64,000 nt of DNA from Acidobacteriota bacterium (GTDB lineage: Bacteria > Acidobacteriota > UBA6911): the NCBI GenBank assembly GCA_963664705.1, contig OY761556.1:288001-352000 (forward strand). Reading direction: 5' to 3'. Made by a program: the position numbers and the translations under genes. A model generated the notes under the pieces. The model saw nothing but the letters and a program-made list of their open reading frames with translations. It was not told the DNA's origin and did no database searches. Positions 1 through 64,000 of the stretch are shown here, in pieces; position 1 is the stretch's first letter, and each line of letters opens with the position of its first letter.

Positions 1-231
1 AAGGATGGGCTTGATTTTAAGGCTTACCTGAATTCCAACTCACTCGAAGTCAATCGTTCCTGTCGGGTGGAACCGGCGCTTGCGGATGCACAGCCCGGCG
101 GCCGCTATCAATTTGAAAGGCTCGGCTATTTCTGCGTGGATCCGGATTCCAAACCAGGGTCGCTGGTGTTTAACCGCACGGTTACCCTGCGGGATGCCTG
201 GGCAAAAATAGTAAAGAGCGGGAAACAGTAA
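1..231 (+). CDS. glnS: Glutaminyl-tRNA synthetase, C-terminal fragment (5' truncated by window)
   Basis: Frame 1 reads ...[35 protein letters not shown]...*, the typical GlnRS C-terminus; TAA at 229-231; adjacent to tRNA-Gln. Confidence 0.92.
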
Positions 232-249
232 AGACTCACCTATTTAGAC

Positions 250-278
250 TTGAAGTTAAGTACGGGTTTTTCTACAAT
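250..278 (+). promoter_or_regulatory. Sigma70-type promoter of tRNA-Gln
   Basis: TTGAAG-N17-TACAAT ending 11 nt before the tRNA 5' end. Confidence 0.7.
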
Positions 279-289
279 GACCCGAGCGC

Positions 290-363
290 TGGGAGATCGT
301 CTAATGGTAAGACGGGTGGCTCTGGACCATCTGATCGGGGTTCGAATCCCTGTCTCCCAGCCA
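290..363 (+). tRNA. tRNA-Gln(CTG)
   Basis: Acceptor stem TGGGAGA/TCTCCCA, D-loop TAATGGTAA, anticodon arm GGTGG-CTCTGGA-CCATC, T-loop TTCGAAT, encoded CCA. Confidence 0.97.
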
Positions 364-580
364 AAGTTTTTTTCTGCTTAATCCTCAATCACTTACAGCC
401 GCTATTTTTGCTTGATGTCCACAATTTCTGCTCGACGAATGTAAATTCTTCGCTGATCCCGCAATAAGTTGCATAGTGAGGGTTGATTCAGACGATTGCC
501 TATCCAACATGATTCAGGTTCCCGACGCGCCTTTACCGGCGGCGGAGGTTGCAGTCGTTTCCTATGTCCGGTTGCGCGAC
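344..580 (+). repeat. Direct repeat copy 1 (~237 bp) beginning with the 20-nt tRNA-Gln 3' end
   Basis: Matches 3509-3746 with about 4 substitutions and one 1-nt indel by manual alignment. Confidence 0.95.
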
Positions 581-780
581 AATTCATCCAAGTGACTAAT
601 CGATAGAAGGGTAATCTGGCAGGATGCTGAAGCTTTGCGCTTTGGACTCCATTCCGGGCAAAAGATAATTCCTTCAACCAACTGAAACAAAACCGAAGGG
701 AAATAAGAAGTTGGGATTATCCGTTCGTAGTCTGATTTCTTGCAGTTTTGCGGAAACTGCATCGAAAAGTTATGATGCAC

Positions 781-805
781 TGTAACCTTTTTCCTTCCTC
801 GCGAC
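781..805 (+). promoter_or_regulatory. Putative autoregulatory ECF promoter
   Basis: TGTAAC-N15-CGAC (ECF-type AAC/CG pattern) 10 nt upstream of the ECF sigma start. Confidence 0.5.
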
Positions 806-815
806 ATTATTAGTC

Positions 816-1451
816 ATGATGGATAGAACAACCGCTCAATCCGAGCCGGAAATCGATTATCGTCGGCTGCGCCTGCGAGATAATGAAGAGGTTGTTCGCT
901 GGTTTGACGCCTATTCCGATCCGGTTTACGGCTTCATCTTCTACCGCGTAGGACGGGATGCCGATTGGGCCAGCGACGTAGCCCAGGATACCTTTGTTAC
1001 AGCACTGGACACCATCGATCGATTTGACCCGCGCCGTGGCGAGATGTTTTCCTGGCTGACTCACATCGCCCGCAATTGCATCAGGAAGTCCCTGCGCAGA
1101 AAAAGCAGGGACAGCGCTCTGCCCGACTTCTGGAATACCGTCGATCATCAACTCAATAAAGCTCTAATCGATCTGAATTCGAGCATTCTGCCCGAGCAGC
1201 TACTAGAGAAGAAAGAGACAGCCGAGCTGGTACGCATGGCTCTGACCAATCTGCCGTTGCGCTATCAGGCGACTCTGCGCAGGCGCTACTTTGAGGACAT
1301 GTCGCTCCAGGAGATGGCCGCGTTTGAAGGGAGCAGCGAAGCGACGATGAAAGTGCTGCTCCACCGCGCCCGGCAGGCCTTTCGCACGGCATTTGAAACC
1401 ATCTCCGGCGCTTTATTCGAAGTGGAAGCAAGAGGGAGGAAGATTCCATGA
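816..1451 (+). CDS. ECF RNA polymerase sigma factor
   Basis: Region 2 (DVAQDTF, FSWLTHIARN) and region 4 HTH (MSLQEMAAFEGSSEATMKVLLHRAR); 211 aa. Confidence 0.93.
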   Translation: MMDRTTAQSEPEIDYRRLRLRDNEEVVRWFDAYSDPVYGFIFYRVGRDADWASDVAQDTFVTALDTIDRFDPRRGEMFSWLTHIARNCIRKSLRRKSRDSALPDFWNTVDHQLNKALIDLNSSILPEQLLEKKETAELVRMALTNLPLRYQATLRRRYFEDMSLQEMAAFEGSSEATMKVLLHRARQAFRTAFETISGALFEVEARGRKIP

Positions 1452-2746
1452 GCAACACGAATGAAACTCATGACCAAGGTTGCCTGGATAATAATTTGGA
1501 TCGGTTGCTCGAATTGGGCGAGCCGACTCCCGGGATGCCTGAAGATCTGAAAGCACGGATAAAGTCTAAATTAGTCAAAGCCGGACAGGAACCCGTGAAA
1601 AAAAGAATTTTTCCCGGCCGCTGGGCTGCGTGGCCTGTTGCTGCAACGATCCTGGCAGCCGTCATCCTGATTGTTCTTTGGTATGGCAACTCCTCCAAAG
1701 CTATCGCCTGGGCCGATGTTCAAAAACAGCTCATGCAGGTACACACGCTGACCTTCACAGCCCGTATCGAAACTTCATCCAATACGGGCGTGCCAATCAC
1801 CGAACAACTTTACAGGGTGTATCACCAGGATCCCGGGCTTTCGAGAAACGAGTTGTACGCCTCGAGAGCGGATATTGAGAGCGGCAAGCCCAAGTTCAAG
1901 TTGGTTAATATCTTCAGGCGAGATCACGATAGGGAAGAAATATTAAGACTATACCCGAATCCCCGTCGGGCAGAATGGAACACTATTATCTTCCATACCA
2001 ACGGCCGCGAGCTTCATTACTCTCCCCCTGTCGATCTGGCGGCTGTTAACTGGAAGTTGTTTAATCAGATCGCTGCTGATAAAACCCGGCGTATCGGCGA
2101 ACGGATAATTAATGGCATGGCCGCCGTTGGCTTCGAATTCGATGTGCCGGCCCGATGGAATATCGGCAATGCCGGGAAAGTCCAAGCGCAATTATGGGCT
2201 GGTCGTGACGACGGCAATGTCCTTTTTATAGAACTGAAGTATCGGAACGCCGAGGGACAGAATGTGAAAGCGGAGTACTTAGACATCCAATGGAATACTC
2301 CGCTGGAAACGGATCTATTCGATTTCGTCGTACCGGAGGGCTGGAAGGTCAGTCGAACCGAGACCGAATCGGCGGAATACGCCAATACCGGATTCGTTCC
2401 CGGTTTCATTCTGCAGATCGGCCCGGAAGGCAGGGAACCATTACTAGGAACAGGAGATGTGGCAGGGGTGGTCCGAGGAGAACAGATTACCCAGCCCGAT
2501 ACCGATATTCCGCGCGGAGTGCGAATTACAATCCAGTTGAGGCCGGAGGCGGTGCAGCGGCTGCGGGATTATGCTGATGCCAATCCGAGCACACTCATTG
2601 TCGCCGATTTCAATAGGCAGATAAAGGCCGTCCCGAGCCCGATTGGAACAGATTCCTCTCTGCTGAGCTTCGATCTTAGCTTACTAAACCTTTCTCTAGC
2701 CGAGCTGGAACAGAAATATTTCACAACCACTATCGAAAGGAAATAA
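1448..2746 (+). CDS. Putative membrane anti-sigma factor with LolA-like extracytoplasmic region and C-terminal SecDF-P1-head-like domain
   Basis: ATGA overlap with sigma gene; short N-terminal domain, one TM helix (VAATILAAVILIVLW), AWADV motif, LolA-like end (IQWNTPLETDLFDFVVPEGWKV). Confidence 0.7.
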   Translation: MSNTNETHDQGCLDNNLDRLLELGEPTPGMPEDLKARIKSKLVKAGQEPVKKRIFPGRWAAWPVAATILAAVILIVLWYGNSSKAIAWADVQKQLMQVHTLTFTARIETSSNTGVPITEQLYRVYHQDPGLSRNELYASRADIESGKPKFKLVNIFRRDHDREEILRLYPNPRRAEWNTIIFHTNGRELHYSPPVDLAAVNWKLFNQIAADKTRRIGERIINGMAAVGFEFDVPARWNIGNAGKVQAQLWAGRDDGNVLFIELKYRNAEGQNVKAEYLDIQWNTPLETDLFDFVVPEGWKVSRTETESAEYANTGFVPGFILQIGPEGREPLLGTGDVAGVVRGEQITQPDTDIPRGVRITIQLRPEAVQRLRDYADANPSTLIVADFNRQIKAVPSPIGTDSSLLSFDLSLLNLSLAELEQKYFTTTIERK

Positions 2747-2748
2747 CT

Positions 2749-3252
2749 ATGACCATCAGCATGCAATATGGAAAACCTCATCTTTGTGTTCATACAGTCC
2801 TGCTCTTTGCGGTTTTGGCGGTTATCTTCACAACCGCTCTCACAGCCGCAGTGTTAGCGGGCGACCAAACCGGAAAGCTTAATTTCGAACTCCGGCTCGC
2901 TTCATATCACAAAGTGGAGGGGTGGAACATGGTTGCCGGTCCCGGACCGGAGAAGACTCCCATATGGCTCTCGCCCGAAGTTGCTCTGACTAATTCCGAA
3001 ATAGCCCACGCCTGGCCTCAACCGGATGCAGACGGATTCGGTGTAGGATTTATGCTCACAGAGGAAGGGTCTCTGAAATTAGCGCGTCTAACCAAGTCTC
3101 ATATCGGCGAAAACGTGGCTATAATGCTCGACGGTCAGGTCACTGCTACCCCGAAAATCATGGCCGAAATTACCGGCGGACGAGCCATGATAAATGGCAA
3201 ATTTACTGAAGAATCAGCCGGATTGCTCGCGAAGCGGATCACGATGAAGTGA
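2749..3252 (+). CDS. Secreted stand-alone SecDF P1-head-like protein
   Basis: Signal/TM segment then LTEEGSLKLARLTKSHIGENVAIMLDGQVTATPKIMAEITGGRAMINGKFTEESA, the SecD P1-head signature; no SecD TM domain. Confidence 0.8.
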   Translation: MTISMQYGKPHLCVHTVLLFAVLAVIFTTALTAAVLAGDQTGKLNFELRLASYHKVEGWNMVAGPGPEKTPIWLSPEVALTNSEIAHAWPQPDADGFGVGFMLTEEGSLKLARLTKSHIGENVAIMLDGQVTATPKIMAEITGGRAMINGKFTEESAGLLAKRITMK

Positions 3253-3508
3253 TCATCTTCCGAATTGTGAAAAAAGGTCAGGAACGTGGATTTTACCAAA
3301 CAGCCACATCGTAAGATCAACACAAAGATTGATCCTGCTGGATGAGCTGATCCTCTGTATTGGCGAATTTGGTGTCCTTTTCTATCGCGTTCCAAAGCGA
3401 CTGGTGCGGTTAAATGGGAACCAATGAGACCGCAAATATCCCCTGCAAATCCGGCCTTGCCGAGCATATCTTCAAGAAGAATAGGAAGTTGCATTAAAAG
3501 GAGGACCG

Positions 3509-3746
3509 GAATCCCTGTCTCCCAGCCAAAGTTTTTTTCTGCTTAATCCTCAATCACTTACAGCCGCTATTTTTGCTTGATGCCTACAATTTCCGCTCGA
3601 CGAATGTAAATTCTTCGCTGATCCCGCAATAAGTTGCATAGTGATGGGTTGATTCAGACGATTGCCTATCCAACATGATTCAGGTTCCCGACGCGCCTTT
3701 ACCGGCGGCGGAGGTTGCAGTCGTTTCCTATGTCCGGTTACGCGAC
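3509..3746 (+). repeat. Direct repeat copy 2, including the tRNA-Gln 3' fragment GAATCCCTGTCTCCCAGCCA (3509-3528)
   Basis: Near-identical to 344-580. Confidence 0.95.
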
Positions 3747-3858
3747 CATCTGCCTAGTGACGGATTAATGAAAGGGTATATGCTTCAAGAATGTCGTGTA
3801 GGGCTTATTTCAGAATGAGCTGAGCCATTCAGCCAACGCTCTCGAAGGGAGAAGAATC

Positions 3859-5079
3859 ATGCGCGCATTATTATCGACAATCGGCTCGCAGGGCGATGTC
3901 CAGCCGCTAGTAGCGCTAGCGCTTCAGTTGAGGGCGATCGGCCAGGAGGTCCATTTGTGCGTACCGCCCGATTTTCGCGCTTGGCTCAATGGGCTGGGAT
4001 TGTCCATCACTCCTATCGGGCCCGAGGTGCGTTCGGCTGCAGCTAAACCAGCGGCGGCCCTCATTCCAACGCCCGAGCAACGTCATCAAATGATGAAAGA
4101 CATGGTCGCCATGCAATTCGACACAATCGCGGAAGCGGCCCAAAGCTGCGATATTATTTTGGCGGCAACTGCTTTGCAGATAGCTGCGCGATCAGTTGCG
4201 GAAAAAATTGGCATCCCCTATGTCTTCACAGCCTATAGCCCGATTGTTCTGCCTTCGCCTCTCCACGCCCCTCCGCCTCTACCACCTCTGCCCGGGCAGG
4301 CATCTCTGCCTCCCACGACGGATAATCGTGAACTTTGGGCGCGCGATACCAAACGCTTCAACGACGTTTTCGGCGCAGCGCTAGTAGCTCTGCGCACCTC
4401 AAAGGGCTTAGCCTCGGTCGGTGATGTGCGCAACCACATGTTTACCGACAGGCCTTGGCTGGCCGCAGACCTGGTATTGGCCCCCTGGCCTGACCCCGCA
4501 GACCAATTTGTGTTTCAGCCGGGCGCCTGGATTCTCCCGGATGAACGTCCGCTCCCTCCTGAGCTGAAGAAGTTTCTGGATGCCGGCGAACCGCCCGTCT
4601 ACTTCGGCTTCGGCAGTACGCGTGCACCAGCAGGCATCAGCCAGGTGATGATTCAGGCGGCACGCTCGATTGGGCGTCGCGTAATCATCTCTCAGGGTTG
4701 GGCTGACCTGTCGGTCGTGAACGACGAACCAGACTGCCAGGTCATCGGCGAAGTTAATCTTGTGGCGCTGTTCAAAAGGGTAGCCGTCATTGTTCACCAC
4801 GGCGGCGCCGGCACAACCACGCTGGCCGCGCGGGCAGGCAGACCCCAAGTCGCAATCCCGCAACTTTACGACCAACGCTACTGGGCCCACCGTATCCATC
4901 ACCTCGGTATCGGAATCGAGCACCCGGCCGGCACACCGACCGCTGACTCGCTGGTGGGCGCCCTTGAGCACGCTCTCCGCCCCGATGTTATTGCTCGAGC
5001 TAAATCCATCGCGGGCACGGTGCGCAGCGATGGTGCCCAGTTGGCCGCCCAGCGGTTGGTAGCAACCGCAAAGAGGTGA
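3859..5079 (+). CDS. GT1 glycosyltransferase, glycopeptide GtfA-E-like
   Basis: MRALLSTIGSQGDVQPLVALA, TDRPWLAAD, GAWILPDERPL, PPVYFGFGS, HHGGAGTT; RBS GGGAGAAG. Confidence 0.9.
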   Translation: MRALLSTIGSQGDVQPLVALALQLRAIGQEVHLCVPPDFRAWLNGLGLSITPIGPEVRSAAAKPAAALIPTPEQRHQMMKDMVAMQFDTIAEAAQSCDIILAATALQIAARSVAEKIGIPYVFTAYSPIVLPSPLHAPPPLPPLPGQASLPPTTDNRELWARDTKRFNDVFGAALVALRTSKGLASVGDVRNHMFTDRPWLAADLVLAPWPDPADQFVFQPGAWILPDERPLPPELKKFLDAGEPPVYFGFGSTRAPAGISQVMIQAARSIGRRVIISQGWADLSVVNDEPDCQVIGEVNLVALFKRVAVIVHHGGAGTTTLAARAGRPQVAIPQLYDQRYWAHRIHHLGIGIEHPAGTPTADSLVGALEHALRPDVIARAKSIAGTVRSDGAQLAAQRLVATAKR

Positions 5080-5364
5080 CCGCGGCTGGACATCAGATCG
5101 GAAATGGTCGTGTATCGTGCAAACCGGAGAAGTGTGTCGCATGAGTGCTCCGCATTTGGAGAGTATGCGGCACCTTTCTTGCCTTGATTGCCTCGTGGGT
5201 AATGGGGAATTCCCTAGAACGCCCGGGCTCTATTCCCAAGGACCGGCATACAATCTGGCATTTTCAGCAAGGTGGTATCCGTATACCCCGCGATTTATGC
5301 TGCTGGCTCAATTTTGTCGTTCAGCTCTATGGGATCAAGAAGGGCAGGAGCCAAAAGCGAAACC

Positions 5365-6210
5365 CTATTTTTTCTTTTTAGAGGATCGTTTATATACGCC
5401 AAGGCCGGGCTTATAGGATTTATCATCGAGAAATTGCTTGAAACCCTCTTCGTGCTCCTCCCCGGCAAACGACCAGAGTTGTTCCTGCTTCGATGTAAGG
5501 TATTCTTCAGAAAAATCCCAACTCAGTTCCTGGCTTCTCTTGAAGGAGTCTTTGGCCGCCTTTAATACCGCGGGACTTTTCTCGAGCAGGAGGTTGGCCA
5601 ATTCACGGACCCGTTCCCGAAGTCTTGCCAGCGGTACGGACTCGTTTACAAGACCCATCGAGGCTGCCTTTTTGCCATCGAACAACTGTCCCGTCATGAC
5701 ATAGTACAATCCATCGCGGGAGCGCATCGTTTCGGCCACTGCTTTGCTGACATTTCCTGCAGGAATTATGCCCCAATTTATCTCAGATAACCCGAATTGC
5801 GCTTCGTCCGCCGCAATTGCCAGATCGCAGGAAACGATCGGGATAAAGGCCCCGCCCAATGCCCAGCCATTGACCATTGCAATCGTCGATTTTTCGAAAT
5901 AACGCAGCCGGCGCCAGGCCCATTCGTAATTGATTCGCCGGGCCTTGATGGTTGCGATGCGCGGACGCTTCTTCATATCCCGGAAGTACTCTTTGATATC
6001 CATGCCTGCGGAGAATGCCTGGCCTGCTCCCGTAAGCACCATGACTCCGCAATCGTCATTTGCTTCAACCTCATCGAAAATCTCCAGCATCCGCGTGGCA
6101 AGCGCCGGGTTGATGGCATTGCGTTTTTCCGGCCGGTTGATCGTGACCCACGCCACTCCCCGATCGTATTCAAGTTTTACAATATTCTTCTCATCTGCTT
6201 TGGATTTCAT
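5365..6210 (-). CDS. Hydroxycinnamoyl-CoA hydratase-lyase (crotonase family) homologue
   Basis: NRPEKRNA, AGMDIKEYF, FGLSEINWGIIP, C-terminal QFLDDKSYKPGL; start moved to ATG 6210 behind a GGGGAGA RBS. Confidence 0.85.
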   Translation of the reverse strand: MKSKADEKNIVKLEYDRGVAWVTINRPEKRNAINPALATRMLEIFDEVEANDDCGVMVLTGAGQAFSAGMDIKEYFRDMKKRPRIATIKARRINYEWAWRRLRYFEKSTIAMVNGWALGGAFIPIVSCDLAIAADEAQFGLSEINWGIIPAGNVSKAVAETMRSRDGLYYVMTGQLFDGKKAASMGLVNESVPLARLRERVRELANLLLEKSPAVLKAAKDSFKRSQELSWDFSEEYLTSKQEQLWSFAGEEHEEGFKQFLDDKSYKPGLGVYKRSSKKKK

Positions 6211-6377
6211 GACATTCTCCCCAAAAACAAAATTGTATCCTGTCCGGCGCCGTCGGGTTTTCCCCGACCCGTTGAATCTGCTTGACCCAATCAGTACAAC
6301 GGTATCAAAGTACCTGCCGTAGCGTGCACCCGCAAGAGCATTGAGTAAACCGATGTGCCATCCGAAAGGAAAGAGTG

Positions 6378-6851
6378 ATGAAACGATCTGTTGTCGTGAT
6401 TGTTTTTCTTTTGGCGGCGGTGGCCATGACCGCCATGGCTGCAGACCCATGGAACGGGACATGGAAGATAAACCCGGCCAAATCCAAAGCCCCGGGAGGC
6501 CGGCTGCCCCACCCAAGCTCCACCAATATAATCGAAATCCAGGGGGAAACGATGCACCTGATTTCCAACCAGACGGATGGAACGGGGAAACTGGAGCGCG
6601 TGGAGTATACTGCGGCATTCGACGGTAAGGAATATCCTGTTAAATCGGTGCCGCCGGGGCCTCAGCCCTATACGATCTCGCTGAAACGGATCGATGCGCG
6701 CACGCGGGAATTTGTTGAGATTATCGGCAAATTTACTATTAAGGGTCGGGATGTCCTCTCTGCGGACGGCAAGAGCTTTGATCGCATTGTAAACAGCAAG
6801 GATGCTGAGGGCCACGACACCAGCGTGATTCAGGTCTTCGACCGACAGTAG
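6378..6851 (+). CDS. Secreted beta-barrel (lipocalin-like) hypothetical protein
   Basis: Signal peptide (AMA-AD) followed by DPWNGTWKINPAKSK and FDGKEYP; RBS AAGGA. Confidence 0.7.
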   Translation: MKRSVVVIVFLLAAVAMTAMAADPWNGTWKINPAKSKAPGGRLPHPSSTNIIEIQGETMHLISNQTDGTGKLERVEYTAAFDGKEYPVKSVPPGPQPYTISLKRIDARTREFVEIIGKFTIKGRDVLSADGKSFDRIVNSKDAEGHDTSVIQVFDRQ

Positions 6852-6902
6852 CGCTGCTGCCCCACTTCCGCCGTATTGTCAGTTGTTGATTCTGCCGGAT
6901 GG

Positions 6903-6936
6903 ATGGATCCCATAGTGTCCGAACCATGGGATCCAT
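6903..6936. terminator. Hairpin between convergent genes
   Basis: ATGGATCCCAT / ATGGGATCCAT 11-bp inverted repeat; no canonical U-tract. Confidence 0.45.
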
Positions 6937-6962
6937 AAAAGGCCTGTTTTGTCGTGCTTCAT

Positions 6963-8480
6963 TTAAGGCATTAACAGATTCTTTGTCGCGAAGTACGGCT
7001 CGGTGGTCAGATTTACGCCAAGCTTACGCAGGCCTGCTTCATCTCCGGCCGTGGGAATGTGGGTCATATGAACTTCACAGCCGCGCAAGTCCGTCAGCTT
7101 TTCGATCGCCATTTGCGCGGCCGGGTTATTGGCGGCGCTGATGCTTAGCGCGATCAGGGTTTCCTCGAGGTCGAGACTCACGGATTTCTCCTGGAGAATA
7201 TCTGTCTTCAGGCTGCGCACCGAATCGGTAATGGATTTTGGCAGCAGTTTGATTTTGCTCGGGATGTCGGCAAGGCGTTTGATGGCATTCAGGATTAGGC
7301 TTGAGGATGCATGCATCAGCGGCGAATTGTTGCCGGTGATGATGGTTCCATCCTTGAGTTGAATGGCCGCGCCACAGAAAATGCCTTCATTCCCCTTCTC
7401 CTGTACCTGAGCCTGCCGGGCGGCTTCCCAGGAGGGAGCCACGACTATGCGGTCTTCCGGTTTCAGTCCCAGATCTTTCAAGAACAGCTCGACGCGCTGT
7501 ACCGTCTCCTTGTCGGTCAATCCCATCGCATATTCGCAGCGGTAGCGGAAGCACCTGCGGATGATCTCCTGTCTCGAAGCTTCTCCTGTTACATCGTCGT
7601 CGATGATGGCAAAGCCAGCTTTGTTGACGCCCATGTCGGTTGGAGACTGGTAAAAGGATTTTCCTCCCGTGATCTTGCCCATGATCCGTTTAACGACGGG
7701 AAATACTTCCACGTCGCGATTGTAGTTGACGGCAGTTTTTCCGTAGGCTTCCAGGTGAAATGGATCGATCAGGTTGAAGTCGCGGATATCCGCCGTGGCG
7801 GCCTCGTACGCTACATTTACTGGGTGCGTGAGCGGTAGATTCCATATTGGAAATGTCTCGAACTTGGCATACCCGGCCTTAACGCCCCGGCGGTATTCGT
7901 GGTAAAGCTGAGACAGGCAGGTCGCAAGTTTTCCGCTGCCGGGTCCGGGGCCGGTCACAATTACCAGCGGCTTTTCGGTCTCGATATACGGATTCTTTCC
8001 ATACCCTTCATCGCTCACGATCGATTCGACATCGGTTGGATACCCTTTCGTGAAGCTGTGGGTGAAGACTTGGATATTTCTTCGCTCCAGTTTATTTTTG
8101 AAGAGGGTTGCCGCCGGCTGATGGTCGAAGCGCGTGATGATGACTCCGCGTACGTTGATGCCCCAATGACGGAGATCGTCGATCAGCTTCATGGCATCCG
8201 CATCGTAGGTGATGCCAAAATCCGCCCTGATCTTCTTGCGCTCGATGTCTCCTGCATAGATGCACAGTAGAATATCGGCTTTCTCCTTGAGTTCCCGGAT
8301 CAGCCGCATTTTCACATTCGGATCATAGCCGGGGAGCACACGGGATGCGTGATAGTCGAACAAAAGCTTCCCGCCGAATTCGAGATAGAGCTTATTGTCG
8401 AATCGCTCCACCCGCTGGGTAATCTCCACCATTTGCTCGCGTATGTATCGTTCATTGTCAAATCCGATTCTGACGGGCAT
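6963..8480 (-). CDS. UPF0371/DUF1846 family P-loop protein
   Basis: GFDNERY, KLYLEFGGKL, GPGPGSGKLATCLSQLYH, KFETFPIWNLPL; start taken at MPVRIG. Confidence 0.9.
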   Translation of the reverse strand: MPVRIGFDNERYIREQMVEITQRVERFDNKLYLEFGGKLLFDYHASRVLPGYDPNVKMRLIRELKEKADILLCIYAGDIERKKIRADFGITYDADAMKLIDDLRHWGINVRGVIITRFDHQPAATLFKNKLERRNIQVFTHSFTKGYPTDVESIVSDEGYGKNPYIETEKPLVIVTGPGPGSGKLATCLSQLYHEYRRGVKAGYAKFETFPIWNLPLTHPVNVAYEAATADIRDFNLIDPFHLEAYGKTAVNYNRDVEVFPVVKRIMGKITGGKSFYQSPTDMGVNKAGFAIIDDDVTGEASRQEIIRRCFRYRCEYAMGLTDKETVQRVELFLKDLGLKPEDRIVVAPSWEAARQAQVQEKGNEGIFCGAAIQLKDGTIITGNNSPLMHASSSLILNAIKRLADIPSKIKLLPKSITDSVRSLKTDILQEKSVSLDLEETLIALSISAANNPAAQMAIEKLTDLRGCEVHMTHIPTAGDEAGLRKLGVNLTTEPYFATKNLLMP

Positions 8481-8656
8481 GAGTACTTTTGAACCCTCCT
8501 GGGATGTGTATGAGTAATATGGAATGACGAATTTATAACGGTATCCGTGAACTATCTTCAACTACTAAATATGAAAATCCTATTGCGGGCCCGGTAATGA
8601 TCAAATGCCAGATCGTGTTGTCCCGCATTGGGCTTCCTAGGACTTGCCTGCTTTGA

Positions 8657-9853
8657 TCATCTTGCTTCGGCCTGCCGTGCTTTGATCTCTTTATACGTTA
8701 TTGTGTCGATCAAAATATATGCGAGCAAGACGATAAGCCCGGCCAGAGAGATGACAAACGCCTGGCGAAAGTCCGTGATTCCCATCTGTTTTTGAATCCA
8801 GGCAAATGCCAGCGGCTGGACGAACTGGCCCAGGCCGGAGGTTGCATAGAAGATGGACATCGCCATGGTAACTGCAACGGGCGCAACCATCGAGGAGACC
8901 CTCGTCAGGACCCCCGGGATTACCAGTGCAAGCCCAACACCGCAGAGCATCATGGCAAGATTAATCAGAATGAGCGAGTGCCCGGTGAAAGCAACAAAAG
9001 CCGCGAGGGCGTTGATCAATAGGCCGCAGGCTATAACATATTTCCGGAAGAGCTTCGCGAGCAGGCCGAAAAACAACGCTACGATGGAGATCGAAATCGT
9101 CAGGAGCGACATGGTCAGGCCCAGATCGGCGGAAGTCGCAATTTTCTCGCCAACAGCCATCATGGCTGTGGTTGTCACAAAGGCGAACGTGAACATTGCA
9201 TAGAACAGGTACCAGACTGAAAATGTCCAGGTGCGCCACGCCATCCTGAATTTGGCTTTGACTTCTTTATTGGTCGCAGATGTTTTTGACTGGCGCTCGG
9301 GCTCCGGTACGATGACAAAAGCGATCAGATAAAACACGGCGCACACTGCCGTGGCGATACATGCATATCTCCAGTTGATTCCCGCGAGGTAACCGCCCAT
9401 AAGCTGGAACACGACGCCGCCAACGGACGCTGCTGCCTGGTTCCACCCCATCATCGTCTGCCTGGTCGAACCGTCGAAAAAATGCACGATCAGGTCGGCT
9501 GCGGCCGGAGTCAGAAGGCCAACCCCTGCACCCATCACGAACCGCAGCACCAGGAAGAACGTAAAGTTGTCAATGAAGGCAGGCAGAATACCGCCAATCA
9601 GCAGAAGGACGATAGCGACAAACAGTATCTTACGCCTTGCCGCTATGTCGGTGAGCTTGGCGTAAACCGGCGAAAAAATTACGCAGCACAGCGAAGGGAT
9701 CGTCGACAGCAGTTGAATGATGCTCGGAGCGACTTTGGGAAACGCTGCCTGAATTGCCGGGAGCACCGGATTGAGCATGCTTTGCGGGATCGTGAGCAGG
9801 GCCACCGCCAAAATACCGATTTTGAGTACATTGCGATGGACATCTTTAGTCAT
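8657..9853 (-). CDS. MFS transporter
   Basis: About 12 hydrophobic helices, motif-A-like KLTDIAARRK, LRFVMGAGVG. Confidence 0.9.
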   Translation of the reverse strand: MTKDVHRNVLKIGILAVALLTIPQSMLNPVLPAIQAAFPKVAPSIIQLLSTIPSLCCVIFSPVYAKLTDIAARRKILFVAIVLLLIGGILPAFIDNFTFFLVLRFVMGAGVGLLTPAAADLIVHFFDGSTRQTMMGWNQAAASVGGVVFQLMGGYLAGINWRYACIATAVCAVFYLIAFVIVPEPERQSKTSATNKEVKAKFRMAWRTWTFSVWYLFYAMFTFAFVTTTAMMAVGEKIATSADLGLTMSLLTISISIVALFFGLLAKLFRKYVIACGLLINALAAFVAFTGHSLILINLAMMLCGVGLALVIPGVLTRVSSMVAPVAVTMAMSIFYATSGLGQFVQPLAFAWIQKQMGITDFRQAFVISLAGLIVLLAYILIDTITYKEIKARQAEAR

Positions 9854-9967
9854 GGACGATTCTCCCTTTCCGGTAAACCAGGCGTAGCGCAACTGCAGTC
9901 ATCCAACCACACGATCCCTTACGGTTTGTACCCGCGGCCTCCGATATCCGGTGCCGGTTTTCGGTAT

Positions 9968-11074
9968 TTAGCCGCCGTAGTTGATTCTCGATTGCTTGTA
10001 AAGCTCTTCGCGGAAGGCATTGGTCAGAATACTGAGCCCGGGCATCATTGAATACATGCTCAACGCGGACGGTTTGTCGGGTCGGCAGTATTTGTTGGCG
10101 TAGGCTCGGGCGTAGGCTCGCTGCTCCTCCTCTGTCGAGTTTTTTACATCGTATATCTCAGGCATTGCCGCAATGATGATCCGGTCGCCGTAGAGGTCGT
10201 AGATCTTCTCGATATCGTTCATCGCCTGCGGCATCCAGGAGTCGAAACCCGCCGCGATCATGTTCGTCACCTGCTTGATATTGCTGCCGCAACAATGCAG
10301 GTCGGCGAATTTGCCCTTTGAGTGAATAAAATCCGTCACCCTGCGCATGAAGGGGACAAGCATCTCGGACACCACCGCGGGCGAGAAAAACGTGTCCTTC
10401 TGTGACCCCCAGTCATCATGTATCGTGTAGATGTCAACCTGTGGGAAATAGGTTATGAATTTATCCATCATCCGTATGTAAAGATCGGAAAGCCTGTCGA
10501 AAAAGCGCTTTACCGCATCTTTCTGTTCCTCGTCCACCATTGCCAGAATAGCGCCTTCAAAATCCATGAATGAGATCAGCCGTTCAAAGTATCCGTTCAT
10601 GAACATAGCGGCATAAGATGCCGTACTGCCCAGGTACTGCTCGTTTGCCTTCGAAGCGCCTTCCCAATCCCAGTTGTCGATGTCCGGCCATATAACCTTT
10701 TTCTCGATGTCATTGGCATCTTCAATGAATGGCTTGCCCGGCCGAACCATCGATCCGCCCGCCGATGGTATGTATTCCCATTCGATGCCGAAAAGGTCCT
10801 TGCCTCCCGTAAGATTGCTGACGCCGGGAACAACGGTGCCGTCAAAAACAAAGGCGCGGGCCACGTTGTCCGGGTTTATCGACGGAGTGAAATTTTTGCT
10901 CTCAACGCCGATTCCCAACATGACCTGCCAGATCGCTTTCCTGGCATACAAAGCTCTGACCGCCTCCTTTCCTGTGGTGGGGAAGCTGTAAATCGGAATT
11001 CCGGGGCCTCCAAAAAAATCCGGCACTTCTGCAGCAACCTGCAGTTCTCTTGGATTGAATTTCGGAATTTGCAT
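9968..11074 (-). CDS. Uroporphyrinogen decarboxylase / MtaA-CmuA methyltransferase family protein
   Basis: FERLISFMDFEGA, HDDWGSQ, Zn-ligand-type LHCCG; RBS GAGGGAG. Confidence 0.8.
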   Translation of the reverse strand: MQIPKFNPRELQVAAEVPDFFGGPGIPIYSFPTTGKEAVRALYARKAIWQVMLGIGVESKNFTPSINPDNVARAFVFDGTVVPGVSNLTGGKDLFGIEWEYIPSAGGSMVRPGKPFIEDANDIEKKVIWPDIDNWDWEGASKANEQYLGSTASYAAMFMNGYFERLISFMDFEGAILAMVDEEQKDAVKRFFDRLSDLYIRMMDKFITYFPQVDIYTIHDDWGSQKDTFFSPAVVSEMLVPFMRRVTDFIHSKGKFADLHCCGSNIKQVTNMIAAGFDSWMPQAMNDIEKIYDLYGDRIIIAAMPEIYDVKNSTEEEQRAYARAYANKYCRPDKPSALSMYSMMPGLSILTNAFREELYKQSRINYGG

Positions 11075-11478
11075 ATATTCTCCCTCAAACGTGAGGATAA
11101 GGAGGATGGGCGGTGGACTCCTGAGCCGATTCGTCTCAAATCCTCTGTTGCGATTTGGATAATTTCCTACATGTTGCCTGAAATCGATAAATCCGGGCAA
11201 TGGGGCATTCTAGCCGAAGATGAAGATGCCAGATAATGATATCTGGAAGTCACAGGCTTTCCTGAAACAGCCTATCCATAGATTCGGAGTGCGTTATCGA
11301 GTGATAGCACAGAGGCGGAATTATTTTTTTCTGTTCGCTATGTTATTTGATGCCCATAATCATGATGTTTCTGCCGGTCTCAGGAGAATACCATGGAATT
11401 TGCGAGCTATTGGGCTCGCGCCATGGCTCGGACGAAAACCTGTTGAGCACGGAATAGGGTCAAATGGGAGGACAGGGG

Positions 11479-14400
11479 ATGAAAAGGACTGTTTGCGCGG
11501 TTCTGAGGCGTATAGAGATAACCCGAAGCTGCATTCCAGGCGTTGCACTCCTATGCCTGTTCGTCATGCAGCCATGTTCTGCCGGGACTCGGGAAGAATT
11601 GTTCTCCGCGATTGAACGTGGAGATCTCGAGGTAGTTCGAAGTCTCCTGAACTCGGGCGCAGACCCGAATAGCTGCTCTGATGGTATCTTTCATCCGCTT
11701 ATTGCGGCATCCGAAGCCGGCCGGATAGATATAGCCAGGCTTTTGGTCGAGAAGGGATCCAATGTCAATGGGGGGTGTCCTGGCGCGCTGGCGCCTCTGA
11801 TAATGGCCGCGAGCAGGGATCGTGTCGAAATCGTTCAATGGCTGCTGGAGAAGGGAGCTGACATCAATGTCAAGGACATGAGCGGACGAACCGCCCTTAT
11901 GACAGCGGCAGAGAAGGGGGCCATAAGATCACTGACCGTTCTCCTGAAGATGGGCGCCGATGCCAAAGCCCAGGATCAGATGGGAATGACTGCCTATGAG
12001 TTGGCCGTGCAAAACCAGAAAGGGGAGGCTGCGCGGCTGCTGGGAGGGAAACCGGTCAATATCAGGAATGCCGCAGCAGACCGGAGGCGGCTGCAGGAAG
12101 CGATGTTCAAAGATAATACGCAGCTGGTCCGTCAGATTCTCGATGAAGGAGCTGATGTCAATTCCCGTGTTGACGGCCAGACGCCGCTCGAAACGGCAAT
12201 TGCTTTTGGACGCGAGGATATTGTTGCTCTTTTGTTGGAAAAGGGTGCGGATGTCAATGCCAGCGGATTTGAGAATCGGACGCCATTGATGCTTGCTGTA
12301 GAGGACGGCAAAACGAAAATTGTCTGGCTGCTGGTGAATAAGGGAGCCGACCTAAAAGCCCAAAATGTCTTTGGCCAGACGGCGCTGAACCTCGCCACCC
12401 GGGAACGGCGAACGGAAATCGTCAAGCTTTTGACAAACAAGCCTTCCGGGCCTCCCCCCGGTCCGACTCAGAAGGAGTTGAGTGAAGAGTTGACGATGGC
12501 GACCGCTGCGGGGAATATCGAAAAAATCAAGGAGTTGCTGGCCAGGGGAGCGGATAAGAACGGGATCAAGGGCGATGCGATGCCTCCGCTGCTAATGGCC
12601 GTTGGAAGCGGAAAGCCGGAAGTCATCGACGTGCTGCTGCAGGCCGGGGCTGATATCAACACGCGTGGAGCTATCGGAATGACCGGTCTGATGCTGGCGG
12701 CAAATCATGGCCGCCTTGAATTGGTGCGATACCTTCTGGATCGAGGTGCCAATGCCAATGCAAAAACAGATGCAGGACAGACTGCCCTGACACTGGCTTC
12801 CGGAAAAGACCGGGCAGAGATCATAAAACTCTTGACCGCGAGAGGGTCCCGCCTGGATCCCCAGTCGGACATGTATTCGGATATCATGAAAAACTCCGGC
12901 GCAAAGGGAGAAGATAGCGTTGCTGGTAAAAAGATGGGTTCCGCGATTGCCAAGGCGAAGACGCAGTCCCGTCATTCCGTAATTGCATTGCTGGATGCCG
13001 CATCGGCAGGAGACGTGGAGGCGCTGCGCCTGCTGTTGGCACAGGGTGCCGATGTCAATGGGGAGAACACGGGGCAGGACACGGCGCTTTTAAAGGCGTC
13101 GAGCGGCGATCATATGGAGGCCGTGAAGTTGCTCCTCGATCGCGGCGCCAATGTGAATGCCGCTAATTTCTCCGGACGCACGCCATTGCTTGAGAGCGCC
13201 GGGCGCCACAATGTGGAGCTTTCCCGTTTGTTGATTGCCCAGGGTGCAAGCATTAACGCGGCGGATCGTGACGGACGCACGCCGCTGATGGAATCGGTCT
13301 GTTCCGGGAGCCCGGAAATAGTGCAGATGCTGGTCGATAAGGGCGCCAATGTGAACGCGGCGGATAAAGAGGGGAAGACCGCCTTCTTTCACCAGTGCCA
13401 GGGCGGAGAAAGCACGAACAAGGTTGCCGAAATTCTAAAGCTTCTGATTGCCCGAGGCGCCAACGTGAATGCAAAAACACTGAAGGGCAAAACCATGCTG
13501 ATGTCGGCGGCGGACACCAGCACCGTCGAGGTGGTTGGAATTCTCCTGGATAAAGGTGCCGACGTGAATGCCCGCGACAGCCGCGGGCTGACGGCCCTGC
13601 TTACCGCGCTTACAACGCACTATTACAGGTCCGATACGGTGCGACTTCTTGTGAATCGCGGCGCCGATGTCAACGCTGCCACAGCGGATGGACTTACGCC
13701 GCTGATGTGCGCATCCGAACCGGACTTTGTCCGAATGCTGATCGACAGGGGGGCGAATATTCATGCGGTCGATCGCAGCGGCAGAAGCGTTTTGTACCAC
13801 CACGGACGATATCTCAAGACCGCGCAGATGCTGTTGGCAGAAGGCGCAAGACCGCTGAAGACAGATACAATTGCCATCTATGCGACCGGCGGCGACTTTC
13901 CGTGCCTGGAATGCTCGCTGCTTTTCCTGGACAATGGTGTGGACTTGGAGGTGCGCGACCGATTGGGCGAAACGTTGTTGATGCATGCCGTCGGTTTCAA
14001 TGAGCTCTCCTTCATGCAGAACCTGTTGAATCGCAAAGCCGACGTGAGGGCTGCGGATCCGCAAGGCAACACTGTTTTGCATAAGGTCGCATTTGTGGAA
14101 TATGCGGAACTCCTTTTAGCCAGGGGAGTGGACGTCAATGCCCGCAACAAAGACGGCCGAACACCGCTGATGACCCAGAGCCGCGCTAAAATTGCCGAGG
14201 TTTTGATCCGGAAGGGCGCTCAGGTAAATGCCCGTGACAGCGAAGGGAACACCGCCCTTATTCTAAGCCGCAGTTTTGACAAAACGGAGCTTCTGGTCAA
14301 TCAGGGGGCCGATTTGACAATTCGGAACAACAAAGGCGAAACTGCGTTGACGGCTGCGGCGGAGCTGGCTGATACCTTCAGCGCGACTGTTCTCTTGAAG

Positions 14401-14514
14401 AAGGGAATTGACGTAAATGCCCGAACGACCAATGGCGAGACAGCCTTGAGCATTGCAATTCGAAAAAAAGATGCAGCCATGACTACGCTTCTCAAGAAAG
14501 CAGGCGCACTGTAG
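11479..14514 (+). CDS. Large, probably exported ankyrin-repeat protein (~1010 aa)
   Basis: Roughly 25 or more G-x-T-(P/A)-L...LL-x-x-GA-(D/N)-VN repeats; hydrophobic N-terminal leader. Confidence 0.92.
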   Translation: MKRTVCAVLRRIEITRSCIPGVALLCLFVMQPCSAGTREELFSAIERGDLEVVRSLLNSGADPNSCSDGIFHPLIAASEAGRIDIARLLVEKGSNVNGGCPGALAPLIMAASRDRVEIVQWLLEKGADINVKDMSGRTALMTAAEKGAIRSLTVLLKMGADAKAQDQMGMTAYELAVQNQKGEAARLLGGKPVNIRNAAADRRRLQEAMFKDNTQLVRQILDEGADVNSRVDGQTPLETAIAFGREDIVALLLEKGADVNASGFENRTPLMLAVEDGKTKIVWLLVNKGADLKAQNVFGQTALNLATRERRTEIVKLLTNKPSGPPPGPTQKELSEELTMATAAGNIEKIKELLARGADKNGIKGDAMPPLLMAVGSGKPEVIDVLLQAGADINTRGAIGMTGLMLAANHGRLELVRYLLDRGANANAKTDAGQTALTLASGKDRAEIIKLLTARGSRLDPQSDMYSDIMKNSGAKGEDSVAGKKMGSAIAKAKTQSRHSVIALLDAASAGDVEALRLLLAQGADVNGENTGQDTALLKASSGDHMEAVKLLLDRGANVNAANFSGRTPLLESAGRHNVELSRLLIAQGASINAADRDGRTPLMESVCSGSPEIVQMLVDKGANVNAADKEGKTAFFHQCQGGESTNKVAEILKLLIARGANVNAKTLKGKTMLMSAADTSTVEVVGILLDKGADVNARDSRGLTALLTALTTHYYRSDTVRLLVNRGADVNAATADGLTPLMCASEPDFVRMLIDRGANIHAVDRSGRSVLYHHGRYLKTAQMLLAEGARPLKTDTIAIYATGGDFPCLECSLLFLDNGVDLEVRDRLGETLLMHAVGFNELSFMQNLLNRKADVRAADPQGNTVLHKVAFVEYAELLLARGVDVNARNKDGRTPLMTQSRAKIAEVLIRKGAQVNARDSEGNTALILSRSFDKTELLVNQGADLTIRNNKGETALTAAAELADTFSATVLLKKGIDVNARTTNGETALSIAIRKKDAAMTTLLKKAGAL

Positions 14515-14698
14515 ATCGGCAAGTCGAATTCCAGATTCCAGACACGGCGGGTTCTTGTAGCGATTTTGTGGTGTCATGCGTTACTATGGTCCGGATTGCT
14601 GGATGCCGCATCCGGCTCGCGCGTCTCATTTCCAGTCACTGTTTCAGTTCGTAGGTCTTTGCATAGGGTGTTAACGCTTATTGCATGGCCGAGGTCCC

Positions 14699-17600
14699 AT
14701 GAATAAATCCCTGCGGATTCTCTGTGTCGAAGGCAGCCCCTCCGATTTTTCCCTGATTCAGCAGCATCTGAAGAAATACCTCCCGCAGGTGGAGTTGAAT
14801 CGCGTTACCTGCGAGGCTGATCTGAAGACCGCACTTGAGGACGGAGTCTGGGATGTGGTGCTTTCCGCTTTTGCAGGTCCGGGCTTTGATTTCAAAGATG
14901 TGCTGCAAATGCTTCTGCCCTGGCGCGATGAGCTTCCGGTCATCCTGGTTTCTGACCGTCATGAACAGGAACAGGCGGTACAACTTCTCAGCCAGGGAAT
15001 CTGGGACTTTATTCTGAAGGACAATCTGACTCGCCTTGTTCCCACGATAGAGCGCAGCGTGAAGGATGTTGAAAATTATCGTGCGCGTCGAAAGGCTGAG
15101 CTTGCGCTGCAGGCAAGTGAAGAGCGATTCCGGGCGATTTTCGAGAACAACCCTGAGGGAGTTCTTGTGGTGGATGCGACCGAAAAGCGGATTCTCATGG
15201 CTAATCAGAGCATGTGCCGGATCCTGGGATATCGCTTGGATGAGCTGTCGCAGTTGGGCGTCATCGACATACATCCCCAGATCAATCAGCCGCGCGTTCA
15301 CCTGGAATTTGACGATCTTGCGCGGAAGGAGAGGCATTTCGCAAAAGAAATTCCTGTATTGCGCAAAGACGGATCCATTTTCCTGGCGGATATCAGTGCC
15401 AGCAATTTCGAGGTTGGCGGCCAGCGGTTCATGGTGGGTCTGTTTCACGATATCACTGAGCGTAAATTTGCCGAAGATGCACTGGAGGCGGAGGCTACCC
15501 GGCGACGAATTCTGGTGGACGCGTCCTGGGATGGAGTCGTTGTTCTTGATCAGGATGCCGCGGTTGTTGAGGCTAACCGGCGTTTTGCGGAGATGCTGGG
15601 CTATTCTGCGGATGAAGTCCGCCATTTGCATGTCTGGGATTGGGATTTCCAGTGGTCCAGGGAAATGGTATTGGATTCCATCCGTTCTGCTCCTGCGGGC
15701 GGGTATTTTGTGACGCAACATCGGCGCAAGGATGGGTCGGTGTTCGATGTCGAGATTTCAACAAATTACGCCGAATTGAAGGGCCAAAGACTTTTCTTCT
15801 GTGTTTGCCGAGATATTACAGAGCGCAAACAGGCCACGGAAGCGCTCGCACAGAGAGAAGAGATATTCTCGATCATTGTCGGCCAGGCCATGGATGCCAT
15901 TACCGTTGTGGATGTATCCAACGGGCGATTCGTTGAATTCAATACCGTCGCGCATGAAGGACTTGGCTATACACGTGAGGAATTTGCAGCTTTCAGTATT
16001 GCCGACATCCAGGGCGAGCACACACCTGAGACCATACAACAGAATCTAACTGCCATTCGTCTCCAGGGCGAACTGAGTTTTGAATCGAAGCATCGCCATC
16101 GGGATGGCAGTTTGCGTGACGTGCGGATCAGTGTCCGAAAACTGAGCATCAGGGATCGTGAGTACGCGGCAGCGGTCTGGACGGACATTACTGAGCGCAA
16201 GCGCGCCGAGCAACGCAATTCCCGCGATGCGTTGCGGACCGAGTTCCTGCTGCAATTGCATCAAACCGCATCTCAGATGACGGATCGGGAACTCTATGAC
16301 CATGTTCTGGAGCGCGCGGTACGGCTTACCGAGAGTTCCATCGGTTTCTTCCACCAGGTATCCGAGGACCAGAATTCTATTCTGCTGACCACCTGGAACA
16401 GGGGGGCGCTCGAGAACTGCACTGCCAACTATGATTCACATTATCCCGTGAACACGGCCGGCAACTGGGTGGACTGCATTCGTGAGCAGAGGCCGGTTGT
16501 CTATAACGATTATGCGACTTCGCCCAATCAAAAAGGGCTTCCTGAAGGGCACGCGCCGGTGAAGCGGTTTATGAGTATTCCGGTGATTCGCGATCAAAAA
16601 GTCCGCATTATCTTCGGCGTGGGCAACAAGGCAACGGATTATGACGACAGTGATGTTTCCCAGTTGCAGATTGTTGCCAACGAACTGCATAAGATAATGA
16701 CGCAGCGGGCCGCTCAAAATCAGCTGCGGCAACTGTCACAGGCCGTGGCTCAAAGCACAACCAGTGTTGTGATCATGGATACGGCGGGTGCAATTGAATA
16801 TGTCAACCCCAGGTTTACCCAAGTTGTAGGGTACTTCCTAGATGAAGTGCAGCATCGCAGTTTCAGGCTTCTAAAGCCGGATACTGTTTCGATGGAGGAT
16901 GAAAAGGGAATTTGGGGGGCAATCCTGGATGGCAAGGAAGGGTGGCATGGGGAGCTTCAAATCCGAAAGAAAAATGGAGAGCTTTATTGGGAATCCGCGT
17001 CGGTTTCTCCCATTGTTGATGCCATGGGCCAGATAACCCATTTTGTAGCTGTTATGGAAGATATTGCGGAACGAAAGCGGCTGGAGTTGTTCCGTGAGGC
17101 GCTTCTATCTCTCGGGAATCAGCTCAATAGCACACGAGATGCCGCAAGTGTGGGCAGGTCTGTGATTGGGATTGCCGATCGATTGTGGCGGTGGGATGCC
17201 GCACGGCTGGATGTCATCGATGCAGGCACGCAGCAGGTTTCGTCGATTTTTAGAGTGGGGCTTGTGAACGGAAAGCGTTTTGAGCTGCCACCGCTCGGAG
17301 TTATCCCGCTTACAGAGCAGATGCAGCGAGTGATCGTGCGCGGACCCGAGTTGCAGAGTGTTGCCATGGAGGGGCTGCCCGAGGCCATCCCATTTGAAAC
17401 CGAAGGGTGCCAGGGGGCATCCATGATGTGCGTGCCCATTCATCGTGAAATGCACATTGTGGGATTTCTTTCTATTTGCAGCTATTCGACCGGCGCCTAC
17501 ACGCAGGAAGATCTGAAAATATTCCAGGCCCTGGCGGATTACTGCGGGGGCGCACTCGACCGCATTCGATCTGAGGAGTCCCTCCGCGAAAGCGAAGGAA

Positions 17601-19108
17601 GATATCGCAACCTTGTGGAAACGACGTTTGACTGGATCTGGGAGACAGATGCGAACGGGCGCTATACCTATGCCAGTCCCAAGGTTAAGGACCTCCTTGG
17701 ATATGCGCCGGAAGAGGTTATTGGCAAAAGCCCCTTCGATCTTATGACGGAGCGAGAAGCCCATCGAGTGAGCGCGCTTTTCCGGGAAATTGCAGCTGCG
17801 CAAAAGCCATTTTCCGGCCTGGAAAATGCCAACCGCCACAAGGATGGACACCTGGTAATTCTGGAATCCTCCGGAGTTCCGGTGGTGGATGAATCCGGCA
17901 GACTCAAGGCGTACCGCGGAATGGATCGGGATATCTCGGAACGAAAACGACTGGAAGAGCAATTTCGCCAGGCGCAGAAGCTTGAGGCGGTCGGGCAGTT
18001 GGCCGGCGGTGTCGCCCATGATTTTAACAATATCCTGGCGGCGATCATGATGCAGCTGGACCTGTTGCGGCTAAGTCCGGCTCTGGATGACGAAATGCTG
18101 CAGGGGTTGGATGAGCTGGGAGAACAGGCGCAGCGCGCCGCGGGTTTGACCCGTCAATTGCTGATGTTCAGTCGACGGTCAGTCCTGACAACCGCTCCGT
18201 TGGATCTCAACGAGGTTGTGGAAAACCTTCTCAAAATGCTGCGCCGCCTGATTGGGGAACAGATTGATCTGCGCTTTGACGGCAAGACCGGATTGCCGCT
18301 TGTGGAAGCGGATGCCGGGATGATTGATCAGGTTCTGTTGAATCTGGTTGTCAACGCAAGGGACGCCATGCCTAAAGGCGGGCGGATCACGATCAGCACA
18401 TTCACCGTTGATTTGGACGAGGCGGATTGTGTCATGAATCCTGATCGACGATCCGGCAGTTTTGTCTGCCTGGCAGCCTCCGACACGGGAATGGGCATGG
18501 ATTCCTATACGATGGAGAAGATTTTTGAACCGTTTTTCACCACAAAGGAGGCGGGCAAAGGAACCGGGCTGGGGCTGGCAACAGTTCACGGCATCGTGGC
18601 TCAGCATAAAGGCTGGATTGAAGTGGAAAGCACTTTAGGAAAAGGTTCGACCTTCAAGGTGGTATTGCCGGCGCTGATTCATCCAGTCGATCTTGTGTTG
18701 CCCAAAGAATCCAGGGTACCGCTGCGCGGCGGCAGTGAGACAATTTTGTTTGTGGAGGATGACACGTCCGTCCGTCAGATGGTCGATCAAGCCTTGCGTG
18801 CGCTGGGTTATTCGGTGCACACGGCAAAAAATGGACGGGAAGCCATGGCTCTTTGGAACATATGCGGAGCCGATGTCGATCTTCTATTCACCGATATGGT
18901 GATGCCGGAAGGGATGAGCGGGATGGATCTGGTTGAGCGATTGCGGATGCTGAAACCGGGTTTGAAGGCAATCATCTCAAGCGGGTACAGCACCGAAATT
19001 GTCCAGGATGGAGTCCTTGATTCTGCCGATGTAACGTATCTTCCCAAACCCTATGAGGCAAGAGCGTTGGCGGAAGCCGTGTGGCAATGCCTGCATGCGC
19101 GGAAATGA
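14699..19108 (+). CDS. Cytoplasmic hybrid sensor histidine kinase (pseudo-REC, multiple PAS, 2 GAF, HisKA, HATPase, REC)
   Basis: Repeated DITERK PAS ends, H-box GGVAHDFNNIL, NARDAM, GTGLGLA, C-terminal VEDD...TDMVMP...KP. Confidence 0.95.
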   Translation: MNKSLRILCVEGSPSDFSLIQQHLKKYLPQVELNRVTCEADLKTALEDGVWDVVLSAFAGPGFDFKDVLQMLLPWRDELPVILVSDRHEQEQAVQLLSQGIWDFILKDNLTRLVPTIERSVKDVENYRARRKAELALQASEERFRAIFENNPEGVLVVDATEKRILMANQSMCRILGYRLDELSQLGVIDIHPQINQPRVHLEFDDLARKERHFAKEIPVLRKDGSIFLADISASNFEVGGQRFMVGLFHDITERKFAEDALEAEATRRRILVDASWDGVVVLDQDAAVVEANRRFAEMLGYSADEVRHLHVWDWDFQWSREMVLDSIRSAPAGGYFVTQHRRKDGSVFDVEISTNYAELKGQRLFFCVCRDITERKQATEALAQREEIFSIIVGQAMDAITVVDVSNGRFVEFNTVAHEGLGYTREEFAAFSIADIQGEHTPETIQQNLTAIRLQGELSFESKHRHRDGSLRDVRISVRKLSIRDREYAAAVWTDITERKRAEQRNSRDALRTEFLLQLHQTASQMTDRELYDHVLERAVRLTESSIGFFHQVSEDQNSILLTTWNRGALENCTANYDSHYPVNTAGNWVDCIREQRPVVYNDYATSPNQKGLPEGHAPVKRFMSIPVIRDQKVRIIFGVGNKATDYDDSDVSQLQIVANELHKIMTQRAAQNQLRQLSQAVAQSTTSVVIMDTAGAIEYVNPRFTQVVGYFLDEVQHRSFRLLKPDTVSMEDEKGIWGAILDGKEGWHGELQIRKKNGELYWESASVSPIVDAMGQITHFVAVMEDIAERKRLELFREALLSLGNQLNSTRDAASVGRSVIGIADRLWRWDAARLDVIDAGTQQVSSIFRVGLVNGKRFELPPLGVIPLTEQMQRVIVRGPELQSVAMEGLPEAIPFETEGCQGASMMCVPIHREMHIVGFLSICSYSTGAYTQEDLKIFQALADYCGGALDRIRSEESLRESEGRYRNLVETTFDWIWETDANGRYTYASPKVKDLLGYAPEEVIGKSPFDLMTEREAHRVSALFREIAAAQKPFSGLENANRHKDGHLVILESSGVPVVDESGRLKAYRGMDRDISERKRLEEQFRQAQKLEAVGQLAGGVAHDFNNILAAIMMQLDLLRLSPALDDEMLQGLDELGEQAQRAAGLTRQLLMFSRRSVLTTAPLDLNEVVENLLKMLRRLIGEQIDLRFDGKTGLPLVEADAGMIDQVLLNLVVNARDAMPKGGRITISTFTVDLDEADCVMNPDRRSGSFVCLAASDTGMGMDSYTMEKIFEPFFTTKEAGKGTGLGLATVHGIVAQHKGWIEVESTLGKGSTFKVVLPALIHPVDLVLPKESRVPLRGGSETILFVEDDTSVRQMVDQALRALGYSVHTAKNGREAMALWNICGADVDLLFTDMVMPEGMSGMDLVERLRMLKPGLKAIISSGYSTEIVQDGVLDSADVTYLPKPYEARALAEAVWQCLHARK

Positions 19109-19122
19109 CCCCTCCGATAGAT

Positions 19123-19151
19123 GCCGGGGGAGCGCACCGGCGCTCACCCGG
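19123..19151. repeat. GC-rich REP-like hairpin, copy A
   Basis: GCCGGGGGAGCGC-ACCG-GCGCTCACCCGG between convergent genes; shares a 13-mer with 51929. Confidence 0.5.
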
Positions 19152-19946
19152 TCAGAATCGGTAGAAGGATCGGCGGCGGCGTTCAAACCGAACCAGTTCT
19201 TTATACCCTGCTTCCCGGGCTAATTCCTGCGCGCGCTCGAAGTGCCGGGTCACTTCTCCTGTCGAGTGAGCATCGGAATTGATGACCAGCGGAATCCCTC
19301 GACGGTACGCCTCCTGCAGGTAGCTCAGACACGGGTAAGCTTCGCCCACGGGCCTATCCCATCCTGATGTATTGATTTCAATGGCTATGTTTGCGTTTGC
19401 GATCGCATCCAATACGGAGAGGGCCTCTGCGGTCAGATCCACCGTGGGATAAAACTTGAATTTCTTGGGAAGATCGAAATGACCGATAATGTCATAAATG
19501 CCGGACTGTGCCGCTTCCCGCAACAGTTCCCAGTAGCTGCTCCACAGGGCATTGCGCATTTCCTGGGTGACTTCCTGCCAGGGCTGAACACTGAAATCGA
19601 CAGGGAACGCATCGATAAAATGCACCGAGCCTATCAGGTAGTCAAATGGGAAAGGAGCCAGGCTCTTCCGAATCAGGTCGATCGTTTCCGGGAAATAATC
19701 CACCTCCAGACTCAACCGGACTTTGATGTCGGTGCTGGCCTTCTGCGCGGCTTCCACTTCTTCGACGTAGGAGCGAAGGGAGTCCGGTGCAAGGGCCCAG
19801 GAAACCGGCGTTCCTGGGCCTAGTGCGAAATGATCCGAAATGCCGAATTCCTGAAGCCCGGCGGACCGTGCCGCTTCGATCATATCCGTCACAGTCGCCG
19901 ATCCGTCGCTCCATTTTGTATGGTTGTGATAGCTTGTGTGTATCAT
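19152..19946 (-). CDS. PHP-family histidinol-phosphatase-like protein
   Basis: YHNHT, GISDH, IGSVHF, GHFDL, EINTSG, NSDAH. Confidence 0.88.
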   Translation of the reverse strand: MIHTSYHNHTKWSDGSATVTDMIEAARSAGLQEFGISDHFALGPGTPVSWALAPDSLRSYVEEVEAAQKASTDIKVRLSLEVDYFPETIDLIRKSLAPFPFDYLIGSVHFIDAFPVDFSVQPWQEVTQEMRNALWSSYWELLREAAQSGIYDIIGHFDLPKKFKFYPTVDLTAEALSVLDAIANANIAIEINTSGWDRPVGEAYPCLSYLQEAYRRGIPLVINSDAHSTGEVTRHFERAQELAREAGYKELVRFERRRRSFYRF

Positions 19947-20920
19947 TGAGCTTTTGCCAATACATTCCAGATCAGAGCACCCGCTCCGAGCACCGCTGTA
20001 TTGCCCTCACTAAGCATGGATGGAAGCAGCTTCACTTTGTTTCTGAAGATCGGGAAAAGATGTTCCTCCAATGAGCGCCGGGTCGGTTCAAAAATCAGCT
20101 CTCCTGCCGCGGCCAGGCCGCCAAAAAAGATGATGGCTTCAGGACTCAGGTGTGCCACGGAGTCTGAAAGCTTCATGCCGAGAATATGCCCGGTGTACTC
20201 GAAGGCCTGCAGTGCAAGCGTGTCGCCCCCATGGGCTGCCTCCGAAACCATTTCTGCCGTCAGCTCCTCGTAGCTGATGCTTCGAAGCCGACTCGGTTCG
20301 GTCGTGTTGCAGATAAGCTCCTGCACAGTCCTGCAAAGTCCGGTCGCGGAACAATAGGCCTCAAGGCAACCGAGCTTTCCGCATCCGCATTTCCGGCCAT
20401 TCGGATCGACGATAGTGTGCCCAACCTCTCCTGCAAAGCCGTCCGCGCCATAGATCAGCTCGCCGTTTGAAACGATCCCGCTGCCCAGACCTGTTCCAAG
20501 CGTAATGACGACGAAATCCTTCATGCCGCGTGCGGCGCCGAACAGCATTTCTCCAAGGGCGGCTGCGTTGGCATCGTTCGTTATCGCAATGGGCAGGCTG
20601 TAATATTTTCCCAGTTGTGCGCGCACGTCGACATAGTCCCAGCCGAGATTCGGCGGATGCTCGATGGTGCCCTTGTGGTAGTTGGCGTTGGGGGCTCCGA
20701 TCCCGATACCGGCCAGTTCGGCATTCTTCGGCAGAGATTGGGCGAGTGAGATGGCCGCTTCGTGCAGCCGAGCGAAAAAGCGCTCGACCGGTTGATTGGC
20801 TTCGGTGGGCATGGATCCGTTGGCGAGGCATTTGCCCGTTCGATCCACATAGCCGTATTTTGTATTCGTGCCGCCAATATCCACTCCAAGGACGACCGGA
20901 TTCTTGTCTGCATTTTCCAT
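19943..20920 (-). CDS. ROK-family glucokinase
   Basis: GVDIGGT, NDANAAALGE, TLGTGLGSG, GEVGH, CGCGKLGCLE. Confidence 0.92.
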   Translation of the reverse strand: MENADKNPVVLGVDIGGTNTKYGYVDRTGKCLANGSMPTEANQPVERFFARLHEAAISLAQSLPKNAELAGIGIGAPNANYHKGTIEHPPNLGWDYVDVRAQLGKYYSLPIAITNDANAAALGEMLFGAARGMKDFVVITLGTGLGSGIVSNGELIYGADGFAGEVGHTIVDPNGRKCGCGKLGCLEAYCSATGLCRTVQELICNTTEPSRLRSISYEELTAEMVSEAAHGGDTLALQAFEYTGHILGMKLSDSVAHLSPEAIIFFGGLAAAGELIFEPTRRSLEEHLFPIFRNKVKLLPSMLSEGNTAVLGAGALIWNVLAKAQ

Positions 20921-20978
20921 AAAGCATGGTTCCTATCTTATGAATTGCAGGAGCGCGTCCGCGAATCAGGACATGCTC

Positions 20979-23084
20979 CTAGCTCTTGCCTTCAATCGGG
21001 ACGAATCGGACCGGCGTCAGGGACCGGATCCGCTCCTGGTCTTCTATGCGGCGCTGATAAAAAAGCTCCTGAACACGAACCGGTTCGGCACGCCCCGCCG
21101 CAATTTTTTCATAGGTGCCATCCGACTTCAGCTGGCGCGCCTTCTGATTGTCCGTCATTTGAGTGCGCAGGATTTCCATCAACGATTCCTTCAGATCCTG
21201 TTGGTGGACAGGCGCCATCAATTCCACTCTCCGATCGAGGTTTCGCGGCATCCAGTCTGCACTTGAAATGTAAATCTCCGGATCTCCCCCATTGCCAAAC
21301 ATGACAGCGCGGCTATGCTCCAGATAGCGGTCGACTATCGAGATAACCTGGATATTTTCGCTGAGTCCGTGAACGCCGGGACGAAGGCAGCAGATACCGC
21401 GAACATTCAGCACGATCTTGACCCCCGCTTTGCCGGCCTCATAGAGGGCGAGGATTATCTTTGGATCAACCAGCGAGTTCATTTTCGCCAGGATTTCGCC
21501 ATTTTGGCCTTGCCTGGCCCAATCGGTTTCCCTGCGGATGAGAAGCAGAATCTTCTCTCGCATGCCGATAGGCGCGGCAATCAGCTGGTTCAATACCGGC
21601 GATTCCGAATACCCCGTAATTGTGTTGAAAAAGGCGGAAGCATCGCTGCCGAAATCTTCAGAACAGGTGAACAATCCAAAATCGGTGTAAAGCCGGGCGG
21701 TGCGATCATTGTAATTGCCGGTTCCCATGTGGAGATACCGGATAATGCCGGAAGGTTCCCGCCGCACAACCAGCGCGATCTTTGCGTGCACCTTCAACCC
21801 CGCCAGACCATAGAGAACGTGGGCGCCCGCTTCTTCAAGATCCCTGGACCACTCGATATTCCGTTCCTCATCAAAGCGCGCCGTGAGTTCAACGAGCACC
21901 GTGACCTGCTTGCCGTTCTCAGCGGCACGGATCAAGGCGTTGACGATGGGCGAGTCCTTCCCTCCTGTCCGGTACAGCGTCTGTTTGATGGCGAGAACGT
22001 CCGGGTCTTCGGCGGCCGTCTCAATGAACTGAACAACAGGATCAAAGGAGTCGTAAGGGTGGTGAAGGAGGATATCCCGTTCGCGGATCAGATCAAAAAT
22101 GTTTTTCCCCTGAGCAAAATCGTGCCGCAGCAGCGGAGCCTGCAAACGGTAGCGGAATTTTTCATATCCCGGCAGGTCAGCGAGAGACTGAAGCGGCCGC
22201 GGATCCAGGGGGCCCCTGGCTTCAAACAGTACGGAATCATCCATGGCAAGGGCCTGCCGGAGCCTTCCTAAAAGCTCCGGTGACATTGGTTCGTGTTCCA
22301 GTCGGATAGGCTTGGCGCTCCGTCGTTTTTTTAGTTCCACCTCCAACATGCCGACATAGTCAAAGGGGGCATCATCATCCAGTTCGAGTTCGGAGTCGCG
22401 CGTCAGCCGGATTCCTGCCACCTCAAGAATCTGATAGCCGGAAAAAAGCGCCGAGATGCGCCTGCGAACCGCATCGTGCAGCCAGCACATTTCCAGGCCT
22501 TCCCCATCCGGAAGCCTGAACAGTCCCGGCAGGCTGCCCGGTATTTCAATCAGGGCCATGCGGGGGGCGGTCTCTTCTCTCGAATCGGATTTCAGCAGGA
22601 TTGCCAGGTTTAGCGTCAGGCCGGACAGCCTTGGGAAAGGATGGGTTTCATCCACCGCCACCGGTGTCAGGACGGGATAGATCACTTTTTCAAAATACTC
22701 GTCCAGGTATTTCTCCTGCGCAGGCTGCAGTTGATCCAGGGTACGGACGAAAATATTCTGCTTGGCGAGACCCGGCACCAACTCATTGCGGTACAGCTCA
22801 AAACCTGTGTCGTACAGTTCCCGGACTGTTGCGAGCACGCGCTCCAGTTGCTCATGCGGCGTAAGGCCACAGGGATCGGGATTGTTGTCTCGCTGCTGAA
22901 TCAAATGCTGCAGCGAGGCAACCCGTACCATGAAAAATTCGTCGAGATTCGAATGAAAAATGCAGAAGAAACGCAGGCGCTCGAGAAGAGGGTTCTTTCG
23001 ATCCCTGGCCTCCTCCAGGACCCGTCGGTTGAATTGCAGCCAACTGATTTCGCGATTCAGGAAAGGAGCAACGGGGCGCGTCAT
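20979..23084 (-). CDS. ppk1: Polyphosphate kinase 1
   Basis: NREISWLQFN, SNLDEFFMVRV, LHHPYDSF, ARFDEE, KVHAK, RYLEHSR, SADWMPRNL. Confidence 0.97.
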   Translation of the reverse strand: MTRPVAPFLNREISWLQFNRRVLEEARDRKNPLLERLRFFCIFHSNLDEFFMVRVASLQHLIQQRDNNPDPCGLTPHEQLERVLATVRELYDTGFELYRNELVPGLAKQNIFVRTLDQLQPAQEKYLDEYFEKVIYPVLTPVAVDETHPFPRLSGLTLNLAILLKSDSREETAPRMALIEIPGSLPGLFRLPDGEGLEMCWLHDAVRRRISALFSGYQILEVAGIRLTRDSELELDDDAPFDYVGMLEVELKKRRSAKPIRLEHEPMSPELLGRLRQALAMDDSVLFEARGPLDPRPLQSLADLPGYEKFRYRLQAPLLRHDFAQGKNIFDLIRERDILLHHPYDSFDPVVQFIETAAEDPDVLAIKQTLYRTGGKDSPIVNALIRAAENGKQVTVLVELTARFDEERNIEWSRDLEEAGAHVLYGLAGLKVHAKIALVVRREPSGIIRYLHMGTGNYNDRTARLYTDFGLFTCSEDFGSDASAFFNTITGYSESPVLNQLIAAPIGMREKILLLIRRETDWARQGQNGEILAKMNSLVDPKIILALYEAGKAGVKIVLNVRGICCLRPGVHGLSENIQVISIVDRYLEHSRAVMFGNGGDPEIYISSADWMPRNLDRRVELMAPVHQQDLKESLMEILRTQMTDNQKARQLKSDGTYEKIAAGRAEPVRVQELFYQRRIEDQERIRSLTPVRFVPIEGKS

Positions 23085-24628
23085 GGAGTCGGGGCCGCCT
23101 CTCTCAGGACAACCTTCTTTCCAAAAATCTCGGTGAAGAAATCGCTGCGGCTGGCAAGCGCCAGTCGACCCATGGCAAAGTCTGCGACACTCTGGCCGGA
23201 TAATGCGATCTGATCGCCTTCACGGGATATCTTCAATTCCACGATATTTTGGAGATGGCCCTTGTCCAGGGCATTGGCAACGCGGAGAATTGCGGCAAGC
23301 TTGGAGACCACCATCCGTTCATCCCGGTCTAACGAGATATAGGAAATATGGGAACGCTGGGGAAGGGCCCTCCGGTGATAGCGTGCAATGTTGGCAATGA
23401 TCTCCAGTTCGCGTTTCCTCAGGCCAAACAATTCGGACGCTGAAATAAGGTATTGCGAGTGTTTGTGGTGGCTGCGTGAACTCACAAATAATCCAATGTC
23501 GTGAAGAAGCGCAGCCACTTCAAGATACAGCTTGTGTGTTTCAGTCATCCGCTGCTCGGCCTTCAGTTCATCAAAAAGGCGAACCGACAATTCCCGAACT
23601 CGCTCAGCGTGGTTTTCATCGAAACGATACTTGCGGCCCAGGCTTCTGGCCGCGGAAAGGATTTGCAGAGAAAGCTTCTTGAGCTGTTTCCCCTGTTCCG
23701 ACGGGGCCAGATCCTGCAGAATGCCCGCCCGGATGCTGGCGTCGCTGATGGTGATTTCGCCGGCCTGGGTTTCCTTCAACATCTGCAGATAAGTCAAAAG
23801 CGCAGGGACGAGCGTCTCGGCATCGAGGTATGGAATGGAATACTTTTGGACCAGCCCATCCACGGAAAGCCTCGAGACTGAATCGACAAATTCGGAGAAG
23901 GCGTCTTTGGGGATAGAGATAAGGCGGCCATGGGCTTGGCTATTGATCATTCGGGCGGCAAAGCGCACGTCTCCGCCCATTGCGATATAATGGGCGGTTT
24001 CACGAAAATCCATTTCGCGCTTGATGCCGGTCATGAAACCGGATATCTGCCGTTTGAGAAATCGAACATGTTGGTCATGCTTTCCGCCGGAGGCCATTTC
24101 GGCTCGCAGGCGGATCGATCCGAGGGGAAAAGTCCCGGACTGTTGCAGTTCTCCGCCACTGAGAATTGCAACATCCGTACTGCCTCCTCCTACCTCCATC
24201 AAGACACTTTTGGATTTGCCGAGGGTCGCCTCACCGCGGATGGCATCCACAACTGCCGACAAGGTCAGCCGATTCTCCTCCGGACCGTCGATCACTTCTA
24301 CATCCAGCCCCGTGCTCATCAGGAGACGGTCCAGAAACATCTCGCTGTTGCTCGATTCCCGCACGGCGCTTGTCGCAACAGCCCGGTATCGAACAACTCC
24401 ATAGGTGTCCATGACTTTCTTGAAATCGCGCAAAGCCTCGCAGGCGCTTCGGATTGTTTCCTGACTTAAATGCCCTTCCGTGAAGGCTTCCCGCCCGAGC
24501 TGTACCCCCTTCTTCAGCGAATCCAACACGCGGATTGTGCCGTCGTTGTGAATTTCCGCAATGTCCATCCGGATAGCGCTCGACCCGATATCGATGGCTG
24601 CCATTAACAGATTGGTGGTTGGTTCCAT
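23081..24628 (-). CDS. ppx: Ppx/GppA exopolyphosphatase with C-terminal HD domain
   Basis: IDIGS, ATSAVRE, EEN, GGGST, LLHDIG; overlaps the ppk1 start. Confidence 0.92.
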   Translation of the reverse strand: MEPTTNLLMAAIDIGSSAIRMDIAEIHNDGTIRVLDSLKKGVQLGREAFTEGHLSQETIRSACEALRDFKKVMDTYGVVRYRAVATSAVRESSNSEMFLDRLLMSTGLDVEVIDGPEENRLTLSAVVDAIRGEATLGKSKSVLMEVGGGSTDVAILSGGELQQSGTFPLGSIRLRAEMASGGKHDQHVRFLKRQISGFMTGIKREMDFRETAHYIAMGGDVRFAARMINSQAHGRLISIPKDAFSEFVDSVSRLSVDGLVQKYSIPYLDAETLVPALLTYLQMLKETQAGEITISDASIRAGILQDLAPSEQGKQLKKLSLQILSAARSLGRKYRFDENHAERVRELSVRLFDELKAEQRMTETHKLYLEVAALLHDIGLFVSSRSHHKHSQYLISASELFGLRKRELEIIANIARYHRRALPQRSHISYISLDRDERMVVSKLAAILRVANALDKGHLQNIVELKISREGDQIALSGQSVADFAMGRLALASRSDFFTEIFGKKVVLREAAPTP

Positions 24629-24754
24629 GAGTGCCTGTTTTGATAGGGGAACAGCCTGTACAGACCCGCGCCCTGTGTGTGCCGCATCACATTACCTGTT
24701 GCTGTTTCCTTTTATAGTATATCCTTTGAATAGCATAGATAAAGCGAGAAACCG

Positions 24755-25258
24755 ATGAGACTGTACATCGTTCGGCATGCAATCGCCACCCCTCGCGGAA
24801 TTCCCGGCACTGAAGACGACAATCGATCATTAACGGAAAAGGGCATCGAAAAGATGCGCAAGGCTGCCAGGGGTTTGAATGCTCTTGGGTATATCCCGGA
24901 TTTCATTCTGTGCAGCCCTCTCCTGCGTGCCCGGCAGACCGGGGATATATTGATCAGTGCTTTTGCGAAGAAGGTTGAAATGAAGCTTACCCCCAATCTG
25001 GCGCCTGCCGCCCATCGGCGGGATCTTTATCGCGAAATTGCCGGCTTTTGGGGGAAAGTGGACAGCCTCATGCTGGTTGGACATCAGCCCTCGTTGGGCG
25101 AAATTGCGGGTGAAATCGTGTGGGGGACCGCTGATCGCTGGATTGATCTTAAAAAGGGAGGCGCCTGTGCCATTGACGTAAACTCCGTGCGGGGTATCCC
25201 CGGCGGACGTCTTCTATCTCTTCTTACTCCGTTGATTTTGCGCAAAATAGGTCCATAA
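24755..25258 (+). CDS. sixA: Phosphohistidine phosphatase SixA
   Basis: LYIVRHA, SPLLRARQT, VGHQP. Confidence 0.9.
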   Translation: MRLYIVRHAIATPRGIPGTEDDNRSLTEKGIEKMRKAARGLNALGYIPDFILCSPLLRARQTGDILISAFAKKVEMKLTPNLAPAAHRRDLYREIAGFWGKVDSLMLVGHQPSLGEIAGEIVWGTADRWIDLKKGGACAIDVNSVRGIPGGRLLSLLTPLILRKIGP

Positions 25259-25412
25259 AGACTCGAAATTGTGTATCCTAATGAAGACAGCGCCTGCAGC
25301 GCCATCCCCCTTCAGCAGGCCGAACGGTTTGCCCTTGCGCGATTGACATTTCTCCGCGGATTCTGTCCGGTGCAGGCCTTGGAGCAAGCGGTTGTAAGAG
25401 GAGAAAGCGCAT

Positions 25413-26306
25413 ATGAAGCTGAACATATTACTGGTTGACGACAACGATATTGCCCGGAAGGTTATACGGGGCCAGTTGCGGGATTGGGGCTATGAAGTAG
25501 CCGTCGCCGCCAACGGTCTGGAAGCTCTCGAAAAGCTCATTTTGCTGGCGGGTTCGGAGCAAAGGCCCAACATCCTGCTTGTGGATTGGCACATGCCGGA
25601 ACTTGACGGCATGGCTCTCTGCAAATGGGCGAAAAGCTGTCAGGCTTACAAGACCGGGCTTCATCTTTACGTGCTCTTTTTGACCGTCAGCGAAGGAATC
25701 GAAAATGAAACCCTGGCATATAAAGCCGGAGCGGATGGTTACATTGTAAAAGGTTCGCTGGAATCGCTCGAAGTCAAACTGAATTCCGTCAAGGTCCGGA
25801 TTCTCGAAGAGGTTGAACTGAGAAGAACCATTGCCGCACTTCAGAAGGATCCCAGTGGAGTCCTGGTCAAGCGGGAAATCGTGGACCGGCTCGGTCGACG
25901 CGTCGCGGAGGTTCATCAGTCTCCGATGGGAATCGTTCTGATCGATATTGATGATTTTAAGCGCATCAATGACTCGTATGGCCATCTCGTCGGCGACCAG
26001 ATTCTTGAAGCGGTCGGACGGAGGCTTCAGGACGCCGTGCGAAATGGGAATGTCGGACGCTACGGTGGAGATGAATTCCTGATTGGACTTCCCGGATGTG
26101 ATCGGGACACTGTGGACAAGCGAGCCGCCGAAATTGCCGACCGCTTAATGTCCGACCCGATATCAACATCGGGTGGGGATATCCGCATTTCTATAAGCTA
26201 CGGCACGGCGGTCAATACTGATCCCGATAGCCTGGATCGGTTGATTGGCCTGGCCGATCAGGCTTTGTATCGCCACAAGGCCGTCCGCAAGAGAAACAGT
26301 GCGTAG
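25413..26306 (+). CDS. REC-GGDEF diguanylate cyclase
   Basis: REC (VDD...DWHMP...K) plus DIDDFKRINDSYGHLVGD and RYGGDEF. Confidence 0.9.
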   Translation: MKLNILLVDDNDIARKVIRGQLRDWGYEVAVAANGLEALEKLILLAGSEQRPNILLVDWHMPELDGMALCKWAKSCQAYKTGLHLYVLFLTVSEGIENETLAYKAGADGYIVKGSLESLEVKLNSVKVRILEEVELRRTIAALQKDPSGVLVKREIVDRLGRRVAEVHQSPMGIVLIDIDDFKRINDSYGHLVGDQILEAVGRRLQDAVRNGNVGRYGGDEFLIGLPGCDRDTVDKRAAEIADRLMSDPISTSGGDIRISISYGTAVNTDPDSLDRLIGLADQALYRHKAVRKRNSA

Positions 26307-26361
26307 CGGCGGATGCGAAATATAGATTCCAAAAACTGCAGCCAAAACTTGAAGCCTGCAA

Positions 26362-26390
26362 TTGCCACCCTGTTCCTATCGTGCTAGACT
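26362..26390 (+). promoter_or_regulatory. Sigma70-like promoter of the helicase-nuclease operon
   Basis: TTGCCA-N17-TAGACT with TG extension. Confidence 0.5.
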
Positions 26391-26414
26391 CGACGGTGAA
26401 TAAAAGGTGAATAT

Positions 26415-28781
26415 ATGGGATCGCTAATTCGCCAGCCAGGCTCTGCGTTGGCTGAAGTGCATGAACTGATCAAGGAACTGGCTCCAAGCGACCAGACGAA
26501 TGAAATCATAACGGCCGTGCACCGTATCCCTGCAAAGGAAGCGCAATGGGCTTCCATGCCGCAATGGATTCGGCCGGAGCTCGCCGAGGCTTACCGGGCA
26601 AAGGGAATCGAGCGCCTGTATTCGCACCAGGCGGAGGCGGCTGAACGTGCGCACGGGGGCGAAAATGTCGCGGTTGTAACTCCGACGGCTTCAGGGAAGA
26701 CGCTTTGCTACAACCTGACAGTCTTGAATGCCATCCTTGAAAACCCGGATGTCCGGGCTTTGTATATTTATCCGACCAAGGCGCTTGCGCAGGATCAGCT
26801 GTCTGAACTGCAGGATCTGGGTGGGAAAGCGGGTGATCGATTCGGCGTTTTTACCTACGATGGCGATACTCCATCCGACGCCCGCCAGTCGATCCGACAG
26901 CAGGGCCATATCGTCCTTACCAATCCCGACATGCTCCATGCGGGTATCCTCCCTCACCATACCAAGTGGACGCGGCTCTTCGAAAACCTGCAATATGTGG
27001 TTATCGACGAATTGCATACCTATCGCGGCGTATTTGGAAGTCATCTGGCCAATGTGCTTCGGAGGTTGAAGCGGATTGCACGATTTTACGGGCGGAATCC
27101 GCAGTTTATTTTTACTTCTGCCACGATTGCAAATCCCGGCGAACTTGCAAGCCGACTGGTGGGGGAGGATGTTCATCTGCTGGATGGAAATGGTGCACCT
27201 GCCGCCGAGAAGTATTTCGTCTTTTATAATCCACCGGTTGTGAACCGATTTTTGGGGATTCGTCGAAGTTACATAAACGAGACGTGGCGGGTGGCCCGCA
27301 GTTTCCTGAAGCGGGGATTGCAGACCATCGTCTTTGCCAATAGCCGGTTGCACACGGAAGTGTTGCTCACCTACCTGAAGCAGGATAATCCTCAGCCTCC
27401 GGGCGAGCCTGAAATTGTGCGTGGCTACCGGGGCGGGTACCTTCCACTGGAAAGGCGGGAAATTGAGCATGGGCTGCGAAACGGCCAGATCCGGGCGGTA
27501 GTTGCCACCAATGCGCTTGAACTCGGTATTGATGTAGGCTCTCTTGATGTTGCTGTGATGGCCGGCTATCCCGGCACAATTGCGTCAAGCTGGCAGCGGG
27601 CCGGCCGTGCGGGGAGACGTCGCGGTACCTCCTGTGCCGTACTGGTGGCCTCCTCTCGCCCGCTGGATCAGTTTATCGTAAAGCACCCGGAATATTTCTT
27701 CAGCGCGTCTCCCGAGCATGCATACATCCAGCCGGACAACCTCGAGATTCTTGTGAATCATCTGAAATGCGCGGCCTTCGAGTTGCCGCTCGCGTCCGGG
27801 GAGACCTTTGGCGAGGTCGACCTGCCGCTGCTGTGTCAACATCTGGAGGAATCGGGCTATCTGCATCGGAGCGGCGATTTCTGGTATTGGACGCAGGAAG
27901 CGTATCCGGCGGACACCGTCAGCCTCCGGTCGGTGACATCGGATAACTTTGTAATTGTTGATGAGACGGATCAGCCGGAAGTGATCGGGGAGGTGGATTT
28001 TACCAGTGCTCTCACCACGGTGCATCCGAAGGCGATCTATATGCACGGAGCGCAGCAGTATCATGTGGAGCGGCTCGATTTCGAGGAACGCAAGGCATAT
28101 GTCCGGCGAGTGAATGTCGATTACTTCACCCAGGCGATTCGCTATACCCAGGTCAAACGGTTGGAGGTTGAGGAGCAGGCAGCGGTGCCCGGCCCTGCCG
28201 TCAAAGCACACGGGGACGTCCAGGTGCGTTCGCAGGTCGTAGGATTTAAGAAAATCAAGTTTTATACCCTTGAAAATGTCGGTTCCGGAAAGCTCGAGCT
28301 TCCCGAGAATGAGATGCATACGACCGCCTACTGGATGACGCTCGACCGAAGACTGATGGATTCTCTCCCTTTTACCATTTCTGAACGCCAGGATGGTCTC
28401 TTTGGCCTGTTATATGCGCTGGAATCCATAGCGAGCCTGTTGCTGATGTGCGACCGCATGGATCTTGGTGCAACCATAGGCGAAGGAATGCCCGATGCCG
28501 ATGTGCCGGATAATGCGGTCATCCGGCGTTCTGAAGGAGAAGTGAAGGAATTTTTTGAGCCGACCCTGTATCTGTACGACGCGTATCCGGGCGGTATAGG
28601 GCTGAGCGAACCCTTGTTTCACATGCACGAACTGCTGGTCCAGCGCACCCGGGAACTCATTGCGGGCTGCACCTGCGAAAAGGGATGCCCATCCTGTGTA
28701 GGTCCTGCGGGGGAAACAAGCGACCGTGCCAAAATGGCGGCTCTGGCGATATTGGATAAACTGACGATCGGCACGGCATAA
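26415..28781 (+). CDS. SF2 DEXH helicase with DUF1998 (MrfA/YprA/Hrq1-like)
   Basis: PTASGKT, DELH, SATIANP, QRAGRAGR, C-terminal DAYPGGIG and CTCEKGCPSC. Confidence 0.93.
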   Translation: MGSLIRQPGSALAEVHELIKELAPSDQTNEIITAVHRIPAKEAQWASMPQWIRPELAEAYRAKGIERLYSHQAEAAERAHGGENVAVVTPTASGKTLCYNLTVLNAILENPDVRALYIYPTKALAQDQLSELQDLGGKAGDRFGVFTYDGDTPSDARQSIRQQGHIVLTNPDMLHAGILPHHTKWTRLFENLQYVVIDELHTYRGVFGSHLANVLRRLKRIARFYGRNPQFIFTSATIANPGELASRLVGEDVHLLDGNGAPAAEKYFVFYNPPVVNRFLGIRRSYINETWRVARSFLKRGLQTIVFANSRLHTEVLLTYLKQDNPQPPGEPEIVRGYRGGYLPLERREIEHGLRNGQIRAVVATNALELGIDVGSLDVAVMAGYPGTIASSWQRAGRAGRRRGTSCAVLVASSRPLDQFIVKHPEYFFSASPEHAYIQPDNLEILVNHLKCAAFELPLASGETFGEVDLPLLCQHLEESGYLHRSGDFWYWTQEAYPADTVSLRSVTSDNFVIVDETDQPEVIGEVDFTSALTTVHPKAIYMHGAQQYHVERLDFEERKAYVRRVNVDYFTQAIRYTQVKRLEVEEQAAVPGPAVKAHGDVQVRSQVVGFKKIKFYTLENVGSGKLELPENEMHTTAYWMTLDRRLMDSLPFTISERQDGLFGLLYALESIASLLLMCDRMDLGATIGEGMPDADVPDNAVIRRSEGEVKEFFEPTLYLYDAYPGGIGLSEPLFHMHELLVQRTRELIAGCTCEKGCPSCVGPAGETSDRAKMAALAILDKLTIGTA

Positions 28782-28782
28782 C

Positions 28783-30009
28783 ATGACTTCCATCACAGAC
28801 AGGCTCTCCCGAATTTCGGCCCTCCGTCCGGTCCGACTACCGGATTCAAAGCCCGTTTCTCCTCATAATTCGGAAAAGCTGATACAACTGCTCGATGCAG
28901 AGAACGTGCTTAACCGGCTTGGCAGCCATATGCGGCTGCGGGTTCGTTTCCCGGAGCCGAAATCGAGGGCGTTTCATTCCGGCGCGCTGCGTCTGATCAG
29001 CGCCGGGATCGAAGACTCTCTCTGCGACTCTACCAAATGGCTGTTTCTAGATACCGAGACAACCGGACTTGCCGGAGGGACCGGTACCTATGCTTTTCTT
29101 GTGGGTCTTGCCTGGTGGGATGAGGACTCTTTTGTTGTTGAACAGCATTTCATGGGGGATTACAGCGAAGAGCCATCTCTCCTGCTTGAGATTGCAGAGC
29201 GTATTTCCTGCAGCCGGGTTCTGGTTACATTTAACGGAAAGAGCTTCGACTGGCCGCTTCTGAAGACTCGGTTCCAGATGTCCCGGATGCGAGAGCATCC
29301 GGAGCCCTCCGTCCATCTGGATCTGCTTTATCCCGCAAGGCAGTTGTGGCGATTGAAGCTGGGATCCGTTGCTCTGATGCAGCTTGAGCGGCATGTGCTT
29401 GGTTTTGATCGCGGGCCGGATATTGCCTCTGAGACAATTCCGCAACGATATTTTGATTTTTTGCGGGGCGGCCCTTCCGAGCCGATTGCTGAAGTTTTTC
29501 ATCACAACCAGATGGATCTTTGCGGCCTGGCCTGGCTCGCGCTCCGCATGAATGAAGTTCTCGAAGATCCGGAACAGGATGGCTGTTGTGCCGGCGAGCT
29601 TTTTGGCATTTCGCGCATACTGCAAAAGCACGGGGACCATCGTCGCGCCGGGCATCTGTACCGGAAGGCCCTTGGCCAAGGACTGCCCAGGGCTGCCGAG
29701 CAGATCGCACAAAGGGAATTGGCGTATCTTGCGAAGCGCAACCGGGATTATGCCCTGTCCAATGAACTATGGGAAAAACTGCTGGACGACTCTGCCGTTG
29801 GTTTCAGGGCCTATGAGCAGTTGGCGATGTATTACGAACACCAGGCGAACCTTCCCGAAAGAGCCACCGAACTGTCGCGTGAAGCGCTTATAAGATTGCA
29901 GGGGGCTTTCCAGTCCGGCCTCATTTCACCCGCCGCATTCCGGCAGTTCCATGCCCGATTTCACCACCGGTTGTCCCGTCTTGCCAAGTTAAAGATAGGG
30001 GCATGCTGA
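28783..30009 (+). CDS. RNase H-fold DEDD exonuclease with TPR (MrfB/YprB-like)
   Basis: FLDTETTGL, TFNGKSFDWP, HLDLL, HNQMD; helical TPR C-terminus; 1 nt after the helicase. Confidence 0.9.
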   Translation: MTSITDRLSRISALRPVRLPDSKPVSPHNSEKLIQLLDAENVLNRLGSHMRLRVRFPEPKSRAFHSGALRLISAGIEDSLCDSTKWLFLDTETTGLAGGTGTYAFLVGLAWWDEDSFVVEQHFMGDYSEEPSLLLEIAERISCSRVLVTFNGKSFDWPLLKTRFQMSRMREHPEPSVHLDLLYPARQLWRLKLGSVALMQLERHVLGFDRGPDIASETIPQRYFDFLRGGPSEPIAEVFHHNQMDLCGLAWLALRMNEVLEDPEQDGCCAGELFGISRILQKHGDHRRAGHLYRKALGQGLPRAAEQIAQRELAYLAKRNRDYALSNELWEKLLDDSAVGFRAYEQLAMYYEHQANLPERATELSREALIRLQGAFQSGLISPAAFRQFHARFHHRLSRLAKLKIGAC

Positions 30010-30044
30010 GAGGATTTCGGATTTTGGATCCCAATTCCTGATTC

Positions 30045-31058
30045 CTAGAGGAAGGGACGGGCAACGCTCTCCAGCAGCGCGCCGATCAGGGCCGAGCAGG
30101 GGATAGTCAGGATCCAGGCCCAGACGATGTTGCGTGCCACTATCCACCGGACGGCCGAGAGCCGTTGGATGGATCCCGCCCCGACGATTGCACCCGTAAT
30201 TGTATGCGTGGTGCTGAGAGGGATGCCCAGGAGAGAAAGGAATACAATCGTGACTCCGCCTCCGGTTTCGGCGCAAAACCCCCCGACCGGCTGAAGGCGG
30301 GTAAGCCGCATGCCCAGCGTTCGCACGATTCGCCATCCTCCGAAGTATGTGCCCAACCCCATGGCAATGTTGCAGGCAAATATAACCCAGAGCGGCAAAT
30401 GCGCTTTGGCGCCTGAGGGCGCGGCGTGAGTCAGGTTGGCCGAAATGAGAAGAGCCAGAATAATACCCATAGTTTTCTGCGCATCATTCATGCCGTGACT
30501 GAAACTGAAGACGGAGGCTGAAAGGATCTGGCCGCGCCGAAAAATCTTGTCCACTTTCCGCGGTGGGAATTTGCGAAAAATGAGGTAAATCAGCATCATC
30601 ATCAACCTGCCCAGGATGATTCCCACGATGGGGGCGATGACGATGAAGGGGACAACCTTTATAAATCCCTGCGGTTTTAGTGCTACCCAGCCGACTTTGG
30701 CCACCGCCGCTCCGGCAAACCCGCCGATGAGGGCGTGAGAAGAGCTTGTAGGCAACCCGAAATACCAGGTAATCAAGTCCCACGCGATGGCGCCCAGCAA
30801 TCCGAACATGACCATATAGGGATCCAGGTATTGAGGGTGGACAATGTCGTGGCCTATCGTCGCGGCTACTTTGGTTTCGAGAAAAAATGCGGCGCTGAAG
30901 TTGCAGACCGCCGCGAGCAGGACCGCCGCGCGCGGCGAGAGAACCCTTGTGGATACAACGGTGGCTATCGAGTTGGCAGCGTCGTGAAAGCCATTCAGGA
31001 AATCAAAGGCCAGCGCCACCACAATCACAAACATGACCAGGGTTAACTGATGATCCAT
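30045..31058 (-). CDS. pit: PiT-family inorganic phosphate transporter
   Basis: NGFHDAANSIAT, PTSSSH, HGMNDAQKTMG, PLSTTH. Confidence 0.93.
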   Translation of the reverse strand: MDHQLTLVMFVIVVALAFDFLNGFHDAANSIATVVSTRVLSPRAAVLLAAVCNFSAAFFLETKVAATIGHDIVHPQYLDPYMVMFGLLGAIAWDLITWYFGLPTSSSHALIGGFAGAAVAKVGWVALKPQGFIKVVPFIVIAPIVGIILGRLMMMLIYLIFRKFPPRKVDKIFRRGQILSASVFSFSHGMNDAQKTMGIILALLISANLTHAAPSGAKAHLPLWVIFACNIAMGLGTYFGGWRIVRTLGMRLTRLQPVGGFCAETGGGVTIVFLSLLGIPLSTTHTITGAIVGAGSIQRLSAVRWIVARNIVWAWILTIPCSALIGALLESVARPFL

Positions 31059-31565
31059 GCGCTCTCCGTTGCCGGTTCGGATCACTCGGCTGTTTGTGGT
31101 GTTACTTATATCAGAACGATCGGCCCGGATCCCATAGGAAATTTTATCCTCGATTTTTCACTCATCGGCAGGCTCTTTATCTGCACCGACTCTCCATATA
31201 CGTAGTTCTGCGCATCGACATATGGCGTAAAGCACTTACCCGTCATTGGGTATTTCAGCCGATTGAGAACCGATGCGGTTCGCGGTTAAATGAAACATCA
31301 TTAATGCCCCGATGGCGGGAGGAATTCCTGTAGACGGGGAAGAGAATTGGCAATCATACGAGTTCTGGCTGCAATTGAAAAATGGATGCGGCCGATCGAG
31401 TTGTGGGGACTGCCTCCTGTGCGTGGTTAAGTAGGGGGGGCCGGGCACGTGGAGAGTCCCCACGGGGATATGTTTCTTAACGAAGCGCGAGCAACAATCT
31501 GCTTTATCAGGCGGTTTCAGAGCCGCTCCTGTCACAAAACCTGCTACTAGCCCGCTGTAACAACA

Positions 31566-31603
31566 AAGGGTTCCAGGTGAAAAACCGGAACCCTTGTTTT
31601 TTT
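31566..31603 (+). terminator. Intrinsic terminator-like hairpin with no upstream + strand CDS
   Basis: AAGGGTTCC / GGAACCCTT stem followed by G and 7 T. Confidence 0.6.
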
Positions 31604-31827
31604 GGAATAATGCTTTCAGCTTGTTGGTTCCGGGTTCTTCTGAGGCTCTTGGATTGCACATTGGATCGCAGGCGAATTATAGGCTGTATTTTGGCGAGGA
31701 TCGAGCTTTCCGAGGTTGACATCGACGGATTTTGGTGGGATGGTAGTCGAGGATGGCAAACCCGTACCCAATATCGTGATTATTAACAAGAAGCCCTGTT
31801 TTCTCCAACTTGCGGAGTGGTGGATCA

Positions 31828-32478
31828 ATGGCGAAAGAGTATCGCGTAATCCTTGCAGATGATCACATCCTTGTCCGACGTGGATTGAGGCGAATTCTTG
31901 AAGAGAAAGGCAATCTGGAAATTGCGGCCGAAGTGGGCGACGGGCTGGAATTACTGAGTGTTTTGAACAAGATTGAGCCCAATCTGGTCATCCTCGATGT
32001 TTCGATGCCGCACCTGAGAGGCATCGAAGCAATTCCCGAAATACGCCACGTCCGACCCGATGTTAAAGTCCTGATGCTTACCATGCACAATGAGGAGGAG
32101 TATCTGTACCAGGCTATTTCCGCTGGCGCAGATGGCTATCTGCTGAAAGAGGATGCGGAGAAAGAGCTGTTTACCGCAATTGAGAATATCCAGGCAGGGA
32201 AAATCTACATTTCCCCGGGATTGGCCGATCAATCCATGCAGAACTGGGCACGCCTGCGTCGCGGCGAGGACGATTTTCACATTGTCGAATCGCTGACGGT
32301 ACGCCAGCGGGAGATACTGAAACTGATCGCTGAAGGCAAATCCAACAAGGAAATCGGCGATTTGCTCTGTATCAGCGTTCGAACGGTAGAACGCCACAGG
32401 GCTAACATGATGAGCAAACTGAACATCCGCAAGACGGCCGAACTCGTTCAGTACGCTCTGCGCAAACACTACATCTAA
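31828..32478 (+). CDS. NarL/LuxR-family response regulator (orphan)
   Basis: LADDH, LDVSMP, YLLK; HTH LTVRQREILKLIAEGKSNKEIG. Confidence 0.95.
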   Translation: MAKEYRVILADDHILVRRGLRRILEEKGNLEIAAEVGDGLELLSVLNKIEPNLVILDVSMPHLRGIEAIPEIRHVRPDVKVLMLTMHNEEEYLYQAISAGADGYLLKEDAEKELFTAIENIQAGKIYISPGLADQSMQNWARLRRGEDDFHIVESLTVRQREILKLIAEGKSNKEIGDLLCISVRTVERHRANMMSKLNIRKTAELVQYALRKHYI

Positions 32479-32725
32479 AGATCCGGCATCCTGGTGCTCG
32501 AGTCCGGCTCAATTCTGCCTTCGGCTCGGGCTTTGCTATTGATTCGATCAAATCGGATGTAGCCGGGTTATTCCCACACTGGTACAATCGCCCCTGGGAT
32601 CGAGAAGCTATGCCGGCATCGCCGGAGCTCAGAATGTCTGGGAGAGATTTTGGCTGTTTCGTGTTTTCCCAGCCCTTTGGAATGCCCTGCGCGATGCGAA
32701 GATTCTCTCAAACAGGAGCCGGTGA

Positions 32726-33730
32726 ATGTCCGAATCAGACTGTATGCAGAACAAGAACTTTGCCATCATCGGCGTGGGAGGATATATCGCGCCGAGACAT
32801 TTGAAGGCGATCAAGGCTACTGGAAACCGCGTTGTTGCAGCCCTGGACAAGCATGACAGCGTCGGAATTATGGATAGCTATTTTCCGGAAGCCGAGTTCT
32901 TTACCGAGTTCGAACGATTCGACCGGCACGTGGAGAAGCTGCGCAGAAGAGGGGGGGAGTCCAGGATTCACTACATCAGTATCTGCTCGCCGAACTATCT
33001 TCACGATGCACACATCCGTTTTGCGCTCCGCGTCAATGCCAACCCGATCTGCGAGAAACCGCTCGTCATCAATCCATGGAATGTGGAAGCCCTCGAGGAG
33101 CTCGAGCGGGATTACGGGAAAAAGATCTATTGTGTTTTGCAGTTGCGCCACCACCCAGCTCTGATCGGCCTGAGAGATCAGATCCAAAAAGAGGCGAGAT
33201 CCGAACGCCATGTAATCGACATGACATACATCACTTCGCGCGGGCGGTGGTACTTTACTTCCTGGAAGGGAGATTCCGAAAAATCGGGTGGTGTCGCAAC
33301 CAACATCGGAATTCACTTCTTTGACATGCTGATGTGGATTTTTGGAGATGTCCAGTATCATGAGTTGCACCATTCGGATCGGACACGGATGGCCGGTTTT
33401 CTGAGACTGGAGAAGGCTGATGTTCGCTGGTTCCTCTCGGTTAATCAGGCGGATTTGCCGATTCAAGCCGGGGCGAAGCCCACTTTCCGTTCCATTACCG
33501 TGGATGGCCATGAGGTCGAGTTTTCGGAAGGCTTCACTGATCTCCACACGCTGGTGTATCAGGATATCCTGTCGGGGGGAGGCTGCGGTATTCCTGAGGT
33601 CCGCCCATCGATAAACCTGGTCCACACATTACGCTTTTCATCGGCTCAGCGTGGTGACAATGATCGCCGGCATCCGCTGCTGTCTCAATTGCCCGGAATC
33701 CAGGATTCCCTGGCGCAGGCAGGGCATTAA
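32726..33730 (+). CDS. UDP-GlcNAcA 3-dehydrogenase-like Gfo/Idh/MocA oxidoreductase (WbpB/WlbA-like)
   Basis: GGYIAPRH, SPNYLHDAH, CEKP, NIGIHFFD, FTDLHT. Confidence 0.88.
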   Translation: MSESDCMQNKNFAIIGVGGYIAPRHLKAIKATGNRVVAALDKHDSVGIMDSYFPEAEFFTEFERFDRHVEKLRRRGGESRIHYISICSPNYLHDAHIRFALRVNANPICEKPLVINPWNVEALEELERDYGKKIYCVLQLRHHPALIGLRDQIQKEARSERHVIDMTYITSRGRWYFTSWKGDSEKSGGVATNIGIHFFDMLMWIFGDVQYHELHHSDRTRMAGFLRLEKADVRWFLSVNQADLPIQAGAKPTFRSITVDGHEVEFSEGFTDLHTLVYQDILSGGGCGIPEVRPSINLVHTLRFSSAQRGDNDRRHPLLSQLPGIQDSLAQAGH

Positions 33731-33775
33731 GCCGATCGTTGCCTGCTTTGGTGAAAATAAAACAGGAGAATACAA

Positions 33776-34447
33776 ATGCCTGAGTCTCGTGGTTCCTATT
33801 TTGCGCACTCCAGCAGCTATGTGGATGAAGGAGCTCTGATCGGGGATGGAACGAAGATATGGCACTTTTGTCATGTCAGTTCCGGGGCGCAGATAGGCAA
33901 AAACTGTGTTCTTGGACAGAACGTATTTGTCGCCGACGGCGTCGTACTTGGGAATAACTGCAAAATCCAGAACAACGTTTCGATCTATAGCGGAACGATT
34001 CTAGAGGATGATGTATTCCTGGGACCAAGTTGTGTTCTGACCAATGTAACAAACCCCAGGAGTCAGGTAATACGTCATAGTATCTACGAAAAAACTCTGA
34101 TACGGAGGGGCGTTTCGATCGGGGCCAATGCCACGATTGTGTGTGGCATCGAATTGGGCCGATATGCCTTTATTGCTGCGGGGGCGGTTGTATCTGCCAA
34201 TATGCCGGACTATGCCTTGGTGATGGGAGTGCCGGGTCGCCGCTGCGGGTGGATGAGCCGACATGGACATCGCTTGTCAGCGCCGGATGGGGAGGGAATC
34301 TTGACTTGCCCGGAGAGCGGATTCAAATACAGGGAAGTGCAGACAGGGGTACTTCGGTGTCTGGATCTCGATGAAGAGGCTCCGCTGCCGGCGGGTCTTG
34401 CCGTGGGTGCCAGGTCGTATGATGAATTCAAGAACACTCGCGAATAG
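33776..34447 (+). CDS. Hexapeptide-repeat N-acetyltransferase (WbpD/WlbB-like)
   Basis: TKIWHFCHV, KIQNNVSIY, TNVTNPRS, IGANATIVCG; C-terminal CPESG. Confidence 0.88.
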   Translation: MPESRGSYFAHSSSYVDEGALIGDGTKIWHFCHVSSGAQIGKNCVLGQNVFVADGVVLGNNCKIQNNVSIYSGTILEDDVFLGPSCVLTNVTNPRSQVIRHSIYEKTLIRRGVSIGANATIVCGIELGRYAFIAAGAVVSANMPDYALVMGVPGRRCGWMSRHGHRLSAPDGEGILTCPESGFKYREVQTGVLRCLDLDEEAPLPAGLAVGARSYDEFKNTRE

Positions 34448-34587
34448 CGGCACGAGTGTTCTTGCACACAGACCATGGTCGAAGGCGAAGCCCTTCGGCT
34501 CTATGATTTTCAAGGCGGCAGCAAGCCGACGCGCTCCATGGACCCTTTCGGGCACGTTCCTACCAATAATTTACAGAGGGAAGAGAT

Positions 34588-35685
34588 TTAGCGTGTCGAC
34601 TTGCTCTTAGCCGCGGTTTTGGGCTGGGCTGCAAGCTCTTCGTCGACGATTTCCGATATCTCTTCTGCCGAACGGCTTCCGTACAGAAACCTTCCATTGA
34701 TGAACATCGCCGGTGTTCCTTCCACTCCAGCCGCGGAACCGGCGCGAACGTCTTCATTCACTTTGCCGCCGAATCGCTTAGAATCGAGGCAGGAATTGAA
34801 GGCGGTCATATTAAGGCCCAGCTGGTTCGCTTTACTCCGCAGATCCTCATCTCGCAGGCTGTTCTGATTCTGAAATAGCAGATCATGCATTTCCCAGAAG
34901 TGTCCCTGGGCATCCGCGCACAGAGAAGCTTCTGCGGCTCTTTGTGCATTGGCGTGGATGTTTGTCAGCGGGAACTGTCGGAAAACCAGGTGAATCTTAT
35001 CGCCATATTCCTTGGTAACCTCTTTTACGGCCGCGCTGAATCGCTTGCAATATGGGCACTGGAAATCGGAAAAGACGACAAGGAGAACGGGCGCTGACGC
35101 CGGACCAAGGGATGGGCGGTCTGCCGCATTGACATCAAAGCGGAGCGGCTGAATCATGCGGACCACTTTATGTTCCTTTTCCAGTCTGCCCAAAAGCGCT
35201 TCTCGCAGATCGCCCTCTCTCTGCTGCCTGAGATATTTTTTGATCTGCGGGATAGATTCCTCTTTTGATTTTGTGATTCGCTGCTTGTTCTGCTCGTAAA
35301 AGTTCTCTATTTCCTCAGCGGTTGGTTCCGTAATCTTTTGCTGGATCTCTTTTGCCAAAAGCTCGTCTTTTGAAATGTGTTGTTTTTCCGCTTCGGCCTT
35401 CAGGAGCTTTTCCTCAATGATGCTGTTTACGGCTTCTTCCAGGATCTCGTGCTCACTTCGAGCCGCAATGGCTTTTGTCCGCAGGTTTTGCAGTTCGAGC
35501 GAGTCCAGTTTTTCGGCGCCTTCCGCTCTTGCCTGTGTTTCGGTAATGGCGATGCCGTCGATTGTCGCCAATTGCCTGCTGACCGGGGGCTTCGGCTCTT
35601 TTGTTTTAAGCGGTTTTTCGGAACAAATGGCCGACATGCCGGATACAACGCACAACACGGCGAAGACGCGGATAAGAAATTTCAT
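34588..35685 (-). CDS. Exported DsbA-family oxidoreductase with SurA-N-like helical domain
   Basis: Signal peptide; FSDFQCPYC, RQFPL, GVEGTPAMFING. Confidence 0.9.
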   Translation of the reverse strand: MKFLIRVFAVLCVVSGMSAICSEKPLKTKEPKPPVSRQLATIDGIAITETQARAEGAEKLDSLELQNLRTKAIAARSEHEILEEAVNSIIEEKLLKAEAEKQHISKDELLAKEIQQKITEPTAEEIENFYEQNKQRITKSKEESIPQIKKYLRQQREGDLREALLGRLEKEHKVVRMIQPLRFDVNAADRPSLGPASAPVLLVVFSDFQCPYCKRFSAAVKEVTKEYGDKIHLVFRQFPLTNIHANAQRAAEASLCADAQGHFWEMHDLLFQNQNSLRDEDLRSKANQLGLNMTAFNSCLDSKRFGGKVNEDVRAGSAAGVEGTPAMFINGRFLYGSRSAEEISEIVDEELAAQPKTAAKSKSTR

Positions 35686-35862
35686 TGGTTACCTCTTGGT
35701 TTCATGTTTCTTTCAGTTACTCGATTCCTGCGAGCGGCTCTGAATCGGAAGTCAACGGGCGTCAACCCTGATCCAGCTGAAATTATGGTCCAAGAAGGAC
35801 CGTTACGCCACCCGATTTATTCCCGAAATGACCACCGGGGATACTCCGGGCAAACTTCGCGT

Positions 35863-37305
35863 CTATGAGTTGAGCTCAAAAGCCAGGTAGATTCTTTTTC
35901 CATTCCTCTCGATCATGAACAAAATGGTGCTGTCTTCTTTCATCCGGTTCAGGACGGAGGTCAGATCGGATGCCCCATTCAAAGGAATATGGTTGATGGC
36001 ACAGATGATGTCGCCGGGTATAACGCCGGCTACATCTGCAAGACTCCCCGGAGTTACCTCGAGAACGAGAACGCCCCTGGATGTTACCAGATGCATGGTC
36101 GCCTGAATCTCGGGCGTAACGGTTTCAATTGTCAGGCCAACCCCTCCACGCTCTCTTGCTTGTGGCGAACGGAAGATGCCGGCGATGGCCGATGGCCTTT
36201 CTCCAACGAGTACATTGGTCGAAAATTCGCTGCCATCGCGGAACACTTGAAGGAGAGCGGTAATGCCGATTGGCGCATTGGCCACGGCCGCTGCAAGAGC
36301 ATGTGCCGTCGGCACACGCTGATGATTGAACTCAACGATTATATCCCCTGACCGGATTCCTGATCTTTCGGCGGGGCCTCCAGGCAATACATCGGATACC
36401 AGGGCCCCGGAGCGGATGGGCAATCCGAAGCTCCTGGCTATCTCAGGCGTGACTTCCTGAATCTGCGTGCCGATCCAACCGCGTGTCACCGCCCCCGTTT
36501 TCAAAAGCTGCTCGTATACTTTCCAGGCAGTAGCGGCCGGGATGGCAAACCCAATTCCATTGATTCCTCTGCCCGGGTTGGCTGAGGAGGTGGTGACGCC
36601 AACCACCTTGCCCTGCAGATTCACGAGCGGTCCGCCGCTGTTGCCTGCGTCGATGATGGCATCGGTCTGCAGAAAATCGTTCAGATGGTCGGATCCACCG
36701 GTCCGGCCTTTAGCGCTGATAATTCCGGCGGTCATGGATTGATCCAGGCCAAACGGGCTGCCAAAAGCTGCTACCCAGTCGCCGACTGCAATCGTGTCTG
36801 AGTTCTCCATCTTGAGAGCAGGCAGATCATGGGTCCTGGCTTTGAGAACCGCAAGATCCGTTTTGGGATCGGTCCCAATAATGACGGCCTCCACACTTCT
36901 ATGATCGCTCAGTCTTACGATGATTTTGGCGGCATCATCAACGATATGGCTGTTTGTAAGTATGTATCCACCGGAATCTATGATAAATCCCGACCCGAGA
37001 TTTTTTTGCAATTCCGGTTCGAATTCAAGAGGGCTCAACAGGGAATGCCCTCGAAACAGCTCGCCAAAGAGATTGCTGGGGTTTTGCTTTGTCGCCGTTA
37101 CAGCGGTGATATTGACAACAGAAGGTTCTACGCGAGTTGCGAGCACGGAGAAGTCGGGGCTTGGTTCGTAGCTGGCAGTCTTTGCATGAGCTTCATGTGT
37201 AGCCGCGCGCGATCTCCAGTGGGTTGAGGCCACATAGCCCAGGAATCCTGTCGCCACCAGCAGCATCATGACGAATCCGAGTGCAAATCCTCTGCGGATA
37301 TTCAT
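35863..37305 (-). CDS. HtrA/DegP serine protease, paralogue 2 (2 PDZ)
   Basis: GSGFII, TNSHIV, DLAVLK, DAIIDAGNSGG; N-terminal TM; two PDZ domains. Confidence 0.93.
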   Translation of the reverse strand: MNIRRGFALGFVMMLLVATGFLGYVASTHWRSRAATHEAHAKTASYEPSPDFSVLATRVEPSVVNITAVTATKQNPSNLFGELFRGHSLLSPLEFEPELQKNLGSGFIIDSGGYILTNSHIVDDAAKIIVRLSDHRSVEAVIIGTDPKTDLAVLKARTHDLPALKMENSDTIAVGDWVAAFGSPFGLDQSMTAGIISAKGRTGGSDHLNDFLQTDAIIDAGNSGGPLVNLQGKVVGVTTSSANPGRGINGIGFAIPAATAWKVYEQLLKTGAVTRGWIGTQIQEVTPEIARSFGLPIRSGALVSDVLPGGPAERSGIRSGDIIVEFNHQRVPTAHALAAAVANAPIGITALLQVFRDGSEFSTNVLVGERPSAIAGIFRSPQARERGGVGLTIETVTPEIQATMHLVTSRGVLVLEVTPGSLADVAGVIPGDIICAINHIPLNGASDLTSVLNRMKEDSTILFMIERNGKRIYLAFELNS

Positions 37306-37336
37306 CTGATCCCGCCTTTCAAACCAACACAAAGCG

Positions 37337-37379
37337 CGAGCGGATGATCGGCATATCCAGAGTGCCGATCATCCGCTCG
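37337..37379 (-). terminator. Intercistronic 17-bp perfect stem-loop
   Basis: CGAGCGGATGATCGGCA / TGCCGATCATCCGCTCG with a 9-nt loop; U-rich tail on the - strand. Confidence 0.65.
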
Positions 37380-37398
37380 TGCGATAACCCAGGAGCGA

Positions 37399-38913
37399 TT
37401 AGGACAGGTCGAATGCCAGGTAAATCGTCTGCCCTTGCCGAACCACACTTAACAGCACGGTGTTTCCGTTCTTTAGATTCCGAGTCATTGACTGCAAATC
37501 GGAAACGTTGGTGATTGGCTTGTGGTTGACTCCACGGATTACATCGCCTCTCTGCACGCCTCCATCGTCCGCAGGACTGCCGGATTGAACATCCGTTACC
37601 AGCGCGCCAGTAGTAGACGTGAGATTCAGTTGCTCGGCGAGATCATGGTTGAGGTTCTCAACCGTCACCCCCAGTTTGATCCCTTCCGTTTTGTCCGCGT
37701 CGGAAGACTCGGAACGGCCCGCCGCCCGATCCGCTGGTTTCTCTCCGACCGACACTTCCATCATCCTTGTCCCGCCATCGCGGAACACCTTGAGTTTTGC
37801 CGGTATTCCAATTTTGCTTTCCGCTACGGCAAGCGACAGATCTCTCGGGTTCTTGGTTTCCTTCCCATTGTAATCGAGGATGATGTCTTCCGGACGCAGA
37901 CCGGCCTTTGCTGCCGGGCTGTTGGGTTCCACTTGAGAGATAAGAACGCCATCTGTTGTTTTCATCCCAAAGCTCTTGGCGAGTTCAGGCGTCATTTCCT
38001 GAATCCCGACTCCGAGCCATCCGCGCGTGACCTTTCCGGATTCGACCAGTTGTTGATACACGTTGTCGGCCATGGTGGATGGAATTGCAAGACCCACGCC
38101 CTGGAATCCGCCGCTTTGGCTGAGAATCATGGTGTTGATGCCAACGACTTCTCCATTGAGATTGACCAGCGGTCCCCCGCTGTTTCCGGGATTAATGGCC
38201 GCATCGGTTTGAAGGAAATTGTCGTAGTTGCCTGAGCCGATGTAGCGTCCCTTGGCGCTGATAATCCCGGCCGTCATCGTCTGTTCGAGCCCGAATGGAC
38301 TGCCGAAGGCCAGTACCCACTCGCCTACCTTCACCTGATCTGCACTGGCCAGTTTCACCGCAGACAGATTTGATTCGTTGACTTTGATGACCGCAAGATC
38401 CGTTTGGGGATCCGTGCCCACCACCGTTCCGGGAATTTCACGTCCATCCTGCAGCTTCACGCGAATCTTGGTCGCGTCCTTGACTACATGGTCATTGGTC
38501 AGGATGTAACCACGCGGATCGACCACGAACCCGGAGCCCAGGCTTCGTTGCTTGAGATTTTTGGGTTGGTTAAAAAAGAAGCCGAATGGGCTGTTCTCTC
38601 CAAACAAGCCGCCAAAATCCTCCGGCATTCCGGTATTGCGAACGATCTGTTCGGTACTGATGTTGACAACCGAGGGTTCCACAATCCGGGCAACCCTCTC
38701 GAATGCGGTGCTGAGATTGTCACTGGGCGCTGCGGCGGCTGCAGCGCTATTGGTATTGGCCGGGGCAGGACTGCCTGCTTCGCGGGCTCCAACAAAGCCC
38801 AGCGCGCCGGCCAGGATCAGCATGAGCAATCCCGAACCGAGTGCCAATCCATGCCTGAATCCCAACTTCCTCAGTTTCTTTTCGGATTCCATTGATTTCA
38901 TTTCCAAAGCCAT
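37399..38913 (-). CDS. HtrA/DegP (Do-family) serine protease, paralogue 1
   Basis: TNDHVV, DLAVIK, QTDAAINPGNSGG; two PDZ domains. Confidence 0.95.
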   Translation of the reverse strand: MALEMKSMESEKKLRKLGFRHGLALGSGLLMLILAGALGFVGAREAGSPAPANTNSAAAAAAPSDNLSTAFERVARIVEPSVVNISTEQIVRNTGMPEDFGGLFGENSPFGFFFNQPKNLKQRSLGSGFVVDPRGYILTNDHVVKDATKIRVKLQDGREIPGTVVGTDPQTDLAVIKVNESNLSAVKLASADQVKVGEWVLAFGSPFGLEQTMTAGIISAKGRYIGSGNYDNFLQTDAAINPGNSGGPLVNLNGEVVGINTMILSQSGGFQGVGLAIPSTMADNVYQQLVESGKVTRGWLGVGIQEMTPELAKSFGMKTTDGVLISQVEPNSPAAKAGLRPEDIILDYNGKETKNPRDLSLAVAESKIGIPAKLKVFRDGGTRMMEVSVGEKPADRAAGRSESSDADKTEGIKLGVTVENLNHDLAEQLNLTSTTGALVTDVQSGSPADDGGVQRGDVIRGVNHKPITNVSDLQSMTRNLKNGNTVLLSVVRQGQTIYLAFDLS

Positions 38914-38985
38914 ATGTTCCTCCGCTTTGCTTCTGTTTTGCCGTTCCGGGCTCCTGTCGTCACGGCCAAATCCGTGCTGAATGAC

Positions 38986-39001
38986 TGCACATCGCGTGCC
39001 A
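38986..39001 (-). promoter_or_regulatory. Sigma54 (-24/-12) promoter upstream of htrA
   Basis: Minus strand TGGCACGCGATGTGCA, i.e. GG-N10-GC with the TGGCACG consensus. Confidence 0.8.
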
Positions 39002-39098
39002 AATCTGCTTTGATGGATGAAAGTGAGGCTAAGCTGCTGTGTCAGCTAGGGATAAGCTGCCAGCGTTCAGCGGTGGGGCTGCGATCTATTCAAGGGGA

Positions 39099-39140
39099 AA
39101 CTGTGGCATTTTTGCGAAGAGAAACAATTCTGCCACAGTT
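39099..39140. promoter_or_regulatory. Putative enhancer (UAS) for the NtrC-type regulator
   Basis: AACTGTGGCA...TGCCACAGTT 10-bp inverted repeat 100-140 bp upstream of the -24 box. Confidence 0.55.
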
Positions 39141-39225
39141 GAGCGGCAAAGGCACTTTGCCTGGATTGTGATTTTCCTGGATTGTGATCTGAAAGAGTGC
39201 TGCGAATCGTGTCGCCGTGATTGGT

Positions 39226-40566
39226 CTATTTAGTTTCCAGACGGCGGTACAGCGTTCGCCGGTCTATTCCCAGTACCTCCGCCGTCCTGGAGATATTGCC
39301 ATCCAATGCCTGCAGCACCTCTTGGATATATCGATCCTCCATCTGATCCAGCGTAAGCCACTGTTTTTCTCCCGGTGGCTTGCGTTGGCGTATTTCCTGA
39401 ATCTCGACGGGAAGGTCTTCGATATCAAAGACACCGGATGTATTCAGCGCAACCGCGCGTTCGACGACGTTTTCAAGCTGCCGAACATTGCCTGGCCAGT
39501 GGTAACCCTCCAGACATGCAAGCACACTGGGATTCACGGCCAGCCTCTTTCCGGTCCGTGAGGAGTATTTTCGGAGGAAGAAATCAAACAGCAGCGGTAA
39601 ATCAGAAATCCTTTCGCGCAGCGGGGGCAATTCAACCGTTACGACCTTCAATCGGTAATAGAGGTCCTCGCGAAATGCTCCTTCCGTCACTTTTTCGGTG
39701 AGGTCGCGATGGGTCGCTGCAATGATCCGGACATCTACCTGGGATGGAGTGCTGCTTCCAACCGGCAGGATCTCTCCCGATTCCAGCACGCGCAAAAGCT
39801 TGGACTGCATGCCGGCGCTGGTATCTCCAATCTCATCAAGAAAGATTGTGCCGTGGTCTGCGGCCTCGAATATTCCACGCTTTGATCCGCTCGCACCGGT
39901 AAATGCCCCGCGGACATACCCGAACAATTCACTTTCAAGCAGGGTTTCCGTGATGGCGGCGCAGTTGACTGTCTGGAAGGGTCGGTTTTTCCTTTGCCCA
40001 AGCCGGTGTATGGATCTTGCTACCAGTTCTTTTCCCGTGCCGCTCTCTCCCTGGACTAAAACGGTCGCATCGTTTGAAGCCACTTTGGCAATAGTCTTGA
40101 ACACTTCCACCATCTTGGGATGAGATCCGATAATCTCACCTTGGATATCCCGGCTTTGGACTTTTTCCCGGAGATCGCGGTTTTCGCGAAGCAGTCTGGA
40201 TTGATGCATGGACTGCTGGACTTTCAACCGCATCTGATCCAGTCGAAACGGCTTGGAGATATAATCATGCGCACCGGCTGCAATGGCATCGACGACCGTA
40301 TCCATGGAAGCAAAGCCCGTCATAATGATGACCACCGTCTCCGGATGCGAATTCTTAAACGCACGGACGACGCGCAACCCGTCCACATCGGGCATCCGGA
40401 GGTCGGTGATCACCACATCGAACTCATTCTGTTCATTCAGCCGCAAGGCTTCTTCTCCCGAGCCCGCAAGGGTTACCTGGTAGCCTTCGCGGGTCATCGC
40501 CTCGCCAAGTGAAGTAAGAGAGGCTGCATCATCGTCAACGATGAGTATCCTTCCTGTATTATTCAC
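39226..40566 (-). CDS. Sigma54-dependent response regulator (NtrC/AtoC/ZraR family)
   Basis: REC, GESGTGKE, GAFTGA, FLDEIG, WPGNVRQL, Fis HTH. Confidence 0.96.
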   Translation of the reverse strand: MNNTGRILIVDDDAASLTSLGEAMTREGYQVTLAGSGEEALRLNEQNEFDVVITDLRMPDVDGLRVVRAFKNSHPETVVIIMTGFASMDTVVDAIAAGAHDYISKPFRLDQMRLKVQQSMHQSRLLRENRDLREKVQSRDIQGEIIGSHPKMVEVFKTIAKVASNDATVLVQGESGTGKELVARSIHRLGQRKNRPFQTVNCAAITETLLESELFGYVRGAFTGASGSKRGIFEAADHGTIFLDEIGDTSAGMQSKLLRVLESGEILPVGSSTPSQVDVRIIAATHRDLTEKVTEGAFREDLYYRLKVVTVELPPLRERISDLPLLFDFFLRKYSSRTGKRLAVNPSVLACLEGYHWPGNVRQLENVVERAVALNTSGVFDIEDLPVEIQEIRQRKPPGEKQWLTLDQMEDRYIQEVLQALDGNISRTAEVLGIDRRTLYRRLETK

Positions 40567-40569
40567 GAT

Positions 40570-42201
40570 TCATCCTCTTTCATCCGGAGATCCCGCTGCC
40601 GGGTGAGTGTTCGGAGCGGCCACACGGAAACGGATTGTAAATGTTGTCCCTTCACCCGGAGCGCTGTGGAGCTCAATCGTGCCCTGATGCTGGCGAATAA
40701 TCTTCGCGGCAATACTCAAACCGAGTCCGGTGCCCCGGTGAATATCTTTGGTGGTGAAGAACGGCTCAAAGATATGGGACTGCTTTTCGGGCGCGATTCC
40801 GGTTCCGTTGTCTTTTACGGATGCGACGACAAAATCGCCATCCGCATTTGCCTGGCAGGAGGTTTCAACCAGAACGGTCCCGCCATTCGGCATGGCATCG
40901 CATGCGTTGTTGAGGAGGTTGAGAAAAACCTGCTGAAGCTGCTGTGGATTGGCCTCAATTTCGGGCAAATCGGGGCTGAAACGGGTTTCCACCTTTATCC
41001 GCTGCCGTTCCAGGTGTTGTTCCAGGAATAGCAGCAGTTGCTGCAGAATCCGGTTTAACTGGGCCGGTGTTCGAGACTGCATCGAAGCCCTTGTTTCCGA
41101 AAGCAATTCTTCGACAAAGCTGGTGATGCGGGTGACCTGGTCCTGCATCAATTTCAACCGGCGCCGCGTGTCTTCTGAAACGCTGCTATCCTCGGACATG
41201 AGTTCGAGGTGCGTGGAAATGGCGCTCAACGGCGACCCTATTTCATGTGCGAATGTAGCGGCCATTTGCCCGGCAACGGCAGCACGTTCGGCACGCGTCA
41301 AACGCCGCTGCGCATCCAGCAGATCCTCATTTACCTGGCGAAGCATGCTGTTGGATTCCGAGACTTCCTGTGTCGCTTCCCGTACCCGTTCGCGCAGCTG
41401 ATCATTGAAGGTTTGCTGCTCCTCGATCAACCGGTCTCTCTGATGCGATGCCTGCTCAATCTTCTCCATCATTTCATTGTAACGGAGTGCAATCGTACCT
41501 ATTTCATCCTGATGATCGACCGGCGCGCGGATCTGCAGATTTCCCAGGCTTGCCTCATTCATGGCGGCAATCAGACGCTCGAAACGTCGGATCAGTATGC
41601 GGGTGAACAGAAAGTGCAGCAGGATGAGCGTCAGGAGAATCGACCCGGGAACCAGGTAATAGGCAATACGATTGTGGATCGTCCCTACAAGCTCGGATTG
41701 ACGAAGACTGGCGGTCAGGGTGACGCAGCTTGGAGTTTTGCTCGAGTCGGTAAATGGAACGATTACCTTCAGGAATCGCTCTTTGTCCTGGAACACCGGA
41801 ACGATGCGCATTCGGGAATCATGCATTGCTGCGGCTTCATCCACGGGAATGGGAATGGATGGCGAACTGGAGGTGGTAACAAAGCGAGCGGCGCCTCCCG
41901 AGGCAAGATGATAAATGTCGATTCGGGAGACGTAAGATTTCGTCTCCACGATTCCGCGCAGCCAGTTTTGAACGGTGGCGGGTTCGGACGGCGCATCTCT
42001 CCGGGAAAGGTCTTCCGCTACCTGCGATGCCGTGGTAATGGCATTTTCCTCGATTTCGGAATCGAGCAGCCGGATAGAGACTCGGGAATCGAGGTAGCTC
42101 ACCAGCAGGACCGTCAATACGATCGTCGTGACAATAAACAGATGCAGCCGGAATGAAATCGACCGCATCCAGAAATACCTTCTCAACCATCCGGGATTCA
42201 T
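40570..42201 (-). CDS. Membrane HAMP sensor histidine kinase
   Basis: Two TM helices with periplasmic loop, HAMP (DEIGTIA), FAHEIGSPL, NACDAM, GTGLGLS. Confidence 0.95.
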   Translation of the reverse strand: MNPGWLRRYFWMRSISFRLHLFIVTTIVLTVLLVSYLDSRVSIRLLDSEIEENAITTASQVAEDLSRRDAPSEPATVQNWLRGIVETKSYVSRIDIYHLASGGAARFVTTSSSPSIPIPVDEAAAMHDSRMRIVPVFQDKERFLKVIVPFTDSSKTPSCVTLTASLRQSELVGTIHNRIAYYLVPGSILLTLILLHFLFTRILIRRFERLIAAMNEASLGNLQIRAPVDHQDEIGTIALRYNEMMEKIEQASHQRDRLIEEQQTFNDQLRERVREATQEVSESNSMLRQVNEDLLDAQRRLTRAERAAVAGQMAATFAHEIGSPLSAISTHLELMSEDSSVSEDTRRRLKLMQDQVTRITSFVEELLSETRASMQSRTPAQLNRILQQLLLFLEQHLERQRIKVETRFSPDLPEIEANPQQLQQVFLNLLNNACDAMPNGGTVLVETSCQANADGDFVVASVKDNGTGIAPEKQSHIFEPFFTTKDIHRGTGLGLSIAAKIIRQHQGTIELHSAPGEGTTFTIRFRVAAPNTHPAAGSPDERG

Positions 42202-42318
42202 AAATATTCCTGTATCTATAAATATACTAAAGAGTAGCGGTATTTCACTGATAATCCGAAAGTCGGGGGAAACTTTGGCTCTTTCCAGGGGTGGAGGGAA
42301 CTCCGCATGAATATTTAG

Positions 42319-42347
42319 TTGCGATCACCTTGCGGGGAAGGTAGATT
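42319..42347 (+). promoter_or_regulatory. Sigma70-like promoter of the oxidoreductase operon
   Basis: TTGCGA-N17-TAGATT. Confidence 0.45.
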
Positions 42348-42371
42348 TATTTTTTAATGAGGAGCAGTTTC

Positions 42372-42626
42372 ATGGCTGACACGCAAAAGCCCAAGGGTCC
42401 CAAGGGAGCGGTGCATATTAATGCAGAGCTTTGCAAGGGCTGTGGTTTCTGTATCGAGTTTTGCCCCAGAGGTGTCCTTGAGTTTTCCGATCAGTTTAAC
42501 ACCAAGGGATACCATCCTCCCCGCGCAGCAAAACCGGAAGCCTGCACCGGATGCGACATGTGCGGTATTTATTGCCCGGACTTCGCCATTTTCGGAACAC
42601 CGCTTAAACCCAAAGCAGTGGCATAA
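42372..42626 (+). CDS. 2[4Fe-4S] ferredoxin, delta subunit of 2-oxoacid:ferredoxin oxidoreductase
   Basis: CKGCGFCIEFCP and CTGCDMCGIYCP. Confidence 0.92.
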   Translation: MADTQKPKGPKGAVHINAELCKGCGFCIEFCPRGVLEFSDQFNTKGYHPPRAAKPEACTGCDMCGIYCPDFAIFGTPLKPKAVA

Positions 42627-42637
42627 CAGGAGGTTTC

Positions 42638-43831
42638 ATGAAGGCAGATCCCAAGGGGGTTTTGGTCGGAGCGCACTTTCTGGATGGCGACCATGCCTGT
42701 TGTGAAGGAGCGCTGGCGGCCGGGTGCAGATTTGTAGCGGGATATCCGATCACTCCGTCCACAGAAGTCGTGGAACGCATTGCCAGCCGTTTCCCGATGG
42801 TCGGCGGGATGTTCATTCAAATGGAAGATGAGATCGCATCCTCCATCGCAATCCAGGGTGCAGTCTGGGGCGGCGCGAAAGCGATGACCGTCACCTCCGG
42901 TCCGGGGTTTTCGCTCATGATGGAGCATATTGGCCTGGCGGCCATGGTAGAGACACCCTGTGTGTTTGTTGATGTGCAGAGAAGCGGACCCTCTACGGGA
43001 TTGCCAACCCTGCCGGCCCAGGCGGATATGATGCAGGCGCGCTGGGGAAGCCACGGCGACTATGAAATCATTGCCCTATCGCCCAATTCACCCCAGGAGT
43101 GCTTTGACCTAACAATCCGTGCCTTCAACCTCGCAGAAGAATATCGGGTGCCCGTCTTCATGATGATGGATGAATGCGTCGGGCACATGACCGAAAAGGT
43201 TGTTATCCCCAAGGCGGATGAAATCGAGGTTACTCCTCGGCATTACACCACAGCCAAGCCGGGGGAGTATCTGCCGTATTACGTCAATCAAAGCATGGTT
43301 CCTGCCATGGCCAAGGCTGGGGATGGGCATCGTTTCCATGTTACCGGGTTGACGCATGACGAGCGGGGCTATCCGGCCATGAATGCGGAAGCCCAGGAGA
43401 AATGCGTTCACCGGCTGCTCAATAAGATACGGAGCAATGCGGAAAAAATCATTATTCTGGAGGAGACGGACATCCAGGGAGCGGATGTTGTAGTCATTTC
43501 CTACGGAATCACCTCCAGGGTAGCGGTGAAGGCAATTGAAATGGCCAAGGCCGACGGCATCAAGGTGGGTCACATGCGACTGATCACGGTCTGGCCCTTT
43601 CCAGAAAAGCGCATCTATGAACTGGCCGCGCATGTCAAAGCCTTTGTCATGCCGGAATTGAATTACGGCCAGATGTATATTGAACTCAAGAGTGCGCTTG
43701 AAGGCAGGGCGAAATCGTACCTCATACCTCATGGCGGTGGAACCGTGCATGAACCGGAGGTCATCTATCAAAAAATAAGAGAGGCTGCCGGCCAACCGCA
43801 GTCCGAGGAGGCCGCATGTCTACTCCTGTAA
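42638..43831 (+). CDS. korA: 2-oxoacid (likely 2-oxoglutarate):ferredoxin oxidoreductase alpha subunit
   Basis: GYPITPST, QMEDEIAS, TSGPGFSLM, QRSGPSTGLPT. Confidence 0.88.
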   Translation: MKADPKGVLVGAHFLDGDHACCEGALAAGCRFVAGYPITPSTEVVERIASRFPMVGGMFIQMEDEIASSIAIQGAVWGGAKAMTVTSGPGFSLMMEHIGLAAMVETPCVFVDVQRSGPSTGLPTLPAQADMMQARWGSHGDYEIIALSPNSPQECFDLTIRAFNLAEEYRVPVFMMMDECVGHMTEKVVIPKADEIEVTPRHYTTAKPGEYLPYYVNQSMVPAMAKAGDGHRFHVTGLTHDERGYPAMNAEAQEKCVHRLLNKIRSNAEKIIILEETDIQGADVVVISYGITSRVAVKAIEMAKADGIKVGHMRLITVWPFPEKRIYELAAHVKAFVMPELNYGQMYIELKSALEGRAKSYLIPHGGGTVHEPEVIYQKIREAAGQPQSEEAACLLL

Positions 43832-44670
43832 ACCCGGTAAACCAATATCTCCGAACCGACAGAATGCCGCACATCTGGTGTTCCGGATGCGGATTGGGAA
43901 CCACGGTGAACTGTTTCGTCCGCGCCATTGAAGGATGCGAGATTCCGCTGGATGATATCAGTGTTGTTTCGGGCATCGGCTGTACTGGAAGGGTTGCCGG
44001 CTATCTGAAGCTCGATAGCTTCCATACGACTCACGGGCGGCCTATTGCCTTTGCGACTGGATTAAAGCTGGCGAATCCGAAATTAAAGGTGGTTGTTTAC
44101 AGCGGCGATGGCGACCTCTTTGCCATCGGCGGGAATCATTTCATACACGCTGCCCGCAGGAATATGGATTTAACGGTCATCTGCGTCAATAACTTTACCT
44201 ATGGGATGACGGGCGGACAGGTAACACCGACAACCCCGACCGACGCCGTAGCTTCGACGTCGCCATACGGTAATACGGAAGAGCCATTTAACCTGCCGCA
44301 CCTTGCCGAATCGGCGGGAGCCGTCTATGTTGCGCGGTGGACAACATTTCATGCCCGACAAATCACGAAGGCCATGAAGGAAGCCATCCAGAAAAAGGGA
44401 TTCAGCTTTGTTGAAATTATCGCTCCATGCCCGACGCTGTATGGGAGACGGAACCGGCTGGGAGACGGATTGGAGATGATGCAGTTTTATAAGGAAAACA
44501 GCGTCATCAGTAACGGTGCCGACCCCAAGGAAGTCGGATTGGGATTCAAGGGGAAGATCGTTTGCGGCAAATTCGTGGATCGCGATCGGCCATCATTTCT
44601 GGAACGGTATAATTTGAGAATGGCTGAGATCTTCGGATCCTCGTACCAACCCTATGAGGGAGTACTATGA
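43816..44670 (+). CDS. korB: 2-oxoacid:ferredoxin oxidoreductase beta subunit
   Basis: WCSGCG, SGIGC, TPP motif GDGD...NN, YGMTGGQ. Confidence 0.88.
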   Translation: MSTPVNPVNQYLRTDRMPHIWCSGCGLGTTVNCFVRAIEGCEIPLDDISVVSGIGCTGRVAGYLKLDSFHTTHGRPIAFATGLKLANPKLKVVVYSGDGDLFAIGGNHFIHAARRNMDLTVICVNNFTYGMTGGQVTPTTPTDAVASTSPYGNTEEPFNLPHLAESAGAVYVARWTTFHARQITKAMKEAIQKKGFSFVEIIAPCPTLYGRRNRLGDGLEMMQFYKENSVISNGADPKEVGLGFKGKIVCGKFVDRDRPSFLERYNLRMAEIFGSSYQPYEGVL

Positions 44671-45203
44671 ACGCCGTTGAAATCAAGTTCGGAGGATTCG
44701 GAGGCCAGGGCGTGATTCTGGCCGGCATTATCATTGGACGGGCGGCGAGCATTTACGATAATAAGTACGCCACCCTTACTCAAAGCTTCGGGCCGGAAGC
44801 CCGCGGTAGTTCATGCAGCGCACAGGTGATTGTATCCGATGAAAAGATCCTGTACCCGTATGTGACCCGTCCCAATATCCTCCTGGCCATGTCGCAGGAA
44901 GCCTGCAATAAATTTTTGCCGCAGACAACGGATGATGCCACCCTCGTCATTGAAGAGGACCTCGTAAAGCCGGTTGATCTGAAGTCCGGCATGAAGGTGC
45001 ATGGTATTCCCGCAACGCGCCTTGCTGAGGAACTGGGCCGGAAGATGATTCTGAATATCGTCATGGTCGGTTTCTTCACTGCAGTCACAAAACTCGTAGA
45101 TTATGAAGCCGTGAAGCAGGCAGTGAAGGCTTCCGTTCCCCAGGGGACGGAGAACATGAACCTGAAAGCCTTCGATTGCGGCTACCAGTACGGCGTGAAA
45201 TAA
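44667..45203 (+). CDS. 2-oxoacid:ferredoxin oxidoreductase gamma subunit
   Basis: GGFGGQGV, FGPEARG, NIVMVG. Confidence 0.9.
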   Translation: MNAVEIKFGGFGGQGVILAGIIIGRAASIYDNKYATLTQSFGPEARGSSCSAQVIVSDEKILYPYVTRPNILLAMSQEACNKFLPQTTDDATLVIEEDLVKPVDLKSGMKVHGIPATRLAEELGRKMILNIVMVGFFTAVTKLVDYEAVKQAVKASVPQGTENMNLKAFDCGYQYGVK

Positions 45204-45361
45204 GAACCTGTAGGTAAATGTAGCTTTACCTTTTTCCAGCCCTGCCAGGGTTTCTTCTCGCACAGTCCTTAATACATCGTATAAAGTGTAGGGCAGCTTC
45301 CGGCAAAATTGGTGGAGTTCCAGCCTGGGTGCCGGAGCAATACGGGTGCACTGGTCTGCCA

Positions 45362-48300
45362 ATGACTACCTTCTCGCTCAACCATCGAATCTATACCGGT
45401 TCCTTTGCCGCGCTGGAGTCGCGCTGGATCGAACTTGTCTCGGAGGTTCAGAAAGAAGATCCCCTGCGTGAGATCGATGTTCTGGTCGGATCGAATGTAC
45501 TCGCGTTGTACCTCAAACGGCGCTTTGCCGAAAGCGGGCGGACTGCAGCCAATATCCGGTTTTATACATTTCCCGATCTCCTTGCGCGCCTGACGCAGTC
45601 GCACCCATCCAGCGCGGCAAAGGCGCGGATGCCCCGGCTGGGACCTTCAGTAATCCTCGAAAGCCTGCTTTCGGAGAAGACTCCGCACGTGTACGGGGAG
45701 CTGTCGGGTTACCAGGGCTTTAGGGATGCGCTTCTTGACACGTTCCGCGATCTCAGGGATGGAGGATTTGCGCCGAAGGATCTCGAAAAGAGCACTCGCA
45801 AATGGAAGGATACGGATCGCGGGCTTCATCTGCTCGGATTTGCCGATCTCTATCGCCGGTACCGGGAGCGCGCTGCACTCTTCCATGATGTGGATGATGA
45901 TTTTCGCGATGCGATTGATCTGGCCTCGGAGCCGACGGGCCATACGGAATTCCGTCCGCTCTTCATATACGGAATCTACGATGTTACCGGCCAGCAGTCC
46001 CTGCTTTTCCGATCACTGCGTGATTCTCATACCCTTACCTACTTCATTCCCTTCGTCAGCGGTGAAGTCTCAGAGTTTTCGCGCCCCTTCGTCGAAAGCC
46101 GTGCCAGGGAACTGGGAGTTGCTCCGATTGCTCTGCGCGAAACCCAGCCTCCCGGCAATCTGGGGAAGCTCGCGCATGTGGACTTCGGGTTGTCCGCGAG
46201 TTCTCACGAAATGGAGGACGACGGCTCCGTTGCTTTGATTTCCGTGCCGGGCGAGTCCAGGGCTGCCATTGAAATCCTGCGTGAGATTTTCCGCGCAGTA
46301 CAGGACCGGACAATCGGGGGCTTTCACGAAGCGGCCGTGATCTTGAGGCAACCGGAAGTCGATGTCCCTGTCATTGCCGAAATGCTGCGGGTTCGGGGCA
46401 TCCCCTATTTTGTTCATGGAGGGCGCAGTTTTGCAGAGTGTCCGCTCGGGAGAGCTGTTATTGCATTGGGAAGGCTGGAGTCTGTTGCTTTTGCGCGCGA
46501 GGCTGTCCTTACCGCGATGGAACTGGTCGAGGCAGCCCTTTCTGAAGATGACGCCTCCCGATGGGATGTTCAGGACTGGCGTGCGCTGACGAATGATCCG
46601 AGGTTCCTGTCCGGGCTTCCAGCGTGGGATTCGGGGACAGAGGCTCTGGTTTACGAGGCTCGGTCTGAACTGGCTAAAGCGGAGCGAAGCTCCGACGCCG
46701 ACGCCGATAGCGGAGAGGATGCTCGTGCGCGGTCGCTGCGGGGCGTGCAGCGCCGGCTGGAGAGCGCTTTGCGCCTTCGGGATGCATGGCAAGCCATTCG
46801 AAAGGCCGCGACCTGGCCGACTGAATTGGGTTGGGGGCAATGGGCGGCTGAACTGGATCAACGGTTTTCCCCACTGATGAATGGCTCCCGGGATTGGCAG
46901 ATATTCTCCTCAGTGCTGGATGAAATAGGCAGCCTGGATACGCTGAGCGAAAGCAATTCGAAAAACGAATCCGGCCGATCTGTCCCGGCAGACATGCTGC
47001 GTGCGGCCCTGATAGAGGCGGTGTCATCCCATTCCTGTCCCGTAGGGCAGTTTCAGCGGAGTGGCGTAAACCTGCTTTCAACCAGCGCAGCTCGCGGTCT
47101 TCGATTCCCGCTGGTGATCATACCGGGCCTGGATGAAGGACGATTCCCATCCAAATTGCGTCAGGATCCTCTGTTGTTGGACGCCGAACGTTCATCCATG
47201 GGTTCTCTGCCCGTAAAATCACGCCGTGTGGATGAGGAGAAACTGTTGTTTGATATGGCTGCGCGTTCAGCGGAAAAGCGCCTGGTGTTGATGACCTCAC
47301 GCCTGGATGAGTCTTCAGATCGCGAGCGTATCCCCTCCCAGTTTTTCCTGCGAGCGGCATCGGCGGTTCGCGGTTCCACGGTAACAATGCGTGATCTGAC
47401 GCAGGGCAGCATCTCGGGGTTTCGTTCCGTGAGCCTGGATAGCCCCGCTCCAGGTCACGGCGAAGTTCCTGTTGATGAGGGCGAAATTCGTCTCAGGATT
47501 GTAACCTCCGCGCGAGAGTTGTCTGGGGCCGCAATTGCCTCGCTGGCTCAACTCGAACCATCGCTGATCAGTCGCCCGCTTAAATATGATCAGGCGCGCT
47601 GGGCAAACAGGCTGACCCCGTTCGATGGTCTGATCACCAATCTCCAACTCGTTCAGTGGACCGCGCAAAGGCTGGGCATCTCTGCCGGACAGGTTTCCGC
47701 AAGCCGTTTGGAAGAGTATATGAAATGTCCGTATTCCTTCTTTCTCAAAAGAGTCATGGATCTCCAGGGCTGGGAAGAGCAAGGCAAAGTTGAGGCGATG
47801 GATCCGCTGGAAAGAGGCACGGCCATTCATTCCGTTCTCGAAGAATTTCTCCGGGATAACGGTGACATTGGCCCGCTGGACTCGGGCAATGCGATGTGGA
47901 ATGCCCTGGAGGGAAAGGCCCGCAAAATACTGGATGATGCAAGACCGGCCGGGCTTGCGGATCTGTTATGGGAAGTGGAGCGCGATGTCCTCCTGCGAAT
48001 GCTGAAAGGATGGCTGGGATTCGAAATGAACCGGGCTGGTTCCGGATTGCAGGTTGCCCGGCTGGAACAGATCTTTGGCGAATTCGCAGGAGCGGAAAAA
48101 TTTCCGGCGTTTAGCATCGAAGCAGGCCCGCATGCCTTCAGCTTCCGCGGAAGAATCGACCGCATTGACCTTTCTGCCGATCGCAAATATGCGCGTGTTG
48201 TCGACTATAAAACAGGCACACTGCCCGACAGCATGGCAAGGAAGAGCGCAAGGACTCCCCTGATGGCCGGGGAAAAGATTCAGCTTCTTATTTACGCCGG

Positions 48301-48637
48301 CGCTCTTTCCGTGCTGAAGGAATTTGCGGAGGTGGAAACCGTCGAAGCGGAATATCTGCACCTGCAGCCGAAAAATGGTTTGACTGTGCCATGCTCATTC
48401 ACGCACGAAGAGCTGAAAAAGGCCGCTGAATCGTTCCCGAAGGTTTTGGAGTTGGTGGGGAATGGGATTGAATCGGGAGTTTTCTTTGCGAAGACCAGTG
48501 GGAAGGTCCGCCCCCAGGGACATTGCGAATTTTGTAATTATCTTTCGGTGTGCGGCAAGGATCGCATTCGCAGGGAAGAGCGCAAATCGAAAGATCCCCG
48601 GGTCCGTTTGTTTATTGAGACAGTGGAGTCTTTGTGA
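45362..48637 (+). CDS. addB: AddB/RexB-like helicase-nuclease subunit with PD-(D/E)XK nuclease and Fe-S staple
   Basis: Inactive helicase-like N-terminus; SASRLEEYMKCP, GRIDRID, VVDYKTG, CEFCNYLSVC; overlaps addA. Confidence 0.82.
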   Translation: MTTFSLNHRIYTGSFAALESRWIELVSEVQKEDPLREIDVLVGSNVLALYLKRRFAESGRTAANIRFYTFPDLLARLTQSHPSSAAKARMPRLGPSVILESLLSEKTPHVYGELSGYQGFRDALLDTFRDLRDGGFAPKDLEKSTRKWKDTDRGLHLLGFADLYRRYRERAALFHDVDDDFRDAIDLASEPTGHTEFRPLFIYGIYDVTGQQSLLFRSLRDSHTLTYFIPFVSGEVSEFSRPFVESRARELGVAPIALRETQPPGNLGKLAHVDFGLSASSHEMEDDGSVALISVPGESRAAIEILREIFRAVQDRTIGGFHEAAVILRQPEVDVPVIAEMLRVRGIPYFVHGGRSFAECPLGRAVIALGRLESVAFAREAVLTAMELVEAALSEDDASRWDVQDWRALTNDPRFLSGLPAWDSGTEALVYEARSELAKAERSSDADADSGEDARARSLRGVQRRLESALRLRDAWQAIRKAATWPTELGWGQWAAELDQRFSPLMNGSRDWQIFSSVLDEIGSLDTLSESNSKNESGRSVPADMLRAALIEAVSSHSCPVGQFQRSGVNLLSTSAARGLRFPLVIIPGLDEGRFPSKLRQDPLLLDAERSSMGSLPVKSRRVDEEKLLFDMAARSAEKRLVLMTSRLDESSDRERIPSQFFLRAASAVRGSTVTMRDLTQGSISGFRSVSLDSPAPGHGEVPVDEGEIRLRIVTSARELSGAAIASLAQLEPSLISRPLKYDQARWANRLTPFDGLITNLQLVQWTAQRLGISAGQVSASRLEEYMKCPYSFFLKRVMDLQGWEEQGKVEAMDPLERGTAIHSVLEEFLRDNGDIGPLDSGNAMWNALEGKARKILDDARPAGLADLLWEVERDVLLRMLKGWLGFEMNRAGSGLQVARLEQIFGEFAGAEKFPAFSIEAGPHAFSFRGRIDRIDLSADRKYARVVDYKTGTLPDSMARKSARTPLMAGEKIQLLIYAGALSVLKEFAEVETVEAEYLHLQPKNGLTVPCSFTHEELKKAAESFPKVLELVGNGIESGVFFAKTSGKVRPQGHCEFCNYLSVCGKDRIRREERKSKDPRVRLFIETVESL

Positions 48638-51600
48638 CACGCGATATCGAACAGCGACGCAGGGCAGTGGAGGATAGCGGACACTCCTTCATCGTGGAAG
48701 CTTCCGCGGGTACCGGAAAAACCAGTACACTGGTCAATCGTATCCTGCATCTGGTGCTTGAAAAAGGGCCGTCGGGACTTCCGATCAGTCTTTCCCGGAT
48801 CTGTGCCATTACATTCACGGAAAAGGCGGCCGGCGAAATGAAGCTGCGGCTCCGGCAGCAATTTGAGGAAATTGCCGGGAAATCAAGCTCTGAGGAGTCC
48901 AGAAGTCGGGCGCGCGAGGCTCTTCTTGAAGTTGAGATCGCTTCCATTTCTACCTTCCATTCATTTGCGGTGGCGTTGTTGAAGGAAAGGCCGATCGAAG
49001 CGGGCCTGGATCCTCACTTCACGGCGTTGGACGAGATTCGAAGCGAGCTCTTCTTTCGAGAGACATGGGAATCCTGGATCGGTCGCTGTCTTTCCGAGCG
49101 TACGCCGTTGCTGGAGCGATCATTGCGTGCGGGCATCGGCCTGGGAGCACTGCAAAATCTGGCTGCCACACTGAGGAAAAGCGGTCATGCCGTCCGTGCC
49201 CTGGACTGTGATTCTCCTCCCAGCGAGGCACAGTTGCAGGAGCGGTTCGCGGGGATGATTCAGCGCGGCCAGGCTTTCCTCAAACGGAACCTCGATGCAA
49301 AGGACCGATTGCTGGATTATCTGCAGGCATCGATGACATGGCTGCAAGACCCGGGCCCCGACTGTCCGAAGTTGTCCAAACCCGGGAATGCCGGATCCGC
49401 GAAAAACTGGGATGGAGGAAAGACCACGCTGGAGAGCGTGCAGGAATATGTACGGGAAGTTGTGGAGTTTTGCGATTCTTATCAGAAGCTGCCGGGGCAG
49501 CAGCTTTTGAGTGAACTCCTGAACTGGATCCGTCTTGAATTCATTCCGGAGTGGGAATACCGCAAGCGGACCGGTGGATTGCTCGATTTCGATGATCAAT
49601 TGTGGCTTGCGAGGGATCTGCTTCTACGCAGCAAAGCCGTGCGCAGCGAATTCCAGTCGCGATTTGCCACGCTCCTCGTTGACGAATTTCAGGATACCGA
49701 CTCCATTCAGTGGGACATCGTTCGCCTGCTTTCATCGGCCGATTTGGATGAGACCGACCCTGCCCGGATTGTGCCGGGTCCCGGGCGCCTCTTTATTGTC
49801 GGGGATCCAAAACAGTCCATCTACCGGTTCCGGAGTGCCGACATTGAGACGTACCTTGAAATTGCCGAACCGGCAGCCATGCTGGCATTGGGATTGGAAC
49901 GGCTTGAACTGACAACCAATTTCCGATCGGTTCCATCCATTCTTCGGTTTGTGGACAATGTCTTCTCCAATGTCATGCAGGCTCCCGCAGACGGTCGTTA
50001 TCAGCCGGACTATCTCCCATTTGGAGGGGAAGGGCATAGAAAAGAGGAATTGAATGCGCCCTCCGTTCATTTTCTTGGGGAGCAGGCGCGCGAGGGGGGG
50101 TATGGTAACGTTCGTGAATTCGCAGAGCATGAATCTTCGCGGATGGCTGCACTGATAGGACAAATTCCGGGATCGCCATCCTGGAAGGTTCAGGAAGGGA
50201 AGTCGGGCGGCTGGCGTACTCCCAGGTTCGGAGATATTGCCATACTGCTGCCTGTGCTTAGCCGTGCGGATGCGCTGGAAGACGCATTGCGCGACAGGGA
50301 AATCCCTTACGTACTCGAAGGGGGCAAGTTCTATTACCTTCGCAGCGAGGTTTCCTCTGCGATCACGATTCTCCGCGCGCTGGCAAATCCCAATGATGAT
50401 GTCGCGCTTTATGGCTCCCTGCGGTCCATATTTTTCGGACTCTCCGATGAGGATCTCCTGAAAGCCCGGATGGAAGGAGTGCGATTGGATTACCGGGCAA
50501 GTGTTCCCCCGGCTTCTGCTCTGGCATACCCATTCGAAGTGCTGCTCGATCTGCACCGAAACAGACATGAACGGCGGGCTTCGGAAACCCTGGAAATTCT
50601 GCTGCAAAGAACAGGGGCTCGTGAAGTCCTTGCCACGCGCGGATTCCAGTCCATTGCTAATCTGAACAAGCTGGCTCGCACGCTTCGTGCGCTTCAGGGA
50701 GACGCAACCTTTTCACAGGTTGTCGATCTGTTGAACACGATGGATGAAGAGGGTCTGGCTGAAAGCGAAAGCCGACTCATGGAGGAACGGAGCGATGCTG
50801 TTCGGATCCTTTCAATCCATAAATCCAAAGGCCTCGATTTTCCTATAGTCTTTGTCGGAGGGCTTGGTCTCGAGAAAAGGAATTCGACCAAAAACCTTCT
50901 GGCCGATCTCCATGGAAAAAAGGTATTTGCGCTGAGCCTCGGTTCCCAGAAATCCGGGTGGCAGACGCCTGGCTGGAGGTCGTTGGTTGAAGAGGATCGA
51001 AAAAGAGAGGACGCCGAACTTATACGCCTCCTCTATGTAGCTCTGACACGAGCTCGCGACCATATGGTAATTTCAACGCATACAAAAGACTGGAAACTGG
51101 CTCCCGGTGGACAATGGATTCCTGATACCAACAGCACGAGGCTCAAACCATTGGGCCCTATCATTGAAAGCCACCTCAGCCGGAATGATGGGCTGGTGCG
51201 CTGGATCGATGTGCACAAACTGGATATCTCGAAGAAGCCGCGCCAGTCCAGTTTCCTCACGGCAGCGCAGGATTGGAAGACAATCCTCGAGAGTGAATAT
51301 CAGGGCCTTCGGTCCATTATTCAAAATACGCCTCTGACGAAAAATCTTCAGGCGGCGGGACATGGCGATGGATTGACCGAACCGACAGATCGAGCGGCTG
51401 ATGACCGCGTTCCTGTCGCCACCGGAAGCCGAGCGGTTCGGTTGGGAGAGGCATTTCACGAAGCTATGGAGAGCGTTGATCTGCTTTCATCCGCAATTTC
51501 CGTAGATAAACTCCGGGAGTTCATCGCGCGATACAGCCTGGATCAGAAAAGTGCAGCCGGTCTTGAAGAGATGGTCCGGCTCACCCTGGGCTCGGACCTG

Positions 51601-51915
51601 CTGGGACGTGCGCGGATCAGCGTGCAGTCGGGCCGGAGGATTCTCCGCGAGCTTCCATTTGTTCGTCCGATTGACCAGGGTGGTGTGGAGGAAGGGAAGA
51701 TAGACCTGCTGTTTGAGGAAAAGGATGGATGGGTCCTGGTTGATTACAAAACCGACTGGATATCGGCACAAAAGGAAGAGGCGGAAGGCTACTTCCGAGG
51801 CAAGTATGACAGCCAGATTCGCGAGTATGTAAAGGCAATGCAGGCTCTGCCTGTGAATATATCCTCTGCCTACCTGCTGCTTGCCCGGACCGGCCAGTCG
51901 GTCCGCATGGTTTAG
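48634..51915 (+). CDS. addA: AddA/RexA UvrD-type helicase-nuclease
   Basis: ASAGTGKT, TFTEKAAGEM, VDEFQDT, VGDPKQSIYRFR, HKSKGLDF, YVALTRAR, GKIDL, DYKT. Confidence 0.9.
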   Translation: MTRDIEQRRRAVEDSGHSFIVEASAGTGKTSTLVNRILHLVLEKGPSGLPISLSRICAITFTEKAAGEMKLRLRQQFEEIAGKSSSEESRSRAREALLEVEIASISTFHSFAVALLKERPIEAGLDPHFTALDEIRSELFFRETWESWIGRCLSERTPLLERSLRAGIGLGALQNLAATLRKSGHAVRALDCDSPPSEAQLQERFAGMIQRGQAFLKRNLDAKDRLLDYLQASMTWLQDPGPDCPKLSKPGNAGSAKNWDGGKTTLESVQEYVREVVEFCDSYQKLPGQQLLSELLNWIRLEFIPEWEYRKRTGGLLDFDDQLWLARDLLLRSKAVRSEFQSRFATLLVDEFQDTDSIQWDIVRLLSSADLDETDPARIVPGPGRLFIVGDPKQSIYRFRSADIETYLEIAEPAAMLALGLERLELTTNFRSVPSILRFVDNVFSNVMQAPADGRYQPDYLPFGGEGHRKEELNAPSVHFLGEQAREGGYGNVREFAEHESSRMAALIGQIPGSPSWKVQEGKSGGWRTPRFGDIAILLPVLSRADALEDALRDREIPYVLEGGKFYYLRSEVSSAITILRALANPNDDVALYGSLRSIFFGLSDEDLLKARMEGVRLDYRASVPPASALAYPFEVLLDLHRNRHERRASETLEILLQRTGAREVLATRGFQSIANLNKLARTLRALQGDATFSQVVDLLNTMDEEGLAESESRLMEERSDAVRILSIHKSKGLDFPIVFVGGLGLEKRNSTKNLLADLHGKKVFALSLGSQKSGWQTPGWRSLVEEDRKREDAELIRLLYVALTRARDHMVISTHTKDWKLAPGGQWIPDTNSTRLKPLGPIIESHLSRNDGLVRWIDVHKLDISKKPRQSSFLTAAQDWKTILESEYQGLRSIIQNTPLTKNLQAAGHGDGLTEPTDRAADDRVPVATGSRAVRLGEAFHEAMESVDLLSSAISVDKLREFIARYSLDQKSAAGLEEMVRLTLGSDLLGRARISVQSGRRILRELPFVRPIDQGGVEEGKIDLLFEEKDGWVLVDYKTDWISAQKEEAEGYFRGKYDSQIREYVKAMQALPVNISSAYLLLARTGQSVRMV

Positions 51916-51928
51916 CCGGGGACGGCCC

Positions 51929-51964
51929 GCCGGGGGAGCGCCGGCGAGACGCCAGCGCTCCCGG
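51929..51964. repeat. GC-rich REP-like hairpin, copy B
   Basis: GGGAGCGC-C-GGCG-AGA-CGCC-A-GCGCTCCC between convergent genes. Confidence 0.55.
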
Positions 51965-51974
51965 TGGACTGATT

Positions 51975-53108
51975 TTATGCCAGGAGATTCTGGGCGCGGA
52001 TCAAGCGATCCTGAACGCGTACGCCATTCGGACATTGAATGGCGCAGGAAGAACAATCGCTGCAATGCACTTTGCGAATACCTTCCGGCAGGCGTGTGAA
52101 ATAGTCCTTCGCCTGATGAAAGTTGCCCCCGAAGTCATGGTATGCCAGATAGCGCAGCTCATCGGTGACGGGCACACCGTTGGGACATTTCCCTTTGCAC
52201 TCATAGCACATGCGGCAATAGCGCGAGCGGATATCCTCATTTCGCGCATACAGCATTTTCTCATCTTTGAGCGTATAGGGTTCCGTCATGGCGCGGAAGT
52301 TCATTTCAAGTTCGGCTACGTTTTTGGCAAAGGGAACGGTGGTTGAAATGTCCGGGTTCATCAAAACCCATTTGACCGCGGCCAGCGGTCCCTCATCCTT
52401 CAGCCGAAACTCCTTGGGCGGAATAAAACCGGCGACTGCGAGGACCACTTTCATTGCGACCACGCCGATGCCCGCGTCATGCAGTTTGCGGATGGAGGCA
52501 TTGCGCAGAGGCGAACCAATCGGATAGCTGTAGGTGGTCTGCACGACATCAAATTTTCCGATAGAGATAATTTTATCGACGACTGCATTTATGTCGTGCG
52601 CACTCACGCCAATGAAGCGGGTCTTCCCTTGTTTTTTGAGTGTCTCCAATGCTTCAACCGCTTCGTCGGTTATCGTCTCCGGCGTGTCTCTGGAGTGCAG
52701 ATGCCAGATGTCGAGATGGTCGGTTTGAAGCGCTTTCAGGCTGTCGTTCATGTCCTTGAAGACGTCCGCTTTGGTCAGGGCATCGGTTTTGCTGGCGAGA
52801 ACGATCTTATTTCTTTTGCCTTTGAATGTGACTCCGGCGACTTCCTCGCTTTTGCCTTTATCGTACATGCGGGCAGTATCAAAGTAGTTGACGCCCAGCT
52901 CGACGGCGCGAACCAGCACGGCCGGATCAGGGCCTAATCCGATGCCGCAACCCACACCGGACACTTTCAGGCCGGTCTTGCCCAGCAGTCGATACCCGTC
53001 ACCCGCGGGTAGTGGGTTTGTCATTTCAAAAGGATTGGGTATTACGCTTCCCACCGCAGGCAGCATCAGCCCGGCCTGCAGAAATTCTCTTCTCGATTTG
53101 AACTCCAC
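51975..53108 (-). CDS. Aldo/keto reductase with C-terminal Fe-S cluster and Tat-like leader
   Basis: GTG start behind AAGGAGG; SRREFL; YFDTARMY, ASK, HLH; CRMCYECKGKCP and CSDCSSCAIQCP. Confidence 0.88.
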   Translation of the reverse strand: MEFKSRREFLQAGLMLPAVGSVIPNPFEMTNPLPAGDGYRLLGKTGLKVSGVGCGIGLGPDPAVLVRAVELGVNYFDTARMYDKGKSEEVAGVTFKGKRNKIVLASKTDALTKADVFKDMNDSLKALQTDHLDIWHLHSRDTPETITDEAVEALETLKKQGKTRFIGVSAHDINAVVDKIISIGKFDVVQTTYSYPIGSPLRNASIRKLHDAGIGVVAMKVVLAVAGFIPPKEFRLKDEGPLAAVKWVLMNPDISTTVPFAKNVAELEMNFRAMTEPYTLKDEKMLYARNEDIRSRYCRMCYECKGKCPNGVPVTDELRYLAYHDFGGNFHQAKDYFTRLPEGIRKVHCSDCSSCAIQCPNGVRVQDRLIRAQNLLA

Positions 53109-53204
53109 AAAGCCTCCTTTAAAAGAGCAGCGGGTTTCCAAGTCTCTCGATTTGTGAAAAGACTCAAAAACCCGCTGTCATACGGTTGCTTGCAATGAAT
53201 AGGG

Positions 53205-53882
53205 CTATTTGATTTTCTGCGTGCCGCGAAATTCCCTGTATCCGCCGGTCTGGTAAACGCCGTTGAAGTAGGGGGACAATTCCAGCGCCGTGAAGAACAG
53301 TGGTTTGCCGACTCTCTTGATGTCGCAGGGGTTATGTTCGGTGCCTGCGGGAATATAGAGAACGGTGGCTTGAGTGATCACGTGCCGTTCATACTCTTTG
53401 CCCATGAAGTACTCAATCTCCGCGTCAAAAGAGCCTACGAGATCCGGAAATGTTGCACCCAGGAAGAAGAGATATTCGTCGGTATCATGATGATGGGACT
53501 CTAGTTCCAGTTTGTATGGCTTCACAAATATCTGCCAGCCCATGTTGATCTTGGCGCCCGGGAGGTCGCTGTCGCCCCGGAAATAGGCCTGGGGGCCTGG
53601 AACGATATCCGGTACCAGCGAGTTTTCTTTCAGCTTGTTGCTGAACAGGTGGTCATAGATATGTCCGTCTGTGCCCTTGGGCCATGGTGGCGGGTTCTTG
53701 AAAAATGGGGATGCAGCCTGTTTGGCTGCGGCGCCAGTCTTGGCTTCCTGGGCTTGCGCGATTGCGGGAGCGGCCAGTTGTGTTAACGCGGCTGCAAGCG
53801 CAACTCCCGTGGCGCCTGTGCCAAGTTCCTGAAAGAATGCCCTTCTGGACGGATTCTTTTCGTTGTCATTATTGGAGCTCAT
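53205..53882 (-). CDS. Tat-exported cupin-fold protein
   Basis: SRRAFF leader with AQA cleavage site; HHHDTDEYLFF and YIPAGTEHNP cupin motifs. Confidence 0.78.
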   Translation of the reverse strand: MSSNNDNEKNPSRRAFFQELGTGATGVALAAALTQLAAPAIAQAQEAKTGAAAKQAASPFFKNPPPWPKGTDGHIYDHLFSNKLKENSLVPDIVPGPQAYFRGDSDLPGAKINMGWQIFVKPYKLELESHHHDTDEYLFFLGATFPDLVGSFDAEIEYFMGKEYERHVITQATVLYIPAGTEHNPCDIKRVGKPLFFTALELSPYFNGVYQTGGYREFRGTQKIK

Positions 53883-54316
53883 CAAGGTCTCCTCTCGGAA
53901 GAAATGTTAGGCCCATTGAATCAGGTCCCTCGCTCATTGATTGCCAGATCGCTGCCGGCTTGCTAAGGCTGTATCGTTCCAACAGGCTTCCATTCAGAGT
54001 ATTGAACGATTTGGACATTGAGTCCTGTATATATAAGGTTGAAGTTCTACAGGTGAGACTATAGTAGGTTGGGTGTTCCTGTTGTCAAGCGATTTCCATT
54101 TTGAGGTCTTCCTGTCAGGGCTGTTCCTCGCTCGGTTTGAATGGTGTTTGGGAGTTGGCAGTGCGAGGGATCGATGGTTTTCACCCGACGGCAGGCTGCT
54201 CAAAGTTTACGGGCATCACAATCAGATTGAAATTATTGTTGACCGCGTATGCCCGGAACCGTAAAATTTACCGTTTTTGCGGTATTAAGCACTCATTAAA
54301 AAGGGGGAAGGTTCCG

Positions 54317-54496
54317 ATGGCAGAAAAAATTTCCAAAACAGCGCGAGCGAGTCTTGGTGATAAGGGCGAAACGCATGCACATAAGTGCCCGCAGTGCGGC
54401 GCTGCGATGGTGGCCACCAAGGTTGTCAAATATCGCGACATACCTGGCGGGATGTTCTGGATCTGTCCGAAAGACGATAGCCGCGTCAAGATCTAA
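54317..54496 (+). CDS. Small zinc-ribbon-like protein (59 aa)
   Basis: RBS AAGGGGGAAGG; HKCPQCG...FWICPKD; followed by a hairpin. Confidence 0.7.
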   Translation: MAEKISKTARASLGDKGETHAHKCPQCGAAMVATKVVKYRDIPGGMFWICPKDDSRVKI

Positions 54497-54536
54497 CCAG
54501 CCAAATCTCCTCCAAGATTGATTCTCCTAACAGCAA

Positions 54537-54564
54537 CGCCCCTATTTCTGTGAAGATAGGGGCG
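54537..54564. terminator. Terminator hairpin between convergent genes
   Basis: CGCCCCTAT / ATAGGGGCG. Confidence 0.6.
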
Positions 54565-54600
54565 AGCGTGTTTGTTTTGCTTCGGCCGATCGACCGCTTT

Positions 54601-55812
54601 CTATAAAAGCATGCCGGCGATGCATGCGGAGAGGAAGTTTGCCAGCGTCCCGGCTGCTACGGCGCGAAATCCCAGCAGCGCGAGCTCATGTTTCCTTTCC
54701 GGTGCCAGTGCCCCAATCCCTCCGATTTGGATGGCGATCGAGCTCAGGTTGGCAAACCCGCAGAGCGCGAAGGTTGCGATGGTAAATGACCTGGGATCCA
54801 ACGATGCCTTTAGCGGGCCCAGTTGACTGTAGGCGATCAGTTCATTGAGCACGAGACGAGTCCCCAGCAGATTGCCAATGGCGAAACTATCCTTCCATGG
54901 CACGCCCATCAGCCACGCCAACGGGGCGGCAATTCGTCCGAAAACCCATTGCATGCTCAGATGCTCGCCGCCGCCGACTGGAATCAGGCCCAGGATGGCG
55001 TTGATCAGGGCAATGAGGGCGAGAAATGAAATCAGCATGGCGCCTACATTCAATGCCAGGTGAAATCCATCGCCTGTTCCCCGCGCCGCCGCGTCAATCA
55101 CGTTGACATCGGTTCTCTCAATCTTGAGGCTGACTTTGCCCGCGGTTTTCGGGACTTCGGTTTCCGGGACGAACATCTTGGCCATCATGATGGTGCCAGG
55201 GGCAGTCATGATTACCGCTGTCAGCAGATGCTTGGCTTCAATGCCAAACGCCAGGTAGGCGGCCATGATACCGCCGGAAATGTGTGCCATTCCGCTGGTC
55301 ATGACCGTCATCAGTTCGGATCGCGTCATGGTTGAGAGAAATGGCCTGATGGTCAACGGGGCTTCTGTCTGCCCCATAAAAATGCTGGCGGCCACATTCA
55401 GGGATTCTGCGCCGCTGGCGCCCATCACCTTTGTCATGACCTTGGCAAACGCCAGCACAAACATTTGCATGACTCCCAGGTAATAGAGGATCGCGAAAAG
55501 AGCGGCAATGAAAATAATGGTGGGGAGGACCTGGAAAGCAAATGTGGCGATCGTATTTCCGGGTGTCCCCAATTCGCCGAAGACAAAAGAAGACCCCACC
55601 TTCGCAAATCCCAGAAGTTTGGTGATCTTGGACCCGATCCAGGCAAAAGTCGCTTGGCCTGCCGCAGTCTTCAATACCAGCAGGGCAAAAGCGAACTGTA
55701 GCCCTAGTCCCCAGGCTACCGTGGCGAGCCGTATCTGTTTACGGCTGGTTGAAAACACATATGCAATTCCGAGAATTACGAGAATTCCCAATATTCCGGT
55801 TAGTCGGCCCAT
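54601..55812 (-). CDS. nupC: CNT-family nucleoside transporter
   Basis: FAFQVLPTIIF, SIFMGQTEAPL, NELIAY, LCGFANLSSIAIQIGG. Confidence 0.93.
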   Translation of the reverse strand: MGRLTGILGILVILGIAYVFSTSRKQIRLATVAWGLGLQFAFALLVLKTAAGQATFAWIGSKITKLLGFAKVGSSFVFGELGTPGNTIATFAFQVLPTIIFIAALFAILYYLGVMQMFVLAFAKVMTKVMGASGAESLNVAASIFMGQTEAPLTIRPFLSTMTRSELMTVMTSGMAHISGGIMAAYLAFGIEAKHLLTAVIMTAPGTIMMAKMFVPETEVPKTAGKVSLKIERTDVNVIDAAARGTGDGFHLALNVGAMLISFLALIALINAILGLIPVGGGEHLSMQWVFGRIAAPLAWLMGVPWKDSFAIGNLLGTRLVLNELIAYSQLGPLKASLDPRSFTIATFALCGFANLSSIAIQIGGIGALAPERKHELALLGFRAVAAGTLANFLSACIAGMLL

Positions 55813-55921
55813 GGCTGCTCCGAGTCAATTCGAGGTTTGATGTTCATGCAATTCGATTGAAACCCGAGATTATAGACTATGGCTATGATCCGCAAACCCA
55901 AATTGTTATATTTTCTCTGCA

Positions 55922-56881
55922 ATGAATAAATCCGAAGCCGAGCCACAAATCCGGGAGCCGGGAGCTGCCTACAACAGCTATGGCCGATTTCTTCGGGATA
56001 CCTTTGGCTGCCGGGTCTATAAGGTCAGTGTTGATGCGGGATTTACGTGTCCCAATCGGGACGGTACGGTGGCAGTCGGAGGCTGTACCTACTGCAATAA
56101 CGACTCCTTTCGTCCCAAGAGTGCAGATCGTCTCAAGTCAATTTCACAGCAGGTGAGCGAAGGGATCGGGTATCTCCGCACGAGATACTCGGCGGAAAAA
56201 TTCATTGTGTACTTCCAGCCCTACAGTAATACACATGCCCCGCTGGAGGTCCTGATCCCTCTTTACGAGGCTGCCCTCGATCAGCCGGATGTGATCGGGC
56301 TCTCCTTGGGGACGCGGCCGGATTGTATGGATGATGCCAAACTGGAATGGCTGGAAAAACTGGCATCCCGGTATTTTGTGACTGTGGAATACGGCTTGCA
56401 GTCGATATACGATTCCACGCTTGCCCGCATCAATAGAGGTCATACATTCCAGTGCTGGCTGGATGCGATGCGGAATACACGCGATCGCGGAATCCGGCTG
56501 GGGACTCACCTGATCCTGGGATTCCCCTGGGAAACCAGAGATGAAATTCTGCATATGGCCGATGTCCTTGCAGGCAAAGGACTCGACTTCTTGAAGCTCC
56601 ATCACTTCCATATAGTTCGGAATACCGAAATGGCCAGGCTTTACGAGGAGAGGCCATTTCCATTGCTTCCGCTGGAGGACTATGCCGAACTGGTGGTGAA
56701 TTTTGTTGGACGCCTGAGCCCTGAGATTCGCATAGAGCGGCTTTTCGGGGCCGCTCCTGCGTCACAACTGATCGGACCTCTGTGGGGAAAAAGCCCTGCT
56801 GAGATTCGCCACTGTATCGATCGCCGGTTTGTCGATAAAAATATCTGGCAAGGGAAGATACTTCAAACATCCGGATCCTGA
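55922..56881 (+). CDS. Radical SAM protein, TIGR01212 (YhcC/YtqA) family
   Basis: DAGFTCPNRDG...GGCTYC, YFQPYSNT, TRPDC, EYGLQS. Confidence 0.92.
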   Translation: MNKSEAEPQIREPGAAYNSYGRFLRDTFGCRVYKVSVDAGFTCPNRDGTVAVGGCTYCNNDSFRPKSADRLKSISQQVSEGIGYLRTRYSAEKFIVYFQPYSNTHAPLEVLIPLYEAALDQPDVIGLSLGTRPDCMDDAKLEWLEKLASRYFVTVEYGLQSIYDSTLARINRGHTFQCWLDAMRNTRDRGIRLGTHLILGFPWETRDEILHMADVLAGKGLDFLKLHHFHIVRNTEMARLYEERPFPLLPLEDYAELVVNFVGRLSPEIRIERLFGAAPASQLIGPLWGKSPAEIRHCIDRRFVDKNIWQGKILQTSGS

Positions 56882-56895
56882 CCGGGGACACGCTC

Positions 56896-58452
56896 CTAGT
56901 GGCTGATGTAATAGGCCCGGATCCACTGGTCCAGCGTGGCTCGCGGGTTGCGAATTACCTCCGGCGTGATATCGAACTGCTGGACTCCCTGAGTCCGACG
57001 AATCAGATTCAGCCCGTGTTCATAATCCCGAAAAACCTCCTCAAACACGATCTCCGGCTTTTCATCGCTCTCGACTGCCTTTTGGCTGAGAAGCCGGGCT
57101 GCTTCCGGCTGCAACTGAATCTGTATTCCATTGCGCTTGGACCATTCCTCCGCAATGGTGATAAAGGCCGTGTCCATCTGTTCCAACTCAAGCCCCTTCG
57201 CCTGCTGCAGAATCTCCTTCAGAACCTCATCCGGCGTGTCGACCAGTCGCTCGCTTAGTTCAAGCTTCCTAATTGGGGAATGCGGAAGATTGTATTTGTA
57301 TTCCCGGAAGGTCCTCTCGCATACCCCCACCAGGCTTCGAGCGCCAGTATGCTCTTCGTAGGCCTTCTGCGCGATCCTGTGCAAACCGGGATCGCTGGGG
57401 ACAAGGTCAATACCATACGCATCAAAAGCATTGACATACTGACGCATGATCGATCCTTCAGAATTCCTGAGAATCTGAAACAGATCGTCAACATTCAGTT
57501 CATGGCAACTGACAACAACCGGCAGCCGGCCCACAAATTCGGATTCAAAGCCGTATTCAATGAAGTCGTTGCTCTTGGCATATTGGAAAAAATCTTCCTC
57601 ACGCGGAACCGAACGGCCTGCGGAATGAAACCCGATCGATTTGGCTCCCATCCGTTTTCGAATGATATCGGCCAGCCCGTTGAATGCACCGCTGACAATA
57701 AACAGGATGTGCCGCGTGTTTATCTGAGACTTGGAGACTTTGCCTTTCGATTGAAACTCCATGGCAGCCTGGAGTTGGGATGTGAGATCGAATGGCGTGC
57801 GGAGACTGACTTCCGTCTCTTCCATAAGCTTCAAGAGGCCCCGCTGAACACCGCCTCCGCTGACATCCCGCCCCATGATATTCATCGGGGTTGCGATTTT
57901 GTCTATTTCATCAAGGTAAATGATTCCATATTCTGCCAGCTTGATATTCCCATCCGCTTTGTGAACCAATTCCCGTACCAGATCCTCGACATCTCCTCCG
58001 ACATATCCCGTTTCCGAGAATTTGGTCGCATCCGCCTTAACAAATGGAACGCCGATCAGATCGGCAATCGTGCGAACAAGGTACGTTTTGCCAACGCCCG
58101 TAGGGCCGAGCATGATGATGTTCTGTTTGGCATATTCCTTACAGGGCCCTTTGACCGAACAACGCTTGATATGATTGTAGTGATCGCAAATGGCTGTAGC
58201 CAAGACCTTCTTGGCAGCGTCCTGCTTTACAACAAATCGATCGAGATATCGCTTGATGTCCCGAGGCAAGTAATCAAAGGGAAGGTCCAACGGAGCCTCC
58301 TGGACTTCAGTTCCATCGTCGGCAGTCCGCGCCTGATCCGGTTCTGCACTCAACATTCCAAGTTTCACCTGGTCCCCATATTTCTTGGAGAAAAACTCCT
58401 CCATATCTTTTCGTAACTCGTCTGGATTAGGCCACTTTGTGCCAGATTGCAT
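56896..58452 (-). CDS. Atypical ClpX-like AAA+ ATPase
   Basis: GPTGVGKT, ETGYVG, LDEIDK, RDVSG, IGF loop, EFVGRLP, TGARSL; no N-terminal C4 zinc domain; C-terminal extension. Confidence 0.88.
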   Translation of the reverse strand: MQSGTKWPNPDELRKDMEEFFSKKYGDQVKLGMLSAEPDQARTADDGTEVQEAPLDLPFDYLPRDIKRYLDRFVVKQDAAKKVLATAICDHYNHIKRCSVKGPCKEYAKQNIIMLGPTGVGKTYLVRTIADLIGVPFVKADATKFSETGYVGGDVEDLVRELVHKADGNIKLAEYGIIYLDEIDKIATPMNIMGRDVSGGGVQRGLLKLMEETEVSLRTPFDLTSQLQAAMEFQSKGKVSKSQINTRHILFIVSGAFNGLADIIRKRMGAKSIGFHSAGRSVPREEDFFQYAKSNDFIEYGFESEFVGRLPVVVSCHELNVDDLFQILRNSEGSIMRQYVNAFDAYGIDLVPSDPGLHRIAQKAYEEHTGARSLVGVCERTFREYKYNLPHSPIRKLELSERLVDTPDEVLKEILQQAKGLELEQMDTAFITIAEEWSKRNGIQIQLQPEAARLLSQKAVESDEKPEIVFEEVFRDYEHGLNLIRRTQGVQQFDITPEVIRNPRATLDQWIRAYYISH

Positions 58453-58771
58453 AAAACAATTCCTTCCGATCGCACCTGCCGCTTCAAGCGATCCTTGACA
58501 TGAAGTATGCGTATTAAGATCCCAAAAATCAATTTGCAACAAAGGTGGGGCGGTCCAAACGTCTCCTGTTCACAAGCACTTGGCCCGAAATAGGTGCATT
58601 GAGAGGCCTTAAATGCTTTTGGGAGGGGCTTCTTTTAGGATTCCAGGTGGAATTTTTAATGAGAGGAAGCAGCGGCTGAACCCGATTTTTGTTGCTCCGC
58701 ACCTTGAGAAACCGGGAGCATCGTTTTTTTAATAAAACGATGATAAAAATTGGTTTACGGCAGCCCTGCTC

Positions 58772-59476
58772 TTATCGATGAGCGCGCCGGCGCTGGAGGT
58801 TTATCTTTTCTCCCAGAGGTTTGGATCTGCCGTGATGAGTTCCCGCGTGTTTTGCCAGTGAGGGCTTTGGCTTGGATGCAGCCTTTTTCTGAGGCTTTGC
58901 CACATGTCTCGCCTTTACTTCAGGTGGCGGTACCGGTTTGGCGGATTTGGCCGTTTGGCGTGCCATCGGCTTTATGTGGGGTTCCTGCACTTCTTTTTCA
59001 AATTGTTGCAACAGCAGATTGGAATGTTGAAGGATACCGGGATCTCCTGCAAATTCTCGCGTAACTCTTGTGATTCTGGCAAGATGCGCCTTAACGATTA
59101 TGTAGAAGTCCAGCGCGCGATCCGTCCAGTTCTCACGCAATCTGCGAATGATCGGAACATAGATCTTCAAGGTTGCAGGCTCTTCGTAGAGGAAAGCCTG
59201 TTCAAAGCAGCGGATGAGGGATAGATCTTCTTTTTTTTCAATGATTTGCTTGCGAGCGGCTGCGATCTCCTTGATGAATGGATCCTGTTCATCCTTCATC
59301 TGAATCCAGAAGGAATGCGGGAGAGCGCTCATGCTGCGCTTCTGCTGTGCTACATCCTGCGCCATCGAGCTCCAGATATCCCGGACGAGCTGATTCTCAC
59401 TAAACCTTTGCTGAAGATCAACATACAGCTGAATCATTGTATCCTGAAGCTCTGTAATGGAACCCTGTAGGTTCAT
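58772..59476 (-). CDS. Hypothetical helical protein with basic Lys/Pro/Ala-rich tail
   Basis: 234-aa ORF filling the gap between genes; helical N-terminal ~165 aa and low-complexity basic C-terminus. Confidence 0.7.
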   Translation of the reverse strand: MNLQGSITELQDTMIQLYVDLQQRFSENQLVRDIWSSMAQDVAQQKRSMSALPHSFWIQMKDEQDPFIKEIAAARKQIIEKKEDLSLIRCFEQAFLYEEPATLKIYVPIIRRLRENWTDRALDFYIIVKAHLARITRVTREFAGDPGILQHSNLLLQQFEKEVQEPHIKPMARQTAKSAKPVPPPEVKARHVAKPQKKAASKPKPSLAKHAGTHHGRSKPLGEKINLQRRRAHR

Positions 59477-59763
59477 AAATCATTCTCACTTGATCAAAGG
59501 ACCGTGAACCGGCCAATCAGGTGCCGAAGGGAGGCGCTCAAGAACCAAAATGTAGCAGAGTCGAGGATCGGCTGTAAAGTCTCTTGTTTATATTATTTTT
59601 AAGGATTTAGCTGTGGTTTTACACGGATTCGAAATTTGAAAATGAATAAGATTCTGCGTGATTGCCTTGGATTTTCAATGTCCGAAAATCACTTGGGTTA
59701 GAAAAAAGGAAGAGTTCGTTCAATAGATTATGTGTTTGCAAATATCAACCGTGAGGATCCCTA

Positions 59764-60687
59764 TTATCGCACGGCTCCATCTATGAACTGGACGGACCCG
59801 GCGTCGGCGTCCAGACGAACTTTTACGCCAAATGGAATAGCCCAGTTATCTTTCGAATGTCCGGCCGGGAATCCCGCGATCACCGGTATTTCAAGTTTGG
59901 TTAGAATATCCCGGAGCGTATCCGCTGCGGTGTAATTGGCATCGTCGGGTTCACAATCGATAAAACTACCCAGGATAATGCCGGCGACATTTTGCAACTT
60001 GCCTGCAAGCTGCAGATGCATCAACAGGCGATCGAGTCTGTATGGCGGTTCCCCCTGATCCTCCAGGAAGAGTATTTTCCCGTCTGTTTTGATTTCATAG
60101 GGTGTCCCAATGCTCGTCGCGATTATGGAAAGACAACCGCCAACAAGGATTCCCTCGGCAGAGCCCGGGTGCCACGTTTCGATTTCGCCGAAATGAAAGG
60201 CAGGTCGGTATTCAGGATTGGTCCAAAGAGAAAAAAGATGCTGTTGCTGCTCCGGCGAGGCGTCGCCGAGCGAAGCAGCCATGGGACCATGGGTCGTGAT
60301 CCAACCAAATCTTCGCCGGAAGAACATATGCAAGGTTGTAAGATCGCTGAACCCCATGAATATTTTGGGATGCGGACGCAATCGCTTTTCCATCAGGCGG
60401 GGGATCAGTCTGGCGCATCCGTATCCGCCGCGCAGGGCCAGGATAGCCTGCACAGAAGGATCTTCAAATGCGCACATCAATTCTTCCGCTCTGTCGGCGT
60501 CCGCGCCCGCAAGGTACCGTGACGATTCAAAAATACGTTCATCAAAGCGCACGCGGAATCCCATCTTCTCCAGCAGGGTTATTCCGTTTTCGAATCTCTG
60601 GCGTTGTCCCACCGTGCTGGCAGGCGCGATGATTGACACGGTATCGCCGGGATTCATCTTTGGCGGTTGAATGGTAGGAATGTCCAT
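59764..60687 (-). CDS. ldcA: LD-carboxypeptidase (S66 family)
   Basis: IAPAS, RGGYG, GFSDLT (Ser), FLEDQGE (Glu), PAGH (His). Confidence 0.9.
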   Translation of the reverse strand: MDIPTIQPPKMNPGDTVSIIAPASTVGQRQRFENGITLLEKMGFRVRFDERIFESSRYLAGADADRAEELMCAFEDPSVQAILALRGGYGCARLIPRLMEKRLRPHPKIFMGFSDLTTLHMFFRRRFGWITTHGPMAASLGDASPEQQQHLFSLWTNPEYRPAFHFGEIETWHPGSAEGILVGGCLSIIATSIGTPYEIKTDGKILFLEDQGEPPYRLDRLLMHLQLAGKLQNVAGIILGSFIDCEPDDANYTAADTLRDILTKLEIPVIAGFPAGHSKDNWAIPFGVKVRLDADAGSVQFIDGAVR

Positions 60688-60734
60688 ATAGATGTTAAGA
60701 TAGCTTTCCGAAACCCGATTGATGGAGATCAACC

Positions 60735-61349
60735 ATGCTCAACTACATTTGGCTTTCGATGATTATTCTTGCCGTTGTTGTGGGCGGAATCAACGGCAAA
60801 ATCCAGGATGTTACGAAGGCTGCTATCGATTCGGCGACCAATTCCGTGACAATTGCCATCGGTCTTATCGGAACCATGGCACTTTGGCTCGGACTGATGA
60901 AGATTGCGGAAGACTCCGGCCTCATGGGATTGGTAGCAAAGGCGATCGCCCCGATATTGAAACGCCTGTTTCCGGATGTCCCTGCCGGGCATCCGGCCAT
61001 GGCAAGCATGACAATGAACATTGCCGCCAACATGCTTGGGTTGAGCAATGCTGCCACTCCCATGGGCCTGAAAGCCATGGAGGATCTCGAGAAACTCAAT
61101 AAGAATCCCGGTGTAGCTACAAATGCAATGTGTACTTTCCTGACGGTCAATACCGCGGGTCTCCAGCTGATTCCGGCCACAATGATCAGCATCATGGCAT
61201 CTGCCGGTTCGAAAGAACCCACGGCGGTAATCGGTACCACCATTGCCGCAACCATGGCAGCCCTGATCCTTGGAATTACCGCTGTCAAGATATTGGAAAA
61301 GCTTCCAGTCTTTTCTCCCGACCGTGATCAGCAAAGGAAGTCCTCATGA
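60735..61349 (+). CDS. spmA: SpmA-like gate-domain membrane protein
   Basis: MLNYIW, LWLGLMKIAE, NIAANMLGLSNAATPMGLKAM, LQLIPAT. Confidence 0.9.
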   Translation: MLNYIWLSMIILAVVVGGINGKIQDVTKAAIDSATNSVTIAIGLIGTMALWLGLMKIAEDSGLMGLVAKAIAPILKRLFPDVPAGHPAMASMTMNIAANMLGLSNAATPMGLKAMEDLEKLNKNPGVATNAMCTFLTVNTAGLQLIPATMISIMASAGSKEPTAVIGTTIAATMAALILGITAVKILEKLPVFSPDRDQQRKSS

Positions 61350-61882
61350 TTCAGCACATCATCGGTACGATCTCAATATGGGCTATACCGCTCTTTCTTG
61401 TTTTCATTCCTGTATATGGAGCCTGCAAGAAGGTAAAGGTGTACGAAAGCTTTGTGGAAGGAGCCAAGGGCGGCTTTCAAATGGCAATCCGCATTATACC
61501 CTATCTGGTGGCAATCCTTGTTGCGGTGGGGATGTTGCGTGGAGCCGGCGCGATTGACATGCTGTCACACTGGCTTGATCCCGTGCTCCGACGTGTAGGA
61601 TTTCCTGTCGAAATACTCCCGCTTGCCATCATGCGGCCGCTTTCCGGGAGTGGATCGATGGGGATAGTTACCGAATTGATCAAAGTCCACGGCCCCGATT
61701 CGTTTCTTGGCCGCCTTGCTGCCTCCGCCTATGGGAGCACGGAAACAACCTTTTATGTTCTGGCCGTCTATTTCGGTTCCGTCGGCATCCGAAAAACCAG
61801 GCATGCCGTTATCGCCGGGCTGGTGGCCGACATTGCCAGCCTGGTCGCTGCCGTTTTTATTTGTCGTTTTGTGTTCCTTTAA
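61346..61882 (+). CDS. spmB: SpmB-like gate-domain membrane protein
   Basis: VYESFVEGAK, RPLSGSGS, GSTETTFYVLAVYFGSVGI; ATGA overlap. Confidence 0.9.
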   Translation: MIQHIIGTISIWAIPLFLVFIPVYGACKKVKVYESFVEGAKGGFQMAIRIIPYLVAILVAVGMLRGAGAIDMLSHWLDPVLRRVGFPVEILPLAIMRPLSGSGSMGIVTELIKVHGPDSFLGRLAASAYGSTETTFYVLAVYFGSVGIRKTRHAVIAGLVADIASLVAAVFICRFVFL

Positions 61883-62138
61883 AAGCGTGTCCGAGCATGG
61901 AGATTTGCCGCATGTGTACGCGGTTGAGCCTCATTTTCCTTGCCTGTTGGCCAAAAATGCACCTCATGGGAGCGGTTTTGCACTTTGTCCAATTTCTTGA
62001 CTAAATCGCAATGTTGAATAATTTGGGGAATCTGTTCCGCTTTCCTCTGGTATAATCCACCCCCTCGAATTTGGCAGTATCTTTGTATCACTTGACATAG
62101 GAGTTCGTACCCTTGCTTACGTACTCAGGAGAATGTTA

Positions 62139-64000
62139 ATGGTTACGAAAAGCCTCAGCTACTCAGGGAGAGTCACGGTTCGGGCCTGGACCGTGATCCT
62201 GGCTATTTTACTTCTCGGCCTGCTGGCAATACCGGCAGCCGTTGCTCAGGTTCCTGAGCCGGCACAGGCCGCCGCGTCCCACGAAGGTGGGGGAGAAGCG
62301 TCGCTAGTGCTCCCCAATTTGGGACAGGTTGATTTTCATGGATTTAACGCCCGCACGTTATTGTTGGGTGGAATCGGAGTCTGCATCCTGGGACTTCTAT
62401 TCGGATTGATTATTTTCACCCAGCTCAAAAAGCTTCCGGTGCATAAATCCATGCTGGAAATTTCCGAGCTGATCTACGAGACCTGCAAGACCTACTTGGT
62501 TACTCAAGGCAAGTTCATACTCATTCTTGAGGTCTTCATCGGCATTATCATGCTGGTTTACTTTGGATTCCTCCAGCATTTTGCCGCAACGAAAGTTGCC
62601 ATAATCTTAGTCTTTAGTCTCATAGGCATCGGCGGAAGCTACGGGGTTGCATGGTTTGGAATCCGGATCAACACCTTTGCAAATTCCCGAACCGCTTTTG
62701 CCAGTCTCGAAGGGAGAGCCTTCCCCTGCTATGAAATCCCGCTGAAAGCCGGGATGAGCATCGGGATGGCGCTGATCAGCGTTGAGCTGTTCATGATGCT
62801 TTGCATCCTTCTCTTCATCCCGGGCGACTATGCGGGGCCATGTTTCATCGGATTCGCCATCGGCGAATCTCTCGGCGCCGCAGCGCTGCGCATAGCCGGC
62901 GGCATCTTCACCAAGATCGCGGATATCGGTTCCGATCTGATGAAGATTGTCTTCAAGATTAAGGAAGATGACGCCCGCAACCCAGGCGTTATTGCCGATT
63001 GCACCGGGGACAATGCCGGCGATTCTGTCGGCCCGACGGCGGACGGCTTTGAAACTTACGGCGTTACCGGCGTTGCCTTGATCTCCTTCATCCTCCTTGC
63101 CGTCCGGCAACAGGAAATACAGGTGAAATTGCTGGTCTGGATTTTCGTCATGCGCATCATGATGATCATTGCCAGCGGACTCTCTTACCTGGTCAATGAG
63201 GGGATTGCCAAGGCTCGCTATGCCAATGCGACAAAAATGAATTTCGAGTCGCCGCTTACATTCCTCGTCTGGCTGACCTCCATTGTTTCGGTGGTGATTA
63301 CCTATATTGTTTCCTACTTCCTGATTGGAAACCTGGGCGATGGTTCCTTATGGTGGAAGCTATCCACGGTTATTACCTGCGGTACCCTGGCGGGTGCGAT
63401 CATTCCGGAACTGGTTAAAGTATTCACCTCAACCGAATCCCGCCATGTGCGCGAAGTTGTGGCGTCCGGCCGTGAAGGCGGCGCTTCTCTGGGGATCCTC
63501 TCCGGATTTGTGGCCGGCAATTTCAGTGCCTACTGGCTGGGCATCGCGATTATGGGCCTCATGGGCATTGCCTTCGGCGTCAGCACCCTTGGGCTCGCCG
63601 ATTTGATGTCGGCTCCTGCGGTCTTTGCTTTCGGCCTGGTCGCTTTCGGTTTTCTGGGAATGGGCCCGGTCACTATCGCGGTGGATTCCTATGGCCCTGT
63701 GACGGATAACGCTCAGTCGGTATTTGAGCTCTCCCTGATCGAACAGGTGCCGGGCATCAAGCAGCAGATCAAAAAAGAACATGGCTTTGATGTGAATTTT
63801 GACAAAGCCAAGGATCTGCTGGAACAGAATGACGGGGCCGGAAACACGTTCAAGGCAACGGCCAAACCGGTTCTGATTGGTACCGCCGTCGTCGGCGCGA
63901 CAACGATGATCTTCTCAATCATCGTCATGCTTACGAATGGTCTTACTCAGAACCTCGAAAAGCTGTCGCTGCTGCACCCTCAATTTCTACTTGGGTTGAT
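62139..64000 (+). CDS. hppA: Membrane-bound ion-pumping pyrophosphatase, divergent subfamily (3' truncated; not in the ORF track)
   Basis: GGIFTKIADIGSDL...EDDARNPGVIADCTGDNAGD, DSYGPVTDNAQS, GNTFKATAK; RBS AGGAGA; alternative in-frame ATG at 62133. Confidence 0.93.
   Translation, partial: MVTKSLSYSGRVTVRAWTVILAILLLGLLAIPAAVAQVPEPAQAAASHEGGGEASLVLPNLGQVDFHGFNARTLLLGGIGVCILGLLFGLIIFTQLKKLPVHKSMLEISELIYETCKTYLVTQGKFILILEVFIGIIMLVYFGFLQHFAATKVAIILVFSLIGIGGSYGVAWFGIRINTFANSRTAFASLEGRAFPCYEIPLKAGMSIGMALISVELFMMLCILLFIPGDYAGPCFIGFAIGESLGAAALRIAGGIFTKIADIGSDLMKIVFKIKEDDARNPGVIADCTGDNAGDSVGPTADGFETYGVTGVALISFILLAVRQQEIQVKLLVWIFVMRIMMIIASGLSYLVNEGIAKARYANATKMNFESPLTFLVWLTSIVSVVITYIVSYFLIGNLGDGSLWWKLSTVITCGTLAGAIIPELVKVFTSTESRHVREVVASGREGGASLGILSGFVAGNFSAYWLGIAIMGLMGIAFGVSTLGLADLMSAPAVFAFGLVAFGFLGMGPVTIAVDSYGPVTDNAQSVFELSLIEQVPGIKQQIKKEHGFDVNFDKAKDLLEQNDGAGNTFKATAKPVLIGTAVVGATTMIFSIIVMLTNGLTQNLEKLSLLHPQFLLGL

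Follow-up and report, generated by a model that had tools for sequence, protein, structure and literature searches.

A tRNA-Gln island of an Acidobacteriota genome with its integrase-less left end in two copies and a possible second layer of cargo exchange

Background

Attachment sites of lambda-type integrases have an anatomy of arm-type and IHF sites, dif sites have an 11-6-11 layout, and integrons and CALINs are arrays of cassettes with attI and attC sites. For the integrase-less islands known as CIMEs (cis-mobilizable elements), passages of PMC5704250 and PMC7563491 describe both the elements and their tandem site-specific accretion. We analyzed a locus at the start of a window (the whole stretch of 64,000 nt of an Acidobacteriota genome under study) in which the left end of an integrase-less island at tRNA-Gln, from the att core to the spacer of a palindromic site denoted M, is present twice. 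The best explanation, to which we assign a probability of roughly 55%, is that this left end was doubled by an integrase, after which a separate recombinase of the Xer type acted at M to exchange the cargo.

The direct repeat and its boundaries

The 6.9-Mb single-contig genome contains exactly two copies of a direct repeat (BLASTN), at 344-580 and 3509-3746, which are 237 and 238 nt long and 97.9% identical, with five differences, namely an indel at 479 and four substitutions (418, 420, 429 and 574), each of them a transition. The preliminary description had reported this repeat of about 237 bp and its start in the 3' end of tRNA-Gln, and both points stand: the second copy opens with a displaced tRNA 3' fragment in direct orientation. 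The parts of the repeat and the segment that precedes its second copy are:

290..363, plus strand: tRNA-Gln(CTG), the integration target (ARAGORN, Rfam)
344..363, plus strand: att core, copy 1, the tRNA 3' end from GAATCC (identity with copy 2 starts here)
364..425, plus strand: P' arm, copy 1 (profile from foreign genomes, E 8.9e-7)
426..560, no strand assigned: 135-nt stretch inside the repeat, about 71% similar only to the equivalent position in G028
3343..3508, plus strand: P arm, the sole genome match of a profile built from five foreign P arms (E 1.7e-16)
3509..3528, plus strand: att core, copy 2, the centre of a P-core-P' junction (sequence comparison)
3529..3726, plus strand: P' arm, copy 2, with the second copy of the 135-nt stretch (sequence comparison)

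Judging from sequence comparison, the repeat begins on its left with the att core used by a tyrosine integrase that targets tRNA genes; G014 and the G107 element that carries an integrase have the same core boundary. The right end, on the same grounds, is set by M, near-identity stopping at the 7-nt spacer of this site. Beyond it, a weaker tail reaches 613/3778 (BLASTN, 271 nt, 94%), an alignment matched in quality by 1 of 20,000 random genome segments. The view of the whole repeat as a core plus a shared arm has to be narrowed, since only about 80 nt belongs to core and arm. The 135-nt stretch had no other match among the fetched loci and none in Rfam, the overlapping 91-aa ORF had no Pfam match, and a promoter and terminator scan remained at chance level. 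Two other identities of the repeat were rejected, namely a structured RNA (Rfam gave the tRNA only) and an integrase remnant (nothing was detected at 364-600 in six reading frames or by tblastn searches with the cognate integrase).

Arm sites and the P-core-P' junction

The P' arm of copy 1 contains an IHF-like site at 383-395, noticed before and now found to agree with the consensus cited by PMC9452768 at 7 of its 9 specified bases, and one arm-type site at 412-419 with 1 mismatch to TTGGTGTC; what comes next in the autonomous elements L130, L139 and L250, an inverted partner site and the integrase, is missing here. The arm-type site was found in 13 of 38 tRNA-Gln loci. In copy 2, the IHF-like site lies at 3548-3560 and the arm site, with 2 mismatches, at 3577-3584. 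The 150 nt preceding copy 2 are the P arm that goes with this core; the P arm was also the single genome match of a profile from two foreign arms (E 4.2e-14). It retains one arm-type site (3369-3376), the first of the usual two being lost to an 11-nt gap, as well as conserved downstream motifs, and its IHF-like sites are degenerate. This segment and the attR of the G107 element, which bears an integrase, align in register, and the identity block of that element likewise begins with GAATCC. With a P arm directly before it, copy 2 forms a P-core-P' tandem junction; the same arrangement is seen in L113, in L120 (where it is intact) and, with a degenerate P', in G014.

Thus, unit 1 (344-3528) has kept both attL and attR, as detected with foreign profiles, with arms that are partly decayed: the P1 site is lost, the P' site is mutated and the inverted partner is missing. 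Unit 2, with the glycosyltransferase, has no attR. The preliminary description had found no third core closing this unit, and a search of the genome that allowed up to 4 mismatches agrees, detecting no third att core with an adjoining arm and no second P arm, so that the second cargo falls short of a complete unit with att sites at both ends. Apparent second cores in G066 and G068 were rejected as whole tRNA copies on separate contigs. Neither the P arm nor the palindromic site at the right end of the repeat figured in the preliminary description.

Cognate integrase and autonomous relatives

A predicted cognate integrase clade is present in other genomes: the TTGGTGTC arm motif and its inverted partner are located directly 5' of the integrase gene in all four close clade members inspected, namely L130 (tRNA-Gln; downstream reading covered 10 kb), L111 (Gln core), L139 (tRNA-Ser) and L250 (tRNA-Leu). 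A Gln island of the same genus, in G018, carries an integrase remnant of about 25 codons (62-67% identical) together with the arm pair. The autonomous relatives encode the integrase and an HTH_17 (excisionase-like) protein, with no relaxase among the ORFs scanned, which covered part of each element; a search up to 60 kb from the G486 integrase detected no attR.

The unit was rightly called integrase-less, with no integrase or transfer gene among its ORFs (Pfam) and the nearest of the 27 PF00589 matches in this genome more than 700 kb away. We rejected these 27 proteins as the cognate enzyme (best identity 27.6%), the arm profiles matching nowhere else in the genome. The cognate integrase was found neither in this genome nor in 51 genomes of the family (E<=1e-40), and the proposed present-day mobilization in trans is therefore unsupported. 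A phage helper was rejected as well: the P', P-arm and M patterns had no match in viral contigs, and the only integrase relative there was 26% identical.

Assembly and read evidence

Short-read unitigs (two runs, one sample) break as flank-repeat-ECF unit-repeat-flank, the right end of the ECF unitig continuing into the repeat. The copy-1 allele is present in one run and the copy-2 allele in the other, so both are represented in public contigs. The locus could in principle be an assembly artefact, the repeat having served to join two strain haplotypes, or the chromosome with a free circle: none of the public unitigs and contigs examined reaches across the pair of copies, the unitig graph is as compatible with a chromosome and a separate 3.2-kb circle as with a linear tandem, and the genome is listed with 6% contamination. 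We consider this highly improbable, given that both alleles and the P-core-P' junction are found in independent short-read unitigs, the ECF unitig does not consistently exceed its flanks in depth (14.2 vs 8.9/10.9; 8.5 vs 12.9/16.7), and derived changes are present on both copies. A second sample, moreover, has the tRNA joined to copy-1 alleles and pieces of both cargos, at no less than 99% identity, and the proposed system would itself give rise to such a free circle. The array could loop out as a 3,165-bp circle via homologous recombination; no recombination product (circle, empty site or spanning read) was seen, which counts against our best explanation.

Four metagenomes with a small share of this genome gave short pieces, mainly on the tRNA and the ECF genes. 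Joints from 371 to 3626 (X10) and from 3430 to 3508 (X6) were each observed in one contig, at low likeness, and were set aside, as were loose ends in X5.

Cargo genes

The cargo had been described as an ECF module after copy 1 and a glycosyltransferase after copy 2, and Pfam bears this out:

816..1451, plus strand: ECF sigma factor, 211 aa (Pfam Sigma70_r2, r4_2)
1448..2746, plus strand: 432-aa protein with an apparent transmembrane segment, putative anti-sigma factor by position
2749..3252, plus strand: SecDF P1-head-domain protein, 167 aa (PF22599, E 2e-19)
3859..5079, plus strand: GT28/EryCIII-like glycosyltransferase, 406 aa (Pfam)

The ECF gene is 90% identical at the nucleotide level to a copy in G024, as compared to 73% for glnS, and the homology of the module with this copy, which is not at a tRNA, begins at M. 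The 432-aa protein has no Pfam or NCBIfam match, its Atlas matches (0.82 only) are leads at best, and homologs are present in 9 of 29 other genomes of the genus; the anti-sigma tree, in which this genome is on a long branch, is uninformative. For the glycosyltransferase, the closest NCBIfam family is the rifamycin glycosyltransferase Rgt (395 bits vs a cut-off of 800), and a close homolog is found in 1 of 50 other genomes of the family. A comparison across relatives shows that the cargo behind tRNA-Gln is highly variable rather than fixed.

The palindromic site M and a linked Xer-like recombinase

Three sites of the M type were detected at the locus:

561..594, plus strand: M1, a 34-bp imperfect, lox-like palindrome (41 bits, with a matrix built without the sites of this genome)
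3727..3759, plus strand: M2 (5.3 bits ungapped, 33.8 bits with one column removed)
5101..5134, minus strand: M3, an inverted M-like site (arms-only score 21.8 bits)

M1 consists of a 13-bp arm, an asymmetric 7-nt spacer (574-580) and an inverted 14-bp arm, and the near-identity of the repeat ends at 580. M2 shares the left arm and spacer with M1 (one base differs) and has a different, degenerate right arm that is 1 nt shorter; its covariance-model E value of 1.8e-7 was obtained with M2 in the training set. M3 is located 22 nt past the glycosyltransferase stop, so that this gene is flanked by M2 and M3 in opposite orientations; sites as good as M3 number 5 in the genome vs 1 in a reversed control. 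The spacer of M3 differs, and an exchange between M2 and M3 is therefore not expected. A break of identity on the 7-nt spacer would occur by chance in about 2% of cases over the 391-nt interval, a post-hoc figure.

An alternative with the same parts attributes the repeat to homologous recombination: an old tandem of two att units that had diverged, or an incoming sister-strain fragment, would have recombined, or been gene-converted, over core, P' and spacer, the tract ending at M merely because the left arm of M is the last well-conserved block. A crossover anywhere in the 237 bp of identity would produce the same end structure, and the failure to detect a site-specific enzyme in the genome, the decay of the arm sites against copies that are almost identical, and the diverged tail after the identical block all suit this scenario. 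Still, it requires a P-core-P' junction inside the 20-bp core, which recurs at other loci as noted above; the tail is accounted for as the right arm of M; and the break falls on the edge of the spacer, not at the end of M. We regard this alternative as possible but rather unlikely.

Across relatives, M behaves as a dispersed site that, as far as alignments indicate, bounds accessory modules, including the present ECF module. It gave 23 matches in 16 of 51 family genomes vs 0 in the reversed control, and strong same-strand sites lie within 1 kb of 4 of 38 tRNA-Gln loci, the present one included. Among 66 M sites, 24 alignments continue past the site, 22 of them to a single side, although these are not independent (19 left vs 3 right, several due to a shared recombinase gene). 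Some observations speak against an exchange at M: the site was not detected in the interval from the SecDF-head gene to the P arm, upstream of the G014 ECF unit at the same tRNA, or at the only other glycosyltransferase homolog of the family (G035). Plasmids gave no meaningful match.

M lies within 200 nt past the 3' ends of 5 of 24 recombinase genes, against a background of 1 match per 2 Mb. The linked recombinase fragments score best against the XerA, XerC and XerD models (integron model, E 8.8e-6), all under the cut-offs, and the nearest solved structures are Xer proteins. The Xer-like recombinase, of which L254 has an intact gene (2329-3300), was not found in this genome, and its homolog on a Granulicella plasmid has no M. 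It is conceivable that only a plain CIME tandem duplication took place, followed by illegitimate deletion of the second ECF copy and attR, with M a regulatory or passive motif. Indeed, M is often 5' of accessory genes, in both orientations (12 same-strand vs 6 opposite), at a 10-bit threshold M is missing behind 19 of the 24 recombinase genes, and decaying CIME tandems are common according to a passage of PMC7563491. Random deletion, however, would not leave a second, different right arm of M past the spacer, and neither the inverted arms around an asymmetric spacer nor the more symmetric form of M located 24-43 nt after several recombinase stops is readily reconciled with such a motif; accordingly, we deem this scenario improbable.

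A tentative model of doubling and cargo exchange

Returning to the reading in which an integrase doubled the left end and a second recombinase exchanged the cargo, we envisage three steps. An autonomous element with an integrase and an excisionase-like gene would have entered an ancestral tRNA-Gln gene and lost the integrase, attL and the P arm remaining. A transiently supplied integrase would then have excised a circle (P-core-P'-spacer-M-cargo), which re-entered the tRNA core of a chromosome with the same attL, yielding tRNA-core-P'-M-ECF-P-core-P'-M. Recombination at one M would have swapped what follows, for example, with deletion of the second ECF copy and attR and gain of the glycosyltransferase; such an exchange would explain why the copies diverge at the spacer and why no third core is left. 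The order of the last two steps is not fixed. The present array is probably a relic, and the repeat is likely to derive from an enzyme-less, CIME-like island that was doubled by one recombinase and re-loaded with genes by another. At the level of sequence, the two repeat boundaries, the P arm before copy 2, the link of the arm motif to an integrase clade in other genomes, the dispersal of M at module borders, and the lack of a match to either enzyme in this genome can be taken as established.

The tandem build-up of integrase-less units that had been suggested for this locus is thus supported in part, by the P arm before copy 2, the junctions in L113, L120 and G014, and the variable cargo; it does not extend to the right end, which is M, or to the second cargo, which is incomplete.

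Comparison with known systems

The locus was initially put forward as a candidate for an undescribed system, but integrase-less tandem islands at tRNA genes are of a described kind (CIME accretion), and the tandem-island layer is ordinary in this respect. As in the CIMEs of the relevant passages of PMC5704250 and PMC7563491, att-bounded cargo lacks an integrase, an internal site is chimeric (here P-core-P'), the size is of the 1-13 kb class, and cargo varies at one tRNA. In contrast to the CIME tandems covered there, this array includes no functional ICE or IME, the left ends share 98% identity, no attR closes the second cargo, and a second type of site lies inside. Descent from a conjugative element, by deletion from an ICE or IME, is no more than possible: in the parts of the elements scanned, the autonomous relatives show only an integrase and an excisionase-like gene. 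The repeated tRNA 3' fragment, the attP-like composite of about 250 bp, and identity from the T-arm region, consistent with a T-loop/junction subsite, resemble the tRNA-targeting islands of Islander, as presented in the pertinent section of PMC4383910, from which the locus differs in having no integrase on board and partly decayed arms.

We found no description of an M-type palindromic site family, or of a nested second site system, in the literature searched, and the nested M layer may be undescribed. What the locus adds is a breakpoint, resolved to the base, at a palindromic site family. Its parts can also be named, namely two candidate enzymes whose genes are intact in other genomes, the sites that go with them, and a junction that is predicted. 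Should M prove to be a true site of exchange, regulatory and modifying genes (the ECF module, an antibiotic-glycosyltransferase-like enzyme) would be reshuffled in these bacteria in a way that escapes integron and island finders, and the recombinase together with its site would be a candidate for a new orthogonal tool.

As in the Acinetobacter pdif modules of PMC6449649, accessory genes are placed between short palindromic sites of the tyrosine-recombinase type; here, a glycosyltransferase lies between inverted sites, but M2 has a degenerate right arm and the spacers of M2 and M3 differ. M has 13/14-bp arms and a 7-nt spacer, against the 11-6-11 layout of dif, is linked to a separate Xer-like enzyme that may take the place of the host XerC/D, and is chromosomal and nested in a tRNA island.

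With integrons and CALINs, M shares site-bounded accessory modules, clusters 1-3 kb apart, and a variant site adjoining a recombinase gene. It differs from attC in having no consensus hairpin (RNAalifold, 0 pairs in 14 sites), and its linked enzyme is best placed with Xer, far under the cut-offs, and outside the IntI class; the modules here are multi-gene and M occurs in both orientations. More speculatively, and with doubt prevailing, Acidobacteriota might possess a two-tier gene-capture platform in which an outside lambda-type integrase moves and stacks an integrase-less tRNA-Gln island and a stand-alone Xer-like recombinase swaps multi-gene cassettes at a lox-like site about 190 nt behind the tRNA, the repeat being the empty chassis with two different cassettes. 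If so, this platform would achieve an integron-like function with non-integron parts, nested in a CIME.

A duplicated segment behind tRNA-Gln

The preliminary description reported a long direct repeat behind tRNA-Gln, and this proved correct: the last 20 nt of the gene (the core) and the 217 nt downstream reappear with five differences, and weaker similarity continues for ~30 nt past both copies. The genome search proposed there found exactly two copies in the 6.9-Mb single-contig genome (G000).

Features of the locus (window coordinates)
290-363: tRNA-Gln(CTG), the integration target
344-580: copy 1 of the repeat, followed by unit 1 (ECF module)
561-594: M1, palindromic site at the end of copy 1, 41 bits with a matrix of 21 foreign sites
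3343-3508: P arm, before the second core
3509-3746: copy 2, followed by unit 2 (glycosyltransferase)
3727-3759: M2, left arm and spacer as in M1 (one base differs), right arm different and degenerate
22 nt past the glycosyltransferase gene: M3, inverted M-like site with another spacer
5365-19946: rest of the variable region, up to a conserved ROK-ppk-ppx block

An assembly artefact appears very improbable. In two short-read runs of one sample, possibly the origin of the assembly itself, the unitigs give the order flank, repeat, ECF unit, repeat, flank, with the copy-1 allele in one run and the copy-2 allele in the other; none of the matched records spans both copies. Because the ECF unitig terminates within the repeat, 3508/3509 is a genuine junction. 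In a second sample, the tRNA is linked to copy-1 alleles and fragments of both cargos are present at >=99% identity.

The left end of the repeat and its cognate integrase

The left end of the repeat is a lambda-type att site, by comparison with the geometry of the lambda site. The first ~60-90 nt behind tRNA-Gln, with an IHF-like site and TTGGTGTC, are common to relatives; of 38 tRNA-Gln loci, 13 have TTGGTGTC between +35 and +75 when one mismatch is allowed, three further loci being too short to count. The cargo behind this arm varies between genomes, as the comparison suggested in the preliminary description was meant to reveal; among 101 ORFs scanned in the relatives' cargo the cognate integrase (below) was not found, and the integrase matches in that of G018, a genome of the same genus, belong to other clades.

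Just upstream of copy 2, 150 nt resemble the sequence preceding the second cores in two relatives, G014 and G034. A profile of these two arms has a single match in G000 (3362-3498, E = 4.2e-14), a profile of five foreign P arms matches G000 with E = 1.7e-16, and 3 of 137 class genomes contain the exact pattern from arm to core. Since a P arm precedes it, copy 2 forms the middle of a P-core-P' site. This composite is also present, with unrelated genes on both sides, in the metagenome contigs L113 and L120; G014 has it too, its P' arm being degenerate. The arms in G000 show decay, with the first P site and the inverted partner missing and one and two mismatches in the P' sites.

In the locus L130, the tRNA-Gln core, the IHF-like site and TTGGTGTC with its inverted partner are directly followed by a 397-aa integrase (PF00589). 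This arm pair is also found ahead of close relatives of the enzyme in L111, G107 (tRNA-Ser) and G486 (tRNA-Leu), that is, in four of four cases including L130; the L140 integrase, a 33-36% relative, lacks it. The G107 element is complete, with the integrase, an HTH_17 gene and, 7.3 kb beyond, a P arm that lines up in register with that of the window; core identity starts at GAATCC in G107, G000 and G014 alike. The cognate integrase is encoded in 2 of 137 class genomes and 0 of 51 family genomes (E <= 1e-40), and in 1 of 401 phylum genomes (E <= 1e-60). The search of G000 for a recombinase tied to the same arm, as proposed in the preliminary description, found none, the best integrase match being 27.6% identical. 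The tRNA-Gln island of G018 keeps a remnant of ~25 codons of the cognate integrase together with its arm pair.

The same island (L063, 14587-19117) carries what appears to be a RIT-type recombinase block of three genes (two of PF00589 and a third ORF), a truncated SAM_4-type integrase and a PemK-like gene. At L094 (G063), a different integrase (33% identical) with other arm repeats converges on tRNA-Gln, and further arm-like repeats follow this tRNA in G061, G035 and G068; hence, several integrase lineages use tRNA-Gln. In G000, integrases converge within 300 bp on tRNAs Val-TAC, Arg-TCG, Ser-CGA and Arg-ACG, and three tRNA-SeC are predicted. The G034 locus (L064, 656-19446) holds an 18.8-kb unit bounded by the tRNA and attR, encoding fasciclin, glutathione peroxidase, TspO and DUF1722 proteins, with no integrase match in 22 scanned ORFs. 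Toxin-antitoxin-type pairs (zeta-like AAA with a small ORF; Phd with PIN) directly precede the P arm in the units of L113, L061 and L120.

The right end: a palindromic site

M is a 34-bp imperfect palindrome consisting of a 13-bp arm, an asymmetric 7-nt spacer and an inverted 14-bp arm, a lox-like geometry that differs from the 11-6-11 layout of dif sites. The near-identity of the repeat stops at 580/3746, the final base of the M spacer; homologous recombination or conversion halting at M would end there as well, a history that we regard as unlikely. Window positions 565-606 resemble DNA upstream of an ECF gene in G017, distant from any tRNA. A pattern search found 23 M sites in 16 of 51 family genomes (reversed control, 0), and with a sequence-only model 32 of 51 had sites, training sites included, frequently in clusters spaced by 1-3 kb; adjacent pairs lie on the same strand in 12 cases and on opposite strands in 6. 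A strong M follows tRNA-Gln within 1 kb at 4 of 38 loci; the best windows in G018 and G028, both weak, are at +188 and +190, next to +195 in G000.

Of the loci examined, the M cluster on G024 contig C144 (L157/L198) looks most clearly like a cassette array, with seven model matches in 20 kb around the ECF module and small genes. By eye, M is often followed at a distance of 20-40 nt by a second, related motif (AACTTCC...GGGAC-like; L180-L184, L189, L196, L063, L133, L202). Further M-like sites in G000 are at C1:5083128(+), 5899669(-), 5899799(-), 5860671(+) and 645297(-).

M as a possible point of cargo exchange

Nine of the 29 other genus genomes carry the ECF module, at 11 loci, and none of the 21 other family genomes does; the ten loci outside G014, several on short contigs, have neither a tRNA nor an att arm. 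In G024, similarity of the module to the window starts at M, and a further M in the same orientation lies past the module. The ECF sigma genes of G000 and G024 are 90% identical, compared with 73% for glnS, which suggests transfer. Among 66 M sites, 24 pairwise alignments, not independent of one another, run past the site, 22 of them on one side only; in 69 pairs, likeness is confined to the site itself. At 5 of 24 gene ends of a Xer-like recombinase, the stop codon is followed by a variant of M with greater symmetry (>=10 bits; background, 1 match per 2 Mb), the other 19 showing none at 10 bits. Of the 50 other family genomes, 18 encode this recombinase; the search of G000 gave no match to it. 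In G036, an intact 324-aa copy is flanked on either side by M; there is none in the vicinity of a 62% homolog carried by a Granulicella plasmid.

Against exchange, M is missing from the G014 ECF unit, from the G035 glycosyltransferase and between the window's ECF module and its P arm. Tandem duplication followed by random deletion, with M passive, is a further history that we deem improbable.

A motif at 780-815 upstream of the sigma gene, presumably an ECF-type promoter, is common to 9 of 9 homologous loci compared, which suggests autoregulation. For the glycosyltransferase (3859-5079), the nearest model is rifamycin-inactivating Rgt (395 bits; cut-off, 800); the enzyme could be an antibiotic-modifying one. 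The region 5365-19946 encodes enoyl-CoA hydratase, DUF1846, MFS and URO-D-like proteins, a 1,016-aa ankyrin protein and a 1,475-aa PAS/GAF hybrid kinase; in relatives where the ROK-ppk-ppx block was reached, it begins ~1-7 kb behind the tRNA.

Proposed history of the locus

The anatomy, the boundaries and the motif-enzyme associations in other genomes are observations, and neither enzyme was matched in G000. With a probability of roughly 0.55, a decayed integrase unit was doubled at tRNA-Gln and one cargo was then changed by M recombination. An ancestral integrase element would have decayed into an att-bounded unit, a circle of which may have inserted again at the tRNA core in a chromosome that carried the same attL, duplicating the core, the P' arm, 135 nt and M. 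Later M recombination would have altered the cargo of one copy, most simply through loss of the second ECF copy and its attR, hence the missing third core. A two-tier platform, in which a tRNA island also exchanges cassettes at M sites, is a tentative extension.

Comparison with known systems

Integrase-less cis-mobilizable elements (CIMEs) are known from PMC5704250 and PMC7563491 together with chimeric internal sites, as are a 250-bp attP with a T-loop/junction subsite in PMC4383910, the IHF consensus in PMC9452768 and dif modules in PMC6449649. The proposed tandem of integrase-less units stands in part: copy 2 has the P-core-P' composite and unit 1 works like a CIME, with two structural marks of one and decayed arms, but unit 2 has no attR. 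By structure, unit 1 is probably CIME-like. M works like the sites of dif modules and integrons but lacks an attC hairpin, and its linked recombinase does not qualify as IntI; the available part of PMC3414803 contains no family fitting this context. The literature searched, which omitted most subscription papers, contains no description of an Acidobacteriota tRNA-Gln island or of an M-like non-integron cassette site. Of the undescribed system originally suspected here, the tandem layer is of a known kind, and the locus is apparently a CIME-like tandem relic with a nested palindromic exchange site, the M layer being the apparently undescribed part.
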